A DNA stretch of 62,370 nt, taken from NCBI GenBank assembly GCA_019429125.1, contig JAHYJO010000006.1, positions 1 to 62,370 of the forward strand. Direction: 5' to 3'. The notes beneath the pieces were generated by a model. That model was not told the origin of the DNA and ran no database searches. It saw only the letters and a list, made by a program, of their open reading frames with translations. A program made the translations under genes and the position numbers. Shown here piece by piece: positions 1 through 62,370 of the stretch. How positions within the stretch are numbered: position 1 is the stretch's first letter; each line of letters begins with the position of its first letter. This stretch comes from Nanobdellati archaeon (lineage in GTDB: Archaea; EX4484-52; GLR71).

Positions 1-23
1 CGCTCAAAAGATTTCATACATAT

Positions 24-73
24 TATATGCCTATTTAGGCATATATAGTTTTCGGTCTTTTTAGACCAAAAAC
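24..73. promoter_or_regulatory. Two adjacent palindromes, possible operators of a minus-strand gene starting at about position 18 and leaving the window
   Basis: TATATGCCTA-tt-TAGGCATATA (24-45) and gttttcGGTCT-tttt-AGACCaaaaac (48-73); the TATATGCCTA half-site recurs near 100. Confidence 0.35.
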
Positions 74-122
74 GAATGAGTTAATAAAAATTAAAGGGTT
101 ATATGCCTAAAAATTAGGGAGG

Positions 123-1644
123 TCAGGCAATAAATGAGGCATTAAGATTTTCAAGATTAGATAGACAGACTAATTGAGCAACATTTGCATAATCTCTTAT
201 ATTTCCATTCTTATCATTATTATCTTCTCTCCATTCTTTTGCAGTTTTACCGAACAACGCCATATTCAATACATCTGCCTCATTTGCATAGATTAAATTC
301 ATCTCTGTCTGTGTCAATTCGTTTGGTATTAGATTTTCTTTGATTGCATTTGTATGTATCTTATAATTTATCTTCACTAATTGCCTTTTTACATTCCATT
401 CAATGTTGTGAGATTTACTTTCATTTATCTTTAATCTTTGAAACTCTTTAATCAAATAAAGTTTAAACTCAACAGAACTCCAAGATGCAAATTCAAAAAA
501 CACAGTCACAAACATACCGAAAGTTTCCTTAAATTCAGTATCGTGTTCCTTTGAAAGTATAAGATCTATACCTCGTCCCCATTTATCAACATAATGTACC
601 TTATTAAACATTTCCGCAATAAGTTCATTTCTTCGTCTTGAAACATTTCCTTTTATAATCTCATCAATAGTCAATCCGTCATATAACTTGCCCGGATTTC
701 TTATCTCAACACGATTCTTGAAAACTGCAACATTAACTGAATCATATTTATAATAATCTCTGTGGCAGAATGCATTAATTATAGCTTCTCTTAAGGCTTC
801 TTTATTTATCTCAGGGACATCAACACGCCGTAGCCCCTCAAGTCTCATACCTATATGGATATTTTTTAAGACATATGCTTCAGCCATATCAATAAGATAG
901 AATATGTCTCCATAAAAATCACTCATATCAATAGTAAATAATGTATTATCTGTGCCAAAGACAGCACATCTCAGTCTTGCATTAGGGTAAAATAATTCGG
1001 GTTTTTACCAAATAAAATAACTGCTGTATTGAGCAGTTTGTTATGGGTGACAAGACTTAACTTTTCAAGAGAATTAAATAATGTATCATACTTAAGTTTA
1101 GACAATTTCAAAAAATGTCTAAACTTATAAGGGCTTATATCTTTAATTGTGGCTTCTTTACGTATCTGTTTATCCCAACGCAACTTATCTTTATTCTCAT
1201 GAATTATCATCTCTTCAATTTTTTTAGCGCTCAACTGTCTGTCCTCATCACTCACGCGCAATACGCCCGACCATACGCATAATAAGGTATATTTTGACCA
1301 TTGACCTCAACTTTTATGCAATCTTTATCATCCACAATCTCATGTCTAATTTCTGGAAATATCTTAGGTTCAACATAGTCTGCAATAGTCTTTGAGACAC
1401 CCCTTAATGTTTTTTGGCTCACACTTTGTCCAATAACGTCACCATTATCTTTTATACCAAAATAAAGAGTCCCCGTCTGGTGTTTATTAAGCATGGCAAC
1501 AATAGAAATTACAGCTTCTTTTAATTCAGAAGTTGATGTTTTAAGTTCAAGAGTCTCACTTTCCTTAAACCTCTTTGTCTTTGACATCAAGTTATTATCC
1601 TCAATAACTGAAGCTGAAATAAGTACAATACGGTCTAAAATCAA
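123..1644 (-). pseudogene. Frameshifted AlbA_2 (Schlafen-like) + HATPase_c_4 'RecG C-terminal' regulator, fused at its 3' end to the C-terminal half of a KilA-N family protein
   Basis: Three consecutive minus-strand ORFs: ESETLELKTS..IVAMLN..GTLYFGIKDNG (AlbA_2); EALREAIINAFCHRDY..VEIRNPG..RRNELIA..DKWGRGI (HATPase_c_4); then an abrupt switch to FEFASW.SVEFKLYLIKEFQRLK..INYKIHTNAIKENLIP..EADVLNMALFG (KilA-N family C-terminus). Confidence 0.8.
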
Positions 1645-1713
1645 ATAGACTTTTCATTTATTTTCAAACCATTCAACATAAACAAATATATACCTCAACA
1701 ACCAATTACAAAT

Positions 1714-2469
1714 ATGGCTTTCACCGTAGACTTTCTTCTCCAACGTTTTGAAGAGCAGGGTTTGTTCAACATAATCCTGCCATTACTCCTAGTGTTCGCG
1801 ATAGTCTATGGTATTTTAGGGAAAATCCAATTGTTCAACAATGACAAGATAAATGCGATAATAGCTTTTGTTATGGGTATGTACGTGACTGTATTTTCTG
1901 AATTTGCATTTTTTCTCACAAACATAACTGCTGGAGGTATGGTAATTCTTGTCGGTCTTCTTTTCTTTATGATGATAGTCGGATTTGGCTCATCCTTGTC
2001 AGGCGGAAGCCCAACATCAATATTGTCAGACCACAAAGATGCAATGACCATAGTTCTTATGCTCTTTGGAGGTATCATATTTGTCAACAGTGGCGGTCTT
2101 TTAATAGTTGGTGGATACTCAGTGAGGATAGGGCTCATAGATGTATTCCAGTTGACTGGATTGTATGTTGCATTTGTCGTTGTAAAAAGTCTATTAGGAT
2201 TGGGAAATGGTAGTTATAATAGTGTTAAGAAATTAGAGGACCGTTATACACAGATAGTAAGACAAATAGACGCTTTAGGTGGTGGGACTGATGCAGATAC
2301 TGTGGCTGAGATAAAACGTCTTAATGATGAAAAAACAAAAATAGAGAATAAACTTGGGAAAAAAGGAGTGTCTCCAGACCAGATAAAGCGTATGCAAGAT
2401 GGTGACCCTATATTTAGACGCAGGTATGGTCGTTACGGCAGATATGGTCATCATTATGATGATTATTAA
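1714..2469 (+). CDS. Multi-pass membrane protein of a family common in DPANN archaea, with C-terminal coiled coil
   Basis: About 5 hydrophobic helices, ILPLLLVFAIVYGIL..INAIIAFV motif, charged tail ending in RYG repeats. Confidence 0.7.
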   Translation: MAFTVDFLLQRFEEQGLFNIILPLLLVFAIVYGILGKIQLFNNDKINAIIAFVMGMYVTVFSEFAFFLTNITAGGMVILVGLLFFMMIVGFGSSLSGGSPTSILSDHKDAMTIVLMLFGGIIFVNSGGLLIVGGYSVRIGLIDVFQLTGLYVAFVVVKSLLGLGNGSYNSVKKLEDRYTQIVRQIDALGGGTDADTVAEIKRLNDEKTKIENKLGKKGVSPDQIKRMQDGDPIFRRRYGRYGRYGHHYDDY

Positions 2470-2480
2470 TGCTTCTCAAA

Positions 2481-3200
2481 TCAAGCAACATATCTTTTTG
2501 TTTTATATTTAACATTCTCAGAAGAATCAAGCATTGCATTAACAAGTTCTTTTATCGGTTCAACTGCAACTCCATACTGTTCTCTTAAGAGCTTATATGT
2601 TTCTTGCGCAGTTTCAAGTCCTTTATCCGCACTATTTTTAACTAAATTATAAAGTGATACTGCATATTCTAACTTATCCTCTTTTTTTAATTCATTATAT
2701 CCATTTCTCATTGATCTATAAAGTTCAGCGCCAACTTCACTAACTTCAGAAATAATATGTCCAATCTCATGATTTAATATTGAATCAATGACCTTGTTTC
2801 CAACATACTTTGAATCACCTGAATAAGTATCTGTCTTATCAAGTCCAAATTCTTTAAGAAGTTCATTATCCTTGACATTATATACAGTCTCTATTGTATC
2901 TGTAACTTCCTTATATATGTCATTTGGATTAAGATACATAACCTTTTCATTTGTATCAATTTCAGCAGTCTGAACGTTAGTATCATATTGTACATCAATA
3001 TTTTTAGTTATTGGATTATTATGTTCTCTCATCCTCTGGACTTTATCATCTATAGTACCTATTACCTCATTTTTACTCCAACTCAAGACTCCCAAACTAA
3101 CAAACCCTACGCAAAACACTAAAAAAAGAAATACAATCTCAATCATAATACTTATTGTATGTTTCAGATTAATATATGTTTTAAAGAATTTATCCTTCAA
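2481..3200 (-). CDS. Membrane-anchored hypothetical protein with HExxH zinc-metalloprotease motif (true start probably MIEIV, about 3146)
   Basis: N-terminal TM helix; ILNHEIGHIISE preceded by a beta-strand-like KVMYLNP. Confidence 0.6.
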   Translation of the reverse strand: MKDKFFKTYINLKHTISIMIEIVFLFLVFCVGFVSLGVLSWSKNEVIGTIDDKVQRMREHNNPITKNIDVQYDTNVQTAEIDTNEKVMYLNPNDIYKEVTDTIETVYNVKDNELLKEFGLDKTDTYSGDSKYVGNKVIDSILNHEIGHIISEVSEVGAELYRSMRNGYNELKKEDKLEYAVSLYNLVKNSADKGLETAQETYKLLREQYGVAVEPIKELVNAMLDSSENVKYKTKRYVA

Positions 3201-3530
3201 GCATCCATAACCAAATAGGTTTCAATTCAATTATCTTGTCACCAATATTAATTATTTCTTCCTAATCTTCTGTAAGTATGAGTTCCGCATCAAGTCCATA
3301 TGTTTTCATTGTGTCTAAGGCTCCTTGCAGTTATCTCATCTCATTTTCTGGGCTGAGTTCTTTTGTTACTTGTATTGCTGAAACTATCTTGTTCTTGTCT
3401 TTTATCACAAAATCACATTCCTTTTTTTCCAGATGATACTATATTTCATTTCCACGCCTACGAAGCTCTATAAATGTCATATTTTCAAGTAGCCTACCTG
3501 AATTATCTGAAAAACTAAAACTTATAGTCT
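3197..3530 (-). pseudogene. C-terminal remnant of an AAA_14/DUF4143 ATP-binding protein
   Basis: Minus strand reads FSFSDNSGRLLENMTFIELRRRG..KECDFVIK..AIQVTKEL with several stops. Confidence 0.7.
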
Positions 3531-4102
3531 CAGCAAGGGCTGTATCTATACAATACATCTTTTTTGAGCTTAACATCTGTTTCTTTATTGAATATTGAGA
3601 TATTCGGTCTTATTGTTTTTTTAGTGATTTTTAAATGTCTCGAGTTACCGATAAACGTTTTAATTGATATGCCTTTTAATTGCATGAAACTTTTAACATG
3701 TTCAGACAGACTTTTATTGCCCAAAAGATTCACGTTCTCATAAATAAAACTAAGTGGTATATCTATTTTAGTACCAGTAGAATCAAGAAGAACCGACCCT
3801 GTATCATCTTTGACATATAGCTCGCAAGAATCAGTTCCATAAGCTAGTATGACCCAGTGTGTATTTTTTCCCTGCCTCACGCATTCTTGAATCTGGTAAT
3901 TGTAATAGTAACAATCTTATCCAGTCAGGGGTGATTTAATCATATTCGCACCAGAAGTTATACCTTTAACCTCTACAAGCCCATGGTAAGAGCCCCTTAT
4001 TTTTGATGTAGGTATATTTTCAATAATCCCTTTCAATTTCAACCAGGGAAATGATGCAACAATAAGGATTATTCCACCTATAAAAGCTACAATAATAATC
4101 AT
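3530..4102 (-). pseudogene. Fragmented GIDE-domain membrane protein
   Basis: IIENIPTSKIR..GLVEVKG..KSPLTG* followed by GKNTHW..LYVKDDTGSVLLD; split and 3'-truncated. Confidence 0.6.
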
Positions 4103-4162
4103 AAATGAATTATAATCATAGTATATATTATTTTATTGTATAATCTATTACAAATGATGTAA

Positions 4163-4420
4163 TCATTCAATTTTCTCAAGAATACCAATATCAGTCCCAA
4201 TCTCAAGCCATGCCCACGCCCAGACTATGGCCTCGAATGCGCGAACTGGGTCACCATCATCAATAAAATGTTGCGTATCTGAAATATAAGCATTAATATT
4301 AACTAAAAAATCCTCACCTTTTTTACCAATAGGCACAAGACCTAAAACTCCAATCTTGCACTTGTCCGTCCATTTGGATGTTTCACTCTTTAGCTGTTCC
4401 TCAACTCTCATAAGAATCAA
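4163..4420 (-). CDS. DUF357 family protein
   Basis: NINAYISDTQHFIDDGDPVRAFEAIVWAWAWLE; adjacent to dph5, a usual archaeal context. Confidence 0.85.
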   Translation of the reverse strand: MILMRVEEQLKSETSKWTDKCKIGVLGLVPIGKKGEDFLVNINAYISDTQHFIDDGDPVRAFEAIVWAWAWLEIGTDIGILEKIE

Positions 4421-4690
4421 CTATTTTTTATTCTTAATTTTAGAAAGAATCCTCTTTTTCTTTTGCATCTTATCTCGTGTCGCTTTATATTTACCAAACC
4501 CAGACACTTTTCTATTTATTACATCCTCTTCATCTTTGACAATGCTTAATATATAGGTAATCTTTTCTTCAAGAGAAAGTATCCTGCGCATGCCAAGCAC
4601 GATGCCTATAAGCATCATGATTACAACTGCAATAAGGTATAGGTTAATGTCAAGTATCATAAGCGACCACATCCTATATTTATTATGCAA
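4421..4690 (-). CDS. Small membrane-anchored hypothetical protein
   Basis: One TM helix followed by MRRILSLEEKI and a basic tail. Confidence 0.6.
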   Translation of the reverse strand: MHNKYRMWSLMILDINLYLIAVVIMMLIGIVLGMRRILSLEEKITYILSIVKDEEDVINRKVSGFGKYKATRDKMQKKKRILSKIKNKK

Positions 4691-4705
4691 TCAATATATA
4701 TTTAT

Positions 4706-5443
4706 CTAAGCTTTTGAAATCTTTTCAAGAAATTCCTCTTCAGAAAAGCTAAGTTTCGCGGGTATTATAATGCAATGTGGATGTTCACCAAAATCAACAT
4801 CTTTCAATTCCTTTAAAGTCCCATATCCAATCTTGCTTTTCTTACCTAAGTGTGCGCACACAACAATCTTTGTTTCATAAACAAGTATCTTCTGACCTTT
4901 CATCTCTTCAAGCTCAACAATAACAGAAATAGCATCATTTGCACTCATACCAATATCTAAAAGAAGAAGCGTGTGTGCTCCTGATTGCAAATTAGCGAGT
5001 ATATTGTCATATGGTGATGTCGGGAAATAATTATCCTGTGGTTTCGGCAGACTCACAACTTTCCCAAATTTATATAATGACAGTCCACACTCAGCGATTG
5101 CACTAAATATTGATGATGCATGTATGATTTCTACATCAATACCTTTCTCGCGAGCATCAAGTATAAGTCCTGTATGTGTGGTCGCAGATAATGGATCTCC
5201 TCCGACAAGAAGGACAGTGTCTTCAGTAGTAGCAGAAATAATAATCTTTCCACTTTCCTCAACACCACTCCTGTCAAGCACTTCAATTTTCTTTTCAATA
5301 ATTTTTTCAAGGTATGTTATATCAATAACGAGCGGGCATGTATAAAGTTCAATATAAACTTTTTTCGCACTCTTACAAGTTTCAATCCCACGCAAGGATA
5401 TATCTTTTTCATCGCCGATACCAAGACCAATTAAATATAACAT
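4706..5443 (-). CDS. dph5: Diphthine synthase
   Basis: MLYLIGLGIGDEKDISLRG, GDPLSATTH, GLSLYKFGKVVSLP, HTLLLLDI. Confidence 0.96.
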   Translation of the reverse strand: MLYLIGLGIGDEKDISLRGIETCKSAKKVYIELYTCPLVIDITYLEKIIEKKIEVLDRSGVEESGKIIISATTEDTVLLVGGDPLSATTHTGLILDAREKGIDVEIIHASSIFSAIAECGLSLYKFGKVVSLPKPQDNYFPTSPYDNILANLQSGAHTLLLLDIGMSANDAISVIVELEEMKGQKILVYETKIVVCAHLGKKSKIGYGTLKELKDVDFGEHPHCIIIPAKLSFSEEEFLEKISKA

Positions 5444-5507
5444 AGATAATCCTTTAAAGAAGAATTTTTTAAACTTTGGCTTTTTTATAGAGCTAGAAAC
5501 CTAAAAA

Positions 5508-6023
5508 TTATTCATCAAATATATAATTCTCACTCGCCTTTATCAACTGTATCGCTTTTTGTATCTTTTCGTCATCTGTGCGCCCATAAAAAAATTGTGA
5601 TGGGAGTACTTTAACATATTTAGGTGCATCCGAAAATGTTTGGTATTTATCTGTATATAATATAATGAAATCAAAAACAAATTTTTTGTCATTAATTTCG
5701 TCAACCACATTCTTGTTTATCACATATTTCACAGTCTCATCATCAACCGTTATTTGACCTTCACGACCATTACATATTATCTGATCTTCATCAGATAACT
5801 TAATTGTGCCGTAATTGTCTCTAATCTTTTCAATACATTCAGCCGAAATGCGGGTATAATCTGTATTTATATTCGCAGTTACAACCTGTATTTCAGGTTG
5901 TGTCTGTTTTGTTTTAATCTCCGTTTCAGAAATAGTTTTTGTTATAACCTCATTTATATCTGCATCATATTCTTCGACGAGACTGCCTAAAATCTCTGCC
6001 ATTGTTAATTTTTGAGAAGTCAT
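5508..6023 (-). CDS. Hypothetical protein
   Basis: 171-aa ORF in a tight three-gene run; no recognised motif. Confidence 0.6.
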   Translation of the reverse strand: MTSQKLTMAEILGSLVEEYDADINEVITKTISETEIKTKQTQPEIQVVTANINTDYTRISAECIEKIRDNYGTIKLSDEDQIICNGREGQITVDDETVKYVINKNVVDEINDKKFVFDFIILYTDKYQTFSDAPKYVKVLPSQFFYGRTDDEKIQKAIQLIKASENYIFDE

Positions 6024-6025
6024 TA

Positions 6026-6445
6026 TTACTTAATCCAATCAATTTCATCTGATGGATTTTTGTTATATTCTGTATCTTTTTTTGTAGGTTTATCTGTTGT
6101 ATTTAAATGATTTAGAAGTTCTACAATATTTGGATCCTTTGTATGTCCAACATATTGATCACCTATTCTTTTAAGGACTGTAGCTTCATTTAGTGGGGTA
6201 TTTCCTTCACCTACAAGTAATTTATTATTGCCTATCTTTGAAACTGTGTAATTATGTATTTTTCCATCTACATTTAACTCTTGTCCCGTAGATTCTATTC
6301 CATTTATTTTGTACAGGGATATGGAAATGTCATATATTTCTTTCTTTTCACCTTGATGTACCAGATTCCCTACACTAATCGTAGCAAGCACCACACTGCC
6401 AACACCTAACATCACTGCAAATAGAAATTCAATCATAAATATCAC
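6026..6445 (-). CDS. Membrane-anchored hypothetical protein
   Basis: N-terminal TM helix MIEFLFAVMLGVGSVVLATISVG. Confidence 0.6.
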   Translation of the reverse strand: MIFMIEFLFAVMLGVGSVVLATISVGNLVHQGEKKEIYDISISLYKINGIESTGQELNVDGKIHNYTVSKIGNNKLLVGEGNTPLNEATVLKRIGDQYVGHTKDPNIVELLNHLNTTDKPTKKDTEYNKNPSDEIDWIK

Positions 6446-6486
6446 TTAATTATTAATTTTAACTTAATAGTTTATATCTTTTAGCC

Positions 6487-7119
6487 TCAAATGGCTTGTT
6501 TATCTGCCTCAAAATCATCTCTTGAATTATAGATTGTCCTTTCTTTGACTATATGTAGACCTTTAATCATTGTATTGATTATATCAAGGGTAACCTTATC
6601 TCCTTTAGGTATTTGTACTGTTCTGAATTCATCAAATTGATATTTTTTTTCAAAACCATAAATTACATTAGGTGTAGGTTCTAAAACATTTCCTTTGATT
6701 CCGTCCCGGACTGCTGCAACAAGATATCGTCTCTCTATCCCTAAATCATCTTGATAATGTTTAAGGTCCATATTAATTGCTTCATCTAATTTTTCAGCAA
6801 CAATCTCATGGTAATCATCAATTGAAATAGTTTCGTCAGTCCTTATATTCTCCAAGATTTTGTTATAATTACAATTGACTTTATTTCTTATTTCATTAAA
6901 TATAATCTGTCCGAAATTAACATCATATTTTATAATGATACCTTTTTCATTTGCAGCAACAAAGACATCGACAGGAACAATCTGTTCAGATTCTTTCCCA
7001 TAAAGATTATGCCCTGCTAGATACTCGGTAGGAACATCTATTATTTTTGTATATCTAAATATTCCATCTGAATTTGCTTTATCTAGTATACACCCCAATA
7101 TTACATCAACATGACTCAT
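6487..7119 (-). CDS. Hypothetical protein
   Basis: 210-aa ORF divergent from trm5; no recognised motif. Confidence 0.6.
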   Translation of the reverse strand: MSHVDVILGCILDKANSDGIFRYTKIIDVPTEYLAGHNLYGKESEQIVPVDVFVAANEKGIIIKYDVNFGQIIFNEIRNKVNCNYNKILENIRTDETISIDDYHEIVAEKLDEAINMDLKHYQDDLGIERRYLVAAVRDGIKGNVLEPTPNVIYGFEKKYQFDEFRTVQIPKGDKVTLDIINTMIKGLHIVKERTIYNSRDDFEADKQAI

Positions 7120-7161
7120 ATCAATATATTACACTTAATCATTTAAAAATATCACACCTAA

Positions 7162-7992
7162 ATGTGTTCTATGAACCTCAAAGAAGCGCTCAAAGGCAAA
7201 ATATCTGAAAAAGATGACCAATACATATATCGTGCTTTTGAGATAATAGGTGACATTGCAATAATCCAGGTGCCAGCAGAAATTGAACAGCACAAGATGC
7301 TGATGGCTGAGACACTCTGCGCACTCCACAAGAACATAAAAGTTGTCTTGCGAAAGATTGACGAAGTCTCAGGCAAATACCGTGTAGGTAAATATGAAAC
7401 CTTGATTGGCGACAGGACTTACACCATCTATTCAGAAAACAGCATCCGTATGAAAGCCGACCCGACAAAAGCATATTTCTCGTCAAAACTAGGAACTGAG
7501 CGCGAACGGATAACTGCTCAAGTAAAAGATGGTGAGACTATACTTTGCATGTTTGCCGGCATAGGTCCGTTTCCGTTGAATATTGCCAAATTACGCAATG
7601 TCACAATAAAATCAGTTGAGATAAATCCCGAGGCTACAGCCCTTTTTGCAGAAAGTCTAAAACTGAATAGGTTAAAAGGGAAAATATATATTTTTACAGG
7701 CGATATCAAAGATATAGTGCCTAACTTCTCTGAAAAGTTCGACCGCATCCTGATGCCTGCTCCAAAAGACGCACCAGAATTTTTAGACCTTGCTTTAAAA
7801 AAAGTAAAAAAGGGTGGAATCATAAACTATTATTCTTTTGTCCCTGCCGAAGACTATGATGACCTTGAAGTTGCAGTAAAAAAACAATGCGAAGATCTTG
7901 GACGAAACGTAAAAATCCTTGCGAAACGAAAATGTGGAAACATAGGTGTCTGCCAGTTCAGGGGCGCAATAGATATAAAAGTCCTTGACTGA
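7162..7992 (+). CDS. trm5: Trm5/Taw2-family tRNA G37 SAM-dependent transferase
   Basis: FEIIGDIAII, YFSSKLGTERERI, MFAGIGPF, EINP, FDRILMPAP. Confidence 0.88.
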   Translation: MCSMNLKEALKGKISEKDDQYIYRAFEIIGDIAIIQVPAEIEQHKMLMAETLCALHKNIKVVLRKIDEVSGKYRVGKYETLIGDRTYTIYSENSIRMKADPTKAYFSSKLGTERERITAQVKDGETILCMFAGIGPFPLNIAKLRNVTIKSVEINPEATALFAESLKLNRLKGKIYIFTGDIKDIVPNFSEKFDRILMPAPKDAPEFLDLALKKVKKGGIINYYSFVPAEDYDDLEVAVKKQCEDLGRNVKILAKRKCGNIGVCQFRGAIDIKVLD

Positions 7993-8004
7993 TATTAATG
8001 GTAT

Positions 8005-8281
8005 GGGACCTTAGGGTAGCTAACGATTGAAGGTATCATGCCTTCATTGTCTACATTGGTCATCCTTGTGGGCTGGGGGTCCTCAGACCTGTGTTCAAAA
8101 CGACCGGTGCTCCATGGGTGCGCAGTTGACATTCATGCTTTCCGCGCGAAGTCAAATGTTAATTATTCGACAAAACATTGCGCAAAGAAGTACTGGAACT
8201 ATATACTACCTGGGCGTAAGCGAGTGGTATAACTATTGTTCAACCTTATATATGGTTTTCGTGAAATTCACAGGGGTCCCA
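8005..8281 (+). tRNA. tRNA-Pro(GGG) with two non-canonical BHB introns: 8022-8056 (35 nt, D-loop 17/17a) and 8100-8267 (168 nt, T-loop 59/60)
   Basis: Exons 8005-8021, 8057-8099 and 8268-8281 join to GGGACCTTAGGGTAGCTTGGTCATCCTTGTGGGCT-GGG-GGTCCTCAGACCTGTGTTCAAATCACAGGGGTCCCA, an archaeal tRNA-Pro pattern; both junctions form 3-nt bulge/4-bp helix/3-nt bulge motifs (GTAG:CTAC and TTCA:TGAA). Confidence 0.92.
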
Positions 8282-8379
8282 TTTTTTGTATTTTTTATTA
8301 CTGTATATCTCGGGTTATGGTGCCTAACTGTTCCATCTAAAAATAATCCTATATATACCTCTTCTGATAATTATATACT

Positions 8380-11300
8380 ATGCACAGACACAGGTCTTTA
8401 ATTAGAAATAAAACTATCCTTTTGTCATCAGTTTTAATCATTATTTTATATTTGTCTTCTTTAGGTTTTGCAGTATCTGCAGGTCCTAAGATCTTGATTG
8501 TTGCAGATAGTGATGCAGATAATACAAATTATACATCTTATTATACTGATGCATTAGTTAGAAATAATTATAAATTTGGTACTGACTATGATATTAAATG
8601 GGTGTCTGGCTATGATAATGGTCCAACATATGAATTTATGTCAGATTATGATATCGTGATTTGGTTTACAGGGACAGATTTAGCAAACACTTTAACAAGC
8701 ACTGATATATCCAATATTCAAACATATCTTAATAATGGTGGTGCTCTTTTTATGAGTAGTACTTATGCTGCTTTTTTACAATATGAATCTTACCAAACAT
8801 TTTTTAATAACTATATGAATATTAAGAAGCCTACTGTGGGATGGTTAATAGAGTATGTTTCAAACTCCTATCCTTTAACTATTTATGGAACAAATCCAAT
8901 TTATACTAGTTCATTAAAATTTAATCATAGTGTATATTATCCTGCCAAAGTAATTTCTCGTGTAAATGCATCTAATGATTCTAAATCTTATAATTTATTT
9001 TATTTTAACAAAGATTCATCATTTAGTGATAATTCAAATCAAATATCTTCTTCAACATATAATACTATCGCAACAGCTTCAGACCTCCCGACACACAAGG
9101 TGGTATATTTTGGTTTGGGTTTTGAATCAATAATATCGCCATATAAGAGTATTAATAATGGGGGTGCAAATCCATCTGAAACAGATCATGCCATAGCCCG
9201 AGCAACTCTGATGAAAAACATAATAAATTACCTTTACACACCACTATCTTATATATCTTCTATATCTCCAGACCCGACAAAAGACAACATAACAATAACT
9301 GCAATATGCAGTGATAACGGACTTCTCTCAAACATAAATGCATCAGAATTTTATTTTAACACAGATAATTTAAGTGATGGCAACAACATCCAATTGACAG
9401 CGACAGATGGCACATTTAACACAAGTCTTGAAGAAGCAACAATAACAATTAACGCAACTGCCCCCCCCTATAATCTTGACGACGGCACACACACAGTATC
9501 AGTCCACTGTCAGGACAGCGCAGGTCACTGGAGTAAATATGATAACAAAACATTTATAATAAATCGCACAGTTCCGCAGACACCAGAAATAACTATAAAT
9601 AATGGTAATAACTATACAAATGATTATAATTTGAAGATCCACATCAGTGAAATTATAGGTTCTGGAACCTTTTCTATAGAACTATCCTGTAATGATATTG
9701 ATTTTTGGTCTGTGGCATTCTTCTATAATTATGTCTATATTAATTTAGATGATTATACATACGATGCTAACGGCTGCAATACAACAGATGGCCTAAAAAC
9801 AATCTATCTCCGTGCAAAAAGTGAGGCAGGTGTAGAGAACACAACCCATGCATCGGATTCAATAACTCTTGATACAATAAATCCTGAATTTATATCCGTT
9901 GATGTCTCAAACCCAGATAGCTATTACAAAGCAGGAGATAATATCTCATTGGACATTGATATGGGTGAAACGGACCTTATTCTTTATGCAAATACATCTA
10001 ATGTAGATGGCAATTTTACATTGCAACCTTTAAACGATGATGGTGACAATACATATAGCCTTAATATTTCTATGGTTTATGAGACAATGAAAGAAGGCAC
10101 AAAGACAATCAATCTCAAAGCAGAAGACCTCGCAGGCAACAGCCCTGGATGGTATAACTCTCTTCTTGTCACAATTGACAAAACCAAACCAAACATACCA
10201 TCATATTTTGAAAACAATGACGGTTACACAAACGACATGACACCTGAAATGGCTTTTAAACCACTAACCACAAACACTCCCGATTACATCTCATTTTCAT
10301 GTGATAATGATACATTTGATTCCTGGCTACCTTTTTCAAGCACAAGCAGTAACAGTTACAACAATTTCAACATAACAAACACTACATACGGTTGCTCACC
10401 AACAGATGGCGAAAGGACAATCTACATCCGTTCAAAAGACATTGCTGGAAACATAAACACCTCATTATCATATACAATAATTTATGACAGTGTCTTGCCC
10501 GAAATAGATAATCTTTTACCTTCTAATAAATCTAACATAACCCATAATACACAATTTTATGTAAATGTTTCAGATGACAGGTATTTATTCGAGGGGTACT
10601 ATGAGTCGACAGGTGATTCTATATTCATCCCTGTTATCTCACAAGGATTAACTTATGCAAATTACAGTTTTAAACCAACATGGTATGAAGATGATGGCAA
10701 CAAAAACATAATATTCCGTATTTATGATATGGCTGGAAATATATTACAATCTCTATATTCATACATGGTTGATAGCACAGCTCCAGAAACAGAAGATAAT
10801 TACACCTCATCTGATTGGGTAGGTTCCGACCAGCAAGTGTCATTAGACTGCACAGACTCCCAAAGCTATTGCAACACTACCTATTATTGTATATCTGAAA
10901 CTTCAGTTGGTGGATGTGAGCCAGAAAGCATAGGGAATAATGTTGATGTAGGTTGCACAATTGGCCATTCCTGTATAAAAATAATTTATTACTATTCTAT
11001 TGATAATTCAGGAAATGTAGAATCAATAGACTCAACAGAACAAATAAAAATTGATAAGACTCCACCAATAATAACTGTAACTAATCCGAAATCAGGAAAG
11101 ACTTATGCATCAACAGTTGACATATTTACAGATATAATAGATAGTGATAACGGAACAATATCATACGCAGACTACATAATCTACAATTCATCACAAGTAA
11201 ATATTGCAAACGGAAGTTTAAACAGCACAGACGGCTGGGTTGCTGAGTGGAACAGTTCTGATTATACAACAGGAACTTTTAATCTTACAATATTTGCAAA

Positions 11301-14300
11301 CGATTCATTGGGAAACAACATAACATACTCGCACCAATTCTCAATAGATAATGATTTACCTTCTGCAATTATATTTTACCCAAACGAGATTTACACAAAT
11401 GCAACATCCATAACTCTTAATCTGAATGCTCAGAAAGATACAGGTAATATTGACAACTGCTCTTACAACATTTACAATTCAAGTGGTATTCAGAACAATT
11501 CTGAAAAGATAGCTGTTGCCAGCCAAGAATGTATATTTGACAATTCTGTCGACATTTCCTCATGGGCTGATGGCAATTACAGCATAACTTTCACAGCAAT
11601 TGATTTATTATCAAATCAAGCTAACGACGTATCATGGTTCTATAAAGATAGAATAAAACCCGATGTCCATATCAACACACAGTTGAACAACACATGGAAT
11701 AAAGGACTGGTCAGCATAAACTATAATGCAACAGATGAAATGCAGATTTCTGCCTGCAAGACAAGATTCAAGAAGAACAGCACCACGCCATGGAGTAGTT
11801 ATACATCAATAGCTTGTGGTAATGAAAAGACATATCATTTTGATACGATACAATGCAGTGATACTTCTTCCAATGAATGCCTAATCGAATTTTATGCCGA
11901 AGATTCAGCAGGTAACACAAACAATTCACAAGTATTGTATCTAAATATAGATAATAGCCCGCCCCAAGTATCATTCACCTCTCCCCCTGCAACCTCCTGG
12001 TTCAATTCAAATTTTACAGTAGTTCATAATGAGACAGACCCTCAAGGTATGAATTGTTCATATAAAATAACAGGATCATCATCATCAGGCTGGAAGACCT
12101 TGACCTGCAGCCAAAACATATCAGTTAATATAAGTTCCTACTGCAACATCTCAGGCACAGCATGCATAGTCTACATAAACTCAACAAACAATGCAGGTAC
12201 TACTATTGAGACGTCCCGCACTTTCTACACCGACTTTGATGCACCTCAATTATCAGGTTTGACACACACCCCTCATGTTGCAAAAGATGGCACTGAAATC
12301 TACTTCAATGCAACTATATCAGACACTAACAGACCGATTGGTTCAGTAATTGCCTACATATTGAACACGACAGGTGAAGTGGTCTCTCAGATTCAGATGA
12401 CACAGATTAATCCAACATCAAAATATAATGGAACCTACATTGTAACAGGTTCAGAAACAGGAACATTTACAATCAACATAACTGCAAACGACACATTGGG
12501 AAACTTAGCTTATGACAACACAATAACCTTTCTTGTAAAGAACACACCACCAACTGCATCAGCATACAATCTGTCAGTTGATATTGATTCTAATTATGGA
12601 GACCGACGAATCCTCACAGGAGATCAAGTCACATTCTCTGTCAACCTATCCGATTCGATAGGTGTAGATTCGGCAATAATGACACTGAAACAATCTGGTT
12701 ATGATGGAGTTAACTATACGCTCACCCCTGAAAGTTATATTTTCACCTCTGATATCTGGTCGACAACAATAACTGACACAGCTAACAGAACAAATTACAG
12801 CATATACAATCTATATGTAAATGACACATTAGGGAACACAAAAATAATATCTCCGGAAACAATAAACCTTAATTTCATCTCAGTTGTACCACAGACCCAA
12901 ATAATTTTGGATTCATTAAGTAACACAACTATTGCAGAGACCACCGTACTCTTCAACCTAACTGTAAATTTCAACAAGACCATGTCTGACACAACATTTA
13001 CCGTATACATTCCTCCAAACACAAAGACCTCAAATACTTTAGTTCCTGCATACACAAATTCAACACCCTATCAGTGTATAGTTCCTGTAGGTACTTGCGC
13101 ACTAGAACCAACTTTTGACACAGCCAACAACACTATTTCAATAACTCTGAACCTGACGGGACCTGCAACAGAAGTTTCATTGATAACACAAAATATAAAA
13201 TCCAACGTTGAGTCAATAGACAAGGTCTACAACTGGCAAGTGATTTATGACTCGGTTGATTACGGAACCTCATCAAAGATAATAACACCTAACCTTAACA
13301 TAACATCAGTTAACTGTGACAATTCCTATCCTTGCCGCATCAATCAGAACACATCATTTAACATTTCAGTAAATGTCACAAATGAGTATGATATAATAAA
13401 CCACACAGGGAACTTTTACAATCTCTCAATCATCTATTCAATAGATGGAACTGACCAAACTATAAATCTAAACGACATATTCTCTGGCAATTCAAAGAAT
13501 ACAACCTTTTATGACTTGATTGAAGAACCAGGCACTTACAGTTTCACAATCTATGCAACAGACAACATTTCATCCTCATATTCAATAGATGAGACTTACA
13601 GCATCGAGATTGTAGACACTATGGCTCCAACATTTGTATCTGTGTATAGTTTTACAGGCAACATAATCTATCTTAATAAAACAAAGACTATGTATTATAA
13701 CCTAAAAGATAATGTGGGTATTGATACCGTTTGGGCAACAGTCTCCATGCCAGATTTATCAAAATCAAACATAACTATGGAATTTACAAGTGGAACACCA
13801 AAAGAAGGTCAATGGCAGTTAGACTATAATGAAACATCTCAATACGGTATCTATAATATCACTACAATATATGTAAATGACACAGAAAATAACACCCTAA
13901 CATACCTATCAGATTATACATTTGAAGTCAGGGATATGGATATTTCAATCTCATTGAATACGACATCATTGTCTGTTGAAGAAACCTTGCAGATAAATGT
14001 AACGATTGAAAATAACATATCTTCAATCGGATCAGTGTTAGCAAACATAACAAAACCGCGAGGTGCAATTGAACAGGTCACACTATCATTTATCAATATT
14101 TCAGACACTAACATAACATACTATTCAGGTACATATTCAAACATAACCCAATCAGATAATTACACAATTGAAGTTATTGTGTCTGCTGGTGGCGACATGT
14201 CTGAGACATCATCATTTTTTGCAGAGTACGGCACAGTAAATATAGTTTCTGCAATTGGATTAAACAACACTCTTATGATTCCTGTAGATAAGATCTATAA

Positions 14301-16953
14301 CCACAGCTGGTACATATACCCAGTCAAAGGTGACTTAGTAAATGTCAATGCAACTATGCATATAACAGATGAAACCTTATTGAACTTTTCAGTTTCAGAG
14401 ATTATCCTCAAACAGTTAGGGAATATATCTTATGAGACTTATAAGGGTGGTTATCTAATATCCTGGGAACTCAACACGACACAGATTGGACTATCAGATA
14501 TTGATGTAACTGTGTCTTCAACTTATTCAACAAACTTAACCTCAACAGAAATCAATGTAACTGTTGAAGATATAGAATACCCAGTTTTAGGAAATTATTC
14601 ATCTTATTCGATTGTAAATTTAAATGATATCCTTGCAATAACAGTTGATGCGCAAGACAACACTTTTGTAAAATCTGTAATAGTTGAAGTGACAGACCCA
14701 AACCATACAAAGACAAACGTGACTGCACAAATATCTGATATTGGTGAATACACAGCCATTTTTGAAAATACGACATATCTAGGTAATTATTCTTATGATG
14801 TTTATGTTTCAGATATATCAGACAATAATGTAACTTCGGTAAATTCTAAAGCATTCAATGTGACAGACATTTATCATATAGATATAGTGCCGAACTATGT
14901 AGTCTACAACAAAGGTGAAACCATAGATATCTATGTAATTGTCTATGATATAAACAATCACAGTGTATCTTCTTTCAACCTATCTTTAGATTTAGTAAAA
15001 GGTGATACTGTATTGCTTGTAAACAATACGATAAATTCTTCTGCACAATATAAAATTTTAACATCAGATCTTCCAACAGAATTGGACAAAGATAAATTTT
15101 CATTATATACATTTAATGCAAATGTCTCAAAAGATGGAAATTTAGGAAACATTTCATCAAGTGTAAATGTGACAAACCATTTGGTTACACGTTTTATAGA
15201 TTTATCTCCTGGTCAATATTATTCGTCCAGTTCAAAAGTGCCTGTGACAATTAGTGTAACAAACATACGTGGTGAAGAAACACAGGAATCGATTGTTTCA
15301 GTTGCATGTACTGGTTGTTTGCCAGAGAATGAGATAGATATTAAATCTTTAACAAAAATATCAGCTAATACCTATGTGAGTTTAGAAAATTTTATTGCAC
15401 CCTCATCGGAGAAAAATTTCTATTTAGATATTCTTGCAGTAGATATATATAAAAATGGTGATACTGATGCTAAGCCAACATCTATATTGCTCACGACTGA
15501 TTCATATTTTAATACTCAAAATAATGCAGAAGGTGCAGGTGGCGTTTCATCTGCAATATCTGATGTTCAAAATTTCATACAGAATCAGCTTGACAAAGTA
15601 TTCCAGATACCCACAGATGACTTTGTATTTACCTCAGATACAAAAATAAACATTATAACTGGCGAGACAGCAGAATCTCTTACCTCAATAGAGAATATAG
15701 GTGATACAGGTTTACACCTTATAGTTGATTACAACCTTGACTGTTGCACAGTTGACATGCTTGACAAGTTCACTCTTGAATTAAACGAGCGCCGTTCAAT
15801 CCCAATAACTATATCATCCAACCTTTCAAAAATTCCAGGCCGATATAAATTAGATATTGGCATAATGTCTGAAAACATCTCAAAAGAATATACAATAATA
15901 GTCAATCTTATACAGAATACATTAATAGTGCAACTGGATTCCTACAAACAAGATTATGTCCGGCTTAGGAATTTGATAGATGACCTTAATTTCTTAGGTA
16001 TTGATACCTCTTTATATGAAGAGTCATTACGATTCTCAAAAGATTTAATAGCAGACGCTCAAAAAGCAATAGATTCAAATGATATTGAAGAATTAGGTTC
16101 AATAAATACTAAGCTTGACAAAGGGTTAGGAAATCTTGACCGAGAACTTGCCGACAAAGAAAGTTTAAAATGGATTCTTGAAAATAAATATAGTATTGCA
16201 GGAACTGTAATAACTCTCTTGATATTGATATACTTATTGCAAGGATATTTTGTACCTTTCATATCTTTAACTCACGAGCTTAAAGAATTACACAAAAAAG
16301 AATCAAATCTTTCCTCTGAAGAAAAAGCAACAGAAAAAGAATATTTCACCCGTGTTATTGATAAACCGACCTTCAACAAGATAATGACTGAAAAACACAA
16401 AGCCCTTATTGATGCAAGAACTCACATAACACACCTGTCTGTATTGCGGTCACGTCTTATCCACGGTCATGCAATCTATTCAGATGAGATTAACAATGAT
16501 AAAATAATCAATGCTGCAACAAAAAAGAAATTACTCAAACATTTCAATAAAGAGTCATCTATTGTGCCTAAAAATGTAATATCTATGATCTCTGATTTAA
16601 AGAACAATGTAAATTTTGCGCCTAAAAAGTTAGTTTTAAATAATACTGGTTTGGGCACACAATTACAGAATCCTGCAATGTCTGAGAATCTAAAAAAGAT
16701 AAAGGCTGAAATACTGTCAGGTCCATTAGATGATATTGTGTCCGTTGATGTTTCAGAGTCAACAGAAATTCCTGACATGAAATCTTCTGAACCTCTCAAA
16801 TTACCAGAGACTCAAAAACAAGAATCATCTTTAACTCCTGATTTAGACACTGAAGCTGTCCCAGTCTCTGACATATCAGAAGATGCAATCCTGACAGATG
16901 ACTCCGAATTCAAGCGCCTTATGGCAAAACTGAAAAAAGACATGGCTGATTAA
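8380..16953 (+). CDS. Giant (2857 aa) cell-surface glycoprotein: signal peptide, GATase-like alpha/beta domain, many Ig-like domains, coiled coil, TM helix, cytoplasmic tail
   Basis: Sec-type signal; YDIVIWFTG..YLNNGGALF; repeated D.AGN / D.T.P Ig-like boundaries; dense N-x-S/T sequons; TM IAGTVITLLILIYLL. Confidence 0.9.
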   Translation: MHRHRSLIRNKTILLSSVLIIILYLSSLGFAVSAGPKILIVADSDADNTNYTSYYTDALVRNNYKFGTDYDIKWVSGYDNGPTYEFMSDYDIVIWFTGTDLANTLTSTDISNIQTYLNNGGALFMSSTYAAFLQYESYQTFFNNYMNIKKPTVGWLIEYVSNSYPLTIYGTNPIYTSSLKFNHSVYYPAKVISRVNASNDSKSYNLFYFNKDSSFSDNSNQISSSTYNTIATASDLPTHKVVYFGLGFESIISPYKSINNGGANPSETDHAIARATLMKNIINYLYTPLSYISSISPDPTKDNITITAICSDNGLLSNINASEFYFNTDNLSDGNNIQLTATDGTFNTSLEEATITINATAPPYNLDDGTHTVSVHCQDSAGHWSKYDNKTFIINRTVPQTPEITINNGNNYTNDYNLKIHISEIIGSGTFSIELSCNDIDFWSVAFFYNYVYINLDDYTYDANGCNTTDGLKTIYLRAKSEAGVENTTHASDSITLDTINPEFISVDVSNPDSYYKAGDNISLDIDMGETDLILYANTSNVDGNFTLQPLNDDGDNTYSLNISMVYETMKEGTKTINLKAEDLAGNSPGWYNSLLVTIDKTKPNIPSYFENNDGYTNDMTPEMAFKPLTTNTPDYISFSCDNDTFDSWLPFSSTSSNSYNNFNITNTTYGCSPTDGERTIYIRSKDIAGNINTSLSYTIIYDSVLPEIDNLLPSNKSNITHNTQFYVNVSDDRYLFEGYYESTGDSIFIPVISQGLTYANYSFKPTWYEDDGNKNIIFRIYDMAGNILQSLYSYMVDSTAPETEDNYTSSDWVGSDQQVSLDCTDSQSYCNTTYYCISETSVGGCEPESIGNNVDVGCTIGHSCIKIIYYYSIDNSGNVESIDSTEQIKIDKTPPIITVTNPKSGKTYASTVDIFTDIIDSDNGTISYADYIIYNSSQVNIANGSLNSTDGWVAEWNSSDYTTGTFNLTIFANDSLGNNITYSHQFSIDNDLPSAIIFYPNEIYTNATSITLNLNAQKDTGNIDNCSYNIYNSSGIQNNSEKIAVASQECIFDNSVDISSWADGNYSITFTAIDLLSNQANDVSWFYKDRIKPDVHINTQLNNTWNKGLVSINYNATDEMQISACKTRFKKNSTTPWSSYTSIACGNEKTYHFDTIQCSDTSSNECLIEFYAEDSAGNTNNSQVLYLNIDNSPPQVSFTSPPATSWFNSNFTVVHNETDPQGMNCSYKITGSSSSGWKTLTCSQNISVNISSYCNISGTACIVYINSTNNAGTTIETSRTFYTDFDAPQLSGLTHTPHVAKDGTEIYFNATISDTNRPIGSVIAYILNTTGEVVSQIQMTQINPTSKYNGTYIVTGSETGTFTINITANDTLGNLAYDNTITFLVKNTPPTASAYNLSVDIDSNYGDRRILTGDQVTFSVNLSDSIGVDSAIMTLKQSGYDGVNYTLTPESYIFTSDIWSTTITDTANRTNYSIYNLYVNDTLGNTKIISPETINLNFISVVPQTQIILDSLSNTTIAETTVLFNLTVNFNKTMSDTTFTVYIPPNTKTSNTLVPAYTNSTPYQCIVPVGTCALEPTFDTANNTISITLNLTGPATEVSLITQNIKSNVESIDKVYNWQVIYDSVDYGTSSKIITPNLNITSVNCDNSYPCRINQNTSFNISVNVTNEYDIINHTGNFYNLSIIYSIDGTDQTINLNDIFSGNSKNTTFYDLIEEPGTYSFTIYATDNISSSYSIDETYSIEIVDTMAPTFVSVYSFTGNIIYLNKTKTMYYNLKDNVGIDTVWATVSMPDLSKSNITMEFTSGTPKEGQWQLDYNETSQYGIYNITTIYVNDTENNTLTYLSDYTFEVRDMDISISLNTTSLSVEETLQINVTIENNISSIGSVLANITKPRGAIEQVTLSFINISDTNITYYSGTYSNITQSDNYTIEVIVSAGGDMSETSSFFAEYGTVNIVSAIGLNNTLMIPVDKIYNHSWYIYPVKGDLVNVNATMHITDETLLNFSVSEIILKQLGNISYETYKGGYLISWELNTTQIGLSDIDVTVSSTYSTNLTSTEINVTVEDIEYPVLGNYSSYSIVNLNDILAITVDAQDNTFVKSVIVEVTDPNHTKTNVTAQISDIGEYTAIFENTTYLGNYSYDVYVSDISDNNVTSVNSKAFNVTDIYHIDIVPNYVVYNKGETIDIYVIVYDINNHSVSSFNLSLDLVKGDTVLLVNNTINSSAQYKILTSDLPTELDKDKFSLYTFNANVSKDGNLGNISSSVNVTNHLVTRFIDLSPGQYYSSSSKVPVTISVTNIRGEETQESIVSVACTGCLPENEIDIKSLTKISANTYVSLENFIAPSSEKNFYLDILAVDIYKNGDTDAKPTSILLTTDSYFNTQNNAEGAGGVSSAISDVQNFIQNQLDKVFQIPTDDFVFTSDTKINIITGETAESLTSIENIGDTGLHLIVDYNLDCCTVDMLDKFTLELNERRSIPITISSNLSKIPGRYKLDIGIMSENISKEYTIIVNLIQNTLIVQLDSYKQDYVRLRNLIDDLNFLGIDTSLYEESLRFSKDLIADAQKAIDSNDIEELGSINTKLDKGLGNLDRELADKESLKWILENKYSIAGTVITLLILIYLLQGYFVPFISLTHELKELHKKESNLSSEEKATEKEYFTRVIDKPTFNKIMTEKHKALIDARTHITHLSVLRSRLIHGHAIYSDEINNDKIINAATKKKLLKHFNKESSIVPKNVISMISDLKNNVNFAPKKLVLNNTGLGTQLQNPAMSENLKKIKAEILSGPLDDIVSVDVSESTEIPDMKSSEPLKLPETQKQESSLTPDLDTEAVPVSDISEDAILTDDSEFKRLMAKLKKDMAD

Positions 16954-16956
16954 AGG

Positions 16957-18220
16957 TTAAGCATCCATTTTCCATAAAGGTATAAATTTTATATTGTCTT
17001 CAACTTTTTCAACATCTTTTGTAAGCAAGACCATTTCATGTATATCCTCACAGAAATTATCTCTGAGTTCCTTAAGTCCTGATATTTCCCTGTCTTCAAT
17101 ATCATTTGTATATGATAAATTTATTGCATCAAAAGAACCATCTTTATTCTTCATCACAAAATCAACTTCATTTTTATCTTTCCAATAATAAGGTTCTTTA
17201 TTTTTTTGGAAAAGTTCCGTAAACACAAGATTTTCAGCTAAACGACCTTCATCTTTTGAAAACCTGAAAGCTACAGCATTACGAGTCAATTATCTATACA
17301 GTATATCTTTCTTGGATTGACTTGCTGTTTTTTTTGAGAATAACTGAATATAGGAATTAGATATATAAGACCAATATCTTCAAGATATGATATATATTTC
17401 ATAAGTGTTTCCTTTCTTAATGCCATTCTTTTTTTATTGTATTATAATATGTATTTACACTGAATCCATAACTTCTGTTTGTTATGAAAAACTATGCAAG
17501 TTTCTTAAGTAATGTCACATTTCCAATCGCATATCATTCAACAAGATCTTTGTATATAAACATTTCAAAATAATTGATAAGTATCTTTTGTTTAAGTTCT
17601 TCTTTTTCAATATCAACTTCTGGAAATCCGCCATCATAAAGGTATATTTCAAACATTTTTCGGACTTTATACCTTATTTTTTCATACTCAAAATATTTAG
17701 TAATCTTTATGTCTTTAAAATCAAGAAATTCATTAAAATCTAAAGGATACATATTATATGTAATGGTTCTTCCTCTTAAGCTTGTTGCAATATCTTTGCT
17801 CAAAAGTTTTGAACTTGAGCCTGTAACGAAAATCTTAAATTTTTTCGTATCATGCAACCGTCTTATAAACAGTTCCCATCTATCTATATTCTGTATTTCA
17901 TCAAAGAAAAGGTATATATCCATTTCTATATTTTCAGGGTATAGTTCGAAATATGCTTCAATAATAGAATTCATTTCCTCTGCTTTTAAAGGTAGTATTC
18001 TTTCATCTTCAAAATTAATATACATAATTTATGATATGTCTGTATTTGTTCTAATTTAGTTTGTAATCTGATAAAAATAATATGTTTTTCCACTCCTTCT
18101 TGAACTTATAAGGCTTATCAACTTATTTGTTTCAGCCATTTTCAAGACTCTTTTTTTCACATCTAAAACAGGATTTTCCTGAAACTCTGTTATGAAACAT
18201 ATTTGAATAGTTATTTCATA
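16957..18220 (-). pseudogene. Fragmented AAA_14 + DUF4143 ATP-binding protein
   Basis: YINFEDER, YLFFDEIQN, VTGSSSKLLS.DIATSLRGR, GGFPE, GRLAENLVF, EVDFV, FIPLWK; broken into several frames. Confidence 0.88.
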
Positions 18221-18475
18221 TCTATAGTCTTATATAGAAGGTCAAATCGGTATAGATTTATACTTCTATACTATTCCACTATTCCTGTAAATCTAGTAGT
18301 ATTTTATCAATAGTCCTGAGCATATAAATCTGAGAATTTAGATTTATTATTATAAGGATCAATCTCTATTTTCAAAAACCACCCGAAATCCTTATTAAAT
18401 TTGGCGCCAAAGATAATCATAAACACAGCAAAAGCTTTATAATGTTTAACTACTGTATGGTTACAAGGTGTTAAT

Positions 18476-20572
18476 GTGGATAAAAGAATAGTTTTAATGT
18501 TGATTTTCCTTATTTCTCTTAATTTTTTTTTAACATCTAATGTTTATGCCAACAATCCCCCAAACGCAACAATAGAAAACATCACAGGTGCAGAAAACAC
18601 GAACATAACCTTTACCCTACCAACAACAGATTCAGATGGAGACCCATTGACATACTCATCTGATAACCCCAACATAACATGGAACGGCACACACCTCTAC
18701 TACGAAACCGATTACGACACAGTCCTCCACCCAAACCTGACAAAAACAATAACCGTAAACATCACAGCAGATGACACACTACTAACATACACACAAGAAG
18801 TAAACATAACAATAATTGATGTCAACCGTGCACCTTATTTTGTTTTATATCCTATTAATTCAGAATGTAATATATCTCAAGGTATAACATATACTACCGA
18901 AGATGCAGCCATAAACTGGACAGATTGTAACGTCAGCATGGATAATGTAATATTCGACCCCGATGGTGATGAATTATCTTATTCATTTTATGATTGGGGA
19001 TTTAGTCCATCTCGACTTTCAGTGGAACCTGAGTGCAAACAATCAATCTCTTTATTTCCCGAACCAGCATGTGCTTGGCGTCATGATTCGGTAACAAACA
19101 TGTTCCAATATAAAATTGCTGAGAATTACTTAGGTAATTGTTATACTTACATAAATATAACTGATAGTTATGGTCTTGTATACAGTAATGAATCTACGTT
19201 TTACTGGCAGATAACAACGGGTAATGTTTCCACACAAGATGCACCAATATTGGCCAAACCTTTACCTGTAATAACTTTATTTGAAGACGAATACAATGAC
19301 ACCTGGAATCCAATAGGTTATTTTAATGAATATGATTGTGAATCTCTGTCCTACTCAATCCAAAATTCAACAAACATATTATCCGACAACATAACCTGGA
19401 ATTTCACATCACTAAATGAAAACTGGTTCGGCGAGGAAAATCTAACTTTAACAGCTACAGACAACATAGAAGACATAACAGTTAATCTAACAGTCCGAAT
19501 CCTGCCCGTAAATGATGCACCGATATTATATACACCTGTACCAAACACAACATTTGACGAAGACACAAAAACACAAATAGATTTCAGCAAATATTTCAGT
19601 GATGTAGACAACGAAACACTAACTTACACATTGACTGCAAACACAGAGATATCAATTGAGTCAGTCACAGAAAACTTAATCACCCTAACTTCAACACCCA
19701 ACTGGAACGGTCAAGAAACAATAACAATTCATGCAAGCGACGGACAATACGAAGTTACAGACACATTCAAAATAACAATAAATCCTGTAAATGACGCACC
19801 AACAATTGCCACAATAACTGCTATGTCTGTATATGAAAGAGACAAGATATCACTCACTCCGATAGCAATAGACATAGACAACGATCCATTGACATATTAC
19901 ACAAACAATTCCAACCTAATATGGAACACAACATCAGCATCATTTGACTGGACACCAACCTATAACCAATCCGGAAACTACACAGTAAATGTGACAGTCT
20001 CAGACGGAATCATAAATGATTCAACAATAACGACAATTGAGGTCATAGACAAATATCACAGGAATGATATATTATTAGAGCAGGGCTGGAACCTGATATC
20101 ATATCCTTACACATTAGACAACACATCAGTCACAGACATTATGTCTAGTATAACTTCAGACTACACAATCTGGGCATACAACTCATTGACTAAAATATGG
20201 TCAGAATACGATTCTAATAAAGAACCACATCTAAACAACCTAACAGATATAAGTAACAAAGAAAGTTTCTGGATAAACATATCATTTGACGAAAACCTAA
20301 CCGTAATAGGCACAAGACCTGAAAGCATAACGATAGATTTAAATCAAGGATGGAATCTGATTTCATATCCACTGGACACACAGAAACCGATAAACACGAC
20401 ATTATCGCAAATTGCGGGAAAATACACAATCCTTTGGGAGTTTAATGAAGATACTGGCTGGGACTTGTACAATCCTGATGAATCAAATGTGTCAACAATA
20501 GATTATTTTATACCAGGATCTGGATATTGGATAAATATGACTGAATCCAAAACACTTATCTTCTCTTATTGA
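18476..20572 (+). CDS. Secreted/surface protein with cadherin-like (Big_9/tandem-95) repeats and two C-terminal GWNLIS repeats
   Basis: Signal peptide; DSDGDPLTY, PVNDAP, DVDNETLTY motifs; LEQGWNLISYP and LNQGWNLISYP..GSGYWI. Confidence 0.88.
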   Translation: MDKRIVLMLIFLISLNFFLTSNVYANNPPNATIENITGAENTNITFTLPTTDSDGDPLTYSSDNPNITWNGTHLYYETDYDTVLHPNLTKTITVNITADDTLLTYTQEVNITIIDVNRAPYFVLYPINSECNISQGITYTTEDAAINWTDCNVSMDNVIFDPDGDELSYSFYDWGFSPSRLSVEPECKQSISLFPEPACAWRHDSVTNMFQYKIAENYLGNCYTYINITDSYGLVYSNESTFYWQITTGNVSTQDAPILAKPLPVITLFEDEYNDTWNPIGYFNEYDCESLSYSIQNSTNILSDNITWNFTSLNENWFGEENLTLTATDNIEDITVNLTVRILPVNDAPILYTPVPNTTFDEDTKTQIDFSKYFSDVDNETLTYTLTANTEISIESVTENLITLTSTPNWNGQETITIHASDGQYEVTDTFKITINPVNDAPTIATITAMSVYERDKISLTPIAIDIDNDPLTYYTNNSNLIWNTTSASFDWTPTYNQSGNYTVNVTVSDGIINDSTITTIEVIDKYHRNDILLEQGWNLISYPYTLDNTSVTDIMSSITSDYTIWAYNSLTKIWSEYDSNKEPHLNNLTDISNKESFWINISFDENLTVIGTRPESITIDLNQGWNLISYPLDTQKPINTTLSQIAGKYTILWEFNEDTGWDLYNPDESNVSTIDYFIPGSGYWINMTESKTLIFSY

Positions 20573-20804
20573 ATAAAAAATAAGGCATAGTTCATTTTTT
20601 GAGTGATTTCAAACAAAATGTAGTTAATTAAATACCTTCATTTATTTTGTAATTCGACGTGAAATGTGTATATTAAATAGTTCTCTGCAAAAGTTTATAA
20701 ACAAACAATATTTAAAAAATATTCAAAATCACTCACTTTTTGAACAGTGCCAAAAATAAATAATCTATATATGAGACCTCTGCACAAATATATATCTGGT
20801 TAAG

Positions 20805-23800
20805 ATGTCTAGGTCTGTATTATTGTTTGCATTAAGCATAGTATTATCATTGTCGTTTGTTCTATATAGTCCTACAATAAGTCCTGTAATCGAAGCTACA
20901 AGTCCTAATCTTACAGTCAAAACCTATACAGGTCTGCCTTATATGAACATAAATCAAAGTGATAGGTTTCATGTGGCTTTTAGCACATCTTATATTTCCA
21001 ATAAAAATGTAACTATCTATATCTCACCAAATAACCAAACATCAACAAATAATAAACCCTATTTTTTCATAGATAATAATAGTATTGATGAGTCTTGTCA
21101 CAATTGTGACAATTGCTGGTTAAATTCAAAAACCATAAATTATTTAGATGGTAATGAATCACTCTCTGTAGTGAATATAACTTATACTCTAAATAATCCA
21201 AGCATAGGTACAGTCGTCAACATCTACTTCGATGCAACCCCTATAAACCCTCAGGCAATCCTCTACACCAACTGGACCGGACGAATAGACACCGACACCT
21301 ATTCGACTCAGAACCCATTCACAATCAGACCCCCATACCTCACAATTAATGATTTATATGCCCAATCAAGAACAGTCTACCTTGGAGATAATCTGACTCT
21401 TGCAGGATTTATGATAAACAATTCAGACAGCCCAGATTACACAGGTGACGCCTACAACATCACCGCAACAGCAGATAACACAACAACTAGTCTTGAAATC
21501 ATTTCAAACAAGACAATAGATGTAACAGATATATTACATCCTGCTGAAAATCAATTTATTCCTCCCTCTAATTGGACAATCAACGCAAAATCCTTAGGCC
21601 AATCAAACATTTCAATCACTGCAAAAGACCAGACAGGAGCCTACAATGACACAATAAATGTAACAATAAACGTAGTCAACCTGACAGTCACTCCCGGAAT
21701 ACTTGAAGAGAATCCAATACAGGGAGAACCAATCACAATAATCGCAAACATAACAGACAACGCATCTAAACTTTTTCCACCCGATATTGATTTGACCTAT
21801 GCAAACCTGACTTATCTCGCTTTAAATGAGACTTCTGGTAATTTAGAGTTATACGAATCTCAAGCATGTCTGACCGAATCTTTTGAATTAAACGAGACTT
21901 TAAGCGGGACAGACTACACAGTCTTGACCTGCAAGGTTTATATTCCAGAAAGGTCCGGGCTATATAACCTTACCATATCTGTTACTGATCAATATTTTAG
22001 TTATAATGGGACTGAAACAATACTCAAATCAAAGACAACAACCAATACCTCAAACTTCACAGTATCTTTCGGAAAGCTGAACCTGACAAAGACATTTGCG
22101 ATGATGCTTGCAGTAAATGAAACATTTGACAACCCACAAGGTTTTTGGCAATATGGTGAGGATAAAAACCCATTGTGGCAAATTGATTCAGGTATTATGA
22201 TGTATTTAAATTCTCCTAATAGTTCATCTAATGTCTTAAATCTCATAGATGCTCTTCCAGAAAGTACTGATAATTATATTGAGGTCAATATTTATATTCC
22301 TCCTAATTATAATCCACAAATTAATACACCTGTTGGAATAGTCTTTAGAAACACTTTAGATAAATATTATACATTTGGATTTAATGGTGTTATCGAGGGT
22401 GATAATTACAGTTTTACAATTATTAAATATGAAACCAAGGGTACTGTATTGAAATCACAAATAATAACTTCGGGTAATTATTATAATCCTAATTTTATAG
22501 GTAACATTTCTAAATACTCTATATATATTATTGGAAATGAATTCATAGGCTTTATAAATGATCTGGAAGTAGTAAGGGGTGTTGATGAAGATCCAATTGA
22601 ATATGGAAAAGTTGGTATTTATTCATCATATATTAATTTTTTTGACAATTTCAAAGTCTACAACATCCTTGACCCTAAAGATGCTCTTCTTCTGAACCAG
22701 ACATTCAAGATACAATCATTTGCAGAAGTTGAAGATGGTGACCTCTGGGGTCCGACAAATTACACAATTTCAAAAAGCAATTCAAAGATATCAAACCAGT
22801 CTGCCATGGGCTTTCAGAATGCATCAAATTTAACATTGGGTTCCTGGCAGATAATTAACTGGGGTGAATTTGATACAGATATTTTAGGTTACACAAATTT
22901 TACAATAGAGATCACCTCCTCAAAAGGCACAACGGCCACACAACATATAAACACGACAATAGTGCCCTTGATTGCATACATAGGTGAATCTGTAATCAAT
23001 TACAGCCATCCTAATATAAATTACATCAATGTCACCGGTTTCGGCCCCTCACTAAATGGCCCAAATGGCATGTTTTCGGTCTCAATAAAACCAGAATATT
23101 CAGAAACAGAATATACAGTAACAAATTTCACGTTTGATTCTACACTTTCAGACATAACAAACAATAATTATGTATATAGCAACAATTATACTTCCACTTA
23201 TCTGTCCGGAAACTACGACCTTGACATATCAATGAGAAACCAATACAATAAAAACATCTCAAACACGACAGAATCATTCTTTGTCAATTATGGGTATTTG
23301 AGTATTATAATACTTGCAAATCCTGGAGCAATTACATGGGGTGATTCGGCAATGCAATCAGTTGATGTATATGCATATGGTGGTGATGTAAGGAACATTA
23401 CATTAAATATGACCTCTTTGACACCGAATTATCTTGATTTATATCTTGGTGAAATATCTAATCGGACTGAAATGGCGATTTTGAATAATCAATTTAAAAC
23501 CTATACCTGGAATATTTCAGCAGCATATTCAGCAGGTTATGCAAACCTATCTGTTTCGGGGAATGCGACCTATGGCGGTAATGATACAACAAATAAATAC
23601 AATATAAATATAACTAGTGGTGTGGATACCGAAGCACCAAAAATATTAAATGTTTCATTAAAATACGACATTGTCAATCTCAAAGAAAATATGACAATTT
23701 ATGCAAAGATAACTGATGATTATGGTGTGCATACTGCAGTTACACAAATTTTCTATCCAAATCTATCTGGTTATTCAGAAAACTATACAATGACTTTTGA

Positions 23801-25973
23801 TTCTACTATAGACCTGTATTATTTCACATTCACAAACACGACAATATTGACAAATGACACAGAATCATATAATATACAGATATATGCAAATGACTCTAAA
23901 TCTCTTTTGAACGCATCAGACAACAGCACAACTTTTAACACGACAAACTACTATCATATAGACCCTAATGCATTGAACTATAACCTATTCAATTTAGGCG
24001 AATCAATGATTGCAACAATTCCAGTCCACACAATAAATAATAACACCATTACAGATTTCAATTTAACTCTTATGCTAAAAAAGTCAGGTGCTGAAAATGC
24101 CACAGTTCTTCTCCCAAACAACAAGACAGATTCTTACACTTATTACATCAATGCGTCAGACCCTACAGGACTTTACACCCTTGATATGAATGTCTCAAAA
24201 GACGGAAACACAGCAAACTTTTCTGGAAATTTCACAGTAAGCAATGTTTACACTCCTAACTTTATACAACCTACATCAAACTACCAGACTCAGCAACCAC
24301 AAGCAAATCTTTATGATTTTGCAAGTCCTTTAATAGAGGTATTTAATGCGCGAGGTGAGCTGGTACAGTCTTGGGGTGTCAATGTCTGGATAACTTGTGC
24401 GCAACCATCAAATATCTCTTTATTTATTAATGGGATTTGGCAACATTATGTAGATTCAGGCACCACAGCATGTCAGATGCCATCTTTTGAAGGACCTTTT
24501 GACATCTTAGCATTCGTACACGACACCTACAACAATTCCGGGACATCAAGCCTACAGATGAACGTGCAAGCATATGGTAGTCCTCCTCCTAGTACAGGTG
24601 GCAGCATATCACCAGGTAGTTCATTTCCTCCTTACACACCTGATTTCATACCTTACTCAAACATCTCAAATTACTCGTCCTACAACGAAAATCTAAATAT
24701 TTTTTCTTTTGAGTTAGGTATGCGCGACATAAACATGTTTCAGGGTGAAAATAGAGAGATTACAATAAATCTTAACAATGTGGGTCGTGATGACCTAAAC
24801 CTTTCTGCATCATACGAATCCAGATGCTGTTCTATTGACTTGAACGAGACCTATTTTGTAAAATCAGGTAACAATCTCGCAATATCTTTGGTAGTATCAT
24901 CAATGCTATCTGAAGAGCCCGGCACATATATTATGAAAATAAAGATTTCAAACGGTGATAAACTACAAGAACAGAATCTAAATATCCGATTAGACAAAAA
25001 TCAATTAATCAGTGATTTTGAATACATTAAAAATGATTTTAAGAGAATTAAGAACATTTTAATTGATTTGAATAGATTCGGAATTGATGTAGGACCTTAT
25101 ATGGAATTATTTGGATATTCAGAAACACTTATGTTAGCAACACAACAATCAATAATGTCAAATGATCTACAATCTTTTGACGCTCAGATTGTACAATTAT
25201 CTGCGTTATTAAATTCTCTAAATATGAATCTGACCGAAAAAGAAAATATAATATGGGTTATCAAGAACAGATATAACCTCGCAGGTCTTTTAATATCATT
25301 AATCCTATTTGTGTTTGCTCTTAAATATTATTTATTCCCTTTAATATTATTGAGCATTGAATATAAACAGTTAAAATCAAAAGAGTTCAACCTTGCAGCT
25401 GAAGAGAAATCAACCGAAAAGGAATATTTTACTCGTGTAATTGATAAGTCTACATTCAACAACATATTGACTAAAAAGCATGAACAATTGACAAATATAA
25501 GGACTCGTATGGTTCATATCCGAAAATCAATAAAACTATTGATGCATGGTCATAATGTCCCTATAGAATATTTAAATGAAACGCATAATACTGGAAAAAA
25601 ATCAAAAAATAAGTCAAAATCTATATTTGGTGCGAAACCAATAAAACTTAAGTCATTTATGGGTTTTACCAATCCTTTATCGTATCTGTCTCTCCGAAAA
25701 GAAGAAACATCCCCTACCTCAAATCAAAAAACACGTACACCCATAAATTTAGCTGAAAAGACACCTATGTATCCCAAAGGACAGAATTTTTCATCATCTC
25801 AGACTTCAACCCCTGTTATGTCTAAGACTGGAAAAAAATTATCAAAGATTGGGAAAAACAAGAATCTAGGTGATGAAATGCGCGAGATATATGGTGGCAA
25901 TCTGAAGAAAGAAGAATCAAAAGAATCATTCAATGACATAAAGAAAAAGATAAACAATATATTTGATGATTGA
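20805..25973 (+). CDS. Large (1722 aa) cell-surface glycoprotein paralogous to the C-terminal part of the 2857-aa protein, with an internal ConA-like/DUF1080-like domain
   Basis: Signal peptide; Ig-like repeats; shared NVSKDGN, CC-containing domain, coiled coil, TM and EEK.TEKEYFTRVIDK.TFN tail; GKVGIYSS..FFDNFKV motif. Confidence 0.9.
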   Translation: MSRSVLLFALSIVLSLSFVLYSPTISPVIEATSPNLTVKTYTGLPYMNINQSDRFHVAFSTSYISNKNVTIYISPNNQTSTNNKPYFFIDNNSIDESCHNCDNCWLNSKTINYLDGNESLSVVNITYTLNNPSIGTVVNIYFDATPINPQAILYTNWTGRIDTDTYSTQNPFTIRPPYLTINDLYAQSRTVYLGDNLTLAGFMINNSDSPDYTGDAYNITATADNTTTSLEIISNKTIDVTDILHPAENQFIPPSNWTINAKSLGQSNISITAKDQTGAYNDTINVTINVVNLTVTPGILEENPIQGEPITIIANITDNASKLFPPDIDLTYANLTYLALNETSGNLELYESQACLTESFELNETLSGTDYTVLTCKVYIPERSGLYNLTISVTDQYFSYNGTETILKSKTTTNTSNFTVSFGKLNLTKTFAMMLAVNETFDNPQGFWQYGEDKNPLWQIDSGIMMYLNSPNSSSNVLNLIDALPESTDNYIEVNIYIPPNYNPQINTPVGIVFRNTLDKYYTFGFNGVIEGDNYSFTIIKYETKGTVLKSQIITSGNYYNPNFIGNISKYSIYIIGNEFIGFINDLEVVRGVDEDPIEYGKVGIYSSYINFFDNFKVYNILDPKDALLLNQTFKIQSFAEVEDGDLWGPTNYTISKSNSKISNQSAMGFQNASNLTLGSWQIINWGEFDTDILGYTNFTIEITSSKGTTATQHINTTIVPLIAYIGESVINYSHPNINYINVTGFGPSLNGPNGMFSVSIKPEYSETEYTVTNFTFDSTLSDITNNNYVYSNNYTSTYLSGNYDLDISMRNQYNKNISNTTESFFVNYGYLSIIILANPGAITWGDSAMQSVDVYAYGGDVRNITLNMTSLTPNYLDLYLGEISNRTEMAILNNQFKTYTWNISAAYSAGYANLSVSGNATYGGNDTTNKYNINITSGVDTEAPKILNVSLKYDIVNLKENMTIYAKITDDYGVHTAVTQIFYPNLSGYSENYTMTFDSTIDLYYFTFTNTTILTNDTESYNIQIYANDSKSLLNASDNSTTFNTTNYYHIDPNALNYNLFNLGESMIATIPVHTINNNTITDFNLTLMLKKSGAENATVLLPNNKTDSYTYYINASDPTGLYTLDMNVSKDGNTANFSGNFTVSNVYTPNFIQPTSNYQTQQPQANLYDFASPLIEVFNARGELVQSWGVNVWITCAQPSNISLFINGIWQHYVDSGTTACQMPSFEGPFDILAFVHDTYNNSGTSSLQMNVQAYGSPPPSTGGSISPGSSFPPYTPDFIPYSNISNYSSYNENLNIFSFELGMRDINMFQGENREITINLNNVGRDDLNLSASYESRCCSIDLNETYFVKSGNNLAISLVVSSMLSEEPGTYIMKIKISNGDKLQEQNLNIRLDKNQLISDFEYIKNDFKRIKNILIDLNRFGIDVGPYMELFGYSETLMLATQQSIMSNDLQSFDAQIVQLSALLNSLNMNLTEKENIIWVIKNRYNLAGLLISLILFVFALKYYLFPLILLSIEYKQLKSKEFNLAAEEKSTEKEYFTRVIDKSTFNNILTKKHEQLTNIRTRMVHIRKSIKLLMHGHNVPIEYLNETHNTGKKSKNKSKSIFGAKPIKLKSFMGFTNPLSYLSLRKEETSPTSNQKTRTPINLAEKTPMYPKGQNFSSSQTSTPVMSKTGKKLSKIGKNKNLGDEMREIYGGNLKKEESKESFNDIKKKINNIFDD

Positions 25974-26027
25974 TTAATTAATTATAAATATTACATTTAC
26001 AAAAGAATACATAAGGGTGCAAAAGAT

Positions 26028-26750
26028 ATGGAAAGAGTCTCGACAGGAATAACAGGTTTTGATGACAAGCTTGAAGGTGGTTATGTGCCAGGTTCAGTTA
26101 TCTTAATCGCAGGAAAAGCAGGAACATGTAAAACTACAGTTTCAGCAAGTTTTATTTATGATGGTGTGCAAAAAAATGAACCAGGGGTATATATAACAAC
26201 TGAAGAGATGGAAAACGAGATAAAGGCAGATCTTATGTCTGTCTTTGGTTGGGATTTTGTAGCTCTTGAACAAAGAGGTATCTTGAATTTCATGTCAATC
26301 AAACCGATATACCCAGACAAAGTCTTAGGTGACTCTGACCTTGCAAAGATAAGCAAGTTCTATACTTATGACATATCAAAAAAGATAATTGCAGCAGTAC
26401 GGGCTGTGGGCGCAAAACGTCTGGTCATAGATTCAATATCTATCTTTGAGATGTTCATAAAAGACAAATATCTGGCAAAGATATCCCTTATGACACTTCT
26501 TGAAGAGTTAAGGAAGACCGGTGTCACAACAATTATAACCGGTGAGATTCCGGAATCAAGTGATGGCTTAAGTCGAAATGAGATTGTAGAATATCTTGCA
26601 GACGGTGTTATAAAACTGGAATTTGTGCCTGTGTCAGAAGATTACAAAAGAACAATAACTATCCGAAAGATGCGAAGGACAAACCATTCAAGTGACATAC
26701 ATCCGTTCGAATTCAATAATACTGGTTTGAGCATTGTAGAAGTCAGATAG
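26028..26750 (+). CDS. Single-domain KaiC/RAD55-like RecA-superfamily ATPase
   Basis: RVSTGITGFD..GG, Walker A GKAGTCKT, YITTEE, RLVIDSI, EYLADGVIKL, IRKMRRTNH. Confidence 0.93.
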   Translation: MERVSTGITGFDDKLEGGYVPGSVILIAGKAGTCKTTVSASFIYDGVQKNEPGVYITTEEMENEIKADLMSVFGWDFVALEQRGILNFMSIKPIYPDKVLGDSDLAKISKFYTYDISKKIIAAVRAVGAKRLVIDSISIFEMFIKDKYLAKISLMTLLEELRKTGVTTIITGEIPESSDGLSRNEIVEYLADGVIKLEFVPVSEDYKRTITIRKMRRTNHSSDIHPFEFNNTGLSIVEVR

Positions 26751-26764
26751 ATACGTAGTGTGTC

Positions 26765-27196
26765 TCAAAATCCAACCGTTGAATTAGTATATTTCTTTGT
26801 TGTGTATGTTGTCGTATACATCTCTTTTTCTTTTATTTCTATTATTCTTGTGAGGTCATCTTTTCGTATTTTTAGTTCTTTATATGCATCTTCACAAGCT
26901 CGCAAAGTATGTTTTACTGTCATCTCAGCATTTTTTTTATTTCCATATCCAGAATTATATGCGCCCTTACTAATTTGTATAAGCAAAACATTTCTTTTTT
27001 TTATATTTTCAACCATATCTTTTTCAAGCGTATCATACAAAGTCTTAGCAGTTCCATACTTCATACTCTCAGAAATAGTCTTGCCTTTATACTCCAATCT
27101 TTCATCTTTTTTATTCAAACTGCCAAAAGACATCATCACCACAGATGATGCAACAGCCATAGCGCCCATAAACAGTATTATACTCATAATAACCAA
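26765..27196 (-). CDS. Membrane-anchored helical hypothetical protein (leader shared with 27707-28294)
   Basis: MSIILFMGAMAVASSVVMMSFG followed by a Lys/Glu-rich helical domain. Confidence 0.65.
   Translation of the reverse strand: MVIMSIILFMGAMAVASSVVMMSFGSLNKKDERLEYKGKTISESMKYGTAKTLYDTLEKDMVENIKKRNVLLIQISKGAYNSGYGNKKNAEMTVKHTLRACEDAYKELKIRKDDLTRIIEIKEKEMYTTTYTTKKYTNSTVGF
27126..27192. repeat. 67-bp direct repeat, copy 1 (encodes the shared leader)
   Basis: Matches 28224-28290 with one synonymous mismatch. Confidence 0.9.
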
Positions 27197-27216
27197 TTAA
27201 TTTTTTTACGTTTTAA

Positions 27217-27644
27217 CCTAAATTTGACAGTTTTAAAACTATTTCATTCTGAAAACCTATTTGACAGTTGGCAATTATTGAGCATTTTTGCTTGAGTTAA
27301 TCATGACATTTCTTTATTTTTTACTAAAATATACTAATTTTGGGATAAAAATAAGACTAAATATCTTTTTTTTCATAATTTTTCTAAATTTTAGCCCAAC
27401 TGTCAAATTCATTTGGCTAATTTTTGTGAATTTTCTTAATTTTTATTAAAGATTAAATCTGAATTTTGATATAGATCAAACAATAATATAATATTTTGAC
27501 TTTGACATACAAACTGTCAAATAAAGTATTAAAAAATGTGTGAAAAAACGTAATAAACGCAATCAATTAACATACTAATATCTGTCAAATTCTGGTTTTG
27601 AAAAAACGCTAAAAAATAAAAAGGTCATAAATGTCAAAGTTGGG
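27217..27644. mobile_element. Candidate 428-bp non-coding MITE with imperfect 16-bp TIRs, 6-bp TSD and internal TTTGACA repeats
   Basis: Left end CCTAAATTTGACAGTT, right end (reverse complement) CCCAACTTTGACATTT, 13/16 identical; TTTTAA at 27211-27216 and 27645-27650; 7 TTTGACA/TGTCAAA copies; no ORF. Confidence 0.6.
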
Positions 27645-27706
27645 TTTTAAATATTTTAGTTATCCGTTTCAATATGTGGTCTCAAATCTATATTATTTGT
27701 ATTTGT

Positions 27707-28294
27707 TTACTTTTCTGATACTTCAAATTCTTTTTTTAGATAATTAAGTTGTTTTAAATATTCAGAGATTACATGTAGTTTATAATGTGCATCATTACTT
27801 TTGCGTCTCTGCGGACTCAATTCCTTCATTCTTTCTTTAAAATCTTGATCTATTTTATCTGGGTCAGATTCAGTTTGTGCATATAGTTCATGTTTCTCAA
27901 ACATCTGTTCATTCAACAGATTGTATTGTGCTATTTCTTCTTCAAGAGCTTTGGAATCCTTAAGTGCACTATTATACGCAGATTTTATCTTTTCATATGA
28001 CATATCTTTTGCAACTGTATATTTATCATTCAAAGCTTGTACTTCTGATTCTGTAGCTATTTTATCTTTGTTTTCATTATAATCCATCAATCCTGTCGAA
28101 CTAAGGTTTAAAGGATTATTCATATCAAAATTTATTGGTTTTTCGTTACCTAAAATAGTCTTAATCCATTTTAAATATCCTCCTTTAAGGGTATTTCCAC
28201 CAATATCATTATTTGCATATCCCAAAGACATCATCACCACAGATGATGCAACAGCCATAGCTCCCATAAACAGTATTATACTCATAATAATCAA
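27707..28294 (-). CDS. Membrane-anchored helical hypothetical protein (leader shared with 26765-27196)
   Basis: MSIILFMGAMAVASSVVMMSLG followed by a coiled-coil-like domain. Confidence 0.65.
   Translation of the reverse strand: MIIMSIILFMGAMAVASSVVMMSLGYANNDIGGNTLKGGYLKWIKTILGNEKPINFDMNNPLNLSSTGLMDYNENKDKIATESEVQALNDKYTVAKDMSYEKIKSAYNSALKDSKALEEEIAQYNLLNEQMFEKHELYAQTESDPDKIDQDFKERMKELSPQRRKSNDAHYKLHVISEYLKQLNYLKKEFEVSEK
28224..28290. repeat. 67-bp direct repeat, copy 2
   Basis: Matches 27126-27192 with one mismatch. Confidence 0.9.
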
Positions 28295-28308
28295 CCAACC
28301 AATCTAAA

Positions 28309-29157
28309 TCATAATTTTTTTTTAACCTTTTCAGCTTCAATTTCTTCCATCAAGTCTTCCATCCGCCTAATGAACCGTCCTGCATTCTCAAGCATCTTGT
28401 CAAGCATGTCACCAGATATTGTCTTTATTGTCCCATGCTCATAATCTTTCCAGGTCTTGACAATCTCGTCCACATATCTCACGTACTCCGGCTCTAACTT
28501 ATTCTTCTTGACAAATATCTCATTTAAGCTTGTCGCAACCATCTTTTGTGTAGGTGGTGAGAATCCAGCCATAATCAATGGCGCCTGCCCCGCATCAACA
28601 ACAGCCGTATATATTTTTTCAAGAACATTGAGCATAAATTCATGCCGTATCCGTTTAATCCTTAACGGTGCCTTCCCTATAAGCGACCGCATAGACTCTT
28701 TAGTGCCAGAAATCCTGCCATCTATCAAAAGTTTTTTAAGCGGCACAAAAAATCCAGATGGGTCATATACAGGTATACCATCTCTAATTTCTTGGAATGT
28801 CACAGGGGATCCGTGCCGTATAAGGTCCCAGTACTCAGTAAGATTATAATAAGATGTATGGATATCTACTTCCTGTTTATTTTTTGCAATCACAGAGGCC
28901 TCATGCGCGCACAGGTCAAGCTTTTTTCGTGTCAATGTATCAATCTCGCACATGTCATCAAATATTATGATTGCTGTCATGTCTCGTGTCTTAGAGAAAT
29001 CACTTGAGGTAAGAAGCCAAATAGATTTAATCACAGGCTTAAAGTCCTTAAGCACATGATTACAATATTCCTTTATTGCGCTGACCTGTGTTAATTCATT
29101 TTTTACTTTTGTTTCTTTTTGGACTATTTTTTTCTTTTCCGCCATCAATTTTGACAT
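28309..29157 (-). CDS. Nucleotidyltransferase-fold + HEPN-like protein with degenerate catalytic motif
   Basis: Paralog of the upstream gene (YWDLIRHGSP..IRDG..YDPSGFF.PLKKLL..G.I.GTKE, AGQAPL); GS..DxD replaced by TS..DMT. Confidence 0.8.
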   Translation of the reverse strand: MSKLMAEKKKIVQKETKVKNELTQVSAIKEYCNHVLKDFKPVIKSIWLLTSSDFSKTRDMTAIIIFDDMCEIDTLTRKKLDLCAHEASVIAKNKQEVDIHTSYYNLTEYWDLIRHGSPVTFQEIRDGIPVYDPSGFFVPLKKLLIDGRISGTKESMRSLIGKAPLRIKRIRHEFMLNVLEKIYTAVVDAGQAPLIMAGFSPPTQKMVATSLNEIFVKKNKLEPEYVRYVDEIVKTWKDYEHGTIKTISGDMLDKMLENAGRFIRRMEDLMEEIEAEKVKKKL

Positions 29158-30232
29158 CTCCTATAGCTTTCTGAAGGTTTGTTGCATAAATATTGCTTGA
29201 ATAGATTTCGTCCTCTGATATATCTGATACATTGCCCGAATCAAATGCTTTCTTGTTGGTATGCATTTTTTTGAGTGTTTCAATATGGTCTTTTGACACA
29301 AGTCCTGTGTCTATGAAATGTACCTTGAAATGTTTCAATATTTCAGAATGGTCCTTAGGTTTAACCTTACCTGCCTTCTTAAGAGCCGAACTGCAAGCAT
29401 CAATTGTCTTGTCATATGCCTCATTGACCATCTTTTTCTTTTTCATGAAATCAAGCACATTGAAAAGTTTTTCCATGCTTTCAATAAATTCAGTAACCAT
29501 ACCTATATACTTATCAATCTCGCGCCCTGAAACATTAGTAATCTCACCATGGTCAATCTTTCGTGTGGTCTCATACATCCTCTCATAGTCCTGAACAATC
29601 CGTGCAGGAATTATTTTAGTATCAACAAACCTCTTAGACAGTTCACGGCCTATATTTTTTGATGCAGGTGGTGCAACACCTGAAAACATAAGAACTGCCT
29701 GTGCAGACTCAACCATGGCAGATAAAAGGTCAGATGTTATGTCTTCTAAAAATATTTTACGCGCCTCACCAAGCTTTTTAGGCGCATCATTGATAAGCGT
29801 CTGCGACCTCTCCTTTGTCCCCGAAAGTTTACCGTCATTTAACAGTATCTGTATAGGTTTGATATACCCTGATGGGTCATAAAGAATAAGTGCATCTCTC
29901 ATCTGAGTAATAATCCATGGCTGTCCTGAACGCACCATGTCCCAAAAAACAGTAAGTGGTTTTGGCGCCTGCATATGAAGGTCCAGCTTATCATTAGTCA
30001 TTGCAGTTTTTGAAATATCGCGCAAGTTCATATTCATAAGGTCAATGACGCGCTTATCAAAATCCTCGCGAGTATCGTCTACAATGACAAGTATATCAAT
30101 GTCTGATCCCTTGACATAATCTTTTTGCCTAACTGCAGACCCTGCGATGTATACAGACTTGACTACTGTCTTGAATTTTTCGCAGAATGGGATAACATAA
30201 TTATTAATCTTGTCAAGGATTTCTTGTTCCAT
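29096..30232 (-). CDS. Pol-beta-type nucleotidyltransferase + HEPN-like domain protein
   Basis: AGSAVR..GSDIDILVIVDD; YDPSGYI; AMVESAQAVLM; second HEPN-like helical repeat. Confidence 0.85.
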   Translation of the reverse strand: MEQEILDKINNYVIPFCEKFKTVVKSVYIAGSAVRQKDYVKGSDIDILVIVDDTREDFDKRVIDLMNMNLRDISKTAMTNDKLDLHMQAPKPLTVFWDMVRSGQPWIITQMRDALILYDPSGYIKPIQILLNDGKLSGTKERSQTLINDAPKKLGEARKIFLEDITSDLLSAMVESAQAVLMFSGVAPPASKNIGRELSKRFVDTKIIPARIVQDYERMYETTRKIDHGEITNVSGREIDKYIGMVTEFIESMEKLFNVLDFMKKKKMVNEAYDKTIDACSSALKKAGKVKPKDHSEILKHFKVHFIDTGLVSKDHIETLKKMHTNKKAFDSGNVSDISEDEIYSSNIYATNLQKAIGDVKIDGGKEKNSPKRNKSKK

Positions 30233-30548
30233 GCATTGATTTAGTTCAGTTGTGTATATATGTTTTTTATGGTTTTGATTATGAAAGTATCAAATGTTGT
30301 TATTTCGCGCAACCAACAAGAACATAAAACTGTAATCTACTCAAATCTCATAAAGTCACCCCCCAGCCGTGTTAACGCATCTATTTTTAAAGACCTCTGG
30401 CAAAAATAAAATAAACCAAAAAACCCCAAAAAACAACCTTACTTTTTAGCCATCACAATACAACTATTTAAATAATCGTCTGTAAAGATTAGTATTATCC
30501 TTAATTTACATCTCTTAAGATGTATAATCTAATAAAAAATCAGATGAT

Positions 30549-32528
30549 GTGTTCTATATGCTTATAGGCGAAGTTTACGGTAAGACAGGCACAAAAAAGT
30601 TCAGGTTCTACGCCTACAAAGAGATAAAAAAACAAGATTTTGTCACCATCAAAGACGAAGAAGGCCACTGGATTCTCTGCAAGGTAGACATAGTCGAAAG
30701 CATATCTGAAGACCGAAAGAACATAAAGAACATGGCAATCTCAGAAGTCATAGGCTACCGTGAAGACGGGATATTAAAAACCCTAAAAAAGCCTATACGC
30801 CCCAATTCTCTAGTATACAGCGCAGACAAGAAAATAATACAGGATACATTAAAGCTTGACAAGGGTGGGCTCTATATTGGTCTTCTTGACTCAAACAAAG
30901 ATGTAGAAGTATATCTTGACCCGAAAGGCCTAGTCACAAAACACGTGACAGTCCTTGCATCGACCGGTGCGGGAAAATCCTATACGGTAGCAGTCATCCT
31001 TGAAGAACTTCTTGAAAAGAAGATACCTATAGTCATCCTTGACCCTCATGGTGAATATATCAGCTTAAGATTTGCAAATGATGAAAAACGAGAACTTGAC
31101 CTGATGGACAATTACCGGATAAAGCCAAAAGCCTATAAGGTTGTAGAGTACAGCCCAGACCCAAGAGTCAACCCCGGTTCAGAACAGCTAACATTCTCTG
31201 ACAAGAACCTAGGGGCTATGGAACTCTCGCAAATCAGTCCTTCAAACACTACAGCGTCCCAGAAAGGTCTTCTTTTTACCGCGATAAGAGAACTTAAAGA
31301 TCGAGGCGACTACACGCTTAAAGACATAATAAACAAGATTGATCAGACTGAAAGTGCAGCTAAATGGAACCTGTTGAGCATGCTTGAACTTGTAAAAGAC
31401 ATAGGCATATTTTCAGACGAACCCACACATATTGATGACATGGTGGTGCCAGGTCAGGCAACCGTAATCAATTTCAGAGGCATCGCTCCAGAAATACAAG
31501 GCATCGTTGCCTATAAGCTTATCCACGACCTTTTCGAGTTGCGCAAAGTAGGACGAGTGCCTCCTCATTTCTTAATTCTTGAAGAGGCGCACAATTTCTG
31601 TCCTGAAAAAGAAGTTATAGTGTCTTCAAAAATAATAAGGACTATTGCATCTGAAGGCCGAAAGTTCGGTCTAGGTCTTTGCGTCATAAGCCAGCGACCA
31701 GCCCGTGTAGACAAAAACATCCTGTCTCAGTGCAACACACAGATTATATTAAAGATTACAAACCCCAACGACCTTAAAGCCGTAAGCTATGCAGAAGGCA
31801 TGACTGAAGGTGTCGAAAAAGAGATAACCAATCTGAATCCCGGAACAGCATTAATTTTAGGTCAAGGTCTGCCGTTGTTTGTAGACATAAGAGTACGGAA
31901 AACAAAACATGGTGGCACAACTGTAAACATAACTGAGCAGCCAAAGACTGGCAAGAAGATACTCTCTTTCAACACAATACCCAAAGCAAACATAGAATCA
32001 CGTCTTGGCGTCCTGAAAGTATTGTATTACCCCTGCTACTACATCGTAGCTGGTGTAAAGACCTATCTTTTCGAAGGCATGCAAGGTAACGTAATCTATA
32101 ATGAAAAAAATATAATAAAACAGCAAGAACTTGATTTCACAGCATCTGAGCTTGAACTCATGAAAGTCCTGACGGGTGAGATGACAACAGATCTTATATT
32201 GGAAAAATCAACTATATCTTTTGGTGAGCTTATAAATGTCCTTGCGACTATGATTGAAAAACATATTGTTAAAAAGAGGACAGATGACCGTGGTATTGAT
32301 TTATATGCCTCTGAAAACTCTTTTGTTATTCACCAATTCTCAGAGAAGCCAACACTTGTTGTGATTGATGGAGACATATTGAAGCCTAAACTGACAGAGG
32401 AACAGATATCCGAAAAGGCGAAAGCGCTATTCCCTAAAGTTGATACTGTCCAGTTGGCATACTATCCGTATTTCATGGGCAAGAATTTCATGATAGATGG
32501 GATAACCGGTCTCAAGAAAGACATTTAA
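30549..32528 (+). CDS. HerA/DUF87-family ATPase with N-terminal HAS barrel and C-terminal extension
   Basis: KHVTVLASTGAGKSY, ILDPHGEY, ILEEAHNF, IASEGRKFG, SQRPA, SQCNTQ. Confidence 0.92.
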   Translation: MFYMLIGEVYGKTGTKKFRFYAYKEIKKQDFVTIKDEEGHWILCKVDIVESISEDRKNIKNMAISEVIGYREDGILKTLKKPIRPNSLVYSADKKIIQDTLKLDKGGLYIGLLDSNKDVEVYLDPKGLVTKHVTVLASTGAGKSYTVAVILEELLEKKIPIVILDPHGEYISLRFANDEKRELDLMDNYRIKPKAYKVVEYSPDPRVNPGSEQLTFSDKNLGAMELSQISPSNTTASQKGLLFTAIRELKDRGDYTLKDIINKIDQTESAAKWNLLSMLELVKDIGIFSDEPTHIDDMVVPGQATVINFRGIAPEIQGIVAYKLIHDLFELRKVGRVPPHFLILEEAHNFCPEKEVIVSSKIIRTIASEGRKFGLGLCVISQRPARVDKNILSQCNTQIILKITNPNDLKAVSYAEGMTEGVEKEITNLNPGTALILGQGLPLFVDIRVRKTKHGGTTVNITEQPKTGKKILSFNTIPKANIESRLGVLKVLYYPCYYIVAGVKTYLFEGMQGNVIYNEKNIIKQQELDFTASELELMKVLTGEMTTDLILEKSTISFGELINVLATMIEKHIVKKRTDDRGIDLYASENSFVIHQFSEKPTLVVIDGDILKPKLTEEQISEKAKALFPKVDTVQLAYYPYFMGKNFMIDGITGLKKDI

Positions 32529-32605
32529 TAGTAAATTATAAATAATTAAAGCAAATAACAAACTATTAAATTATATTAAATCTTTTATTTGTTATAGAAA
32601 CACGG

Positions 32606-33310
32606 ATGAAAATACATTTAAACGATGGTCATCTAATTTATAGGACATTGAACTCTGTCGATGAAAACTCAAAAAGATTGATTATATTTGTCCATAGGCT
32701 GTCTGACAATGAAAACCATAGGCTTGTATTCAATGTATCCTGATATTTTAAAACAAAAGGTTTCCATACATTTAGGCCCAGCCTATATTGTGATGAAGAC
32801 AAAGCAAGATTGCTTGAAGATTGCAGTATTAGCACTTTTGTTAAATACATAAATTCTGTCATCTATTATTTCAAAGAAAAATACGATAAGATTTATCTGG
32901 CTTGTCACAGCTTAGGTTTTGTTATTTTGGATTGTGAAACCGATAATGTTGAACGTATAGCACTGTGGTATCCCTCTCTCTCATTAAAAAAAGATAGGAT
33001 AGATACTCTTCGTTATGAACCTAAGATACAGGCATATTTTATAAACTGGTGTATAAGTTTCATAATAAGTAAACAGTTGAAGATTGACTGGGAAAACATA
33101 AATGATTCCCAGCTGTTAAAGCATGTCACGAAACCTTTATGTATCCTGATGGCTGAAAAGAGCAACCTTAAAATTGATTGGAAAAGTAATTTAAAATATC
33201 TTAATGTTGAATCTGATTATACCGAAATTAATGGTGCTTCACACAGTTTTACTTAAGATGGCGTTGACGAAAAATTATTTGAAAATACATTAAAATGGTT
33301 CAATTTATAA
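32606..33310 (+). pseudogene. Alpha/beta hydrolase pseudogene
   Basis: LIIFVHRL.., CHSLG (decayed GHSLG), GASHSF; in-frame stops near 32741 and 33254. Confidence 0.75.
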
Positions 33311-33460
33311 TGCCTAATCTTTTGTTAAAAACACAAACAATATCGCCTGCTGAAATTTCAGTTTATATACATTTATCTTCTTGTAACATTACATTTCAAT
33401 CTATATTTTAGACAATAAAAACACATATATACACCACACACAAAAGTATATTAAGAATTG

Positions 33461-33541
33461 TGGTTGGGTCGGAAAGGAAATAACTTTAGAGGAAAAGTCC
33501 TCATAACATAATAATTGTGCGCTTTCCTTCCACCCAATCCA
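33461..33541 (+). ncRNA. Candidate structured RNA (three-way junction) upstream of MC1
   Basis: TGGTTGGGT-CGGAAAGGAAA pairs with TTTCCTTCC-ACCCAATCCA, enclosing hairpins GAGGA-aaag-TCCTC and CATAA-taa-TTGTG; TATA-like AAAAGTATATTAAG just upstream. Confidence 0.35.
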
Positions 33542-33653
33542 GGTGTATTTCTGGCATATTTTGATAAAATATGGTTACTGTATCTGTTTTAATCAAAAAC
33601 CCGCAACAGTTAATAATATATACTATCAAACCCTATTAGTGGTAGTGGTTATT

Positions 33654-33917
33654 ATGGCAGAACGACGAAATTTTGTATTATTGAAAAACGGAAAAGATAC
33701 AGATAGTGTCTTTACTGGAGCATCCCCAAGGCAAGCAGCTCTTAAGGCAGCAAACCGTGGACACAAGTCAATTGAACTTAGAGAAAGAGGAACAAAGAAA
33801 TTGCATATATTTACTGGTTCCAGAAATGAAGTAGCAGCGCCTGCAAACAGACCTGATTGGATGCCAGCAAAGATTTGGAAACCAAACGTAAAAAAGACAG
33901 GTATAAAAAAGCTTTGA
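33654..33917 (+). CDS. mc1: Non-histone chromosomal protein MC1
   Basis: RNFVL..VFTGASPRQAALKAANRG..LRERGTKKLHIF..P.NRP.WMP.KI.KP.VKK; start reassigned to the ATG at 33654. Confidence 0.93.
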   Translation: MAERRNFVLLKNGKDTDSVFTGASPRQAALKAANRGHKSIELRERGTKKLHIFTGSRNEVAAPANRPDWMPAKIWKPNVKKTGIKKL

Positions 33918-33934
33918 TTTAACTTTTATTTGAT

Positions 33935-33959
33935 TGGGTTTTTAAAAAACCCATTTTTT
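33935..33959 (+). terminator. Hairpin plus T-run downstream of mc1
   Basis: TGGGTTTTT/AAAAAACCCA inverted repeat followed by TTTTTT. Confidence 0.5.
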
Positions 33960-34069
33960 ATTATATTTTTATATGTTGGTCACAATTTCTTAATCGCCAA
34001 AAAACCCCAAACAATAAAAAACTATTGATAGTAATAATTATATCTAATTATAATTAAGGATAGATTGAT

Positions 34070-34678
34070 ATGAGAATTCTCTGCACATCCGATTTCCATG
34101 AGGAAGAAAAACTGGCAACTGCAGTATTGAACATAATCGAAAAGAAGAAGATAGACGTCTTCATAGGTGCTGGCGACTTCCACACAGACACATTCACCGC
34201 AAAATTCTTGAAACGTATAAAAATCAAAGGTTTTGTAGTCTCTGGCAACTGGGACTATGTCACATTCACAAACAAGTACATATCATCAATTGACTGGGGT
34301 ATAGAAGCGCATGGTGGCTATCACTTTTTTTGTGTGGGCAACCATTTCCCCCTAGACTTCGCAAAAGTTGCAGACAAAATGACAAAAGATATAGACCCCA
34401 AGAAACTAATCTTTGTGACACATTACCCTCCTTACGGAATCCTTGACCGCCTCTGGAATGGCAGGTCTGTAGGTTACCCTGAATTTCTTGATTTCATTAG
34501 ACTGAAAAAACCGACCCTACATGTGTTCGGTCACATTCATGAGGATACAGGCATTGAAAACGAAAAAGAGAAAGGTACGACCTGTATCAATTGCGCACTC
34601 GCTTCAAGCAGGAAAGCATACATAGTGGAGATGCCCGGAAAAAAGATTGAAGAAGTTGACCTGAATGATTTCATGTGA
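34070..34678 (+). CDS. Calcineurin-like metallophosphoesterase
   Basis: SDFH, AGD, GNWD, THYPP, FGHIHE. Confidence 0.92.
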   Translation: MRILCTSDFHEEEKLATAVLNIIEKKKIDVFIGAGDFHTDTFTAKFLKRIKIKGFVVSGNWDYVTFTNKYISSIDWGIEAHGGYHFFCVGNHFPLDFAKVADKMTKDIDPKKLIFVTHYPPYGILDRLWNGRSVGYPEFLDFIRLKKPTLHVFGHIHEDTGIENEKEKGTTCINCALASSRKAYIVEMPGKKIEEVDLNDFM

Positions 34679-36040
34679 TTGATGATGACTACAAAGAGAC
34701 AGATATTTGAGGTATTTATGATATTATCAATAATCGCAATCAGCGGTTGCACCCAACCCTCTAATACTTTCAAACTCGAAAAAACATTCTCGATAGATAC
34801 AACCTATCCAACAGGGCTTATCCCTCAATGCGAGTCAGGTCTTATAGACAAAAATTCTTGTTACCTTGACACAGCAATCAATACAAAAAATGTATCTTAC
34901 TGCCTCAATGTAAACAGCCAGAGGTCAATCCCTGAGTGCATAACTACATACGCAATAAAGACAGATAATGTGACTGCCTGCACAACTTCTTACATGTTTA
35001 CAGATAATGCGCGCATGATATCTCTCACAAACGATTACAGATACAAATGCTATTATGATTACGCTTTTGCAAAAAAAGAAAGAGCTATATGCAACCTAAT
35101 TGAACTCCAAAACGAAGAAGCAAAACTACTCAAAAGTTACTGTTTCGCAGTATTTGATAAAGATACAGATGCTTGCAGTAAATTAGAAGTTAATTATTAT
35201 CTTAGGAACGAATATGACCAGATACAGGGCGATTGCCAGATAGAAGTTGCGATACGCACAAAAGACGCAACCCTTTGTGAATCCGCCCTTGAAAATGAGA
35301 AAGGTCCATACGGTCCATACCTTGACCGTAAGATGGATGGTGTCTTTCTCACCGATTGTTATTCAAAAGTTGCGCCCGCAGTAAACAATAAAAATCTATG
35401 CGATAACTCAAATACTTATCCATACAAACACATCCCTTGTATTGGTGCATTCATTCAGCCTGAAGAGGTCACAGACTTCTGCAACACATACAAGCCTAAT
35501 TTTATCACAGGCTACAACATGGACGCACAGTGCGTAAAGAATCTTGTCTCAGGAAAAGATAATAGTTTCTGCAATAATATACAAGACCGAAAAGACCGAA
35601 TCCAATGCCTTGACACCTTATGTCAGCCCCCATACACCGACTGCAGGAATCGATATAAAACATTATTTGATAAAACCTCTTGCGACCAGACAACAACTTA
35701 CGACCTAAACACAGACTCAGTTGACTACGGACACATCTGGAGTGGTTACGCAGGTGGCGCATGCATAACCAACATTGCACTAAAAACAAATAACCCCGAC
35801 CTATGTAAAACAATAACAAACGAGGCATACCGGAATAAGTGTTATGTAGATTATGCGCACATGACAAAAGACGCAAAATATTGTGCAACACTGACAATAA
35901 CAAAGGCAAAATCCGACTGCTACACACCTTTTGCAGTCTATGATATGGACGAGACCTACTGTGTAAATATTGACACAAATGAAACCATAATCCAATCCTG
36001 CCTTGATAAGATTGCATCAATCAGTGGCCAAGAGAAATAA
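34679..36040 (+). CDS. Cys-rich repeat surface lipoprotein-like protein
   Basis: Lipobox-like ISGC; about 10 repeats of the type CY..A....D...C..I. Confidence 0.8.
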   Translation: MMMTTKRQIFEVFMILSIIAISGCTQPSNTFKLEKTFSIDTTYPTGLIPQCESGLIDKNSCYLDTAINTKNVSYCLNVNSQRSIPECITTYAIKTDNVTACTTSYMFTDNARMISLTNDYRYKCYYDYAFAKKERAICNLIELQNEEAKLLKSYCFAVFDKDTDACSKLEVNYYLRNEYDQIQGDCQIEVAIRTKDATLCESALENEKGPYGPYLDRKMDGVFLTDCYSKVAPAVNNKNLCDNSNTYPYKHIPCIGAFIQPEEVTDFCNTYKPNFITGYNMDAQCVKNLVSGKDNSFCNNIQDRKDRIQCLDTLCQPPYTDCRNRYKTLFDKTSCDQTTTYDLNTDSVDYGHIWSGYAGGACITNIALKTNNPDLCKTITNEAYRNKCYVDYAHMTKDAKYCATLTITKAKSDCYTPFAVYDMDETYCVNIDTNETIIQSCLDKIASISGQEK

Positions 36041-36058
36041 TAAACAAAAACTGTTATG

Positions 36059-36634
36059 TCAGACAAATAAAACAGACACCCAGTCACCAACAAAATGTGT
36101 AATCACAATAACGACAACAGCAATCAATAGGTGTTCTGTTATAACTTTCCACGGCTTTTCTTTACCCTCTTTTGAGATGACATAACTCAATATTGCAAGA
36201 AGTGACAGCCCATATACCACAGACACTATTATCGCAGTCAAAAGATCAAATAGTAATAGTGGTATAAGGAACGTGAGTGCGAACAGGAACTTAGACAAAA
36301 ATGTTGATAGTGTGGCTTCCCATATCTCTTTGTGTGTGTGGTGATTCTCAGATTCTTTTGATATATGTATTCCTAGCGCGTCAGAAAATGCATCAGCTAT
36401 AGCAATAGTCACAACACCTCCTGCAACTGCGAGGGTAGAATTGGTACCTGAATGAAGCCCTACCATAAGTCCTAGTGTCGTGATGATTCCTGAAGTCAGC
36501 CCGAAACAAAGTCCAGTTTTCCATGAGCTGTTCATGGTCGTGAATTTATCTTTCATGGCAGTAAAACCTAATTTAAATCCTGTATCTATGTCTGTATCTA
36601 AAGGAATATCAATTGTTTTCGAGGTATCATCCAT
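36059..36634 (-). CDS. VIT1/CCC1-like membrane protein
   Basis: FGLTSGIITTLGLMVGL, IAIADAFSDALGIHISKESE, EHLLIA. Confidence 0.85.
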   Translation of the reverse strand: MDDTSKTIDIPLDTDIDTGFKLGFTAMKDKFTTMNSSWKTGLCFGLTSGIITTLGLMVGLHSGTNSTLAVAGGVVTIAIADAFSDALGIHISKESENHHTHKEIWEATLSTFLSKFLFALTFLIPLLLFDLLTAIIVSVVYGLSLLAILSYVISKEGKEKPWKVITEHLLIAVVVIVITHFVGDWVSVLFV

Positions 36635-36710
36635 AATCCTTTTAATTTAATAAGATGCTATAAATACTTTTTGTATGTAAGGGGATAATCAATAACGATT
36701 TAATCTCTTT

Positions 36711-37247
36711 TTAAAAATCAGTAATCTGTTTTATTTTTGTTGTTTTTGGATATTCTTTTCTGCGTTTTAAGTTCAGGTCAAAAAATACAGATAATGCCTC
36801 AGTTACCTTAATAAAAGTTAACAGTTCTGTTTCATTAAATTCATCAACCCCATTATACTCAACTAAAAAATAAGGTTTAGAATAATTCTCACATTCTTCA
36901 TAATCAAATCCAAGACCTATAACACCTTCAAATTCTTTATTCTCTTTAAACTTATCCATATCAATTTCTGAAATTATTTTTCCAATATGTCCTAAACGGA
37001 AAGACTTACTATCTGCTGGTTTAAAACTAATATAATTTATGTTACTCTCTAAACAATACATAAGTGTGTCTTTTGAACCCATATATTCAATTAACTCATA
37101 AAGTAAATTCATACATGCATCTATATTTTTATCAGAATAACCATTTTCAACATATTTTCCAAAAGTAGGCAAATCTTTAACCCAAGCATCAATCTGCCCA
37201 ATGTAATTATCAATTTTGGATATTTTTTCATCACTTGAAGATATCAT
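36711..37247 (-). CDS. Hypothetical protein
   Basis: 178-aa acidic ORF, no recognised motif. Confidence 0.55.
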   Translation of the reverse strand: MISSSDEKISKIDNYIGQIDAWVKDLPTFGKYVENGYSDKNIDACMNLLYELIEYMGSKDTLMYCLESNINYISFKPADSKSFRLGHIGKIISEIDMDKFKENKEFEGVIGLGFDYEECENYSKPYFLVEYNGVDEFNETELLTFIKVTEALSVFFDLNLKRRKEYPKTTKIKQITDF

Positions 37248-37339
37248 AATATAAATGATATGAATAATAATAAAAACATTTGTAATTTTAACATAAATAA
37301 GATTTATATTTAAATCTCATCTAATAAAAATAAACCAAT

Positions 37340-37411
37340 GGGCTGGTAGTTCAGTGGTAGAATGCCTGCTCGGCATGTAGGAGGCCGCGAGTTCGAGTCT
37401 CGCCCAGTCCA
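37340..37411 (+). tRNA. tRNA-Ala(GGC)
   Basis: Full cloverleaf: GGGCTGG/CCAGTCC acceptor with G3:U70, CCTGC-TCGGCAT-GTAGG anticodon arm, GCGAG-TTCGAGT-CTCGC T arm; no encoded CCA. Confidence 0.93.
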
Positions 37412-37437
37412 TCAAGCGATGCTCCCTTGAGGTGCAC

Positions 37438-37474
37438 ATGACATTCGGCTCAAAAGAAAAAGAGCCGAAGTCAT
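37438..37474 (+). terminator. Stable hairpin downstream of tRNA-Ala
   Basis: ATGAC-a-TTCGGCTC / GAGCCGAA-GTCAT with an A-rich loop. Confidence 0.45.
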
Positions 37475-37535
37475 TTAGTTATCTGATAATCCTAAACATC
37501 ATCAATTTATATCTTTTATCTGCGCAATCAACATT

Positions 37536-37952
37536 ATGAACATATACTTTGCAGGATCCATCCGTGGTGGAAGGGCTGTTGTAGGTTCTTATTCACACCT
37601 AATAGAACACCAAAAAAAATTCGGGACAGTCTTGACCGTGCATGTCAGCGATGACAATCTTTTGCGCAAAGTTGACGACAATAACACTGATATATACATA
37701 CCCGACCGCGACATGGCCTGACTTTTATCCTCTGACGTATTCATTGCAGAAGTCACAACTCCGAGCTTGAGTGTTAGTTATGAAATTGGCAGAGCAATCG
37801 AAGCCAAAAAGCACATACTATGTTTATTTCAAAAACAAGAAGATAAAAAACTCTCAGCAATGATTAAGGGATACAACGAAATAACAGTAAAAGCATATGA
37901 CACAATAGATGACGCAAAATCCATAATTGATGGGTTCTTAAAAGCAATCTGA
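37536..37952 (+). pseudogene. Nucleoside 2-deoxyribosyltransferase / DNPH1 (Rcl) family gene with one in-frame stop
   Basis: MNIYFAGSIRGGR..RDMA*LLSSDVFIAEVTTPSLSVSYEIG..LSAMI.G; TGA at 37719-37721 replaces the conserved Trp. Confidence 0.85.
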
Positions 37953-37973
37953 AAATATTATAACATTTATTAC

Positions 37974-38489
37974 TCATAATTGTTCCAAAACATACAGTAC
38001 TCCCGGGTGCACATCAAGTTCTGATAACTTATCAATCTCAAACCATCCATACTTGTCATGTTCCCAATTAAGTCTCGGAACAAATAATCCTTTTTCAGCA
38101 GCATCAATCTCTAAAATATATGTTTCATATGTGAAATCAGTACCCTCTTTAGAATATACGTATGGTCCTTGTAGTATTTTCCCTTTAGGCAGAGAACCCA
38201 TCTCTTCCCGTGATTCAACAACAGCAGTCACTAATGACTTTTCTAAACTATTTCCTATAATATTCCGTGCACCTCCCGTAATACCCCAATATCCAGAATC
38301 ATGAACTAATCCAGAACGTTTAAACAATAGGACTTCCTGGTATTCTGGTGAAAGTATAAGCAATCCTGCACCACCAAGACCCCAAGTATTTGTTTCATCA
38401 AGATGATGTACCAAACCGACCTCCCTCGCATCCTTTGAACTAAATAATCTCGAATATTGTTCATATAAGATATAATCTGTATCAGCCAT
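37974..38489 (-). CDS. NUDIX hydrolase
   Basis: GAGLLI, LLFKRS, WGITGGA..AVVESREEMG, LNWEH..GWF, HPG. Confidence 0.85.
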   Translation of the reverse strand: MADTDYILYEQYSRLFSSKDAREVGLVHHLDETNTWGLGGAGLLILSPEYQEVLLFKRSGLVHDSGYWGITGGARNIIGNSLEKSLVTAVVESREEMGSLPKGKILQGPYVYSKEGTDFTYETYILEIDAAEKGLFVPRLNWEHDKYGWFEIDKLSELDVHPGVLYVLEQL

Positions 38490-38624
38490 AGATATATTTT
38501 AAGTATATTTAATTTTTTAAATGAATCTTTGTGTTTAATACACTTCTTGACCAATGCAAATTAATTTTTTAAAACATAATAATTTAAATTATTACAAATC
38601 CAATATATAACATAGGTGTTTTCT

Positions 38625-39206
38625 ATGGATGAAACAATAAAGAATTTGGCACGTGCTTTCGTTGGGGAGAGCCAGGCAAGGAATAGGTATACAATGTACG
38701 CAAAAATTGCAAAGAAAGAAGGGCTTGAACAGATTTCAGAACTATTTATTTTGACAGCTGACAATGAACGGGAACACGCAAGCTGGTTCATGAAACTTAT
38801 TCAGGTGCTTAAAGAAAAACAAGGGAATAAAGAAGACATAATAGTAGATTCAGAAGTACCAACAACTGTATCAACCACTGAAGAAAATCTCAAGGCAGCA
38901 ATTGCCGGCGAGCATTTTGAGCATGGGACATTGTATCCTGATTTCGCAAAAATAGCGGAGAAAGAAGGTTTTGATGAAATAGCTGCACGGTTTAGAGCTA
39001 TAGCCAAAGCGGAAAAGCACCACGAACAAAGATACATAACACTTCTAAAAGAGCTTCAAGAAGGAACTCTCTTTAAGAAGGACACTGAAATTGAATGGGT
39101 ATGCAGAAATTGCGGTTATACGTATACTGGAAAAAATGCACCAAAAGTATGTCCATCCTGTAATCATCCACAAGCATATTTTGAGGTAAACTGCGAAAAA
39201 TACTAA
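38625..39206 (+). CDS. rbr: Rubrerythrin
   Basis: [34 protein letters not shown]-terminal WVCRNCG..CPSCNHP. Confidence 0.96.
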
Positions 39207-39310
39207 ATTTTGTGGATAAAACCCAACTTTAATCATTTTTTAACACAAAATGCAGAAAGGATTATATATTTTAGACTCTATATTATACTATATAAAGGGG
39301 TGTATTTTAT

Positions 39311-39547
39311 ATGAAATTGGAAGTTATTGAAAAGATAGCAGCATTGATTACTGTAGCATTCGGTCTTATTGCAGCTCTTGCATGGAACGATGCAATCAAA
39401 GCCATTTTTAAGCAAGTTTTTGGTTCCGCAGATACAATAGCACCTATGGTGACCTATGCAGTTATTGTGACAATTGTGGCAGTTTACGCAACAATCTGGA
39501 TTGGCCGGGTTGCAGAAAAAATAAAAACGGTGCCTTCAAGACCATAA
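39311..39547 (+). CDS. DUF5654-like small membrane protein
   Basis: AFGLIAALAWNDAIK..YAVIVTIVAV. Confidence 0.85.
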   Translation: MKLEVIEKIAALITVAFGLIAALAWNDAIKAIFKQVFGSADTIAPMVTYAVIVTIVAVYATIWIGRVAEKIKTVPSRP

Positions 39548-39678
39548 GTCCTACATACAATTTAGATAATAGGATTGTAGATTTTTTTATATAGGTTGCA
39601 AAAAGTGCAACCTTATTTTTTATTTTGTTATCAATTAGAAATATATCAATTCAACTGATTTTAATAGGGGTGTTAAAA

Positions 39679-40284
39679 ATGAAATGCGCAACATATTATT
39701 ATTTTCCAGACCTGCCTTATGGCTACGGCGACCTTGCGCCTTACATGTCAGAAGCGCAGTTGAGGATACATTATCTCAAGCACCATAGCGCCTATGTGTC
39801 CGCTTCAAATTCAATCATAGAAAAGATTTGCGCATCAAGGTGCGACAATTCAGTAATTGACCAGAAATCCATATTGAAAAACCTCTCATTCAACATAGGT
39901 GGTAATATACTTCACAGCCTATTCTGGAACAATCTAGCACCCAAAGGCAAAGGCGGAAAATTAGAAGGAACTCCTTTAGAAAAAATGATAATGGATGATT
40001 TCAAGACTGTTGAACGTTTCAAGAAAGAGTTCAGTGATACTGCCACAAGCGTTGAAGGTTCCGGTTGGGCTGCGCTAACCCTATGTCCTGAAACCGACCG
40101 TCTGATGCTGATGCAGATAGAGAAGCACAATCAGAATCTATATCCAGGTCACAGGATTTTATTGGTTCTTGATGTCTTTGAGCATGCATACTACCTTGAT
40201 TACAAGAACGACCGCGCAAAGTACATCGAAAGTTTCTGGAACATCATCAACTGGGATGAAGTAAACAGACGGCTTAAAAATTAG
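39679..40284 (+). CDS. sod: Fe/Mn superoxide dismutase
   Basis: LPYGY..L.PY.S, HYLKHH.AYV, HSLFW, GSGWA, DVFEHAYY.DYKN.R. Confidence 0.96.
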   Translation: MKCATYYYFPDLPYGYGDLAPYMSEAQLRIHYLKHHSAYVSASNSIIEKICASRCDNSVIDQKSILKNLSFNIGGNILHSLFWNNLAPKGKGGKLEGTPLEKMIMDDFKTVERFKKEFSDTATSVEGSGWAALTLCPETDRLMLMQIEKHNQNLYPGHRILLVLDVFEHAYYLDYKNDRAKYIESFWNIINWDEVNRRLKN

Positions 40285-40345
40285 GTTTTTATCCTAATTA
40301 CTAACACTCATTCACCCTTTTAAATTTAGGAATCTAAATATATCC

Positions 40346-40978
40346 ATGTCTGAAAACAAGATAAATCTGATATTAGACACCCTTGAAAAAGAATATGGTA
40401 GTCCAAAGACTGCACTAATTCATCATAGGGCTCACGAACTCCTGATTGCAACAATCCTTTCTGCGCAGTGCACAGACAAGCGCGTCAACATTGTAACTGG
40501 CAGACTTTTCAAGAAATACCCAGACATAGAATCGTTTGCAAACGCAGATTTATCCGAACTTGAAAAAGACATTAGGTCAACCGGTTTTTATCATAACAAA
40601 GCAAAAAACATAATCAACACATCAAAGATGCTAATAAATGACTTCGTATCAAAAGTCCCAGACACGATGGAAAATTTAATCAAGCTTCCAGGCGTCGCGC
40701 GAAAGACTGCAAACATAGTCCTTTCAGAATTTTACGGCAAGACTGAAGGCATCGCAGTCGACACACATGTAAGTCGGTTGTCCCGCCGTCTCGGTTTAAC
40801 AGAAAGCCAAAACCCAGAAATAATAGAGCGCAACCTAATGTCAATAACAGATAATAAAGACTGGGGCAATCTATCAACTCTACTCATAACTCACGGCAGA
40901 AACATCTGTATAGCGCGAAACCCAAAGTGTGACGAGTGTGCATTATACGACCTATGCAGCTCAAAAGGAAAATGGTGA
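40346..40978 (+). CDS. nth: Endonuclease III
   Basis: LIATILSAQCTDKRVN, LPGVARKTAN, VDTHV, C-x6-C-x2-C-x5-C Fe-S motif. Confidence 0.96.
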   Translation: MSENKINLILDTLEKEYGSPKTALIHHRAHELLIATILSAQCTDKRVNIVTGRLFKKYPDIESFANADLSELEKDIRSTGFYHNKAKNIINTSKMLINDFVSKVPDTMENLIKLPGVARKTANIVLSEFYGKTEGIAVDTHVSRLSRRLGLTESQNPEIIERNLMSITDNKDWGNLSTLLITHGRNICIARNPKCDECALYDLCSSKGKW

Positions 40979-40982
40979 TATT

Positions 40983-41432
40983 ATGCTTGAAGAATACAAA
41001 AAAAAGAGAGATTTCACAAGAACAAAAGAACCAAAACCACAATTGTCATCAAGCGATAAAGGCAATCTAATTTTTGTCATCCAAGAGCACCATGCAAGAA
41101 ATCGGCACTATGACTTGCGTCTTGAAATTGATAGTGTCTTAAAAAGCTGGGCAGTGCCAAAAGAACCACCTGTTAAATTTGGTATTAAACGTCTTGCAAT
41201 TGCAACTGAAGATCACCCGATAAGTTATGCCTATTTTGAGGATACTATACCTGATGGTCAGTATGGCGCAGGCGACGTCAAGATTTGGGACAGGGGTGTG
41301 TTTGCGCCAGAAAAGATAACAGATAAAGAGATTCTGTTTCGATTGGACGGCAAGAAGATGAAAGGTGATTATGTCCTTGTCAAGACCGGGTTTGGTAAAG
41401 GTAATGGTTGGCTGTTATTTAAGAAGAAATGA
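40983..41432 (+). CDS. Stand-alone LigD 3'-phosphoesterase (PE) domain protein
   Basis: EYKKKRDF..T.EP, FVIQEHHA..HYDLRLE, LKSWAVPK, RLAI.TEDHP, YGAG.V.IWD.G. Confidence 0.93.
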   Translation: MLEEYKKKRDFTRTKEPKPQLSSSDKGNLIFVIQEHHARNRHYDLRLEIDSVLKSWAVPKEPPVKFGIKRLAIATEDHPISYAYFEDTIPDGQYGAGDVKIWDRGVFAPEKITDKEILFRLDGKKMKGDYVLVKTGFGKGNGWLLFKKK

Positions 41433-41477
41433 TTTGTAACGAAAGTATATTTAAACATTTCACATCAATATTAGTCT

Positions 41478-42386
41478 ATGGTTAAAATAGTAGTCACTTC
41501 AGATTTCGGGTTCACAAAAGATCAAGCGCGATATCTAAACACAATGGGTAAAGTAAAATTCTACACTGATGCGCCAAGAACTAAAGAAGCATGGCTAAAA
41601 AGAGTTGAAGGTGCAGATATAATCTGCAGTGAATCATTTGGTCTCATTGACAATCTGTACAACCTAAAAAATGTTTTTGTAACTTATCCCTTCGTATCTT
41701 TAGGAAAAATAGATCTGGAAAAGTTAAAGAAAAATAATGTAGTATTAGCTAATAGTCCCAGCTGCAATAACGATGCAGTTGCCGAGTGGGTAATTTATAT
41801 GTTGTTAAATCTATTTAGGCAATTTCCAAAATTCATTAATAACACAGATTTGCCTAAAGGTCAAATGCTACCAGTCACACAGAGCTTAAAATTTAAGAAT
41901 GTAACCATTTTAGGTCGAGGCAACATAGGTCTGCATCTCGGGCATCTATGCTCAGCTTTCGGTATGAATCTCAAATTTTTCGTAAGGGGTGACGACCTGT
42001 TCCAAACAACTAAAAAAGCAGATGTAATAATAAACTGTTTGAGCTTAAACGATGACAGCATTAATCTATTGAACCGAGATTTCTTCTTTTCATTAAAAAA
42101 ATGTCCATATTTTGTAACTTTCACAAAAAAAGAGATTTACGATTTTGATGCCGTGGTTGAAGCATTAGACACAGGCGTTTTAAGTGGTGTGGCTGTTGAT
42201 TGCGGTGGTGAAGAAATAGGCGATGTAACCAATGAATTTTACAAAAGAGCGCTAGCCCACGATAAAATTATAGTTACTCCGCACATTGCCTGGTGCGCAG
42301 ATATTTCAATGCATAATGGAAACAAGATTGTAATTGACAATGTTAAAGCTTGGATAAATAAAGCGCCCATTAATGTTTTAAAATAA
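41478..42386 (+). CDS. D-2-hydroxyacid dehydrogenase family protein
   Basis: AVAEW, ILGRGNIG, IIVTPHIAW. Confidence 0.88.
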   Translation: MVKIVVTSDFGFTKDQARYLNTMGKVKFYTDAPRTKEAWLKRVEGADIICSESFGLIDNLYNLKNVFVTYPFVSLGKIDLEKLKKNNVVLANSPSCNNDAVAEWVIYMLLNLFRQFPKFINNTDLPKGQMLPVTQSLKFKNVTILGRGNIGLHLGHLCSAFGMNLKFFVRGDDLFQTTKKADVIINCLSLNDDSINLLNRDFFFSLKKCPYFVTFTKKEIYDFDAVVEALDTGVLSGVAVDCGGEEIGDVTNEFYKRALAHDKIIVTPHIAWCADISMHNGNKIVIDNVKAWINKAPINVLK

Positions 42387-42430
42387 AAATCATAACAAAA
42401 AATATAAAGCATCATAAATATCTTAGAAAT

Positions 42431-42949
42431 ATGGATTTAAAAAACAAAGAACAAGACTCAAAAACATTTAAGGATGTAGACTTCTCAAACAAGTCTTTAA
42501 AAAATATGAGTTTTAAAGATTGTACTTTTGAAAATTGTAATTTCTCAAATGTAGACCTAGATAACACTAGATTCCAAAACATAAATTTTAAGGGCTGTAA
42601 AATCTTAGGACTCAACTTCTCAAGATGTAATAAACTCATAATAAGTTTTACCTTTAAAGATTGTTTAATCTCTCTTTCAGTCTTTTCAAATCTGGACATA
42701 AAAAACACGATTTTTGATAATTGTAAAATATGTGATTGTGATTTTTTTGAAACAAACCTAACACGTTCTAATTTCGAAAATTCCGACCTAAAAAAGACTA
42801 ATTTTAAAAATACAAATCTAAGTTTTGCCTCATTTAAAAATGCAATAAATTATAGTATCAATCCCAATCAAAATATCCTACGAAAGACAAAATTTTCGGT
42901 TCCAGAAGTTATAGGATTATTGGACACTTTTGATATTGAATTAGAATAA
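42431..42949 (+). CDS. Pentapeptide repeat protein
   Basis: FxDCxFxNCNFS-type repeats, INPNQN..KTKFS..GLL tail. Confidence 0.92.
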   Translation: MDLKNKEQDSKTFKDVDFSNKSLKNMSFKDCTFENCNFSNVDLDNTRFQNINFKGCKILGLNFSRCNKLIISFTFKDCLISLSVFSNLDIKNTIFDNCKICDCDFFETNLTRSNFENSDLKKTNFKNTNLSFASFKNAINYSINPNQNILRKTKFSVPEVIGLLDTFDIELE

Positions 42950-43038
42950 ATATGTACTTTAAACTGCAAAATTCAAGCAGATTTAGCCAATAATAACATT
43001 TATATCTTTTTAAAACAATTATATTATAGGGGATTTCT

Positions 43039-44211
43039 ATGAGGAAAATAATTGTTATTCTAATAATATTACTTATTTTTATACCGATAGTATCTGCTTT
43101 AGAGATAAGAGAAGGCGATAATATCCTAATTGAAGATAGGCTTTCTGAAAGTCTGTATGCTACTGGCGGTTCAATATCAGTTGATGCGCAAATAGACGGT
43201 GACCTTACCGCTTTTGGTAGGATTATCATTATTAACTCACCTATAGAAGATGACCTTATGGCCTGTGGTGGTCAAATCTTAATAAATGCTCCAATTGGAA
43301 AAACTGCTCAGATTTGTGGTAGTTCAATAAATATAAATTCAGATACTGGTGGAGATTTAACAGTCATTGGAGGCGATATCATAATCAATGGAGATGTTGA
43401 TGGTGATCTTAGGGTTATGGGCGGTAACATAATCATCAATGGCGAAATAGATGGTGACATATTGGTAACGGGTGGCAACATAGTAATTAATGGCCCTGTC
43501 ACAGGTGACTTGGCAATAACTGCAGGCGAATTAACAATTAAAGGTACAATAGATGGCGATGTCAATGCAAAAGCAGAAAAGATTAAGTTCGGAAAATCGA
43601 CAGTAATTAAAGGGGATTTCATCTACGCAAGTAATGATGTTTTGTTTAATGAACAACAAGTTACAGGTTCAATAATAAAAAAAGAAGTAGCGATAAAAAC
43701 GTATAGTCCTATCAACAACTCTGGTTGGAAAATAGTCAGTGGTATAACTTTATTGCTTATTGGGATATTGCTTGTCCTAGTCATTCCTAAATTATCCGAC
43801 AGGTTGGCTGATAACATAAAAACTGATTTTTTAAAATCAATGGTATATGGTATTTTAACTCTTGTAGTTGTCCCAGTAATCGCTTTAATGTTAGCTATAA
43901 CTGTGATTGGTATACCAATTTCAATAATGCTAATATTCTTGTATATCCTAGCGATTTACCTTTCAAAAGTGTTTGTAGGGTTATATCTAGGAAGATTAAT
44001 CATGAAAAAGTCGCATATAGTCTGGTCAACAATTGTGGGTCTATTTATTTACTTAATCTTGGTAAACATACCTATCCTTGGAGGATTTGTTACATTTTTA
44101 GCAGTCTTGTTGGGTCTTGGAACAATTACAATATGGGTCACAACCAAAAAACAAATTGAGATGAAACCCAAAACATCAATTGCGACTAAGACTCAAATAA
44201 CTAAAAAATAA
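43039..44211 (+). CDS. Beta-helical (polymer-forming/bactofilin-like) repeat membrane protein
   Basis: Signal peptide, GD[LI]..GG.I.ING repeats, then about 5 TM helices with ITVIGIP. Confidence 0.85.
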   Translation: MRKIIVILIILLIFIPIVSALEIREGDNILIEDRLSESLYATGGSISVDAQIDGDLTAFGRIIIINSPIEDDLMACGGQILINAPIGKTAQICGSSININSDTGGDLTVIGGDIIINGDVDGDLRVMGGNIIINGEIDGDILVTGGNIVINGPVTGDLAITAGELTIKGTIDGDVNAKAEKIKFGKSTVIKGDFIYASNDVLFNEQQVTGSIIKKEVAIKTYSPINNSGWKIVSGITLLLIGILLVLVIPKLSDRLADNIKTDFLKSMVYGILTLVVVPVIALMLAITVIGIPISIMLIFLYILAIYLSKVFVGLYLGRLIMKKSHIVWSTIVGLFIYLILVNIPILGGFVTFLAVLLGLGTITIWVTTKKQIEMKPKTSIATKTQITKK

Positions 44212-44453
44212 ATATCTACATTAAATCACAAAAATTGGCCTGAAAAAGTAATACTGTCATTTTTTGTTATTTTCATTTGGGCTATTAATAAAGATTATTA
44301 TTTTACCTTTTTAAATGATATGCATTCAATTTTAACCGAATATTTCAAAAATATAGATAATCTTGAAGATTTCATAGAATTCAATACTACTTCCAGGAAA
44401 AAAACAATAAACACAAGACAAAGGCTATAAATGCTTTACCTCAACAACTTGTT

Positions 44454-45320
44454 ATGGATATATCTTAAGGCATAATCTTTGGTCTTATAGCAATGGTAGG
44501 ATTCAGTTTGGGCAATTCTTTAATCATAATACCTGCAAAACGATTAGGTTTCATAAATACTATCTTTTTCAGAGGTATTTTCATGTGCCTGATATTTTCG
44601 ATGTTGACACCTTTTTTCTTATCAGTTACGACATTCTCATATAAATATATCTGTATTGCATTTGTCATATAGTTTCTTGCCTTTATACTCCTGTTAACAT
44701 TCATGAAAGCGTTAAGTCTTGGAAAATTAGGTATCATGTCACCCATCGCAAATTCATCAATAATATTTACTGTCTTGTTTTCAGTCCTTCTATTCAATGA
44801 ATCATTGACCTCAATTAAGTTAGGTTCAATCTTGTTGATAGTGCTTGGAGTTATATTTATTTCAGTTAATTTCAAAGACCTGAAAAATTACAATATATTT
44901 AGTCTGGCAAATGGCATACCTTATGCTCTAATCTCCTGTGTGTTGTGGGGTCTTATGTTTACATTATATAAGATACCTGTCATTGTAATAGGACCTATTC
45001 TGACAGCATTAATCATAGAGATTGGAATATTTATCATCTCATCGTTTATTGTGTTGAAGAACTCTTAAAATATTAAAATACCTAACAAGAGTACATTGAC
45101 CTATCTGATATTGCTTTCAATATTCACAGCAGTATGTGGTGCTTTCTTAAATTTTTGAATCTTAGTGTCCGATGTAAGCATTGTAGTGGCGCTTGCTCTG
45201 TGCAACCCTTTAGTATCAGTTCTATACGGCAGGTATGTCTATAATGAAAAAATAAGCATCTAGCAGTACATTGCGATATCCTTTATATTAGTGGGTATTA
45301 TTGCCTTATCTTTTTTCTGA
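44454..45320 (+). pseudogene. EamA/DMT transporter pseudogene
   Basis: GIIFGLIAMVG.., KALSLGKLGIMSPI, LFNESL..LG; frameshift and stops near 44670, 45068, 45158 and 45262. Confidence 0.8.
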
Positions 45321-45407
45321 TAACATTTCTTATTAAAAACCAATATAACTAACATATCCTATATATTTGTATATATACAACACAATATACATATTGAACT
45401 GTTTATT

Positions 45408-45662
45408 ATGGATGACAAATCACGTCATGAACATGTAGTACCACGAGAAGATGGCTGGGCTGTGGTCACGGCCGGTGGCAGTTACATAGACAAAGCCTTT
45501 AAGAGAAAAGGAGCTGCAATGGCCTATGCATATGACATTGCAACAAAAAATGATGTCTGCATGCTCGTGCATGACAGTGAAGAGAAGTTCAAGAGTTTAG
45601 AATGCCCGGATGATGGTACTCCTAAAATATTGACCCTAGTCAGGATGAAGACAAAGATCTGA
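45408..45662 (+). CDS. DUF2188 family protein
   Basis: HVVPREDGWAV..F.RK..A...A..IA..VH. Confidence 0.8.
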   Translation: MDDKSRHEHVVPREDGWAVVTAGGSYIDKAFKRKGAAMAYAYDIATKNDVCMLVHDSEEKFKSLECPDDGTPKILTLVRMKTKI

Positions 45663-45693
45663 TCAAGTCAGATTTATTTTTTTATTTTCAGCT

Positions 45694-46215
45694 TCAGAAT
45701 CGCCCATCGCTCAAACTAAGATGATCTTTTTCTATCTCAATCAAGGCCTTAAATAGCATCTTAACTTTAGTTTCAACAGCCTCCGACAAGAACTGCACAT
45801 ATCTTTTGATTGCTGCCTCTTCTCTTTCATGTGATTCTTTAAGGTTGTCGAGAGACCCCAATTGACATGTATCTTTATCTCTTGATATAGATGGACTCTC
45901 AACGTTAAGCATCTTAGCAATAGTGCTCGCATGTTCTGCCTCAATCTTTGCAAGTCTCTTAAACATTGTAGCATCAGCCACGTTATCAGCCTTTTTAGCA
46001 GCGCAAAAATAAAATTCCGCATTTGAAACCTCAACATCAAGCGCTCCGACAAGATTATTTTTGGAGACCGCACTAAGCTCGCCGACATCTTTAACTGCAT
46101 ACTTATCGGTCTGAACAAGATAATTCCTGTGCGCGCCACAAAACGGGCAGTGTGTGGGTGCATCATCACCGATGTAACCTTCCTCACATATCATGCATTT
46201 GTATACTTTTACCAT
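45694..46215 (-). CDS. Rubredoxin-like + ferritin-like (reverse rubrerythrin-type) protein
   Basis: YKCMICEE..PTHCPFCGA; E..NAEFY, IEAEHA, E..AIKRY, IEKDH. Confidence 0.9.
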   Translation of the reverse strand: MVKVYKCMICEEGYIGDDAPTHCPFCGAHRNYLVQTDKYAVKDVGELSAVSKNNLVGALDVEVSNAEFYFCAAKKADNVADATMFKRLAKIEAEHASTIAKMLNVESPSISRDKDTCQLGSLDNLKESHEREEAAIKRYVQFLSEAVETKVKMLFKALIEIEKDHLSLSDGRF

Positions 46216-46325
46216 AATAAATAACACCTAAACTGATTTGTCTTTTAAGATATAAATAACTGTTATTTTTTCAATAGATTTTTATAATTTAAAAATTATT
46301 ACTTATTTTATAATGGTGATAAAAA

Positions 46326-46907
46326 ATGAGTGGTGAATTAGAGACGGAAACTATTGGTAGAACAAATACTGGTGTTGATGATGTACTAAGTATTGCGAAT
46401 ATTATTAAACACTTAGATGTTGATAATGAATTTACAAGATAACAACGTAATAACGATTTAATCTCTCGTTCAAAAGACTTATCAGATCTTATAATAGATG
46501 AGTTCTTTACTGTTTTGGAAGTTCTTTCAGAAACCAAACAGACCTTAATAACTGATTCAAGAATATATGGCGGGAAGTCTACAAGTTCTCCATGTGGTTA
46601 TACATCAAGACTTATTCTTGAAGTTAAACCTGTGAATACATTTCTTCCTGTCAAAACTCTTTATTTTGATGGTATATCTATTGTAGAGGCAGGTAATTAT
46701 ATCTCTGCAAAAATTCCAAGATGTGATATTGAAACTATATTTTCTGGATCTTTATTAACTCCTTATAGGCGTCATAAAGAATTATATTTCGATAGAGAGT
46801 TTAAAGATAAAGAATCTGCAATTGAATTAAGTATTTTTGGTAGAGATAGTAAAAGTCTATTAAGAAAAGACAGAGCTATTGACTATGGAATGTTTATTAA
46901 AGAATAA
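46326..46907 (+). pseudogene. Hypothetical protein with one premature stop (46440-46442)
   Basis: ATG at 46326 is in frame with ORF 46515-46907, interrupted by a single TAA. Confidence 0.55.
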
Positions 46908-46965
46908 ATCTTACCTTAATTAAGTTATAATCAAAACAGATATAATTTCTTTATTTTCTATCCTT

Positions 46966-48174
46966 TCACATCCGTGTCGCAATCCCAATAACAAAAGACA
47001 TAGCAATTGCCGCAGCTATAAACACAAAATTAAGCCCATACATGTCAGCTATAAGTCCTGCAACTAAAGGCCCGGTAAATGCGGCCATGTCTGAAATTGC
47101 GCCATATATTCCCGTAATCTCACCATTATTTTTCTTTGCCATAACTGATATATAACCTGAAACGACAGGTCCAACCATTGCAAGCCCCAAACTTCCCAAA
47201 AATGTAAAGATCAATATGTATACAATATTATTCGCAAAAAAGAGTGCTGAAAAAAATGTACAAGAAAGTATTGCGCCGAAAGCAAGTACCTTTTTAGGAC
47301 CTAAAGTATCTGAGATTACACCAAACACGAACTGGAATACGAAAGGCATATACATAAGCGAATACACAAGACCAATCTGCCACAGGCTCCCACCAATTGA
47401 ATTAATGTATAGCGCAACCGTCATAATAAGAATTGCAGACGACATTTTAGACAAAAAGGATATCATGGTAACCTTGATGCCCAGACTTTTCTCATCCGTA
47501 TAATCTTTAAACTCTTTAGCGATGAACTTGTCTTTAAACATTACATCTTTAATACCTTGCAACATACTCCTTTTAGGTTTAACACTTTCAGGTATCTTCT
47601 GCACGATTATAGCCGCCACAACTGCTGCAAATCCGACAATATAAAACAAAAATTTCATATCAAAAAAAGTAATGACAAGTGCACCAAAAACAGGACCTAT
47701 TGTATATGCCAGCGCGCTTGCCGTACAAAAATAACCCATGTATTCAGCTTTCTTGTGAGCGGGTGATATGTCGCGCACATAGGTGCATCCAGGTATCCAG
47801 ATTCCCACCTCAGCCACACCGTGATAAATTCTTGCTGCAAGGAGTGTAGCGATGCTGTGTGTAACTGTATATATCGGCCCGATGACCAGATAATTGATGA
47901 ATGCGAAAATAAGTATCTTCTTGCGCCCGACCTTGTCAATAAGGTCGCCGATTACAATTGATATGACTGCTGCAACAATTGACATGAGTGATATGATGAA
48001 ACCAACCTGCGAATAGTTTGGCACTATACGTGCAAGATAAATTGAAAAGTAAGGCAGTATCATCCCCCAAGAGAACGAATAAATGAGGAACGCTAAAGAC
48101 AAAAGTTTAAGTGATTTTGGCACACTTTTAAGATTTTTTTCAATCTTGTGCACTTCTTTAAATGTATCATGCAT
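46966..48174 (-). CDS. MFS transporter
   Basis: 12 TM pattern, GDLIDKVGRKK motif A, GVISDTLGPKK, GPLVAGLIAD. Confidence 0.93.
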   Translation of the reverse strand: MHDTFKEVHKIEKNLKSVPKSLKLLSLAFLIYSFSWGMILPYFSIYLARIVPNYSQVGFIISLMSIVAAVISIVIGDLIDKVGRKKILIFAFINYLVIGPIYTVTHSIATLLAARIYHGVAEVGIWIPGCTYVRDISPAHKKAEYMGYFCTASALAYTIGPVFGALVITFFDMKFLFYIVGFAAVVAAIIVQKIPESVKPKRSMLQGIKDVMFKDKFIAKEFKDYTDEKSLGIKVTMISFLSKMSSAILIMTVALYINSIGGSLWQIGLVYSLMYMPFVFQFVFGVISDTLGPKKVLAFGAILSCTFFSALFFANNIVYILIFTFLGSLGLAMVGPVVSGYISVMAKKNNGEITGIYGAISDMAAFTGPLVAGLIADMYGLNFVFIAAAIAMSFVIGIATRM

Positions 48175-48239
48175 AAACTAAAACTTGTCCGGACGTGTTT
48201 ATATATTTTAATCACCAAAAACAACAATAAGTGATACTT

Positions 48240-48662
48240 ATGGATTGTATATTTTGCAAAATAATTTCTGGCGATATCCCTGCAAAGATAGTCTATGAAG
48301 ATGCCACATCAATTGCATTTCTTGACATAACCCCTTGCGCAAAAGGCCACACAGTAGTCATCCCCAAAAAACATTACGACACTTTCCAAGACATAGACGA
48401 AAATGCCGTAAGAGACCTATTCACATCAGTTAAAATGGTAGCAAAAGCAGTAGAAAAAGGAACAGGTGCAGACGGTTCAAACATCGGTCTTAATAACAAA
48501 AAAGCTGCAGGGCAAGAAGTCCCGCATATCCACATCCATATAATCCCAAGATATGAAGGTGACGGTGGTGGCGCAATTCAATCTATAATAAATACCCATC
48601 CAAATACCGACAACCTCGATGACCTGAAAGAAAAGATAAAATACTGTTTTAAAAAGATTTAA
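48240..48662 (+). CDS. HIT family hydrolase
   Basis: MDCIFCKI, AFLDI.P, GHTVVIPK.H, AGQEVPHIHIHIIPR. Confidence 0.95.
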   Translation: MDCIFCKIISGDIPAKIVYEDATSIAFLDITPCAKGHTVVIPKKHYDTFQDIDENAVRDLFTSVKMVAKAVEKGTGADGSNIGLNNKKAAGQEVPHIHIHIIPRYEGDGGGAIQSIINTHPNTDNLDDLKEKIKYCFKKI

Positions 48663-49500
48663 ACTATCATATAATCTTTCTCTTATTATACCAAAAACCA
48701 TCCACATCGCAAAGCATCATTTTTGAATGTTCAACAGAACCTAAATTATTGATTATATTCTTTATAACTCTCATCAAAATGCGTTATGTTACATAGGTAT
48801 AAAATGACACTGTAACAATCTTGATTCTCTTCTCTTTGGCTTTCCTCATCCACAAGTCTTTTCAGTGTATCTTCAGTATCTTTGTCTCTTGCCTCATAAT
48901 ATTGTATCAACTGTTCATTGTCCTAAATGATAAAATATGGTAAGTTCACAAGATATACTATATATGCGTTCGGATTCTTTAAAGCATTATATTCTGTATA
49001 AACTGTTTTTTTTGATTCTTTTTAGATTTCTGAAAACACTCTTAAAAGAAGTGCATCCTTTCTTTTTACATATATATCTTTTGCCTCAAAATGTCGAGAA
49101 TTATCAAAATACTCATCATCAAGTCCAAAAATCTGAACGCCTTCATTTTTTTGAGTTTTGTAATCTTATATTGTACTATGTTTCATCTTGTATGAATCCC
49201 TTAAGTTTATAAATATTTGAATCTGGATATTTATCTGCCAACATCTTCATCTTTGTATTATAATATTTTTTGCTATATCTATATTTATCAATATTTTTCA
49301 TCAACATATCCATGTGATATTGTGTCTCTTCAACTGCAATTATATTAGGGTTTAATTCTGATATAGCTAAGTCTAATCCTTTATATGTGTTCATATCACC
49401 CATCTTTTACCAACAGGTACAATATCAAACGGAAAGTCTAATCCTTTATATGTGTTCATATCACCGGGAACCATACCTATAATTTTAAGTTCAACTATGA
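48660..49500 (-). pseudogene. Degraded hypothetical gene disrupted near its 5' end by a 65-bp duplication/insertion
   Basis: ELKIIGMVPGDMNTYKGLD..LAISELNPNIIAVEE; downstream frames broken. Confidence 0.45.
49369..49465. repeat. Two perfect 32-bp direct repeats separated by 33 bp
   Basis: AAGTCTAATCCTTTATATGTGTTCATATCACC at 49369-49400 and 49434-49465. Confidence 0.9.
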
Positions 49501-49771
49501 TAATATTATGATAATATTATGTAACTATATTTATTTAAACCTATTTAAATCACCTAAAAACACAATTTAACAGTAATTATTATATATTAAGTTACTTAAA
49601 GTCTATTGACTTTTATGAGATAAACATAGTGTTTAAAATCCGTCATAAATATTTTAAATGTTTTGTTTCAAGTTAAACCCTGCGAATGATATAAAAAACT
49701 TATCACCAAAATTAGCATGTAACATATTTGAAAAAGGTTTTGCAGACTAAATAAATTAAGGTGCAATTTAT

Positions 49772-52700
49772 ATGGAATACAATCATTTGGCTATTGAAAA
49801 GGAAGTACGAGCTATCTGGAAAAAGAACCAAATAGTCGAAAAGATAACAGAGTTCAAGCCAACAGATAAAAGAAAAAAGTTCTACTTAGTCGACGGCCCA
49901 CCTTACGCCAACGGTCTCCCTCATGCAGGTCACGTTATGACAATGGTCTTCAAAGATATCTGGGGTAAATTCAAATATATGCAAGGTCACGCTGTCTGGT
50001 TTCAACCAGGTTTTGACTGTCATGGTCTCCCTATTGAAAATAAAGTAGAAAAAGACATGGGTATAACTGACAAAAAAGACATTGAAATTATAGGCGTAGA
50101 AAAGTTCATAAATGCCTGTCGTGAGTTTGCAACATCAAACCTAACTGAATGGATGGATTTCTATAAGCAGATTGGTGCCTGGAAAGGTTGGGTCACGCCA
50201 TACCTAACATATGATAATAATTACATAGAATCTGGTTGGTGGACAATAAAAAACCTTTATGATAAAGGTTTGATGATTGAAGGCAAGAAACCGATATTTT
50301 GGTGCCCTCACTGCCAGACTGCAATTTCAGGTTATGAAGCAACCGACTCCTATAAAGACGTCACAGATCCAGCAGTATTCATCAAGTTTCCAGTCAAGGG
50401 AAAAAAAGACGAATATCTTCTTGCCTGGACAACAACCCCCTGGACACTGCCTGCAAACATAGCGCTCGTGGTACATCCTGACGAAAAATACGTAAAAGTA
50501 AATATTGACAATGAAATAATAATCCTTGCAGAAAAACTGATGGACTCAGTCCTTAAGAAAAAACACATTAAAAACCCAGAAATAATAAAAACTATGAAAG
50601 GTAAAGACCTTGAAAATTTAAGATATAAACCGCTCCTTGATGTTCCTGTCCAAAATGATGTGGACAAAGAACTAAACGCGCACAAGGTAGTATTATCCAT
50701 TCCAATCCTAAAAAAGACAGTAGCCTCAAAAGTCCAGACAAAAAAAGGCATTGATATAAAAATTGAAGATAAAGATAAGTTCGGTCACCTAGTAACAATG
50801 GATGCAGGAACAGGAATAGTACATTGTGCACCCGGTCACGGTGCAGACGACAACAAAATTGGCGAACATTACAACCTACCTATCTTGTCACCTGTTGACG
50901 ATGCCGGTTGCCTAACTGAAGGCACAGGTTTTGAGGGTCAGTTCGTAAAAGATGCAGACAAGCACATAGTGGAACTTTTGAAAAAGACAAATCGACTTTT
51001 CCATTTCGAAAACATCACTCATTCATACCCTTTATGCTGGAGATGCAAGTCACCATTAGTCTACAGGCTGTCAAATCAATGGTTCTTCAAGATTGACACG
51101 ATAAAAGACCTGATGTTAAAAGGCAACAAGAAAGTCAACTGGCTCCCAGAATTCGCTGGTGAAAGAATGGAAAACTGGGTAGCTGATGCAACTGACTGGT
51201 GCGTGTCACAGCAAAGATACTGGGGAGTACCTATACCTATCTGGAAATGCAAGTCCTGCGGCTCAAAAAAGATAATCGGTGGAAAAAAAGAACTGGAAAG
51301 TGAGATGACAAACAAAGTCAAGCTTGACGACCTCCACAAACACGTAGTTGACAAAGTGAAATTCAAATGCGACTGCGGAAGCGAAATGGAAAGGATACCA
51401 GACATAATAAACATTTGGGTGGAATCCGGCATTGGTCCTTGGGCATCACTTGGCTACCCGCACCACGACAACGGTCTTTTTGATAAGCTATGGCCAGTAG
51501 ACCTAATTGACGAATCCACAGATCAGATACGAGGTTGGTTTTATGCATTACTTTTTATGGGTCACGCAACTTTCGGCAAGACACAATTCAAGACTGCATG
51601 CTTAAACGGCTGGACACTTGACGAGAAAGGTGTCAAGATGTCAAAGTCAATAGGTAACGTAGTATCTGCTGAGACCTGCGAGAAAGAGTTGGGTGCAGAT
51701 GTCCTAAGACTTTACAATTGTTACAACATTGCGCCCTGGGACACCCAGAAGTTCAGCCTTGACGGTGCAAAAGAGCTATTCAAGTTCATGAACATCCTTG
51801 CAAACACAGTCAATTTTATTGACATGTACAAAGTTGACACCGCCATGGTCACAAAGAAACCTAAATCATTGGAAATTGAAGACAGATGGATGTTATCCCG
51901 ATTGAATTCAATGATTTCTGAAGTCACAGATGACCTCGAAAATTTCAGGTTTCATTTTGTAGGCAGAAAGATAGTTGACCTAATGATAAATGACTTTTCC
52001 AGATGGTACATGAAGATTGCAAAAGATAAGTCTGACGGAAGAACTCTAAAGGAAAGCACAGCATACACAATACTGACCGTTTTAAAAGCAACAATTAAGA
52101 TGTTAGCGCCAATCTGCCCGTTCATCACAGACAAGATATACCTTGACCTTTTCAGTAAAACCGAAAAGAAAGAATCTATTCATTTATGCGACTATCCGAC
52201 ACCCGACAAGAAACAGATAGACACCTCTCTTGAGACATCAATGCGTATAGTTGACAATGTGGTTGAGGCAGTGGCATCATTACGGCAAGATGCAGGATTG
52301 CGCCTGAGATGGCCTGTAAAGTCAGTAAAAATTTCAGGTGACGACAATGTCAAGACTGCAGTCAAAGAATTCAAGACCTTGTTGCAATCACTCACAAACT
52401 CAAAAGAAGTCATCTTCGGCAACATGGATTTGGATATAGTGATTAAACCAAACTTTGCTGTGTTAGGTCCAAAGTTCGGCAAAGATGCAGGTAAAGTGGT
52501 CAAGTCAATATCATCTCAGAATCCAGAAAAGTTTAAAGCCCAGCTTGATAAAGGCGCAGTAGTAATTGACGGTTTCAAAATTGATTCATCAATGGTAAAA
52601 ATTGAAGAGAAAGTAAAAGAAGGTCTATCTGGTCAATCATTTGACGGCGGGTCAGTGTATCTTGATACTGAGCGCACACCTGCTCTTGAAGATGAAAGTT

Positions 52701-52924
52701 TGACACGAGAAGTCATGCGCCAGATACAAGTCATGCGAAAAGAGAAAGGATTGGAAGTTTCAGAAACTGTAAAAGTCTATATATCAGGTGAAGACGCAAC
52801 AATCAAAAAGTATAAAGATGCCATTGCCAAAGAGACAAGTTCAGAAGTTGTAGTTGGCGCATACAAAGGTAAAAATACCGAGACTGTAGAGTTTAAAGGT
52901 AGAAAAGTTGAAGTTGCACTTTAA
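49772..52924 (+). CDS. ileS: Isoleucyl-tRNA synthetase (archaeal/eukaryote type)
   Basis: DGPPYANGLPHAGH, GFDCHGLPIE, WTTTPWTLPAN, GTGIVH.APGHG, YPLCWRC, DQIRGWFY, KMSKS. Confidence 0.97.
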   Translation: MEYNHLAIEKEVRAIWKKNQIVEKITEFKPTDKRKKFYLVDGPPYANGLPHAGHVMTMVFKDIWGKFKYMQGHAVWFQPGFDCHGLPIENKVEKDMGITDKKDIEIIGVEKFINACREFATSNLTEWMDFYKQIGAWKGWVTPYLTYDNNYIESGWWTIKNLYDKGLMIEGKKPIFWCPHCQTAISGYEATDSYKDVTDPAVFIKFPVKGKKDEYLLAWTTTPWTLPANIALVVHPDEKYVKVNIDNEIIILAEKLMDSVLKKKHIKNPEIIKTMKGKDLENLRYKPLLDVPVQNDVDKELNAHKVVLSIPILKKTVASKVQTKKGIDIKIEDKDKFGHLVTMDAGTGIVHCAPGHGADDNKIGEHYNLPILSPVDDAGCLTEGTGFEGQFVKDADKHIVELLKKTNRLFHFENITHSYPLCWRCKSPLVYRLSNQWFFKIDTIKDLMLKGNKKVNWLPEFAGERMENWVADATDWCVSQQRYWGVPIPIWKCKSCGSKKIIGGKKELESEMTNKVKLDDLHKHVVDKVKFKCDCGSEMERIPDIINIWVESGIGPWASLGYPHHDNGLFDKLWPVDLIDESTDQIRGWFYALLFMGHATFGKTQFKTACLNGWTLDEKGVKMSKSIGNVVSAETCEKELGADVLRLYNCYNIAPWDTQKFSLDGAKELFKFMNILANTVNFIDMYKVDTAMVTKKPKSLEIEDRWMLSRLNSMISEVTDDLENFRFHFVGRKIVDLMINDFSRWYMKIAKDKSDGRTLKESTAYTILTVLKATIKMLAPICPFITDKIYLDLFSKTEKKESIHLCDYPTPDKKQIDTSLETSMRIVDNVVEAVASLRQDAGLRLRWPVKSVKISGDDNVKTAVKEFKTLLQSLTNSKEVIFGNMDLDIVIKPNFAVLGPKFGKDAGKVVKSISSQNPEKFKAQLDKGAVVIDGFKIDSSMVKIEEKVKEGLSGQSFDGGSVYLDTERTPALEDESLTREVMRQIQVMRKEKGLEVSETVKVYISGEDATIKKYKDAIAKETSSEVVVGAYKGKNTETVEFKGRKVEVAL

Positions 52925-52929
52925 TTTTT

Positions 52930-53659
52930 TTATTTCAATTTTTTTCTTATTTTTTCTGTATCTTCTCTGGTTATATCCTCAATTATTTGTTGTATAGTAT
53001 CTACAAAATCATCAACAGTTTCCATATTATCTTCAAACTCATCTTTTTCAACAGTCCTGTCTGTATAATATTGCAAATTGATTCTTTGTTTTTTTGCAAC
53101 TTTTATTTCCTTAAACTGGTCTGATGGTACTTGTTTAGCTAAATTTTGTCTTACTTGCTTACGATTTTTTTGATAGGGTCATTATTTGTTGAAATATTTT
53201 TAAGTTATAATTTTCTACATTACTTGCATGCTATCGATTTTACAAAAAAGGAGTAAATATTTTTTAACAAAAATTAACTACACATTTTCAAGCTGTAGCT
53301 ATTGATTTTATAAAAAGTATAATGTATGTAACTTACATCATAATGGTCGTAGCATGCCGATTATTTTTTTGCTAAACAAGTACGTCTGCTGTAATAATAT
53401 CTGAAAATAAATATTCTGCAATTTTCAATGAACAGTTATGATTCTTGCATTCAATTCCCATTTTTAATAACAGTGCAGTTAGTATATGGTACCTTGCATA
53501 ATATGCAACTGTAGATTTCCATTCAGTATCCTCTTTTGATATTGAACGTAAAACAACTAAATCATGTCTAGATTTTTGAAGATACGCATGTGCAAGATTA
53601 TCATTTGGTTCAATAATTCTTGCCCATTTTTTAAGACAGATATCAATAGATTTTTCCAT
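52930..53659 (-). pseudogene. HEPN toxin gene interrupted by a MITE
   Basis: 5' part AYYARYH..MGIECKNHNC..DIITAD; 3' part QFKEIKVAKKQRINLQYY..; rejoins in frame after removing the insertion and one TSD. Confidence 0.88.
53127..53383. mobile_element. 257-bp MITE with 13-bp perfect TIRs and 8-bp TSD
   Basis: GTACTTGTTTAGC (53127-53139) / GCTAAACAAGTAC (53371-53383); flanks GTCTGATG (53119-53126) and GTCTGCTG (53384-53391). Confidence 0.88.
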
Positions 53660-54224
53660 AATTGACCTCCCACAATATATCAACAAATGTTTCTGTATTT
53701 TTTAAGCATATATGATCTTTTACAATTTCAGAAATTAGAGGGTCTTTTTGAAAAAATCCATTTATGAATTCATCCGATTTCATATATATTGCCTGGATAT
53801 TTTTTCCAGTCTCCTTTTCAAATCTTTCAAAATCATATTTTTCATCTGATATTATAAGCAAATCTATATCACTATCTTTTCGTTCTGTACCTTTAGCATA
53901 TGACCCAAAAATAATAACAGTTGAGGTCATATCTAAATATTTTATAAGAGTTGATATAATTCTCTTGTTTAAAATTGCCATGCGCATCGTATTCTCAGCA
54001 TTGATTACTTTTAATTTGGTGAGCTGGTTCTTGGAATTAAGAAAATATATTTTCTGTCGTCCTGAAATTTTTGAATCCAATAACCTTTCATTTTCCATAA
54101 CTTTTAATGTTTCGGACACAGTCTGTCTGTTTATACTGGTAACTATTGCTATTTCTCTCACATACATTTTAATGCTATAGTCTGGGAGGAATGCTTGAAG
54201 TATTGTGTTAACATTGTCTGACAT
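53643..54224 (-). CDS. wHTH + minimal nucleotidyltransferase (MNT) antitoxin
   Basis: MYVREIA..INRQTVSETL (wHTH); IFGSYAKG..SDIDLLII; overlaps the HEPN start. Confidence 0.9.
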   Translation of the reverse strand: MSDNVNTILQAFLPDYSIKMYVREIAIVTSINRQTVSETLKVMENERLLDSKISGRQKIYFLNSKNQLTKLKVINAENTMRMAILNKRIISTLIKYLDMTSTVIIFGSYAKGTERKDSDIDLLIISDEKYDFERFEKETGKNIQAIYMKSDEFINGFFQKDPLISEIVKDHICLKNTETFVDILWEVNYGKIY

Positions 54225-54298
54225 ATGTCACTATTTACTGACATATATTTTTATATCTTTTGTCCAATTAAGTTGACATAGGTCAGCATTTACTGACA
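54219..54298. promoter_or_regulatory. Operator-like palindromes over the MNT start, within a 25-bp imperfect direct repeat
   Basis: TGACATATGTCActatttactgaca (54219-54243) and TGACATAGGTCAgcatttactgaca (54274-54298). Confidence 0.7.
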
Positions 54299-54343
54299 AA
54301 GATAATCATAAATTAAAAAAAGTAAGAATGAATAAAAAAGTTT

Positions 54344-55021
54344 TTATTTCAAAAACACACCAGTGATTCCTTCCATGTTCTGTGATTGCGCATCCTCAAG
54401 TGTTGCATCACCTACGAATATGTTTGCGTCATTGCCACCAATTCTGAATCTTTCAGTATCATTGTCATAGACAGTGTCTACATAGATACCTGGTTTATAT
54501 TCATTGGAGAAATCATATTGTTTGAAATTCTGATATGTTGAACCCCAGATTATGTTTATAGGATTTGCTAACATATTACGAAAATCTTCATCCACAAATA
54601 CATTTATTTCCATAATGTCATCTTTAATTGTAGGGACTATGTATGCTTCTGGTATTTCATTTTTTGAATCCATGTTAGGTGTGATACGCAATAGTACAAA
54701 TGTTTCATTTTCTTCAGTTTGGAATATTACTTCATTTAAAAACATATGTCCTTTTAAGATACCCATATGTTCAAACTTGACTTTGTAAAGACCATCATTG
54801 TATTGCATGCTTGCAGCATTGTCTTCATATCCGTCGCCGTCAGTGACTTCACTGACATTTATTGATGGATTGTAAGTTTCTGTGTTATTATCATTTGTGT
54901 GAAACGAAAGGCCCATAATAATCAGTATAACTATTATCAGACCTATAATTATATGTTTTTTATTCATATTCTGAATATATTTTTTAGTATCCATAATAAT
55001 CAACTTTATCTCTGTGGCCAT
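54344..55021 (-). CDS. Membrane-anchored extracellular hypothetical protein
   Basis: KKHIIIGLIIVILIIMGL anchor followed by an acidic beta-rich domain; start uncertain. Confidence 0.65.
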   Translation of the reverse strand: MATEIKLIIMDTKKYIQNMNKKHIIIGLIIVILIIMGLSFHTNDNNTETYNPSINVSEVTDGDGYEDNAASMQYNDGLYKVKFEHMGILKGHMFLNEVIFQTEENETFVLLRITPNMDSKNEIPEAYIVPTIKDDIMEINVFVDEDFRNMLANPINIIWGSTYQNFKQYDFSNEYKPGIYVDTVYDNDTERFRIGGNDANIFVGDATLEDAQSQNMEGITGVFLK

Positions 55022-57651
55022 GCAGACATTTTATCTACATGGTACGAAACACCTTCATAAATCATACCACTTGCGAAAATAAGTACAGGTACAACAACAC
55101 CTGATGCATAAAACGTTAATCCTGTAATAATTGTATCTGCTACGGCAAGTGTTATCATTGTTGTACCTTTTAAAGTTCCACTAAGAACATCAACACTATT
55201 AAAGCAATAATTTGTACCCTCAAAAGTTTTATCCAATTCTACAGATACAGTCAATGAATCTATATTATCTTTTGTTTTCATAGCCCATGGATTATAAAAT
55301 ACTGAAGGTCTTTCGGTCAATTGAACACATTTTTTAATACCATTACCTTCTGCATCCATATATAATGGTATAATATTAAGAGTGGTTGTAAGTCCATTAT
55401 TATAATCCAACGCATTCTGTGCCTGTATATTAAATTCTTCTGTCTTAACTTCTTCTTGTGTATCTAGGCGATAATATGTTTCAGCACCTTCAATTTCTAC
55501 CGTATTTGACCAACCAGCATATTCATTACCCTCCGGTCTGTAGTTTGTACTAATTCCATTTCGCACATCAATAGTTCTTATGATTGGGTTGTCAGTATAA
55601 ATTGATTCGTCTGTATCACTTCTAGCATATGCCCCCTGGCATTTTGATGATAATGGTGGATTAATCCCTGTCTCAACAAAACATATATTATTATCTGTTT
55701 CTTTTACATCAAAAGTCGCACTATCTCGATCATATTGGAATTCACCAATGATTTCAATTTCATGTCCCATTACTGTAATAGTTTCGGGATTTTTCTCTGT
55801 TATCTCAGAATAAAGAACTTGTAAAAATCCGAGGGGTGTTGTATATAAAAACCCTCTTTTTAATACTCCACCAGTATTGTGTATTGTTGCACTTGTAACA
55901 TATTCATCATATGTGTTACAATCACTCTCAGCAGACCATTCATAGTATCCTATATCATAAGTTCCAATTGGATCTTCAACTTTTCGTCCACAACAGACAG
56001 CTTGTTCACTTTTACATTCAGTATAATAACAACCAATTTGTTCATGTTTTACAATGACTTTTTCAGTCTTACATGGACTGACTAAGAAAAATCGTTTTGG
56101 ATATTGAAATGATTCTCTTTTCAAAGCTATATAATAATAATTTAGTGTATCTGCAAGTTTTTCAGTCTGGACTGCATAATAATTTTTTTTATAGCCTAGA
56201 GAATTTATTCCAATTGGATTATATTTTTCATTTGAGTTGTCTATATAAGCTGCCATAACTCCTAGTCCTGTAAAATATGAACAGGCAACAATGCCTAATG
56301 ATATTTTTTTGACAAGTATCGCACAAGTACCGAGTCCATTTATTCCATCAGCAGCTATATCATTGGGTATTGCGGGACTTAAAATATCAAGTGTTCCTAA
56401 CTGCATGACAGGGTCATTATACATTTTTGTATTAAAGAAAAATTGTGTAAATTCCTTTGTCTGTTGTAATATACTTTCTCGTTGTGCTTTAGGCATATGT
56501 TGTACAATATCATTACCTTTGGTAATTACAGTATTTATTTCTTTATTGGTCAATGATGCACCACCATCACCAATTAAATTAGAATATGTATTCCATTTTA
56601 TTATTTTTTGTAAAGGTGTTATGCTTTTTGAGACTGTACTTCCTGTAGTTACATAATGTATTAAATTTAATTGATGCAATGCAATATCATCAAGTTCTTT
56701 AGGCTTAATATTATGTCCCATTTTAGTTACTAATTCTTCTTGTAATTCAAATCTTAATTTTGCAAATGTTGTTTTTCCAGCAGTTGTTTGTATTGCTTCA
56801 AATGTTTTAATCGTTGTAATCTTTGCGACATCTTCAACAATATCTTCAGCAGCTTGTAGTGTTAGTCCTTCTACATCAACTAATCTTTTTGTAATCTTTA
56901 ATTCTTTTGTGATATACTTATCACTTATGTCAAATATGTTCTTGAATGCTAGTAATCCTGCTTGTTTATTTCGGAATGTTTTTAAAGTAAAAATTCCAAC
57001 TGTTTTTGCAATATTGTCATCTAGAGTTTTATATAAACTTTTTGCAATTGATATTTGTGGTACTAATTTTGTAGCTCTATCTCCTATGCTTACAACACCT
57101 TTTGATATACCTTTACCAATACCTTTACCTACAACTGGAACAACATTGAAAACTCCACCAACAATGGCTCCAGCCCAGCTGAAATCTTCAATTCTAACTT
57201 GCCAGTCTGCAGCTTGATCTTCTGGGAATGCTTCATAATAAACAATACAATTTGGGTCGCCCATACCCGTAATCCATCCTGCAGGGTCACTTTCATCATA
57301 CTCTGGATTTTTTGTCAACTCAAATCCTTGGACTTCACAATTATAATTTTCACCACTACCATAACATGCAGCAACTTTTGTCCCGAACAATTTCTGTGGT
57401 GGACATAATTCAGTTACATCAATACCTGCATGGTGCATACCTGTGCAGTTGAGTGCATAAGCTAAAGCCTGTATAGAATTAACAGAATTAGTATCACAAC
57501 CCGATGTCAGCTTTGGAAACATAAAATTATTAAGCGCATTAAACAATGGCTGACCAATATCTGATGTCACAAACATGATACCTGCGCCTAAGATAACAAG
57601 ACCTATAATTAAGTTAGCGACCAATAGTAACATACCTTTTTTATTTCTCAT
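55006..57651 (-). CDS. 881-aa class III signal-peptide (pilin-like) protein with internal hydrophobic hairpins
   Basis: MRNKKG|MLLLVANLIIGLVILGAG; Cys-paired domains; three further hydrophobic Gly/Ala-rich segments. Confidence 0.75.
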   Translation of the reverse strand: MRNKKGMLLLVANLIIGLVILGAGIMFVTSDIGQPLFNALNNFMFPKLTSGCDTNSVNSIQALAYALNCTGMHHAGIDVTELCPPQKLFGTKVAACYGSGENYNCEVQGFELTKNPEYDESDPAGWITGMGDPNCIVYYEAFPEDQAADWQVRIEDFSWAGAIVGGVFNVVPVVGKGIGKGISKGVVSIGDRATKLVPQISIAKSLYKTLDDNIAKTVGIFTLKTFRNKQAGLLAFKNIFDISDKYITKELKITKRLVDVEGLTLQAAEDIVEDVAKITTIKTFEAIQTTAGKTTFAKLRFELQEELVTKMGHNIKPKELDDIALHQLNLIHYVTTGSTVSKSITPLQKIIKWNTYSNLIGDGGASLTNKEINTVITKGNDIVQHMPKAQRESILQQTKEFTQFFFNTKMYNDPVMQLGTLDILSPAIPNDIAADGINGLGTCAILVKKISLGIVACSYFTGLGVMAAYIDNSNEKYNPIGINSLGYKKNYYAVQTEKLADTLNYYYIALKRESFQYPKRFFLVSPCKTEKVIVKHEQIGCYYTECKSEQAVCCGRKVEDPIGTYDIGYYEWSAESDCNTYDEYVTSATIHNTGGVLKRGFLYTTPLGFLQVLYSEITEKNPETITVMGHEIEIIGEFQYDRDSATFDVKETDNNICFVETGINPPLSSKCQGAYARSDTDESIYTDNPIIRTIDVRNGISTNYRPEGNEYAGWSNTVEIEGAETYYRLDTQEEVKTEEFNIQAQNALDYNNGLTTTLNIIPLYMDAEGNGIKKCVQLTERPSVFYNPWAMKTKDNIDSLTVSVELDKTFEGTNYCFNSVDVLSGTLKGTTMITLAVADTIITGLTFYASGVVVPVLIFASGMIYEGVSYHVDKMSAWPQR

Positions 57652-57679
57652 GCACTCATCAACTAATTGTATCTCTGAT

Positions 57680-57816
57680 CATATATCATTTATTATGTCT
57701 TATCTTCATATATCATTTATTATGTCTTATCTTCATATATCATTTATTATGTCTTACCTTCATATATCATTTATTATGTCTTATCTTCATATATCATTTA
57801 TTATGTCTTATCTTCA
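57680..57816. repeat. 27-bp tandem repeat, 5 copies (VNTR), overlapping the stop codon of the 395-aa gene
   Basis: CATATATCATTTATTATGTCTTATCTT at 57680, 57707, 57734 (one substitution), 57761 and 57788; no spacers. Confidence 0.95.
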
Positions 57817-58988
57817 ATTACTATTATTATATCATCGGGATCAAGAATAACAGCTAGTCCATAATATCTCTCTTCAAAATAATAGAATGGTTGGATTTCA
57901 TATATATAATCTTTAAATAATTTATGAGATTCACTATTTTCCATACCACTTTGATTAATCATCACTCTATCTTTTATGATATATAGACATTTTGTACCTC
58001 CTGAATTTTTTCTTGTCCATGTTACACTATTGAATTCATCTGGGGCAATATCATCTTCTGCAGCATTTAAAAGATCACATGTGGAGAATTTATAACTGAA
58101 TGTACTTATTAAACTGAACCATTCATATAAATTTGCGTCTACATCTGGTTTAATCCTAAACTTATTAGGGCATGCAAAATAACCATTATAATCAACATTA
58201 TTTGCATAGCCACCCATAAATTTGTCTTCAAAATTGGTTGAACAAGTATCTATGTCTGAAACTATTATTGTTTTCGCATTATCATCACTTTCACCGCTAA
58301 GATCTACAATATTTGGTAGACTGTAATCCAATCCACCCGAATCAGTCTCATCCCGACAGATATTATTATCGTTAAGTCTTCCTTTGCTTTGTGAAAATTT
58401 AGCAATGTTAGAGTTCCCTAATGGGTTATACCAACTGATATCACTTCCACCTATGCAGTAATCCTCTCGTTTATAAAAATACAATGTATTCTGACTTGAT
58501 CCTAATTTTCCCGATACCCAAGTCCATGTAGAACTAAATACACCATTTGCGTTACATGTTGCTTTATCATCCCACCAAAAAACCCAATCAATACGTGTTA
58601 CTGTACCTGTACCACTACTTGAATAATACCCACCTAAACAATCATCAGTCTCTTTTTCACCAAATGTATTCATCGCATCAGTTATATTACTATAAATGTC
58701 TTCATATGTTATTGTTCCAGTATCAAGTTTCTGTTTTAACCAGCACGCTTTTTTACCATTCCATGCAACCTTTGTAGCTAATTGTATATTTTTTATAAAA
58801 GTGTCAGCATCAACAACACCTGCATCTCCCGGACAATAAGCCCCTGGCATTGGAATATTAAAATCTCTCGCCGCATTAGTAACTTTCTTACCTAAAGACC
58901 CGCCAGTCATCATAACTGCAGCAAGAACTATAACAAACACTAGTATAACCTGTATCATTGTTATATTCCCGCGCCGTTTCATAAACAT
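57801..58988 (-). CDS. 395-aa class III signal-peptide (minor pilin/adhesin-like) protein
   Basis: MKRRG|NITMIQVILVFVIVLAAVMM; Cys/Trp-rich globular domain. Confidence 0.78.
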   Translation of the reverse strand: MFMKRRGNITMIQVILVFVIVLAAVMMTGGSLGKKVTNAARDFNIPMPGAYCPGDAGVVDADTFIKNIQLATKVAWNGKKACWLKQKLDTGTITYEDIYSNITDAMNTFGEKETDDCLGGYYSSSGTGTVTRIDWVFWWDDKATCNANGVFSSTWTWVSGKLGSSQNTLYFYKREDYCIGGSDISWYNPLGNSNIAKFSQSKGRLNDNNICRDETDSGGLDYSLPNIVDLSGESDDNAKTIIVSDIDTCSTNFEDKFMGGYANNVDYNGYFACPNKFRIKPDVDANLYEWFSLISTFSYKFSTCDLLNAAEDDIAPDEFNSVTWTRKNSGGTKCLYIIKDRVMINQSGMENSESHKLFKDYIYEIQPFYYFEERYYGLAVILDPDDIIIVIEDKT

Positions 58989-59180
58989 CTAACCTGAAAA
59001 CACATTCTTAATCATCATGGGCACAAAACCGACCCCATAATTTCCGAATTTTCTAGCTGCATAAGTTGCAGCAACAATCAATATTGAAAATGCTAAAAGC
59101 CCCATACATATCTTGATGATAAGTTCAAGGTCCATTGCGCCTTTCCGACTCTTGATAAGATAATATGTAATTTCTAACAT
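58989..59180 (-). CDS. Short class III signal-peptide (pilin-like) protein
   Basis: KSRKG|AMDLELIIKICMGLLAFSILIV. Confidence 0.7.
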   Translation of the reverse strand: MLEITYYLIKSRKGAMDLELIIKICMGLLAFSILIVAATYAARKFGNYGVGFVPMMIKNVFSG

Positions 59181-59198
59181 CTGTTCACCGTTAAAATA

Positions 59199-59702
59199 TT
59201 AAGGACTTGTTGGTCCTGCACATGTCTTTGTGAGTCCTGCCCCACTACCTACAACTTGACAGCATTGATTATCATTACTAGTATCAAGCACCAGCCACCA
59301 TAGTCTACCTTCAGGCCCACTTTTTGTTTTTGGGTCATACTTAAATGCTGCCATTGTGCATTCAACAGGACTACATTTACTGATATCACCTACACATTGT
59401 TCTGATATGCAAGCATGAAGTTCATTAGGTTTTAAAATGTCATATTCAGGATATAAAGTACAATACATCTCATTACCACATTTGTTCTTACAATTTTCAG
59501 TATTGCAGGTACCAACAATACATTCAACACCAGTATCGCTTATGCAAGGGTCAACAAATGATATACAACATTGTCCCTGATTATCATAATCACATACTTG
59601 TTCAGTCTTCATATTCATGAAATTGATAAGCATAAATCCAATTATCATTACAAGAAACAGCGACATTATAACATAAAAGATTGAAAGTCCACTGCGCCTC
59701 AT
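59199..59702 (-). CDS. Cys-rich class III signal-peptide (pilin-like) protein
   Basis: MRRSG|LSIFYVIMSLFLVMIIG; many Cys in the mature domain; start reassigned to the ATG at 59702. Confidence 0.72.
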   Translation of the reverse strand: MRRSGLSIFYVIMSLFLVMIIGFMLINFMNMKTEQVCDYDNQGQCCISFVDPCISDTGVECIVGTCNTENCKNKCGNEMYCTLYPEYDILKPNELHACISEQCVGDISKCSPVECTMAAFKYDPKTKSGPEGRLWWLVLDTSNDNQCCQVVGSGAGLTKTCAGPTSP

Positions 59703-59797
59703 ACTATATTGTTGTATTCTTGCGTATATAACATTTTTGCATCTTTTTTTTGAAAATCTCAAATAAATATATTAATGCTATATACCAAATCATAATC

Positions 59798-59986
59798 ATG
59801 TTCGTCTATCCTTATGTTGAAACGTTAAATAGAGTCCGAAAAGGTCAAGATATAGGGATATCAAAAATTGCAGCATTAGTGCTCGTGTTTGCAGGTATTC
59901 TTGTATTCATTGCAGTCTTATATACTATGATGGCAAAAGGTAAAGGTGTAATAGATATAATAGATCCGTTAGCATACAGTAATTGA
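59798..59986 (+). CDS. Short class III signal-peptide (pilin-like) protein
   Basis: RVRKG|QDIGISKIAALVLVFAGILVFI. Confidence 0.7.
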   Translation: MFVYPYVETLNRVRKGQDIGISKIAALVLVFAGILVFIAVLYTMMAKGKGVIDIIDPLAYSN

Positions 59987-59999
59987 AGGTGTAATAAAT

Positions 60000-60266
60000 A
60001 TGAGAAAAGGAATGACAATCGCAATAACTCTTGTAATGGCAATGCTTGTAGCCTTAGTTGTGGCATTTGTCTTGATATCAATGTTTAGCACATCAATGAA
60101 CAAAGGTGGTGCTGGGTTGACCGGTTCTTTAGATTCTACAACTGATGATGTAACAGGTCTTGCATGCAGTACTCATTGCGCAACTTGCTGTATTACTAAT
60201 GTTAAGTCTTATTGTGAAAATACAGGTAACGGTGCGCCTGCCGGTTGTAAATGTAATAATTGTTAG
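60000..60266 (+). CDS. Mini-pilin-like protein with 8-Cys C-terminal domain
   Basis: MRKG|MTIAITLVMAMLVALVVAFVL; CSTHCATCC..C..CKCNNC. Confidence 0.8.
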   Translation: MRKGMTIAITLVMAMLVALVVAFVLISMFSTSMNKGGAGLTGSLDSTTDDVTGLACSTHCATCCITNVKSYCENTGNGAPAGCKCNNC

Positions 60267-60275
60267 TTGATTTTT

Positions 60276-60521
60276 ATGCGAAAAGCTATGACACAATCAA
60301 TATCTCTTATAACTGTCATAGTGGTAGGTCTTTTTGTTGTAGCAATTCTAATTGTCATGGTCGGCGACAAGATGGGTAAGGCATCTGATGTAATTGGTCA
60401 AAATACAGATATCACAGAAGATAGCCTAGAATGCAAGACTGAATGTTCTGCCTGTTGTGCGACTGGTTATGGTGGTACTATCTGTGCGCGCCAGTTCATA
60501 GCCTGTGATTGTAGTTGTTGA
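60276..60521 (+). CDS. Mini-pilin-like protein with 8-Cys C-terminal domain
   Basis: MRKA|MTQSISLITVIVVGLFVVAIL; CKTECSACC..C..CDCSC. Confidence 0.8.
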   Translation: MRKAMTQSISLITVIVVGLFVVAILIVMVGDKMGKASDVIGQNTDITEDSLECKTECSACCATGYGGTICARQFIACDCSC

Positions 60522-60704
60522 CAGATATTTTAGAATTTATATAATTATTTTTTAATATAGCTCTTATTGATTCTACTACATAGGGTATTTAATTATTGTT
60601 TAGTTACCTCTGTAGGTGGTTCCAAACATATTTAGGGGACTTGTTGTAATATATTAATATAATTGTGCAATCATAAATATTTATAAAGTATTGTCACAAT
60701 AATA

Positions 60705-60716
60705 TGACATATGTCA
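60705..60716. promoter_or_regulatory. Perfect palindrome TGACATATGTCA over the start codon of the second MNT gene
   Basis: Identical in sequence and register to 54219-54230. Confidence 0.7.
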
Positions 60717-61259
60717 CGAATAAATTACAATAATGAAATAATAGGATGCCTCCTAATAAAACCAAATCACATACGAGGGCTTGCAAAAGACTTAAACACC
60801 AATCAGACTACAATATCACGAAAAATCCAGGATCTTTATGAACAAAACATTGTTGATTTTAGATTTGAGGGAAAAAATAAGGTATTTTTCCTAAAAAAGA
60901 CACTTGAAGCCTGTGAATCAGTTTTGATTGTAGAGCGTCATAAGTTAATTGATATATTACAGCTGTATCCGCACTTAAGACGAATTATAGAGATAATAAA
61001 ATCCGATAGAAGAATCAATATGGCTGTAATATTTGGGTCTTATGCAAAACATAGTGCAACAAAAACAAGTGATATTGACCTTTATGTGGATACTGAAGAT
61101 AGAATACTGAAAGAGATATTATCTGATATAGATTCAAAATTAAGCATAAAAATCGGGAAATATGACAAAGCAAATCTTCTCATAAAAGAGATTGAAAAAG
61201 ATCATATAATTATAAAGGGTGTAGATGAATTTTATGAAAAAAACAAATTTTTTGAGTAA
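60711..61259 (+). CDS. wHTH + MNT antitoxin
   Basis: HIRGLAKDL.TNQTTISRKI; IFGSYAK..SDIDLYV; EIEKDHIIIKGVDEF. Confidence 0.9.
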   Translation: MSRINYNNEIIGCLLIKPNHIRGLAKDLNTNQTTISRKIQDLYEQNIVDFRFEGKNKVFFLKKTLEACESVLIVERHKLIDILQLYPHLRRIIEIIKSDRRINMAVIFGSYAKHSATKTSDIDLYVDTEDRILKEILSDIDSKLSIKIGKYDKANLLIKEIEKDHIIIKGVDEFYEKNKFFE

Positions 61260-61707
61260 GTTATTTGATGAAAAAAAGATTCAGTTTGTTACACCTAGTA
61301 AAGACATAAAAAATGCTTATATTCAAAGATCTGAGGAATCATTATCTTCTGCAAAAGTACTATTCAAAATAGGGAATCTCAAAGATTCAGTTGCCTTATC
61401 GTATTATTCTATGTATCATTGTCTTCTTGCTTTATTATTTTGTACGGGTATAAAATGCAAAAATCACACTGCCTCAATACTAATTTTAAAAGAAGTGTTC
61501 GGATTAAATAATGATAGTATTTCAAAAGCGAAAAAAGAGAGAATTGATAAGCAGTATTATGTGGACTTTAATATTACTCAGGCTGAAGTTTATGATACTA
61601 TGTCTATTGCAGAGGATTTCATTACAGAATTACGAGAATTTATAGAAAAATTAAATGCGCTGGATATAAAACAGTATCAAAATATACTACAGCGTATCCT
61701 AATATAG
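61234..61707 (+). CDS. HEPN domain toxin
   Basis: SYYSMYH..LALL..GIKCKNHTASI..AKKERIDKQYY. Confidence 0.88.
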   Translation: MKKTNFLSKLFDEKKIQFVTPSKDIKNAYIQRSEESLSSAKVLFKIGNLKDSVALSYYSMYHCLLALLFCTGIKCKNHTASILILKEVFGLNNDSISKAKKERIDKQYYVDFNITQAEVYDTMSIAEDFITELREFIEKLNALDIKQYQNILQRILI

Positions 61708-61766
61708 TTTTCATCTCACAAAATTATATATAATCTGCGCAATAAAAGAAAGTTACAGTGTTTACA

Positions 61767-62066
61767 ATGGCATTCTCAAAGACACAAAAAAAGGGTGAAA
61801 TGACAATTGAGACAGTCATAATCATAGTCTTATTTCTTGCAATATTAGCAATTATAATATTAGTTGTCAGTTCATTGACAGGTAAAGGTTCAGATTCCAT
61901 GGGGACGACTATTGAGAGTACAGGCAGTGGCGCACTCTGCGAGATAGAATGTATGAAGTGTTGTAGTGGTCAAGTAAATATTAATTGTAATCAGTATATT
62001 ATAGATTCTAATTATGGTTCTTGTTGTGTTGATACAAAAACGGGTGAGGAGGAATATGGTTGTTAA
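61767..62066 (+). CDS. Mini-pilin-like protein with 8-Cys C-terminal domain
   Basis: QKKG|EMTIETVIIIVLFLAILAIII; CEIECMKCC..C..CC..C. Confidence 0.82.
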   Translation: MAFSKTQKKGEMTIETVIIIVLFLAILAIIILVVSSLTGKGSDSMGTTIESTGSGALCEIECMKCCSGQVNINCNQYIIDSNYGSCCVDTKTGEEEYGC

Positions 62067-62077
62067 TCCTAAAAATC

Positions 62078-62197
62078 TCAATATCCTAACAAAAATTTCC
62101 AAATCTAAACAATCTTAATATCCTCAACAATCCCTTTCTTTTCAAGTGTCACAACTATTGACTTTATGATATTCATAAAATTATTATCTTCTTTTAC
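62078..62197 (-). pseudogene. Probable extreme C-terminal remnant of a DUF4143 ATPase
   Basis: SIVVTLEKKGIVEDIKIV*IWKFLL resembles the family's terminal IK.IP.WK.LL motif. Confidence 0.4.
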
Positions 62198-62246
62198 AAT
62201 ATAACATATATCTCTGATTTAATGACATCACAACGTCATTATTTAT

Positions 62247-62370
62247 CTCAAGTTTGGGACTTCCCGGAAAAGACCGCCGAATTTGGGCACTACAGCCAAT
62301 TTCCTAGTTACGAATTAAATTTAAAGAAGGTGATTCAATCTTAAGTTTTTTGAAAATATCTTCAGTTTCT
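62247..62370 (-). mobile_element. Possible right end of an IS (IS1634-like), truncated by the window edge
   Basis: ORF end ETEDIFKKLKIESPSL.., GC-richer tail containing TGTAGTGCC, terminal CTCAAGTTTGGGA loosely resembling the TIR of the 27.2-kb element. Confidence 0.3.

Follow-up and report, generated by a model that had tools for sequence, protein, structure and literature searches.

A 168-nt intron in the T-loop of an archaeal tRNA-Pro gene was found to belong to a family of structured RNA repeats whose relatedness does not follow the tRNAs that host them. The intron (8100 to 8267) lies on a contig of a Nanobdellati archaeon; "the window" below denotes the whole 62,370-nucleotide stretch that was analyzed, and all features described are on its forward strand. 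Sequence comparisons confirm it as a genuine intron, with excision itself being predicted, and the family is probably a mobile, RNA-structured repeat that is primarily selfish, has its RNA fold under selection, and is tolerated in tRNA genes as a spliceable intron.

RESULTS

Two introns interrupt a tRNA-Pro(GGG) gene

The host gene spans positions 8005 to 8281, carries two introns and has no encoded CCA. Once 8022-8056 and 8100-8267 had been deleted by coordinate, ARAGORN at its default threshold called a 76-nt tRNA-Pro(ggg), and the boundaries that an earlier, sequence-only reading had proposed for the T-loop intron were exact. On the unspliced window, ARAGORN called a tRNA-Ala only, with no call at 8005-8281, and Rfam at gathering scores also returned tRNA-Ala only and did not see the tRNA at 8005-8281. 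The gene is missed by these standard finders because of its two introns. The D-loop intron and the identity of the anticodon went beyond what the sequence-only reading had described, as did the presence of the intron core as a dispersed repeat outside tRNA genes.

Judged from the sequence and from ARAGORN on the spliced form, exon 1 (8005-8021) contributes the 5′ strand of the acceptor, U8, A9, the D-stem strand GGGT, and the D-loop bases AGCT. Exon 2 (8057-8099) holds the 3′ part of the D-loop, the anticodon arm (GTGGG 8068-8072, loop CTGGGGG 8073-8079 with the anticodon GGG at 8075-8077, and TCCTC 8080-8084), the variable loop, the 5′ strand of the T-stem, and the T-loop bases TTCAAA. Exon 3 (8268-8281) adds T60, the 3′ strands of the T-stem and acceptor, and the discriminator A. 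The exons together form the T-stem CTGTG 8089-8093/CACAG 8269-8273 and the acceptor stem GGGACCT 8005-8011/GGGTCCC 8274-8280, followed by A8281. A candidate archaeal TATA box (TATAAAA, 7974-7980) could be read about 25 nt upstream of the tRNA 5′ end, and a TTTTTT run directly after the discriminator (8282-8287) is a likely transcription stop. A promoter and terminator scan of the locus gave nothing useful, the scan being of the bacterial sigma-70 type, which is not applicable to archaea.

The D-loop intron is 35 nt long (8022-8056), and the boundary 8021-8055 is equally possible because of a repeated T. It has the central helix GTAG 8016-8019/CTAC 8051-8054 and the bulges CTA 8020-8022 and ATT 8055-8057; within it lie an inner helix (8023-8027/8046-8050) and a hairpin (8029-8045), and the inner hairpin recurs in the computed pre-tRNA fold. 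The orthologues have C for T at 8034, which converts a U.G pair into C-G, and G for A at 8038. A form lacking this intron is present in relatives' public DNA contigs (X1 and X4), in which the sequence ...GGGTAGC is joined directly at 8056.

Two other assignments of the gene were dropped. One, a class-II-like call of tRNA-Thr(GGT) whose intron was odd, made by ARAGORN at low threshold when the T-loop intron alone was removed, gave way to Pro(GGG) after the D-loop intron had been recognized. The other combined a CAT anticodon with a canonical intron; bases 8034 and 8038 vary among orthologues as parts of a hairpin.

The T-loop intron has a BHB motif, and the genome encodes the splicing machinery

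The T-loop intron is inserted at position 59/60, between TTCAAA (8094-8099) and T8268 of a 7-nt T-loop. The 5′ half of its BHB (8094-8103) comprises the central strand TTCA (8094-8097), the bulge AAA (8098-8100), and the inner strand CGA (8101-8103), and the 3′ half (8259-8268) comprises the inner strand TCG (8259-8261), the central strand TGAA (8262-8265), and the bulge ATT (8266-8268). The motif has a 4-bp central helix and two 3-nt bulges on opposite strands, with the T-stem as the outer helix and CGA/TCG as the inner one. The cut is placed, by rule, within the BHB bulge. Across 52 aligned homologues, pairing was intact in 94.6% of cells for the central helix and in 89.5% for the inner one. 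The BHB conformer was computed to lie 2.4 kcal/mol above the minimum-free-energy (MFE) fold.

Both EndA (PF01974, 92.5 bits, in a 189-aa ORF on contig C19) and the RtcB ligase (564.9 bits) are encoded in the genome. In the pre-tRNA, the T-stem, the TTCA/TGAA helix with its two 3-nt bulges, and the inner helix would present both splice sites to EndA, RtcB would then ligate the exons, and the freed T-loop intron would probably be circularized, like other archaeal BHB introns.

The intron is GC-richer than its surroundings, as previously remarked, with a G+C content of 0.42 compared to 0.34 for the window and 0.30 to 0.39 for the flanks. The absence of a credible ORF was also borne out, since the three ORFs overlapping the region (8038-8232, 8027-8401, and 7995-8132) matched no Pfam family at an E value of ≤0.1. 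Inspection of the intron family by eye for box C/D motifs found CUGA-like words only within the BHB central helix of some copies or in the internal loop of domain 2 (see below), which is without the 3-nt bulge of a K-turn. An Infernal search of positions 7900-8400 against Rfam at an E value of ≤10 returned no known family, including group I and II introns, small ribozymes, and snoRNA/sRNA. We therefore agree with the sequence-only reading that the intron is not of the tRNA-Trp box C/D type. At five related loci, Rfam reported only 5S rRNA, a mis-ended tRNA, and a sub-threshold chance match to an sRNA.

The fold of the T-loop intron is conserved by covariation

Homologues and covariation support the view that the T-loop intron is a conserved structured RNA. 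Its conserved architecture combines a single long, irregular hairpin (domain 1) with an optional two-hairpin module (domain 2). The fold had been described as multi-branched; it is indeed structured and conserved, although the branching was overstated.

Domain 1 (8104-8196) was defined by covariation, and its core scored 54.6 bits with covariance model R2. It is built from P1 (CCGGTGCT:AGTACTGG, 8104-8111/8189-8196), P2 (TGCGCA:TGCGCA, 8119-8124/8179-8184), P3 (TTGAC:GTCAA, 8126-8130/8151-8155), a bulged A8131, P3b (8132-8138/8144-8150), and an A/U-rich joiner (8156-8178), and the base of P3 has the conserved sequence GAC-A-UUC/GAA-GUC. Domain 2 (8198-8258) consists of a hairpin at 8203-8230, with a stem, a UGG/GAGU internal loop, and a GC-GUAA-GC cap, and a second hairpin formed by AACC 8242-8245 and GGTT 8254-8257. 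These hairpins recur in three other aligned two-domain introns (those of two Pro orthologues and of the Lys(CTT) gene of the same genome) and in two free-standing repeats (L041 and L042). Separately, a hairpin related to domain 2 was seen in the 5′ leader of a tRNA-Ser(CGA) gene on contig C22.

All six helices that had been listed from the sequence were found in place and are part of the MFE fold. Among them, P1, P2, and TTGAC:GTCAA were conserved with compensatory changes in homologues, while ATGTT:AACAT (8156-8160/8174-8178) was conserved in no homologue and is specific to the window. Helices P1, P2, and P3/P3b co-varied strongly. In a sequence-only MAFFT alignment of 36 cores, with which other alignments agreed, 88.6% of cells could pair, compared to 72.2% in shuffles and 38 to 49% when the partners were slid; changes on both sides were found at 13 of 18 pairs, in 123 cells compared to 40.9 in shuffles. 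The abundance of G.U pairs points to selection acting on the sense-strand RNA. The 5′ strand has two mutually exclusive pairings, the long-range P1 and a local hairpin, and since both co-vary, a picture with a single structure is incomplete.

Shuffled controls, which had been suggested as a check, gave a divided answer: the T-loop intron on its own did not fold more stably than expected by chance (z = −1.16, matched by 27 of 200 shuffles), while the whole pre-tRNA did (z = −2.86; 0 of 200). With the single-sequence fold of the intron uninformative, the evidence beyond chance is comparative.

Homologous introns occupy the same position in 13 tRNA types

Covariance model R1, which scored the intron at 105.6 bits (E value of 9.5e-21), identified four copies in the same genome, hosted by Pro, Lys, Ser, and His tRNAs, and 2 to 11 copies per genome in all seven other genomes of the genus. 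Outside the genus, two copies were found in another genus of the same family and two in one genome of a second family. When the matches were spliced in silico, ARAGORN called a tRNA in 45 of 51, which brings the homologous T-loop introns to about 45 in 13 tRNA types. All intron copies sit at position 59/60 and are about 100 to 173 nt long, and deletion derivatives of 44 to 45 nt were found in other tRNAs. The homologues and covariation that had been proposed as a check thus both exist.

Further afield, a BLAST-level search of 19 genomes of other archaeal lineages gave E values of >0.04 only; the phylum-level and order-level searches covered the same 42 genomes. In viral contigs, one pattern gave five matches, all without the P3 hairpin and attributed to chance, and a second pattern gave none. 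The T-loop-plus-hairpin pattern had 0 matches in metagenome contigs, and a P3/joiner pattern picked out 112 stretches there, with none of the 80 loci scored matching R2 at an E value of ≤0.001. The suggestion that the element is possibly undescribed agrees with the published literature searched, in which no description of such an intron family was found.

Intron relatedness is decoupled from host tRNA identity

Comparison of the introns with their hosts showed that intron relatedness is decoupled from tRNA identity. On a tree of 42 introns, which was built from 104 columns and had weak support at 19 of 39 inner branches, the host-tRNA label required 26 changes compared to a shuffle mean of 27.2. 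For tRNA groups chosen after viewing the tree, AU tests rejected a single clade in four of the five types tested (Lys(CTT), P = 4e-34; Leu(TAA), P = 1e-12; His(GTG), P = 1e-7; Glu(TTC), P = 3e-6) and did not reject it for the Ser(GGA) introns (P = 0.06). Sister introns also came from different tRNAs of one genome, e.g., His with Leu in G006.

Public contigs of relatives that bridge the locus showed three forms: one with the long intron, one in which the insert was replaced by 28 or 34 letters, and one without the D-loop intron. These alleles, the tree, and the empty site described below favor the mobile-intron option among those that the sequence-only reading had listed. The comparisons show that the repeat family has moved or been copied repeatedly between T-loops of different tRNA genes in the genus, although conversion of one T-arm by another could produce the same picture as transposition.

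Free-standing copies of the core lie outside tRNA genes

About 20 copies of the core are not part of any intron and instead adjoin tRNA 3′ ends or follow stop codons. The core of the family consists of the local hairpin, P2, and the P3/P3b hairpin with its bulged A, the second, two-hairpin domain being optional. One free-standing copy, which is not an intron, is present in the window at 37413-37490, directly 3′ of a tRNA-Ala(GGC) called by ARAGORN at 37339-37413. It has the local hairpin, the P3/P3b hairpin, and the tail, and was detected by nhmmer (E value of 9e-6) and by R2 (45.7 bits). The orthologous site in G003 is empty, with about 78 nt absent. Comparison of the filled site with this one empty site showed no inverted termini and no clear target duplication, and at most a 2- to 3-nt (C/T)AA repeat, which could be chance. 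Insertions lay immediately downstream of short words that end in A (TTCAAA, TTTAA, CTAA, and ATTAA). The family is also present as discrete insertions of about 78 nt beside tRNA 3′ ends and after the stop codons of protein genes.

Runs of five or more T residues were present in 5 of 40 intron copies and in 15 of 19 free-standing copies, compared to 34% of random 102-nt genome windows, and their scarcity in the intron copies fits selection for read-through inside tRNA genes. Copies may persist in tRNA genes because each supplies the intron side of a near-perfect BHB and is kept free of long runs of T, which would leave production of the host tRNA intact. The repeat numbers 2 to 19 copies per genome within the genus, and the full set comprises about 80 copies.

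DISCUSSION

Alternative explanations

We weighed the mobile repeat against four other explanations. That the locus is a disabled tRNA pseudogene or an assembly artefact is scarcely credible; the tRNA finders make no call, but the exons are identical to those of the orthologues in G006 and G007 (74 of 74 positions) while the T-loop intron has diverged (125 to 126 of 170 identical), the BHB is intact, independent genomes and public contigs, the latter from three studies, show the same architecture, and no other Pro(GGG) gene was called by ARAGORN genome-wide. Descent from a self-splicing intron, as a group I-like ribozyme relic that is now EndA-dependent, was among the options of the sequence-only reading and appears very improbable. 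The several helices present would suit such a relic, as would the general hypothesis, cited in PMC6125680, of a group I ancestry for BHB introns. The Rfam searches speak against it, with no intron or ribozyme match at 7900-8400 (E value of ≤10) or at the five homologous loci (E value of ≤1), as does the conserved architecture, which amounts to an extended hairpin of simple form, about 100 nt long; all archaeal group I introns described in PMC6125680, moreover, lie in rRNA genes.

A transposable element acting at the DNA level, i.e., a nonautonomous derivative of an IS200/IS605-type or other IS whose single-stranded DNA hairpins are recognized, with the RNA structure incidental and harmless in T-loops, is quite improbable, even though several features resemble one. 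Elements derived from IS200/IS605 typically lack inverted termini and target duplications, have hairpins at their ends, and insert next to A-ending target words; the repeat, too, is discrete and has an empty counterpart site, shows neither inverted terminal repeats nor a clear target duplication, carries hairpins near its ends, and lies 3′ of A-ending words. Of 10 genomes in the family, 2 encode TnpA(Y1) and 3 encode TnpB (two of these above the family cutoff). However, reverse transcriptase, TnpA, and TnpB were all absent from the genome under study, which is 93% complete, and copy number did not track the transposition genes, with two copies in G003, which has both, and 15 in G004, which has neither. 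Model R2, run with filters off, had 0 matches in the five IS loci of relatives that were scanned, a weak negative as these loci were short and some were cut by contig ends, and the many G.U pairs are specific to the sense strand. An RNA with a cellular role is also unlikely in our judgment. Here, tRNA promoters and processing (EndA or, for trailers, 3′-end processing) would express the element, and the released, probably circular RNA would act in trans, for instance as a scaffold to which proteins bind via the conserved P3 hairpin, the U-rich joiner, or the tandem G.A loop of domain 2. Compensatory conservation extends well past what the BHB needs, the P3/P3b hairpin, with an invariant sequence at its base, persists in non-intron copies, the copies are concentrated at tRNA genes (T-loops, 3′ trailers, and one 5′ leader), and the circularized box C/D RNAs that are archaeal tRNA-Trp introns, as outlined in part of PMC12558985, offer a precedent. 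Against this, there are no guide-RNA boxes and no Rfam family, copy number varies widely within one genus, and the long intron has been swapped for a 28- to 34-letter insert in relatives or reduced to short deletion derivatives elsewhere, so that no single copy seems to be needed. The conserved P3 base and the survival of the hairpin outside introns could nevertheless mean a cellular function rather than selfishness. We continue to favor the mobile, primarily selfish repeat.

Comparison with known systems

Miniature nonautonomous transposable elements, and the "introner"-type elements that create introns, are comparable in behavior: the repeat is a short, multicopy, discrete unit with presence/absence polymorphism whose insertion yields a spliceable intron. 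Unlike them, it showed neither inverted termini nor a target duplication where an empty site could be compared, searches for a partner transposase found none, and a protein endonuclease would remove it. The transposed tRNA introns of the Thermoproteales (Fujishima et al. 2010, as summarized in parts of PMC4090602, PMC4033280, and 10.64898/2026.10.13.758758) are near-identical BHB introns in different tRNA types, with similarity decoupled from tRNA phylogeny, a mechanism of spread given as unknown, and persistence limited to sites that can meet the need for a BHB. Our family shares the occupation of several tRNAs and the decoupling from the host; it differs in belonging to a DPANN lineage, in residing always at 59/60, in its length of about 100 to 173 nt, and in its co-varying internal fold. 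Its core also occurs as discrete insertions outside tRNA genes, of which the available portions of the three sources make no mention for the Thermoproteales.

The box C/D intron of tRNA-Trp, about 100 nt long and excised and circularized according to the part of PMC12558985 at hand, is a long structured BHB intron as well. It differs in its position (37/38), single host tRNA, C/D boxes, and guide function from the present introns, which have many host tRNAs, no boxes, and no Rfam match. Animal tricRNAs share the concept of tRNA splicing freeing stable circles from BHB-like motifs, but as presented in a portion of PMC4536317 they are eukaryotic, arise from the anticodon loop, and are not a mobile family, and circularity of the T-loop intron is a prediction. 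The noncanonical and multiple tRNA introns of DPANN archaea with a loop-bearing alpha4-type EndA resemble the present case in the one short EndA, the finder-invisible tRNAs, and the D- and T-loop introns; the available part of PMC5829648 catalogs positions and enzyme types and does not describe a homologous structured intron family.

Implications for tRNA annotation and intron gain

ARAGORN called just 18 tRNAs in the 93%-complete genome, and the 3′ end assigned to the Lys(CTT) gene was false, consisting of intron sequence. Since finders miss or mis-end such genes, the tRNA complements of DPANN genomes of this kind are under-annotated.

How archaeal tRNAs gain introns is an open question. In the consulted part of a preprint on Asgard archaea (2026, 10.64898/2026.10.13.758758), no tested route of arrival fits the data in general, and a donor-sequence test did not explain the introns in general. 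The present family is useful in this respect: it is young enough to align, occupies one position, has a co-varying fold, and is found as filled, replaced, and empty alleles in relatives, while its homologous copies outside tRNA genes are possible donors or products. With these properties, the direction in which introns are gained, and the mechanism, can be put to the test.

A further reading, which we consider rather unlikely, is that the repeat is an archaeal, EndA-spliced counterpart of introner elements. As a self-propagating, structured RNA/DNA module, it would give rise to new tRNA introns by landing in the universally conserved T-loop and completing the BHB with its own 3′ end, and would seed elements at the 3′ ends of genes. 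Its circles or trailer RNAs would form a new class of tRNA-hosted RNA, to which a dedicated protein binds through the invariant GAC-A-UUC/GAA-GUC hairpin. If this introner-like reading is true, the family would provide a living system in which to study the long-unknown mechanism of archaeal tRNA intron gain.

A tRNA-Pro(GGG) gene with introns in the T-loop and the D-loop

Read directly from the sequence, the forward-strand tRNA-Pro(GGG) gene has an acceptor stem of GGGACCT (8005-8011) and GGGTCCC (8274-8280), a discriminator A at 8281 immediately followed by a T6 run, a T-stem of CTGTG (8089-8093) and CACAG (8269-8273), and a T-loop of TTCAAA (8094-8099) plus T8268 that is split by 168 nt. The insert (8100-8267) thus has exactly the length and ends proposed in the sequence-only reading. 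On unedited sequence, the gene was invisible to ARAGORN and Rfam. Excising the T-loop intron alone in silico gave only a low-threshold, odd class-II-like ARAGORN call, because a second intron of 35 nt (8022-8056) remains in the D-loop; with both excised, ARAGORN at its default threshold called a 76-nt tRNA-Pro(GGG) with a normal D-arm (GGGT / AGCTTGGTC / ATCC), the anticodon loop CTGGGGG and a 7-nt T-loop. ARAGORN detected no second Pro(GGG) gene in this genome (1.16 Mb, 93% complete) and, with anticodon-loop introns allowed, 18 tRNA genes in total. Since the T-loop intron family accounts for only 4 of the missing tRNAs, further hidden, interrupted tRNA genes are likely.

A Trm5/TYW2-family tRNA methyltransferase gene (7162-7992, Pfam E 1e-41) lies on the same strand immediately upstream of this tRNA, whose position 37 is a G; G37 is the methylation target of Trm5 enzymes. 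About 100 nt downstream begins a 2857-aa ORF (8380-16953), which may encode a giant surface protein, its sole Pfam match being to Big_13, an Ig-like domain of bacterial type (E 3e-11).

The T-loop intron is set in a canonical bulge-helix-bulge (BHB) motif, with the T-stem as outer helix, TTCA (8094-8097) and TGAA (8262-8265) as central 4-bp helix, AAA (8098-8100) and ATT (8266-8268) as 3-nt bulges, and CGA (8101-8103) and TCG (8259-8261) as inner helix. Cleavage falls after the second base of a BHB bulge, which on the two sides would place the cuts exactly at 8099/8100 and 8267/8268. The BHB conformer lies 2.4 kcal/mol above the minimum-free-energy fold. In the D-loop intron, the central helix (GTAG/CTAC) is likewise 4 bp long and is accompanied by two bulges of 3 nt and an inner helix; no outer helix was found. 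The genome encodes one splicing endonuclease, EndA (189 aa), and the ligase RtcB, which would splice the T-loop intron, and the excised intron would be circularised. EndAs of the short alpha4 type, bearing an additional loop, are described from several DPANN lineages whose tRNA genes are heavily disrupted and whose incomplete tRNA sets indicate undetected disrupted genes (PMC5829648, in excerpt).

Homologous introns in thirteen tRNA types

The same T-loop position is occupied by homologous introns in three further tRNA genes of this genome, namely tRNA-Lys(CTT) (contig C6; 173 nt, 70% identical to the Pro intron), tRNA-Ser(GGA) (C28; 102 nt) and tRNA-His(GTG) (C12; 103 nt). In the Pro(GGG) orthologues of two congeners, the exons were 74/74 identical, the D-loop introns 33/35 and the T-loop introns just 125-126/170. 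A covariance model of the whole intron (R1), built from 10 homologous introns, was run against 42 genomes of the order, to which the "phylum" sample was identical. At E <= 0.01 it matched 2-11 times in each of the 7 other genomes of the genus, twice in another genus of this family and once, weakly, in a third, with weak matches in three other families; in one genome from another family (G012), two T-loop introns carried a family-type P3 hairpin (46.2 and 31.1 bits). Related structured introns do exist in tRNAs across the genus and beyond. After excision of the insert by coordinate, 45 of 51 hits yielded an ARAGORN tRNA call, and the hosts comprised 13 tRNA types (Pro GGG, Ser GGA, Leu TAA, Lys CTT and TTT, Glu TTC, His GTG, Gly TCC and CCC, Arg TCT and TCG, Gln TTG, Thr CGT), the three Pro genes having been called as Thr owing to the second intron that they carry. 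Intron lengths ranged from 44 to 173 nt, and the 44-45-nt forms, which retain P1, look like internal deletion forms.

At tRNA-Lys(CTT) (locus L002, 1447-1700; C6 ~6698-6937), both ARAGORN and the Rfam tRNA model placed a false T-arm and 3' end consisting of the first bases of the 173-nt intron, the true 3' end being located beyond it. A 5S rRNA gene lies ~310 nt upstream.

The intron family has a co-varying RNA fold

The intron is, as had been noted, GC-richer than its surroundings (G+C 0.42 vs 0.34 for the window). All six helices listed in the sequence-only reading exist and belong to the minimum-free-energy fold, although ATGTT:AACAT is found in this copy only. The intron alone failed to fold better than shuffled controls (z -1.16; 27/200 shuffles equally good); the whole pre-tRNA did so (z -2.86; 0/200). 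In the conserved architecture, domain 1 forms a single long, irregular hairpin, in which P1 (8104-8111/8189-8196), P2 (8119-8124/8179-8184) and P3 (8126-8130/8151-8155) are followed by a bulged A and the P3b hairpin (8132-8150), while the 3' side includes an A/U-rich joiner. Domain 2 comprises a hairpin at 8203-8230, with a GC-GUAA-GC cap above a UGG/GAGU internal loop, and an AACC/GGTT hairpin at 8242-8257, and is limited to the Pro introns, the Lys intron of this genome and a few others. By reading of the copies, its internal loop forms tandem G.A pairs in most of them, without the 3-nt bulge that a K-turn would have.

Paired changes in domain 1 were evident among the homologous introns in two alignments. 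In a sequence-only MAFFT alignment of 36 cores, 88.6% of paired cells were complementary, compared to 72.2% after shuffling and 38-49% after sliding the partners, and 13 of 18 pairs showed changes on both sides (123 such cells vs 40.9 in shuffles). The corresponding values for 52 hits in a model-fitted alignment, which is biased towards the model, were 91.6% and 33/37. Furthermore, G.U pairs were frequent in the latter, which points to selection acting on the sense-strand RNA. The 5' strand of P1 has an alternative partner in a local hairpin (consensus GAGGGG-ACU-CCCUC; 8101-8117 here), which is present twice in tandem in some copies and is degenerate in the window copy, where P1 dominates. 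This hairpin (columns 13-29 of the intron alignment) cannot form together with the long-range P1/inner BHB helix (columns 13-24/104-179), and both pairings co-vary (91% and 93% paired among 10 sequences), suggesting that the RNA may switch conformation or have two life stages.

The intron matched no Rfam family, and no ribozyme family was matched at related loci either, leaving the proposed ribozyme relic without a signal. The absence of box C/D motifs and of a credible ORF was borne out, the former by a lack of any such signal in the intron and the latter by a lack of Pfam families in ORFs overlapping the region.

The intron core also occurs outside introns

A core model (R2: local hairpin, P2, P3/P3b) gave 79 matches in 10 genomes of the family, which by coordinate tally comprised 44 T-loop introns, 20 full-length copies elsewhere and 15 P3-hairpin-only matches within other composite repeats. 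The fifth copy in this genome, a free-standing core at ~37413-37490 that was detected with a sequence profile of the core, lies directly 3' of tRNA-Ala(GGC) (37339-37413, ARAGORN), an arrangement shared by G006 and G007. Among 23 non-intron copies inspected (19 full-length, 4 hairpin-only), those right behind tRNA 3' ends followed Ala(GGC) in three genomes and Lys(TTT) in two, and one followed an intron-bearing tRNA; the others lay right behind protein-gene stop codons or in T-rich spacers. G003 has a precise empty site at tRNA-Ala(GGC), with ~78 nt absent between ...CCATTAA and ACATCATC...; this filled/empty pair showed no inverted termini and a repeat of at most 2-3 nt, (C/T)AA. Runs of at least five T occurred in 5/40 intron copies, compared with 34% of 102-nt stretches drawn at random from the genome and 15/19 free-standing copies (taken as the core plus 35 nt); this comparison is descriptive only because the copies are kin. 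The scarcity in introns is consistent with selection against transcripts that end too early within a tRNA gene.

Domain-2-like hairpins were also seen in the 5' leader of tRNA-Ser(CGA) and in two copies of a ~180-nt composite element closed by AAATCCAC/GTGGATTT (L041 and L042, on G006 contigs C56 and C113). A repeat family in G001 and G002 (L113-L116) carries a P3-type hairpin of 33 nt that is nearly invariant (the same in 3 of 4 loci inspected), and on its flanks are GGCTTCAGAAAGCC-type hairpins and a domain-2 hairpin in antisense orientation. Both composite repeats are assembled from the same modules as the intron family. At tRNA-Ser(GGA), the promoter-like region and first ~10 nt are tandemly duplicated upstream (L003 ~430-540, on C28 of this genome; L039 ~100-260, on G006 C80), and the upstream duplicate runs into an opposite-strand, domain-2-like AACC...GGTT hairpin, not a tRNA body. 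About 100 nt further upstream in G006, the opposite strand also carries a domain-2 GNRA hairpin.

Mobility and interpretation

In a maximum-likelihood tree of 42 introns (104 intron-only columns; 10 of the 52 hits excluded as partial, weak or outside tRNAs), the introns tracked neither host tRNA nor genome. Host-tRNA labels required 26 changes vs a shuffle mean of 27.2 (as few in 81/300 shuffles), and genome labels 25 vs 28.3 (12/300). AU tests rejected single clades for Lys(CTT) (p 4e-34), Leu(TAA) (1e-12), His(GTG) (1e-7) and Glu(TTC) (3e-6) and did not reject one for Ser(GGA) (p 0.06), on a short alignment with 19/39 inner branches weak and groups picked after tree inspection. DNA contigs bridging the tRNA-Pro(GGG) locus, from four public runs in three studies, came in three forms: orthologues with the long intron; contigs with 28 or 34 other nucleotides in place of 8103-8267 or 8097-8265, forming short T-loop introns; and contigs lacking the D-loop intron, in which ...GGGTAGC is joined straight to 8056, confirming the boundaries of that intron. 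Of the origins suggested earlier, the host-incongruent tree and these polymorphisms favour a mobile intron. Movement could proceed by ectopic recombination or gene conversion via the near-universal T-arm flanks, by reverse splicing or by a transposase. This genome has no reverse transcriptase, TnpA or TnpB; TnpA or TnpB is present in a few congeners, where no repeat copies were found in these loci and copy numbers do not track their presence.

The gene model, BHB motif, family, covariation, host-incongruent tree and DNA polymorphisms are all shown by these data. In the best-supported reading, which we consider probable, a mobile repeat with a structured RNA makes up a BHB intron that can be spliced. 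The main rival, a trans-acting, tRNA-hosted RNA, draws support from P3, which has an invariant base and persists outside introns, but the variable copy number and the substitution of short introns at the tRNA-Pro(GGG) locus argue against a need for any single copy, and we regard it as unlikely.

Thermoproteales likewise have introns common to different tRNA types (Fujishima et al. 2010, as cited in PMC4090602, PMC4033280 and a 2026 preprint, 10.64898/2026.10.13.758758), and long structured BHB introns, of the box C/D type, are known from tRNA-Trp (PMC12558985, in part). No true family member turned up when viral and metagenome collections were scanned with sequence patterns. In open-access papers and bioRxiv we found no published family combining a DPANN host, restriction to position 59/60, a co-varying 100-170-nt fold and a core shared with discrete extragenic insertions, and it is this combination that appears new here. 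For its hosts, the intron family would be selfish rather than useful.

Follow-up and report, generated by a model that had tools for sequence, protein, structure and literature searches.

A pilin-like gene module in an Aenigmarchaeota-type DPANN genome, a probable component of a pilus-like apparatus for contact, with its motor encoded elsewhere

In the FlaFind-type pattern of class III (prepilin-type) signal peptides, a short basic leader carries [KR]-[GA] at the cleavage site. Flp/Tad-type minimal pilins are little more than one hydrophobic helix and possess a G/XXXXEY motif. Clusters of small pilin-like proteins are known from the bacterial type IVa priming complex (fimU-pilVWXY1E) and from the T2SS pseudopilins GspH-K; PilY1 is a large (about 1000 aa), non-standard component, and its complex, encoded apart from the motor, is thought to be located at the filament tip and to mediate adhesion. 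PilY is mentioned in PMC13705601 and PMC4858521. The Epd pili of Methanococcus maripaludis represent 'system 1' of the archaeal type IV filaments, which is described as the most frequent type among DPANN (PMC13705601, PMC4858521). Archaeal pilin genes are described as frequently located outside the T4P operons (PMC4858521), and DPANN archaea have their ATPase and platform genes side by side and their pilins scattered (PMC13705601). In the Sulfolobus bindosome, proteins that bind sugars and carry a class III signal peptide are assembled by BasEF (PMC13705601).

The window analyzed here, a stretch of 62,370 nucleotides from an Aenigmarchaeota-type DPANN genome of 1.16 Mb, that of a tiny archaeon of symbiotic type, contains eight class III-like ORFs of 62–881 aa at positions 55006–62066. 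The ORFs and their leaders agree with a sequence-only reading of eight divergent genes of this type, four per strand, around a shared region of about 95 bp. The minus-strand operon starts with a 167-aa ORF (59199–59702; leader MRRSG; 16 Cys), followed by ORFs of 63 aa (58989–59180; leader ending RKG), 393 aa (57801–58982; leader ending RRG) and 881 aa (55006–57651; leader ending KKG before a hydrophobic stretch). The ninth gene of the unit, a 225-aa ORF without a class III leader (54344–55021, minus strand), overlaps the 881-aa gene by 16 nt. The plus strand encodes proteins of 62 aa (59798–59986; 16-aa leader ending RKG; no Cys), 88 aa (60000–60266; leader MRKG), 81 aa (60276–60521; leader MRKA) and 99 aa (61767–62066; leader ending KKG; E at +1 and +5), the last three with eight Cys each. 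Together, these genes probably contribute to a pilus-like apparatus for contact, the motor of which has its genes on other contigs.

All eight cluster proteins begin with a basic leader whose last residue is G or A, followed by a hydrophobic helix, and a basic residue lies no more than two positions before the G or A. The hydrophobic stretch follows immediately in six of the eight, and in the 62- and 63-aa proteins 7–9 mixed residues intervene. At −2, the 167-aa protein carries S in place of a charged residue; the orthologue from the congeneric genome G001 reads KKG, and the ATG at 59702 was kept in 3/3 aligned genomes. The basic-G/A motif was retained in the listed orthologues of the cluster genes from G001 and a second congener, G007. 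A relaxed class III-like filter was passed by 52 of 1184 non-nested genome ORFs of at least 60 aa (4.4%) versus 8/8 cluster genes, and filter-passing genes make up eight of the ten located between 55006 and 62066. Class III-like N-termini in eight neighbors are more than chance. A curated pilin family was matched by 0/8 proteins in Pfam at its cut-offs and by 0/8 in NCBIfam (nothing near the cut-off), the only Pfam match among the eight being a sub-threshold GtrII hit for a long form of the 62-aa ORF. Pilins are too diverse for an absent family match to exclude pilin identity.

Whole-genome scans with PF00437 (T2SSE), PF00482 (T2SSF) and PF01478 (Peptidase_A24) gave no match on the contig of the window, as expected from the earlier reading, in which no ATPase, platform or prepilin peptidase gene had been seen there. 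Elsewhere in the genome, where that reading had advised looking for the T4P machinery, T2SSE was found above the cut-off at six places and T2SSF at seven, the two being paired on contigs C32, C16, C25 and C14, with the platform protein split into two genes in three of these loci (C25, C32 and C16). An A24 peptidase of 357 aa is encoded on C15 (27.9 bits versus a cut-off of 26.5), and a second candidate on C25 (296 aa; 21.3 bits) has also a weak Arc_PepC match. Because machinery and an A24 peptidase are thus present in trans, the pilin reading keeps the prepilin peptidase on which it had been made to depend. An ATPase or platform gene was found no farther than 10 kb from the module in 0/12 related loci, by tblastn with the machinery proteins of this genome, which could miss very distant ones.

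The module and Epd have in common the class III leaders, an operon with several minor pilin-like proteins that differ greatly in size, further pilin genes away from the ATPase and a platform split in two genes, as on C25, C32 and C16. The module differs from Epd in that none of its nine proteins has detectable homology to Epd pilins or to the Pfam/NCBIfam pilin families, an ATPase adjoined it in none of the 12 loci examined and its central component is an 881-aa family whose hypervariable insert is free of glycans. To our knowledge, this family has no Epd counterpart.

The order of the nine genes beside IleRS is identical in G007. In G001, all but the 99-aa gene are kept, no orthologue of the latter being seen there, and the 393-aa gene is present twice (403 and 385 aa). 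Relative to G007, where IleRS is 91% identical, the identity was 95% for the 63-aa protein, 91% for the 81-aa, 84% for the 62-aa, 83% for the 88-aa, 80% for the 167-aa, 70% for the 99-aa, 66% for the 225-aa, 64% for the 393-aa and 42% for the 881-aa protein. The locus is not the variable cassette that had been suggested, because gene order is conserved in the congeners; the small proteins are among the slowest evolving. Of 42 genomes in the phylum, 30 contained the 881-aa family (7/10 of high quality). Its members are named from Woesearchaeota, Nanoarchaeota and Aenigmatarchaeota, and it co-occurs across DPANN lineages with the 225-aa neighbor and small 8-Cys proteins. We propose that DPANN archaea share a conserved module, of which the eight genes and the 225-aa gene form the Aenigmarchaeota-type version.

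The 88-aa protein has six homologues (71–85% identical); the 81-aa protein is its paralogue (38% identity, E 1e-11) and the 99-aa protein is the third member of this small Cys-rich pilin-like family. Small class III ORFs (up to 140 aa, at least four Cys) lie close to the large gene in 9/12 related loci, and several of them are weakly related to the 88- and 99-aa proteins. The best E value of the small Cys-rich profile against a solved type IV pilin was 0.26. The two shortest proteins resemble the Flp/Tad-type minimal pilins in having about 46–49 aa after the predicted cleavage; the 63-aa protein, of about 49 aa and the most conserved of the set, has E at +5. They differ in the lack of G/XXXXEY, in being archaeal and in having no Tad-type genes beside them. 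The spacing in the 62- and 63-aa proteins, the −2 residue of the 167-aa protein, the absent pilin family match, the absent nearby ATPase and the E value of 0.26 were counted against a filament.

The cysteine-free 225-aa protein carries a membrane anchor at its N-terminus, and no family was found for it in Pfam or NCBIfam. Its relatives were detected by phmmer in 13 of 17 DPANN loci with an 881-family gene, directly adjoining it in 12 of these 13, on either strand. The 225-aa protein is a constant partner of the 881-aa family. The 393-aa protein, with 10 Cys, belongs to a narrow family (seven proteins at E ≤ 1e-3, the query's own included) and is a candidate minor-pilin-like accessory subunit.

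The 881-aa protein consists of two conserved disulfide-rich half-domains (residues about 36–150 and 478–560) flanking a hypervariable Lys-rich helical insert (about 178–436). Besides the N-terminal helix, it has four moderately hydrophobic ones, two of which (154–175 and 450–470) bound the insert, and a C-terminal helical hairpin spans residues 822–876. The hairpin and the two internal helices were likewise counted against a filament, since they would hinder extraction from the membrane into one. The AF2 model was of middling confidence (pLDDT 64, pTM 0.63), and a fold search with it gave no recognizable match. The family comprises 588 representative clusters at E ≤ 1e-3 and 435 at ≤ 1e-10; no Pfam domain was found in any of the 36 members checked. 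Cys counts are even in 73 of 76 sequences for the N-domain and in 72 of 76 for the C-domain, which argues that the protein is exposed. Compared with one relative (P0004), the middle third is 17% identical and the N-domain 83%. Such fast, mosaic divergence is compatible with recognition of another cell, as had been supposed for a host. The presence of several small pilin-like proteins and one large non-standard protein, encoded apart from the motor, resembles the PilY1 complex. However, a prepilin leader is present on the 881-aa protein but not on PilY1, searches for similarity in sequence and fold were negative, and the organisms here are archaeal, without an outer membrane.

The extra helices bear on another explanation, namely that the nine proteins form a membrane-tethered surface complex without a filament, an envelope patch or short pseudopilus-like raft perhaps needing no dedicated ATPase, whose class III-like N-termini would be cleaved or uncleaved N-in anchors akin to the bindosome or to plain signal anchors. 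Such a complex would accommodate the hydrophobic helices of the 881-aa protein, the hairpin included, together with the atypical spacing between G and the hydrophobic core in the 62- and 63-aa proteins, the absence of pilin family matches and the absence of ATPase and platform genes near the related loci. The bindosome is a documented case of class III leaders on large non-pilin proteins whose genes lie apart from the machinery that serves them in trans (PMC13705601). Neither a substrate-binding-protein domain nor an ABC transporter was, however, found with Pfam in the nine proteins or their neighbors, and nothing in the bindosome corresponds to the small Cys-rich proteins. Moreover, the basic-G/A motif is retained far beyond the needs of an anchor, being found within the first 20 residues in 57 of the 74 full-length sequences from the 881-aa family and accompanied by E at +5 in two small proteins, and the four ATPase/platform loci and the A24 peptidase are retained in a genome of this small size. 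A complex of this kind is possible but rather unlikely.

The composition of the middle third of the 881-aa family could be read as that of a cytoplasmic segment. The protein would then be a multi-pass membrane protein and the module a transmembrane base or signaling device linking the outer Cys-rich domain to the interior. The helices 154–175 and 450–470 bound the middle third, an acidic stretch precedes the first of them and a Lys-rich stretch follows it, the median net charge is +4.5 versus −15 and −7 in the flanking domains, and only seven Cys were counted in 18,357 residues versus 595 in 19,868 and 546 in 18,830 residues of the flanks. The N-glycosylation sequons speak against it: one was observed in the middle third versus 92 expected, with none in 75 of 76 sequences and six control motifs at expectation (ratios 0.83–1.11), yet the presumed cytoplasmic ORFs of the genome are not depleted (ratio 1.03) and contain 1.14% Cys. 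Sequons, specifically, have been lost there almost entirely. The segment is also hypervariable, and the bounding helices are only marginally hydrophobic (family median Kyte-Doolittle values of 1.56 and 1.05). A cytoplasmic middle is thus improbable. The genome has an STT3/AglB gene, and the sequon ratio was 1.65 for ORFs with a hydrophobic segment and 1.06, 1.79 and 1.20 at other class III loci of the genome; the eight cluster genes combined had four sequons versus 15.3 expected. What is new here is the sequon depletion together with the near absence of cysteine in a hypervariable middle third.

We favor, with somewhat better than even confidence, a surface module of pilin-like proteins whose processing and assembly take place in trans and whose head is a recognition protein free of glycans. 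The class III leaders would be cut by the A24 prepilin peptidase from C15, perhaps also by that from C25, and one of the four FlaI/TadC-type machines on other contigs would then hold the products together or assemble them via their hydrophobic N-terminal helices. The slowly evolving 8-Cys proteins (88, 81 and 99 aa) and the tiny 62- and 63-aa proteins are probably the subunits of a filament or stalk, and the Cys-rich 167- and 393-aa proteins would serve as minor-pilin-like accessory subunits. The working head would be formed by the 881-aa protein and its 225-aa partner; in the former, the two disulfide-rich half-domains may present the Lys-rich insert, free of sequons and cysteines, as a bare recognition surface of an otherwise glycosylated cell in contact with another one. 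A more speculative and doubtful variant takes the insert, with its marginally hydrophobic borders, for a translocation-competent segment pushed into or across the membrane of a partner cell. If true, the 881-aa family, borne by a pilus-like stalk of small Cys-rich proteins, would be a so far unknown DPANN device for membrane contact, pores or cytoplasmic bridges with hosts.

Two MNT-HEPN pairs lie at the locus. One, as the sequence-only reading had it, is inside the cluster, on the plus strand between the 81- and 99-aa genes, and consists of a wHTH-MNT gene (60711–61259; 182 aa; PF18765/PF01909) and a HEPN gene (61225–61707; 160 aa; PF05168, 38 bits); an operator-like palindrome marks the start of the pair. 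The other is just outside the cluster (53372–54224, minus strand), between IleRS and the 225-aa gene, and comprises a 193-aa wHTH-MNT protein (53643–54224; PF01909, 44 bits) and a 104-aa HEPN-like partner without a Pfam match. Identity between the pairs amounts to only 29% and 35% (35% for the HEPN proteins), so that they are not a flanking duplication. In view of this low identity, of HicA/HicB occupying the spot of the 60711–61707 pair in G007, with none there in other congeners, and of the presence of a module between IleRS and the 225-aa gene in 0/3 congeners, the pairs are independent insertions outside the system, encoding predicted toxins, rather than the stabilizers they had been taken for. 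A variable cassette of pilus subunits and tip cargo held by MNT-HEPN addiction modules is therefore very improbable, even though two of the seven small wHTH-MNT genes of the genome fall within 8.3 kb here, one congener has HicAB at the same spot and G001 has gained a 393-aa copy and lacks the 99-aa gene, given that G007 and G001 are otherwise the same in gene order and content, that TA pairs have already been lost between species without loss of the locus and that the core families are kept over DPANN lineages without such modules (12 loci mapped, TA families not being specifically searched).

Between the innermost start codons lies the 95-bp divergent control region (59703–59797). Two AT-rich TATA-like blocks (about 59725–59731 and 59767–59774) are kept there in 3/3 genomes, each 23–31 nt from its own start codon, which suggests leaderless transcripts. 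Judged by position, two back-to-back promoters in the gap would drive both operons. A 27-nt tandem repeat (57679–57816; 5.1 copies, 98% matches) duplicates the last codons and the stop of the 393-aa gene plus an AT-rich TATA-like stretch, and ends about 28 nt ahead of the ATG of the 881-aa gene. In G007, the spacing between these two genes is only about 40 nt according to the ORF coordinates.

The region between 55006 and 62066 was found to contain ten genes, eight of which code for proteins with N-termini resembling those of archaeal prepilins. Four of these genes, encoding proteins of 167 aa (59199–59702), 63 aa (58989–59180), 393 aa (57801–58982) and 881 aa (55006–57651), were located on the minus strand, and the genes for the 62-aa (59798–59986), 88-aa (60000–60266), 81-aa (60276–60521) and 99-aa (61767–62066) proteins on the plus strand, with about 95 bp between the two sets, as had been proposed in the sequence-only reading. 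All eight products carried class III-like leaders, with S at position -2 in the 167-aa protein. The hydrophobic helix followed the basic-G/A motif immediately in six proteins, and was preceded by 7–9 mixed residues in the 62- and 63-aa ones. A relaxed N-terminus filter was passed by all eight cluster genes and by 52 of the 1184 ORFs of the source genome (1.16 Mb, 93% complete, with the window as one whole contig of it), so the clustering of such N-termini was not due to chance. The names attached to the closest homologues assign the genome to the Aenigmarchaeota-type DPANN archaea. A ninth gene (54344–55021), which overlaps the 881-aa gene at the latter's end, belongs to the same unit; its product is a 225-aa protein with a plain membrane anchor and no cysteine. 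For the 393-aa gene, the product in the protein collection (around 57801–58988) is 385 aa long and begins downstream of the basic leader. With the conserved start further upstream, the class III motif missing from this record is regained; automatic gene calls can therefore hide class III leaders.

The domain search of the studied contig (C17) revealed no T2SSE ATPase, T2SSF platform or A24 peptidase, in line with the earlier view that assembly genes were missing from the window. Adjoining ATPase and platform genes were identified on contigs C32, C16, C25 and C14 of the same genome, and weaker ATPase matches came from C7 and C22. Contig C15 encodes an A24 peptidase that exceeds the Pfam cut-off, and C25 a weaker match; the genome thus possesses the prepilin peptidase on which the sequence-only reading depended. 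The machines of C32, C16 and C25 had class III genes of their own nearby, and machinery-free class III loci were also detected on C4, C12 (56750–57034), C26 (31237–37933) and C27 (12036–15246). In published work, archaeal pilin genes are described as frequently located outside T4P operons (PMC4858521), the ATPase and platform genes of DPANN genomes as lying together with the pilins scattered (PMC13705601), and DPANN "dark matter" signal-peptide proteins beside pilus genes as probable pilins (PMC6393860). A class III cluster without an ATPase is therefore already of a known kind. The literature search retrieved no description of the module, the 881- and 225-aa families or the small Cys-rich family; supplements S4, S5 and S10 of PMC13705601 may list such genes.

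On balance, we lean slightly towards a surface module of pilin-like proteins that relies on machinery encoded in trans. Its leaders would be processed by the A24 peptidase, and one of the four machines would assemble the small conserved proteins, joined through their helices, as a filament or stalk. Accessory subunits would be provided by the 167- and 393-aa proteins and the recognition head by the 881/225 pair. When compared with the sequences of solved structures, the small-protein profile gave a type IV pilin match that was not significant (E = 0.26). A surface complex that is tethered and forms no filament is a rather unlikely alternative.

In the 881-aa protein, the putative head component of the pilin-like module, the leader and its helix are followed by a Cys-rich N-domain, a moderately hydrophobic Gly-rich helix (residues 154–175), an all-helical middle third (178–436), a second hydrophobic helix (450–470), a Cys-rich and beta-rich C-domain and a C-terminal helical hairpin. 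The AF2 fold calculated from a 14-sequence alignment was unusable (pLDDT 39.5); a 76-sequence alignment gave a pLDDT of 64 and a pTM of 0.63, with confident stretches at about 50–150, 240–330, 450–545 and 795–820. The full-length model had no Foldseek match in the PDB at E ≤ 1e-3 (best 0.25), and VIA-align against 48,161 chains produced only generic helical-hairpin matches to residues 819–881, with Z below 8. Among the sequences of solved structures, the 881-aa profile found none below E 0.7 and the 225-aa family profile had no match at E ≤ 1.

Cysteines and sequons (N-glycosylation sites N-x-S/T) were counted in 76 members of the 881-aa family. The domains flanking the middle third contained 3.0% and 2.9% cysteine, the count being even in 73 and 72 of the 76 sequences, respectively, and the middle third held seven cysteines in 18,357 residues, with zero in 70 sequences. 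This near absence of cysteine, together with a positive net charge, was initially taken as the mark of a cytoplasmic loop, which would make the 881-aa protein multi-pass. However, a single sequon was observed in the middle third against 92 expected (75 of 76 sequences had none), whereas six control motifs, the reversed sequon among them, occurred at 0.83–1.11 of expectation. Moreover, presumed cytoplasmic ORFs of the genome (n = 213) were undepleted, with an observed/expected sequon ratio of 1.03 and 1.14% cysteine, and the middle third was hypervariable, with 17% identity to the aligned family member P0004 as compared with 83% for the N-domain. The cytoplasmic loop, weakened by these sequon and variability tests, was retained only as an improbable rival. 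The sequon ratio was 0.18 for the C-domain, 0.50 for the N-domain and 1.65 for those genomic ORFs (n = 263) that have a hydrophobic segment. The source genome also encodes STT3/AglB. The eight cluster genes jointly had four sequons against 15.3 expected, and other class III loci of the genome showed ratios of 1.06, 1.79 and 1.20.

Most simply, the middle third can be interpreted as a helical surface that is exposed, changes fast and has to be kept clear of glycans and stray cysteines. The further idea that this bare basic insert, flanked by hydrophobic helices, enters the membrane of a partner cell is given little credence. The near-total exclusion of sequons and cysteines from a hypervariable region, for which the literature search found no description, is a sharp and testable signature of a functional surface, in contrast to other surface proteins of the same organism, which are enriched in N-glycosylation sites, and could serve as a starting point for studies with antibodies, of binding or of structure. 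The class III proteins of C26 and C27, unlike those of the studied locus, were sequon-enriched, with 53 observed against 29.6 expected; those of C26 carry a QSGLE-type motif at +1 to +5, typical of Epd-like pilins.

The same nine genes, in the same order and adjoining the IleRS gene, were present in the congener genome G007. Identity to the G007 orthologues (91% for IleRS) reached 95% for the 63-aa, 91% for the 81-aa, 84% for the 62-aa, 83% for the 88-aa and 80% for the 167-aa protein, and fell to 70% for the 99-aa, 66% for the 225-aa, 64% for the 393-aa and 42% for the 881-aa protein. In another congener, G001, the 393-aa gene occurred in two copies and the 99-aa gene was absent. The kept gene order and the 42–95% spread of identity therefore describe a stable unit whose genes evolve at very unequal rates and not a cassette array, so the variable cassette locus of the sequence-only reading was not confirmed. 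A cassette stabilised by MNT-HEPN addiction modules is very improbable: both pairs at the locus are real, but they are mutually only 29% and 35% identical, HicA/HicB takes the place of the inner one in G007, and nothing was inserted in the interval from IleRS to the 225-aa gene in three of three congeners. Two tempting ideas, a shuffling cassette and toxin-antitoxin pairs as part of the system, are thereby corrected.

The HicA/HicB genes of G007 were located between the 84- and 99-aa genes (14692–15194 of contig C121, locus L027), which suggests a recurrent toxin-antitoxin insertion site at that intergenic position. Of the source genome's seven small MNT genes, two were found at the studied locus, which thus seems permissive of, or attractive to, insertions of this type; the data show no more, and the pairs are unrelated passengers. 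A 12-nt palindrome, TGACATATGTCA, was detected in exact or nearly exact form where each of the two wHTH-MNT genes starts, twice in 54206–54298 and again in 60692–60729. It looks like an autoregulatory operator common to two MNT proteins that are only 29% identical.

The 881-aa family profile, searched against 1.84 billion representatives, matched 588 clusters at E ≤ 1e-3, 435 at E ≤ 1e-10 and 112 at E ≤ 1e-30. Of 42 genomes of the phylum, 30 carried the family (7 of the 10 that are of high quality), its few named members came from Woesearchaeota, Nanoarchaeota and Aenigmatarchaeota, and no Pfam domain was found in 36 sampled members. In other lineages, the 225-aa family was detected at 13 of 17 loci, directly beside the 881-family gene, on either strand, at 12. 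Small class III ORFs with at least four cysteines, several of them weakly related to the 88- and 99-aa proteins, lay close by at 9 of 12 mapped related loci, and tblastn with the source genome's own proteins found no ATPase or platform gene within 10 kb at any of the 12. The 393-aa family was narrow (seven proteins, the query's own included). Homology to the roughly 330-aa positional analogues of other DPANN loci was not demonstrable, as the profile-profile match covered the N-terminal helix only (probability 52%). In the ESM Atlas, the 393- and 881-aa proteins matched only unnamed DPANN clusters, below 0.9.

To our knowledge, the recognition of and attachment to other cells by DPANN archaea are largely unknown, and almost none of these organisms can be cultured. 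The module provides concrete candidates for these functions: a family found in most genomes of the phylum and in hundreds of clusters elsewhere in DPANN, with a constant partner gene and pilin-like companions, in a set of which no part has an annotated domain. Two 881-family genes with identical N-termini were located about 14 kb apart in the genome of another relative (L029 and L030, contig C6 of G010), each followed by a gene for 337–359 aa replacing the 225-family gene. A full-length homologue of the 881-aa protein (40% identity) was also encoded in a 9139-base record titled Campylobacterales bacterium (L037), which is probably mis-binned archaeal DNA.

The innermost start codons of the two strands, 95 bp apart, were both conserved in three genomes. 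The gap comprised two conserved AT-rich blocks located 23–31 nt from the respective start codons; their position would fit two back-to-back archaeal promoters giving leaderless transcripts. Between the 393- and 881-aa genes (57679–57816), a 27-nt tandem repeat of 5.1 copies with 98% matches was identified just upstream of the 881-aa start. Its unit is a copy of the last codons and stop of the 393-aa gene plus a TATA-like stretch; in G007, the spacing between the two genes was only about 40 nt. Possible roles of the repeat are promoter multiplication or copy-number switching of the fast-evolving 881-aa gene. A limited repeat search of 52900–62370 revealed no long repeats that could act as templates for targeted hypervariation.

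The right end of the window (62067–62370) probably abuts contig C4 of the same genome (stretch L062, 1–15417), judging by synteny, because the ProRS gene at 252–1727 of C4 (minus strand) matches the location of ProRS between the 85- and 330-aa genes in G001. If joined, C17 and C4 would form a class III supercluster of at least 23 kb. The start of C4 truncates a class III gene, and a co-directional run on this contig encodes a 1351-aa S8 subtilase with PKD/Ig domains, followed by class III proteins of 334, 118, 86, 252, 1443 and 137 aa, two of which are members of the small Cys-rich family. Elsewhere in the window, three large, probable surface proteins are encoded at 8380–16953 (2857 aa, Big_13 domain), 18476–20572 (698 aa, cadherin-like/Big_9 domains) and 20805–25973 (1722 aa, no domain), followed by a KaiC-like ATPase (26028–26750) and, further on, a HerA-type ATPase (30549–32528).

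Follow-up and report, generated by a model that had tools for sequence, protein, structure and literature searches.

Examples of large pilins and of pilus-tip complexes are the modular pilins of Streptococcus sanguinis and PilY1 with its minor pilins. In archaeal pilus loci, large proteins with signal peptides have been interpreted as adhesins or minor pilins (Makarova, Koonin and Albers, 2016; PMC4858521). More recently, two type IV pilus-like loci encoding coiled-coil proteins were reported to be conserved in cluster-2 DPANN archaea (Hamm et al., 2024; PMC11291902). In DPANN archaea, which live attached to hosts, filaments, nanotubes, attachment organelles and cytoplasmic bridges have been seen by cryo-ET, while the proteins involved are stated to be unknown in the Discussion of PMC11420986 and the Introduction of PMC11329633. 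The gene studied here, designated P0001, lies in a 62,370-nucleotide stretch of DNA (positions 1-62,370 of contig JAHYJO010000006.1, assembly GCA_019429125.1, from a Nanobdellati archaeon; GTDB EX4484-52; GLR71), hereafter the window.

The P0001 gene cluster shares with the loci of Hamm et al. the lineages (Aenigm-, Woese-, Pace-, Nano- and Nanohaloarchaeota) and the proposed role in cell-cell interaction. However, the hallmarks of those loci are CpaF, TadC and coiled-coil proteins, none of which was found within ~8 kb of the P0001 cluster, and no mention of a P0001-like protein was found in the available text of PMC11291902. Like the Epd/EppA-type and other archaeal type IV pili, the cluster encodes many fast-evolving Cys-rich pilin-like proteins, but the available text of PMC4858521 covers no DPANN (the term occurs 0 times) and no family common to both was detected. 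A description of the family or the cluster was likewise not found in the available text of the archaeal pilus literature (PMC4858521, PMC13705601, PMC11291902), and pilus surveys may therefore not yet cover it, although S10 Fig and S1-S3 Tables of PMC13705601, on DPANN loci, could bear on this point.

As in large or modular pilins and minor-pilin tip complexes, a prepilin-type N-terminus and a small alpha/beta head are followed in P0001 by large extra domains, and the gene lies among several pilin-like genes in a genome that encodes a peptidase and ATPase/TadC proteins. Unlike them, P0001 has no sequence relation to pilin families, its fold matches reach only Z 3.7-4.3, it carries four additional segments of weak hydrophobicity as well as a conserved hairpin at the C-terminus, and its locus has no ATPase or TadC. 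Moreover, other class III proteins encoded in the same genome are rich in sequons, while N-glycosylation is avoided in the P0001 family. A second group for comparison comprises PT-TG polymorphic toxins, colicin-type and other alpha-helical pore formers and class I viral fusion proteins, with which P0001 shares Gly-rich hydrophobic segments beside a helical Cys-free region and a small downstream membrane protein. In contrast to that group, P0001 shows no domain match, no C-terminal polymorphism and, in searches with the whole model, no above-background fold match, and its partner gene is conserved.

Protein Architecture and Family Range

P0001 (55006-57651, minus strand) starts with ATG and encodes 881 aa, according to the ORF list and translation. 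An earlier note on this DNA had described the product as a pilin-signal protein with pre-toxin-like and pore-former-like segments. Its ORF coordinates and all the segments it quoted are real, each being located in the translation: WAGAIVGGVFNVVPVVGKGIGKGISKG corresponds to aa 159-185, LGTCAILV to aa 440-447, IVACSYFTGLGVMAAY to aa 454-469 and the Gly/Ala/Thr-rich terminal hairpin, after which comes the conserved end SAWPQR, to aa 829-865. These features go beyond chance, as they are kept in nine full-length or near-full-length homologues and, as three blocks, in 149 representatives. The 18 cysteines are distributed over aa 52-135 (6), positions 443 and 457, and aa 527-816 (10), with none in aa 180-435.

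Following the N-terminus, aa 30-158 (57178-57564, minus strand) form a conserved acidic 6-Cys domain, a weakly pilin-like alpha/beta head, which ends in the superfamily signature GDPNC(I/L)VYYEAFPE..AADW. This block, through which most of the distant relatives match, has 75% mean identity among the eight full-length orthologues and pLDDT 85-98. Next comes a Gly-rich, weakly hydrophobic segment with a Lys/Gly-rich tail (aa 159-185; 57097-57177, minus strand), with crude dG +5.5 in P0001 (family median 5.0) and pLDDT <50; pLDDT remains below 50 across aa 160-228 of the predicted model. The Lys-rich helical region of the earlier note corresponds to a variable, Cys- and sequon-free helical module (aa 186-435; 56347-57096, minus strand) with ~11 predicted helices, pLDDT ~80-85 over aa 240-420 and 30% mean identity among the same orthologues. 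It is followed by a hydrophobic helix pair (H430-447 and H450-477) at aa 436-470 (56242-56346, minus strand), in which C443 and C457 are conserved.

A beta-rich block at aa 471-580 (55912-56241, minus strand) carries the second superfamily signature, YIDN.NEKYNP.GIN ... RFFL.SPCKTEKV..KHE..GC. Mean identity over aa 471-560 is 70% (eight full-length orthologues), pLDDT is ~90 up to aa 540, and S525, P526 and C527 are invariant in the family alignment. The subsequent Cys-rich part (aa 581-828; 55168-55911, minus strand) is variable, with 37% and then, over aa 791-828, 55% mean identity, low pLDDT over aa 582-690 and 722-762, and a conserved GIK.C ... EG.NYC motif at its end. The protein terminates in a Gly/Ala/Thr-rich hydrophobic helical hairpin (modelled helices H822-846 and H853-876) and the conserved C-terminal ...VDK.SAWP.R (aa 829-881; 55009-55167, minus strand), with 46% mean identity and family median crude dG values of 6.7 and 4.9.

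Nine P0001 homologues have 38-79% identity and cover 77-100% of the query, and the superfamily, which is large and unannotated, comprises 149 representative proteins at E<=1e-3. Matches occur in 22 of the 42 genomes of the phylum, and 41 family loci are found in genomes labelled Aenigmat-, Woese- and Nanoarchaeota; the five family-bearing genomes checked for size measure 0.9-1.7 Mb. No Pfam family was matched by P0001 at E<=1, bearing in mind that HMMER filters may drop very weak matches, and scans of P0001-P0004 and five small neighbours against Pfam, NCBIfam and PHROGs gave nothing over cut-off. A PDB sequence search with P0001 yielded no match at E<=10, none of 42 pattern matches in viral contigs was confirmed as a relative, and a search for sequencing runs carrying the locus, RNA included, returned none. 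In its own genome P0001 has one copy, and an array of orphan C-terminal cassettes is absent there. P0001 is thus conserved and present in a single copy, and the large family to which it belongs has no annotated relative.

Prepilin-Type N-Terminus and Pilus Machinery

The pilin signal proposed in the earlier note is present: MRNKKG followed by MLLLVANLIIGLVILGAGIMFV fits the class III pattern. In aa 1-29 (57565-57651, minus strand), this class III-like N-terminus, MRNKKG and then M, leads into the only strongly hydrophobic helix of P0001. The pattern, a regular expression made for this analysis, matches 25 of the 38 family genes (those called in related loci, together with the one in the window), and some of the misses have doubtful start codons. 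The N-terminal flank of the first helix carries 4.08 K+R per 15 aa across the family. On a crudely applied hydrophobicity scale, the family median crude dG of this helix is -2.0, while those of the other four segments are +4.9 to +7.3.

A match to PF01478 over cut-off (31.4 bits) identifies an A24 prepilin peptidase in the genome, and six T2SSE ATPases and seven TadC matches over cut-off are found on other contigs. A scan of 58 neighbours, drawn from the window and 10 related loci, revealed no pilus ATPase or TadC within ~8 kb of the family gene, so the link between P0001 and a filament machine is indirect. When aa 1-180 were modelled alone (pLDDT 77.6), type IV pilins appeared in four of the six VIA rows that align the globular part, all of them weak (Z <5): 4ixj (Z 4.3, rmsd 3.2, 58 aligned), 6qvf (Z 3.9), 6gut (Z 3.7) and 9laa (Z 3.7). 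Foldseek with the same model gave no match at E <1. A TadC/PilC/FlaJ platform protein was also considered and rejected, as there is neither a Pfam T2SSF match nor a profile relation to the TadC proteins of the genome; hhalign of the family alignment against its six TadC-like proteins returned a probability of 0.13 over 2 aligned columns.

Operon and Partner Genes

P0001 lies in a minus-strand operon whose first genes include those for a 187-aa protein with 17 Cys (59199-59762, minus strand) and a 63-aa protein (58989-59180, minus strand), both with class III-like N-termini. The upstream gene, P0003 (57801-58988, minus strand), encodes 395 aa with a class III-like N-terminus and 10 Cys, and one or two copies are found at the equivalent place in same-genus relatives. 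The spacer between P0003 and P0001 is filled by a tandem repeat (57679-57816; 27 bp, 5.1 copies, 98% matches), the first copy of which holds the last codons and the stop of P0003; in one same-genus relative the spacer measures only ~40 nt. A divergent operon (59750-60521, plus strand) encodes three small pilin-like proteins, one of 78 aa and two of 88 aa and 84 aa with 8 Cys each. Another small 8-Cys pilin-like paralogue, of 102 aa (61758-62066, plus strand), follows after an inserted MNT/HEPN pair. Members of the small Cys-rich class III family were found in 20 of 36 loci.

Downstream, P0002 (54344-55021, minus strand) is a conserved partner whose product has a single N-terminal anchor, lacks a G/A cleavage motif and carries an outer domain poor in Cys. 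The earlier note had reported that a small membrane-anchored gene overlaps the stop of P0001. Close coupling holds, but the overlap is uncertain: it amounts to 16 nt with the first ATG only, while alignment with 25 relatives places the N-terminus near Met10, at a probable start at 54994, 12 nt past the P0001 stop. Given this spacing, and the 3-4 nt found in same-genus relatives, the two genes are tightly coupled. The P0002 family occurs in 26 of 36 loci, and its 26 sequences align with conserved motifs. Its position directly downstream of 25 of the 38 P0001-family genes illustrates a gene order that recurs across related loci. A complex prediction with P0002 and two parts of P0001 (aa 1-180 and 436-881), run without controls, scored 0.00, which is evidence neither way. 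Overall, the gene order around P0001 is conserved and includes at least six families bearing prepilin-type N-termini and one constant partner, the P0002 family; P0001 belongs to a conserved pilin-like gene cluster of DPANN archaea.

N-Glycosylation Sequons, Cysteines and Topology

Sequons (N-x-S/T) were counted in 61 family members and compared with expected counts from shuffles. Depletion is seen in every part compared, with 49 sequons against 116.8 expected in the first outer domain, 0 against 6.0 in the first hydrophobic segment and its flank, 1 against 38.1 in the second hydrophobic region and its flank, 30 against 114.6 in the second outer domain and 1 against 15.3 in the C-terminal 60 residues. 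In the middle, that is, the helical module, 0 sequons were found against 73.6 expected, while the observed/expected ratios of four control motifs there were 0.92-1.08. For the genome of P0001, the sequon ratio was 1.14 in 652 ORFs without a hydrophobic segment, 0.91 in 38 ORFs with at least four such segments and 1.58 in 72 N-terminally anchored ORFs, of which P0001 is the most sequon-depleted (1 against 6.9 expected). Controls from the window agree; overall, cytoplasmic controls gave 0.82-1.14, and surface giants were enriched. The other families of the cluster are also depleted (0.20-0.47), the P0003 family having 10 sequons against 23.9 expected, while the P0002 family is enriched (53 against 36.9). 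The P0001 family thus specifically avoids N-glycosylation sequons, and in the central module this avoidance is total. It reflects selection against glycosylation and says nothing of the role of the bare surface.

The middle is also poor in cysteine, with 14 in 15,213 residues, compared with 515 and 412 in the flanking domains, and none at all in 51 of the 61 members. Its net charge is basic in P0001 and lies between -9 and +19 in the various members. On either side of the first Gly-rich segment the charges are asymmetric, with K+R 1.05 and D+E 3.61 per 15 aa before it and K+R 3.44 and D+E 0.46 after it. In a composition test the middle was the most cytoplasm-like part, with an LLR of 0.095, whereas cytoplasmic windows had a mean of 0.175 and a minimum of 0.099. 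As for the second hydrophobic region, aa 450-469 are a decent transmembrane candidate in the clade of P0001 (dG 0.9-4.5), but a segment comparable to aa 436-470 is absent from most of the distant members. Between the two signature motifs only one hydrophobic segment is found in 34 of the 61 members, and some short forms of the family have none after the first motif. The sequon and cysteine counts and the hydrophobicity values support the view that the central part behaves as an exposed module kept free of glycans and disulfides and bracketed by Gly-rich, weakly hydrophobic segments; this arrangement would allow a membrane-engaging role.

Proposed Function and Alternative Explanations

P0001 is best read as a large, pilin-like subunit of the cell surface that has to be kept free of glycans and possibly engages a membrane. 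We tentatively regard it as the large signature subunit of a conserved pilin-like surface assembly in small-genome (cluster-2 DPANN) archaea, with the bare central module as its working part, a reading to which we give slightly less than an even chance. The pilin-like N-terminal helix would hold the protein in the archaeon's own membrane, and the C-terminal hairpin may also anchor it. P0001 may be cleaved by the A24 peptidase predicted from the genome and may dock into a type IV filament built by one of the ATPase/TadC machines encoded elsewhere. Residues ~30-820 would lie outside the cell, where the two putatively disulfide-bonded domains would form the conserved core, and the central helical module with the adjoining Gly-rich, weakly hydrophobic segments would be the working part. 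We propose that the module and these segments must stay bare because they pack tightly against a lipid bilayer or the surface of a partner, most likely at the contact with a partner cell.

With its sugar-free central part, P0001 is a candidate for the DPANN host-contact machinery; the family offers a concrete contact protein to consider, found in several DPANN lineages within a recurring operon of pilin-like genes. Its signature, zero N-glycosylation sites in ~15,000 residues of the central module against a background of other, sequon-rich surface proteins in the organism, may serve as a cheap way to find more parts of the same apparatus in metagenomes. Should the family be present in a cultivated co-culture, localisation and knock-down would become possible.

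An alternative that we consider unlikely, the strong form of the idea in the earlier note, is that P0001 is a surface or pilus-tip protein whose Gly-rich segments and central module insert into the membrane of a host, giving rise to a pore, fusion or a cytoplasmic bridge. An exposed module free of glycans and disulfides is what would be expected of a part that refolds or enters a bilayer; in addition, the positions of four weakly hydrophobic Gly/Ala-rich segments are conserved, no firm anchor other than the prepilin N-terminus is seen, and the family spans DPANN lineages whose contact proteins are said to be unknown in the sections cited above (PMC11420986, PMC11329633). However, a bare surface is equally explained by tight packing in an oligomer or on the cell's own membrane. 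The middle is a bundle of short helices with no long coiled coil, its charge varies widely among members as described above, and neither a host nor bridge formation is in evidence for this organism. For the pore-former-like segments of the earlier note, fold searches with the whole model listed no pore former or fusogen with a meaningful score, and no weighty sequence or fold match to pore formers, fusogens or PT-TG was obtained. With this model, Foldseek found nothing at E<=0.1 in PDB or BFVD, and VIA returned only generic helical hairpins over aa 819-881 (Z<=8.4), tied with many unrelated hairpins; the rows included two retroviral fusion cores, tied with dozens of unrelated hairpins.

According to a second alternative, which appears rather unlikely, P0001 is a multi-pass membrane platform in which aa 159-176, aa 450-469 and the C-terminal hairpin span the cell's own membrane and the middle is cytoplasmic, the protein acting as a base or anchor that couples the assembly to cytoplasmic factors. 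At the first segment, the asymmetric charges agree with the positive-inside rule for an out-to-in helix, the Cys-free middle lies between two Cys-rich domains, is basic in P0001 and leans cytoplasmic in composition, and aa 450-469 are hydrophobic in its clade. Nevertheless, the total absence of sequons from the middle, and the single one between the two signature motifs, where ~118 are expected, differ from the near-neutral ratios of the genome's cytoplasmic and multi-segment proteins. Where a single hydrophobic segment separates the outer domains, as in 34 of the 61 members, the two disulfide-bearing domains would face opposite sides of the membrane, and some short forms lack any segment after the first motif. 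The low pLDDT at aa 160-228 and the lack of a relation to the genome's TadC proteins also argue against a platform. On the strength of the sequon avoidance, with its controls, and of the single segment in many members and its absence from some short forms, a five-pass protein with a cytoplasmic middle is unlikely.

In a further scenario, which we regard as a long shot, the P0001 family is the membrane-engaging component that has long been sought in DPANN host contact. Its members would be attached by their pilin-type anchor to a short filament, at its tip or at its base; upon contact, the bare helical module would open and the Gly-rich segments would enter the host bilayer, tether the membranes and nucleate a pore or cytoplasmic bridge, with the conserved P0002 as a glycosylated chaperone or clamp. 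If true, P0001 would be a fusogen-like or bridge-forming cellular protein unrelated to known fusogens.

The earlier note had also likened aa 159-185 to the PT-TG pre-toxin segment and P0002 to immunity or chaperone genes. Neither PT-TG nor any other Pfam family is matched at E<=1, and of 40 distant members scanned with Pfam 39 had 0 families and one a sub-threshold ribosomal S7 match. The region after the supposed pre-toxin segment is the most variable (30% identity), yet it can be aligned and is followed by conserved blocks with 70%, 55% and 46% identity, while P0002 belongs to one conserved family across distant genomes rather than to variable immunity genes. It is therefore highly improbable that P0001 is a polymorphic toxin, in which a pre-toxin segment would precede an exchangeable toxin domain at the C-terminus and an immunity gene would lie downstream. 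Its orthologues can be aligned from one end to the other, their C-terminal parts are conserved, the downstream gene is of a single family and the genome holds no orphan cassettes; the only points in favour are that aa 159-185 superficially resemble a Gly/Val/Pro/Lys-rich linker and that a small membrane-anchored gene lies directly downstream. P0001 does not belong with the polymorphic toxins, and P0002 serves as a structural partner rather than for immunity. Finally, the best ESM Atlas score for P0001 was 0.77, to archaeal clusters, which we treat as a lead only.

The P0001 Family and Its Distribution

Our leading but still tentative reading makes P0001 a large, pilin-like subunit at the cell surface, part of a conserved pilin-like assembly of DPANN archaea, with a bare middle that packs on a bilayer or on a partner surface. 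Translation bore out the ORF as it had been described (55006-57651, minus strand, 881 aa, ATG start), and the segments to which the earlier note drew attention were located at aa 159-185 (a pre-toxin-like stretch), 440-447 with 454-469 (a hydrophobic hairpin) and 829-865 (a terminal hairpin). The proposed pilin signal is also supported, the N-terminus running from a basic stretch through G or A into a hydrophobic stretch. Of the Cys residues, six fall within aa 52-135, two are C443 and C457 and ten fall within 527-816; aa 180-435 has none. The genome (1.16 Mb, completeness 93%) has one copy of the gene, and the window, a complete contig with a G+C content of about 33%, is archaeal by content, encoding MC1, KaiC and IleRS.

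No usable match to P0001 was obtained in Pfam (E ≤ 1), NCBIfam, PHROGs or PDB sequences. A word-indexed search found nine homologues with 38-79% identity and 77-100% query coverage, two of which bear the label archaeon or Aenigmarchaeota, and all nine are alignable over the full length (alignment A1). An exhaustive search of representative proteins gave 149 relatives at E ≤ 1e-3, of which 44 remain at E ≤ 1e-10 and 7 at E ≤ 1e-30. These proteins are mostly 800-1700 aa long and have three blocks in common, at about 100-190, 460-550 and 764-880 of the query; none of the 40 members scanned had a Pfam domain over the cut-off. The family profile matches 22 of the 42 genomes of the phylum and six of the seven other genomes of the genus. 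Viral contigs yielded no confirmed relative. A pattern scan across species-representative genomes turned up 41 loci. The records bear the labels Aenigmat-, Woese- or Nanoarchaeota or Nanobdellati, apart from a few under names such as 'Methanosarcinales' and 'Campylobacterales'. The oddly labelled records that hold the DPANN cluster are L053 (Campylobacterales bacterium) and L061-L065, L068, L088 and L091 (uncultured Methanosarcinales), and in one of them it adjoins an archaeal-type IleRS. Their labels look wrong, or the contigs mis-binned, since the genomes of five P0001-family records, including L053, L061, L063 and L091, are of 0.9-1.7 Mb and the L053 locus is identical in contig number, coordinates and length to L013, from a genome of the window's genus.

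Short forms of 407-562 aa occur in two Aenigmatarchaeota records (L083 and L086). They retain both signature motifs as well as the WP at the C-terminal end, lack one internal hydrophobic segment, carry an additional C..LCLKT....PL..C motif and neighbour a different class III-like set, with no gene like P0002, the ORF downstream of P0001.

Sequon Avoidance and Topology

In the 61 family members with both signature motifs, N-glycosylation sequons (N-x-S/T) were counted per region and compared with the numbers expected from shuffles. The first outer domain holds 49 against 116.8 expected, the first hydrophobic segment with its flank 0 against 6.0, the middle (the central helical module between the Cys-rich outer domains, aa 186-435 in P0001) 0 against 73.6 (z about -10), the second hydrophobic region with its flank 1 against 38.1, the second outer domain 30 against 114.6 and the last 60 residues 1 against 15.3. 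For the control motifs S/T-x-N, N-S/T-x, Q-x-S/T and D-x-S/T in the middle, observed/expected ratios are 0.92-1.08, and for a fifth, N-x-A/G, 0.87. Within the same genome, the sequon ratio is 1.14 in 652 ORFs without a hydrophobic segment, 0.91 in 38 with at least four and 1.58 in 72 that are N-terminally anchored, among which P0001 is the most depleted (1 against 6.9 expected). Depletion extends to further families of the cluster (0.20-0.47). In the P0002 family sequons are enriched (53 against 36.9).

Three giant surface proteins encoded in the window (8380-16953, 18476-20572 and 20805-25973; 2857, 698 and 1722 aa), two of them with Ig-like and cadherin-like domains, are enriched about two-fold (117 against 61.0, 33 against 14.2 and 80 against 36.3), the opposite of the P0001 cluster, and thus the cell seems to combine a glycosylated coat with a bare apparatus. 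Class III-like proteins on contigs C26 (34222-37933) and C27 (12036-15246) of the genome are also sequon-rich (e.g., 17 against 7.8 and 11 against 4.0), so glycan avoidance is a property of the P0001 cluster in particular, not of the organism's pilins at large. Since a cytoplasmic domain would have no reason to avoid sequons, we think, on sequence grounds, that the middle is exposed outside the cell and would have to remain unglycosylated.

In the proposed assembly, the prepilin-type helix would serve P0001 as its anchor, perhaps together with the C-terminal hairpin. The core would be conserved and disulfide-bonded, and the central module, flanked by Gly-rich segments, would be the part that packs against a bilayer or a partner surface. 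The relevance of P0001 to host contact, suggested in the earlier note, is supported. A sharper version of this reading, in which P0001 would insert into or fuse with the host membrane as that note had it, is a less likely but still plausible form. When the AlphaFold2 model of the whole protein (84 sequences; mean pLDDT 67.6, pTM 0.69) was compared with PDB and BFVD by Foldseek, no match was found at E ≤ 0.1, and VIA-align returned only generic helical hairpins at aa 819-881 (Z ≤ 8.4). Confidence is high at aa 50-150, 240-420, 450-540 and 800-830, and pLDDT is below 50 at 160-228, 582-690 and 722-762. For aa 1-180 (pLDDT 77.6) all fold matches have Z below 5, and four of the six rows aligning to the globular part are type IV pilins (Z 3.7-4.3); a pilin-like head is suggested by the model and no more. 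No relation of P0001 to the TadC proteins of the genome was found.

It is improbable that P0001, first seen as a five-pass membrane protein, is a multi-pass platform with a cytoplasmic middle. Such a topology would suit the Cys-free middle between two Cys-rich domains, as Cys accounts for 14 of 15,213 residues in the middle of the 61 members (51 have none there), compared with 515 of 15,783 in the first and 412 of 15,375 in the second outer domain. It would also suit the first Gly-rich segment, which is acidic on its N side and basic on its C side (per 15 aa, before versus after, K+R 1.05 vs. 3.44 and D+E 3.61 vs. 0.46). However, apart from the specific avoidance of sequons, the N-terminal helix alone is strongly hydrophobic, with a median dG of -2.0 against +4.9 to +7.3 for the other four segments, crude values from a roughly applied scale. 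Moreover, at a lenient threshold a single hydrophobic segment separates the outer domains in 34 of the 61 members (two in 11, three in 5, none in 9), and an odd number would put the two disulfide-bearing domains on opposite sides of the membrane. Short members from Aenigmatarchaeota are without the first or without the second segment. In a composition test the middle came out as the most cytoplasm-like part, though with no clear verdict. The topology of P0001 is inferred, the hydrophobicity scale having been applied crudely. What likelihood is left falls to a bare stalk or oligomer that is purely structural and plays no part at the membrane, or to an explanation of another kind.

That P0001 is a polymorphic toxin is very improbable, and its pairing with P0002 as toxin and immunity protein was rejected on the lack of a toxin domain, the end-to-end homology and the constant partner family. 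No PT-TG pre-toxin or toxin domain was detected in Pfam at E ≤ 1. The region after the 'PT-like' segment, expected to be swapped in a toxin, is the fastest-evolving part, yet it is homologous throughout with conserved blocks behind it, as judged by mean identities in eight full-length orthologues (80% in aa 1-29, 75% in 30-158, 42% in 159-180, 30% in 181-435, 51% in 436-470, 70% in 471-560, 37% in 561-790, 55% in 791-828 and 46% in 829-881). The P0002 gene, likened in the earlier note to immunity or chaperone genes, belongs to a single conserved family with its own motifs (alignment A8).

Full-text literature searches found no description of the P0001 family or of its pilin-like assembly. Available portions of Hamm et al. 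(2024; PMC11291902) describe, for the same lineages, two pilus-like loci that encode CpaF, TadC and coiled-coil proteins and are distinct from the P0001 cluster. DPANN are not covered in the accessible part of Makarova et al. (2016; PMC4858521), and excerpts of a 2026 survey of archaeal type 4 filament (T4F) systems (PMC13705601) call such systems scarce in Nanobdellati. Passages of two cryo-ET papers (PMC11420986, PMC11329633) describe the proteins behind DPANN attachment structures as unknown.

Genomic Neighborhood

Gene order is constant in the genus, running on one strand through IleRS, a P0002-like gene, P0001, one or two genes resembling P0003 (the upstream 395-aa gene, 57801-58988, minus strand), a 63-aa gene and a 17-Cys gene, with a 78-aa gene and two to three small 8-Cys genes on the divergent side. 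Every gene of the window cluster except P0002 begins with a basic stretch, G or A and a hydrophobic stretch. Members of the P0002 family occur in 26 of the 36 loci holding a P0001-family gene and lie immediately 3' of 25 of 38 such genes (same strand in 17 by the ORF calls made here). A small Cys-rich class III family occurs in 20 of the 36 loci, and several further class III-like families repeat in fixed order across loci. The reported overlap of P0002 (54344-55021, minus strand) with the P0001 stop amounts to 16 nt and arises only if the first ATG is used; relatives point to Met10, 12 nt past the stop, where the overlap is lost.

A Pfam scan of 58 cluster neighbours found no pilus ATPase, TadC or peptidase; other contigs of the genome encode six T2SSE ATPases, seven TadC matches over the cut-off and an A24 peptidase. 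A HerA/VirB4-like ATPase (DUF87, HAS barrel) is encoded at 30549-32528, about 23 kb from the cluster, and no link between the two was seen in other genomes.

Two nucleotidyltransferase/HEPN gene pairs (MNT/HEPN type) flank the window cluster (53372-54224, minus strand; 60711-61707, plus strand) and are missing at both places in two same-genus relatives. Since the equivalent cluster of a distant genome is broken up by a similar pair as well (L040, 4317-5322), the pilin-like cluster seems to attract such insertions. Finally, the spacer between the P0003 stop and the P0001 start is filled by a 27-bp tandem repeat (57679-57816; 5.1 copies, 98% matches). Because the final codons and stop of P0003 fall within its first copy, a tiny ORF (MIYEDKT*) recurs in every unit. 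In a same-genus relative the spacer is only about 40 nt long, and the repeat may act as a length-variable spacer affecting the coupling of P0003 and P0001.
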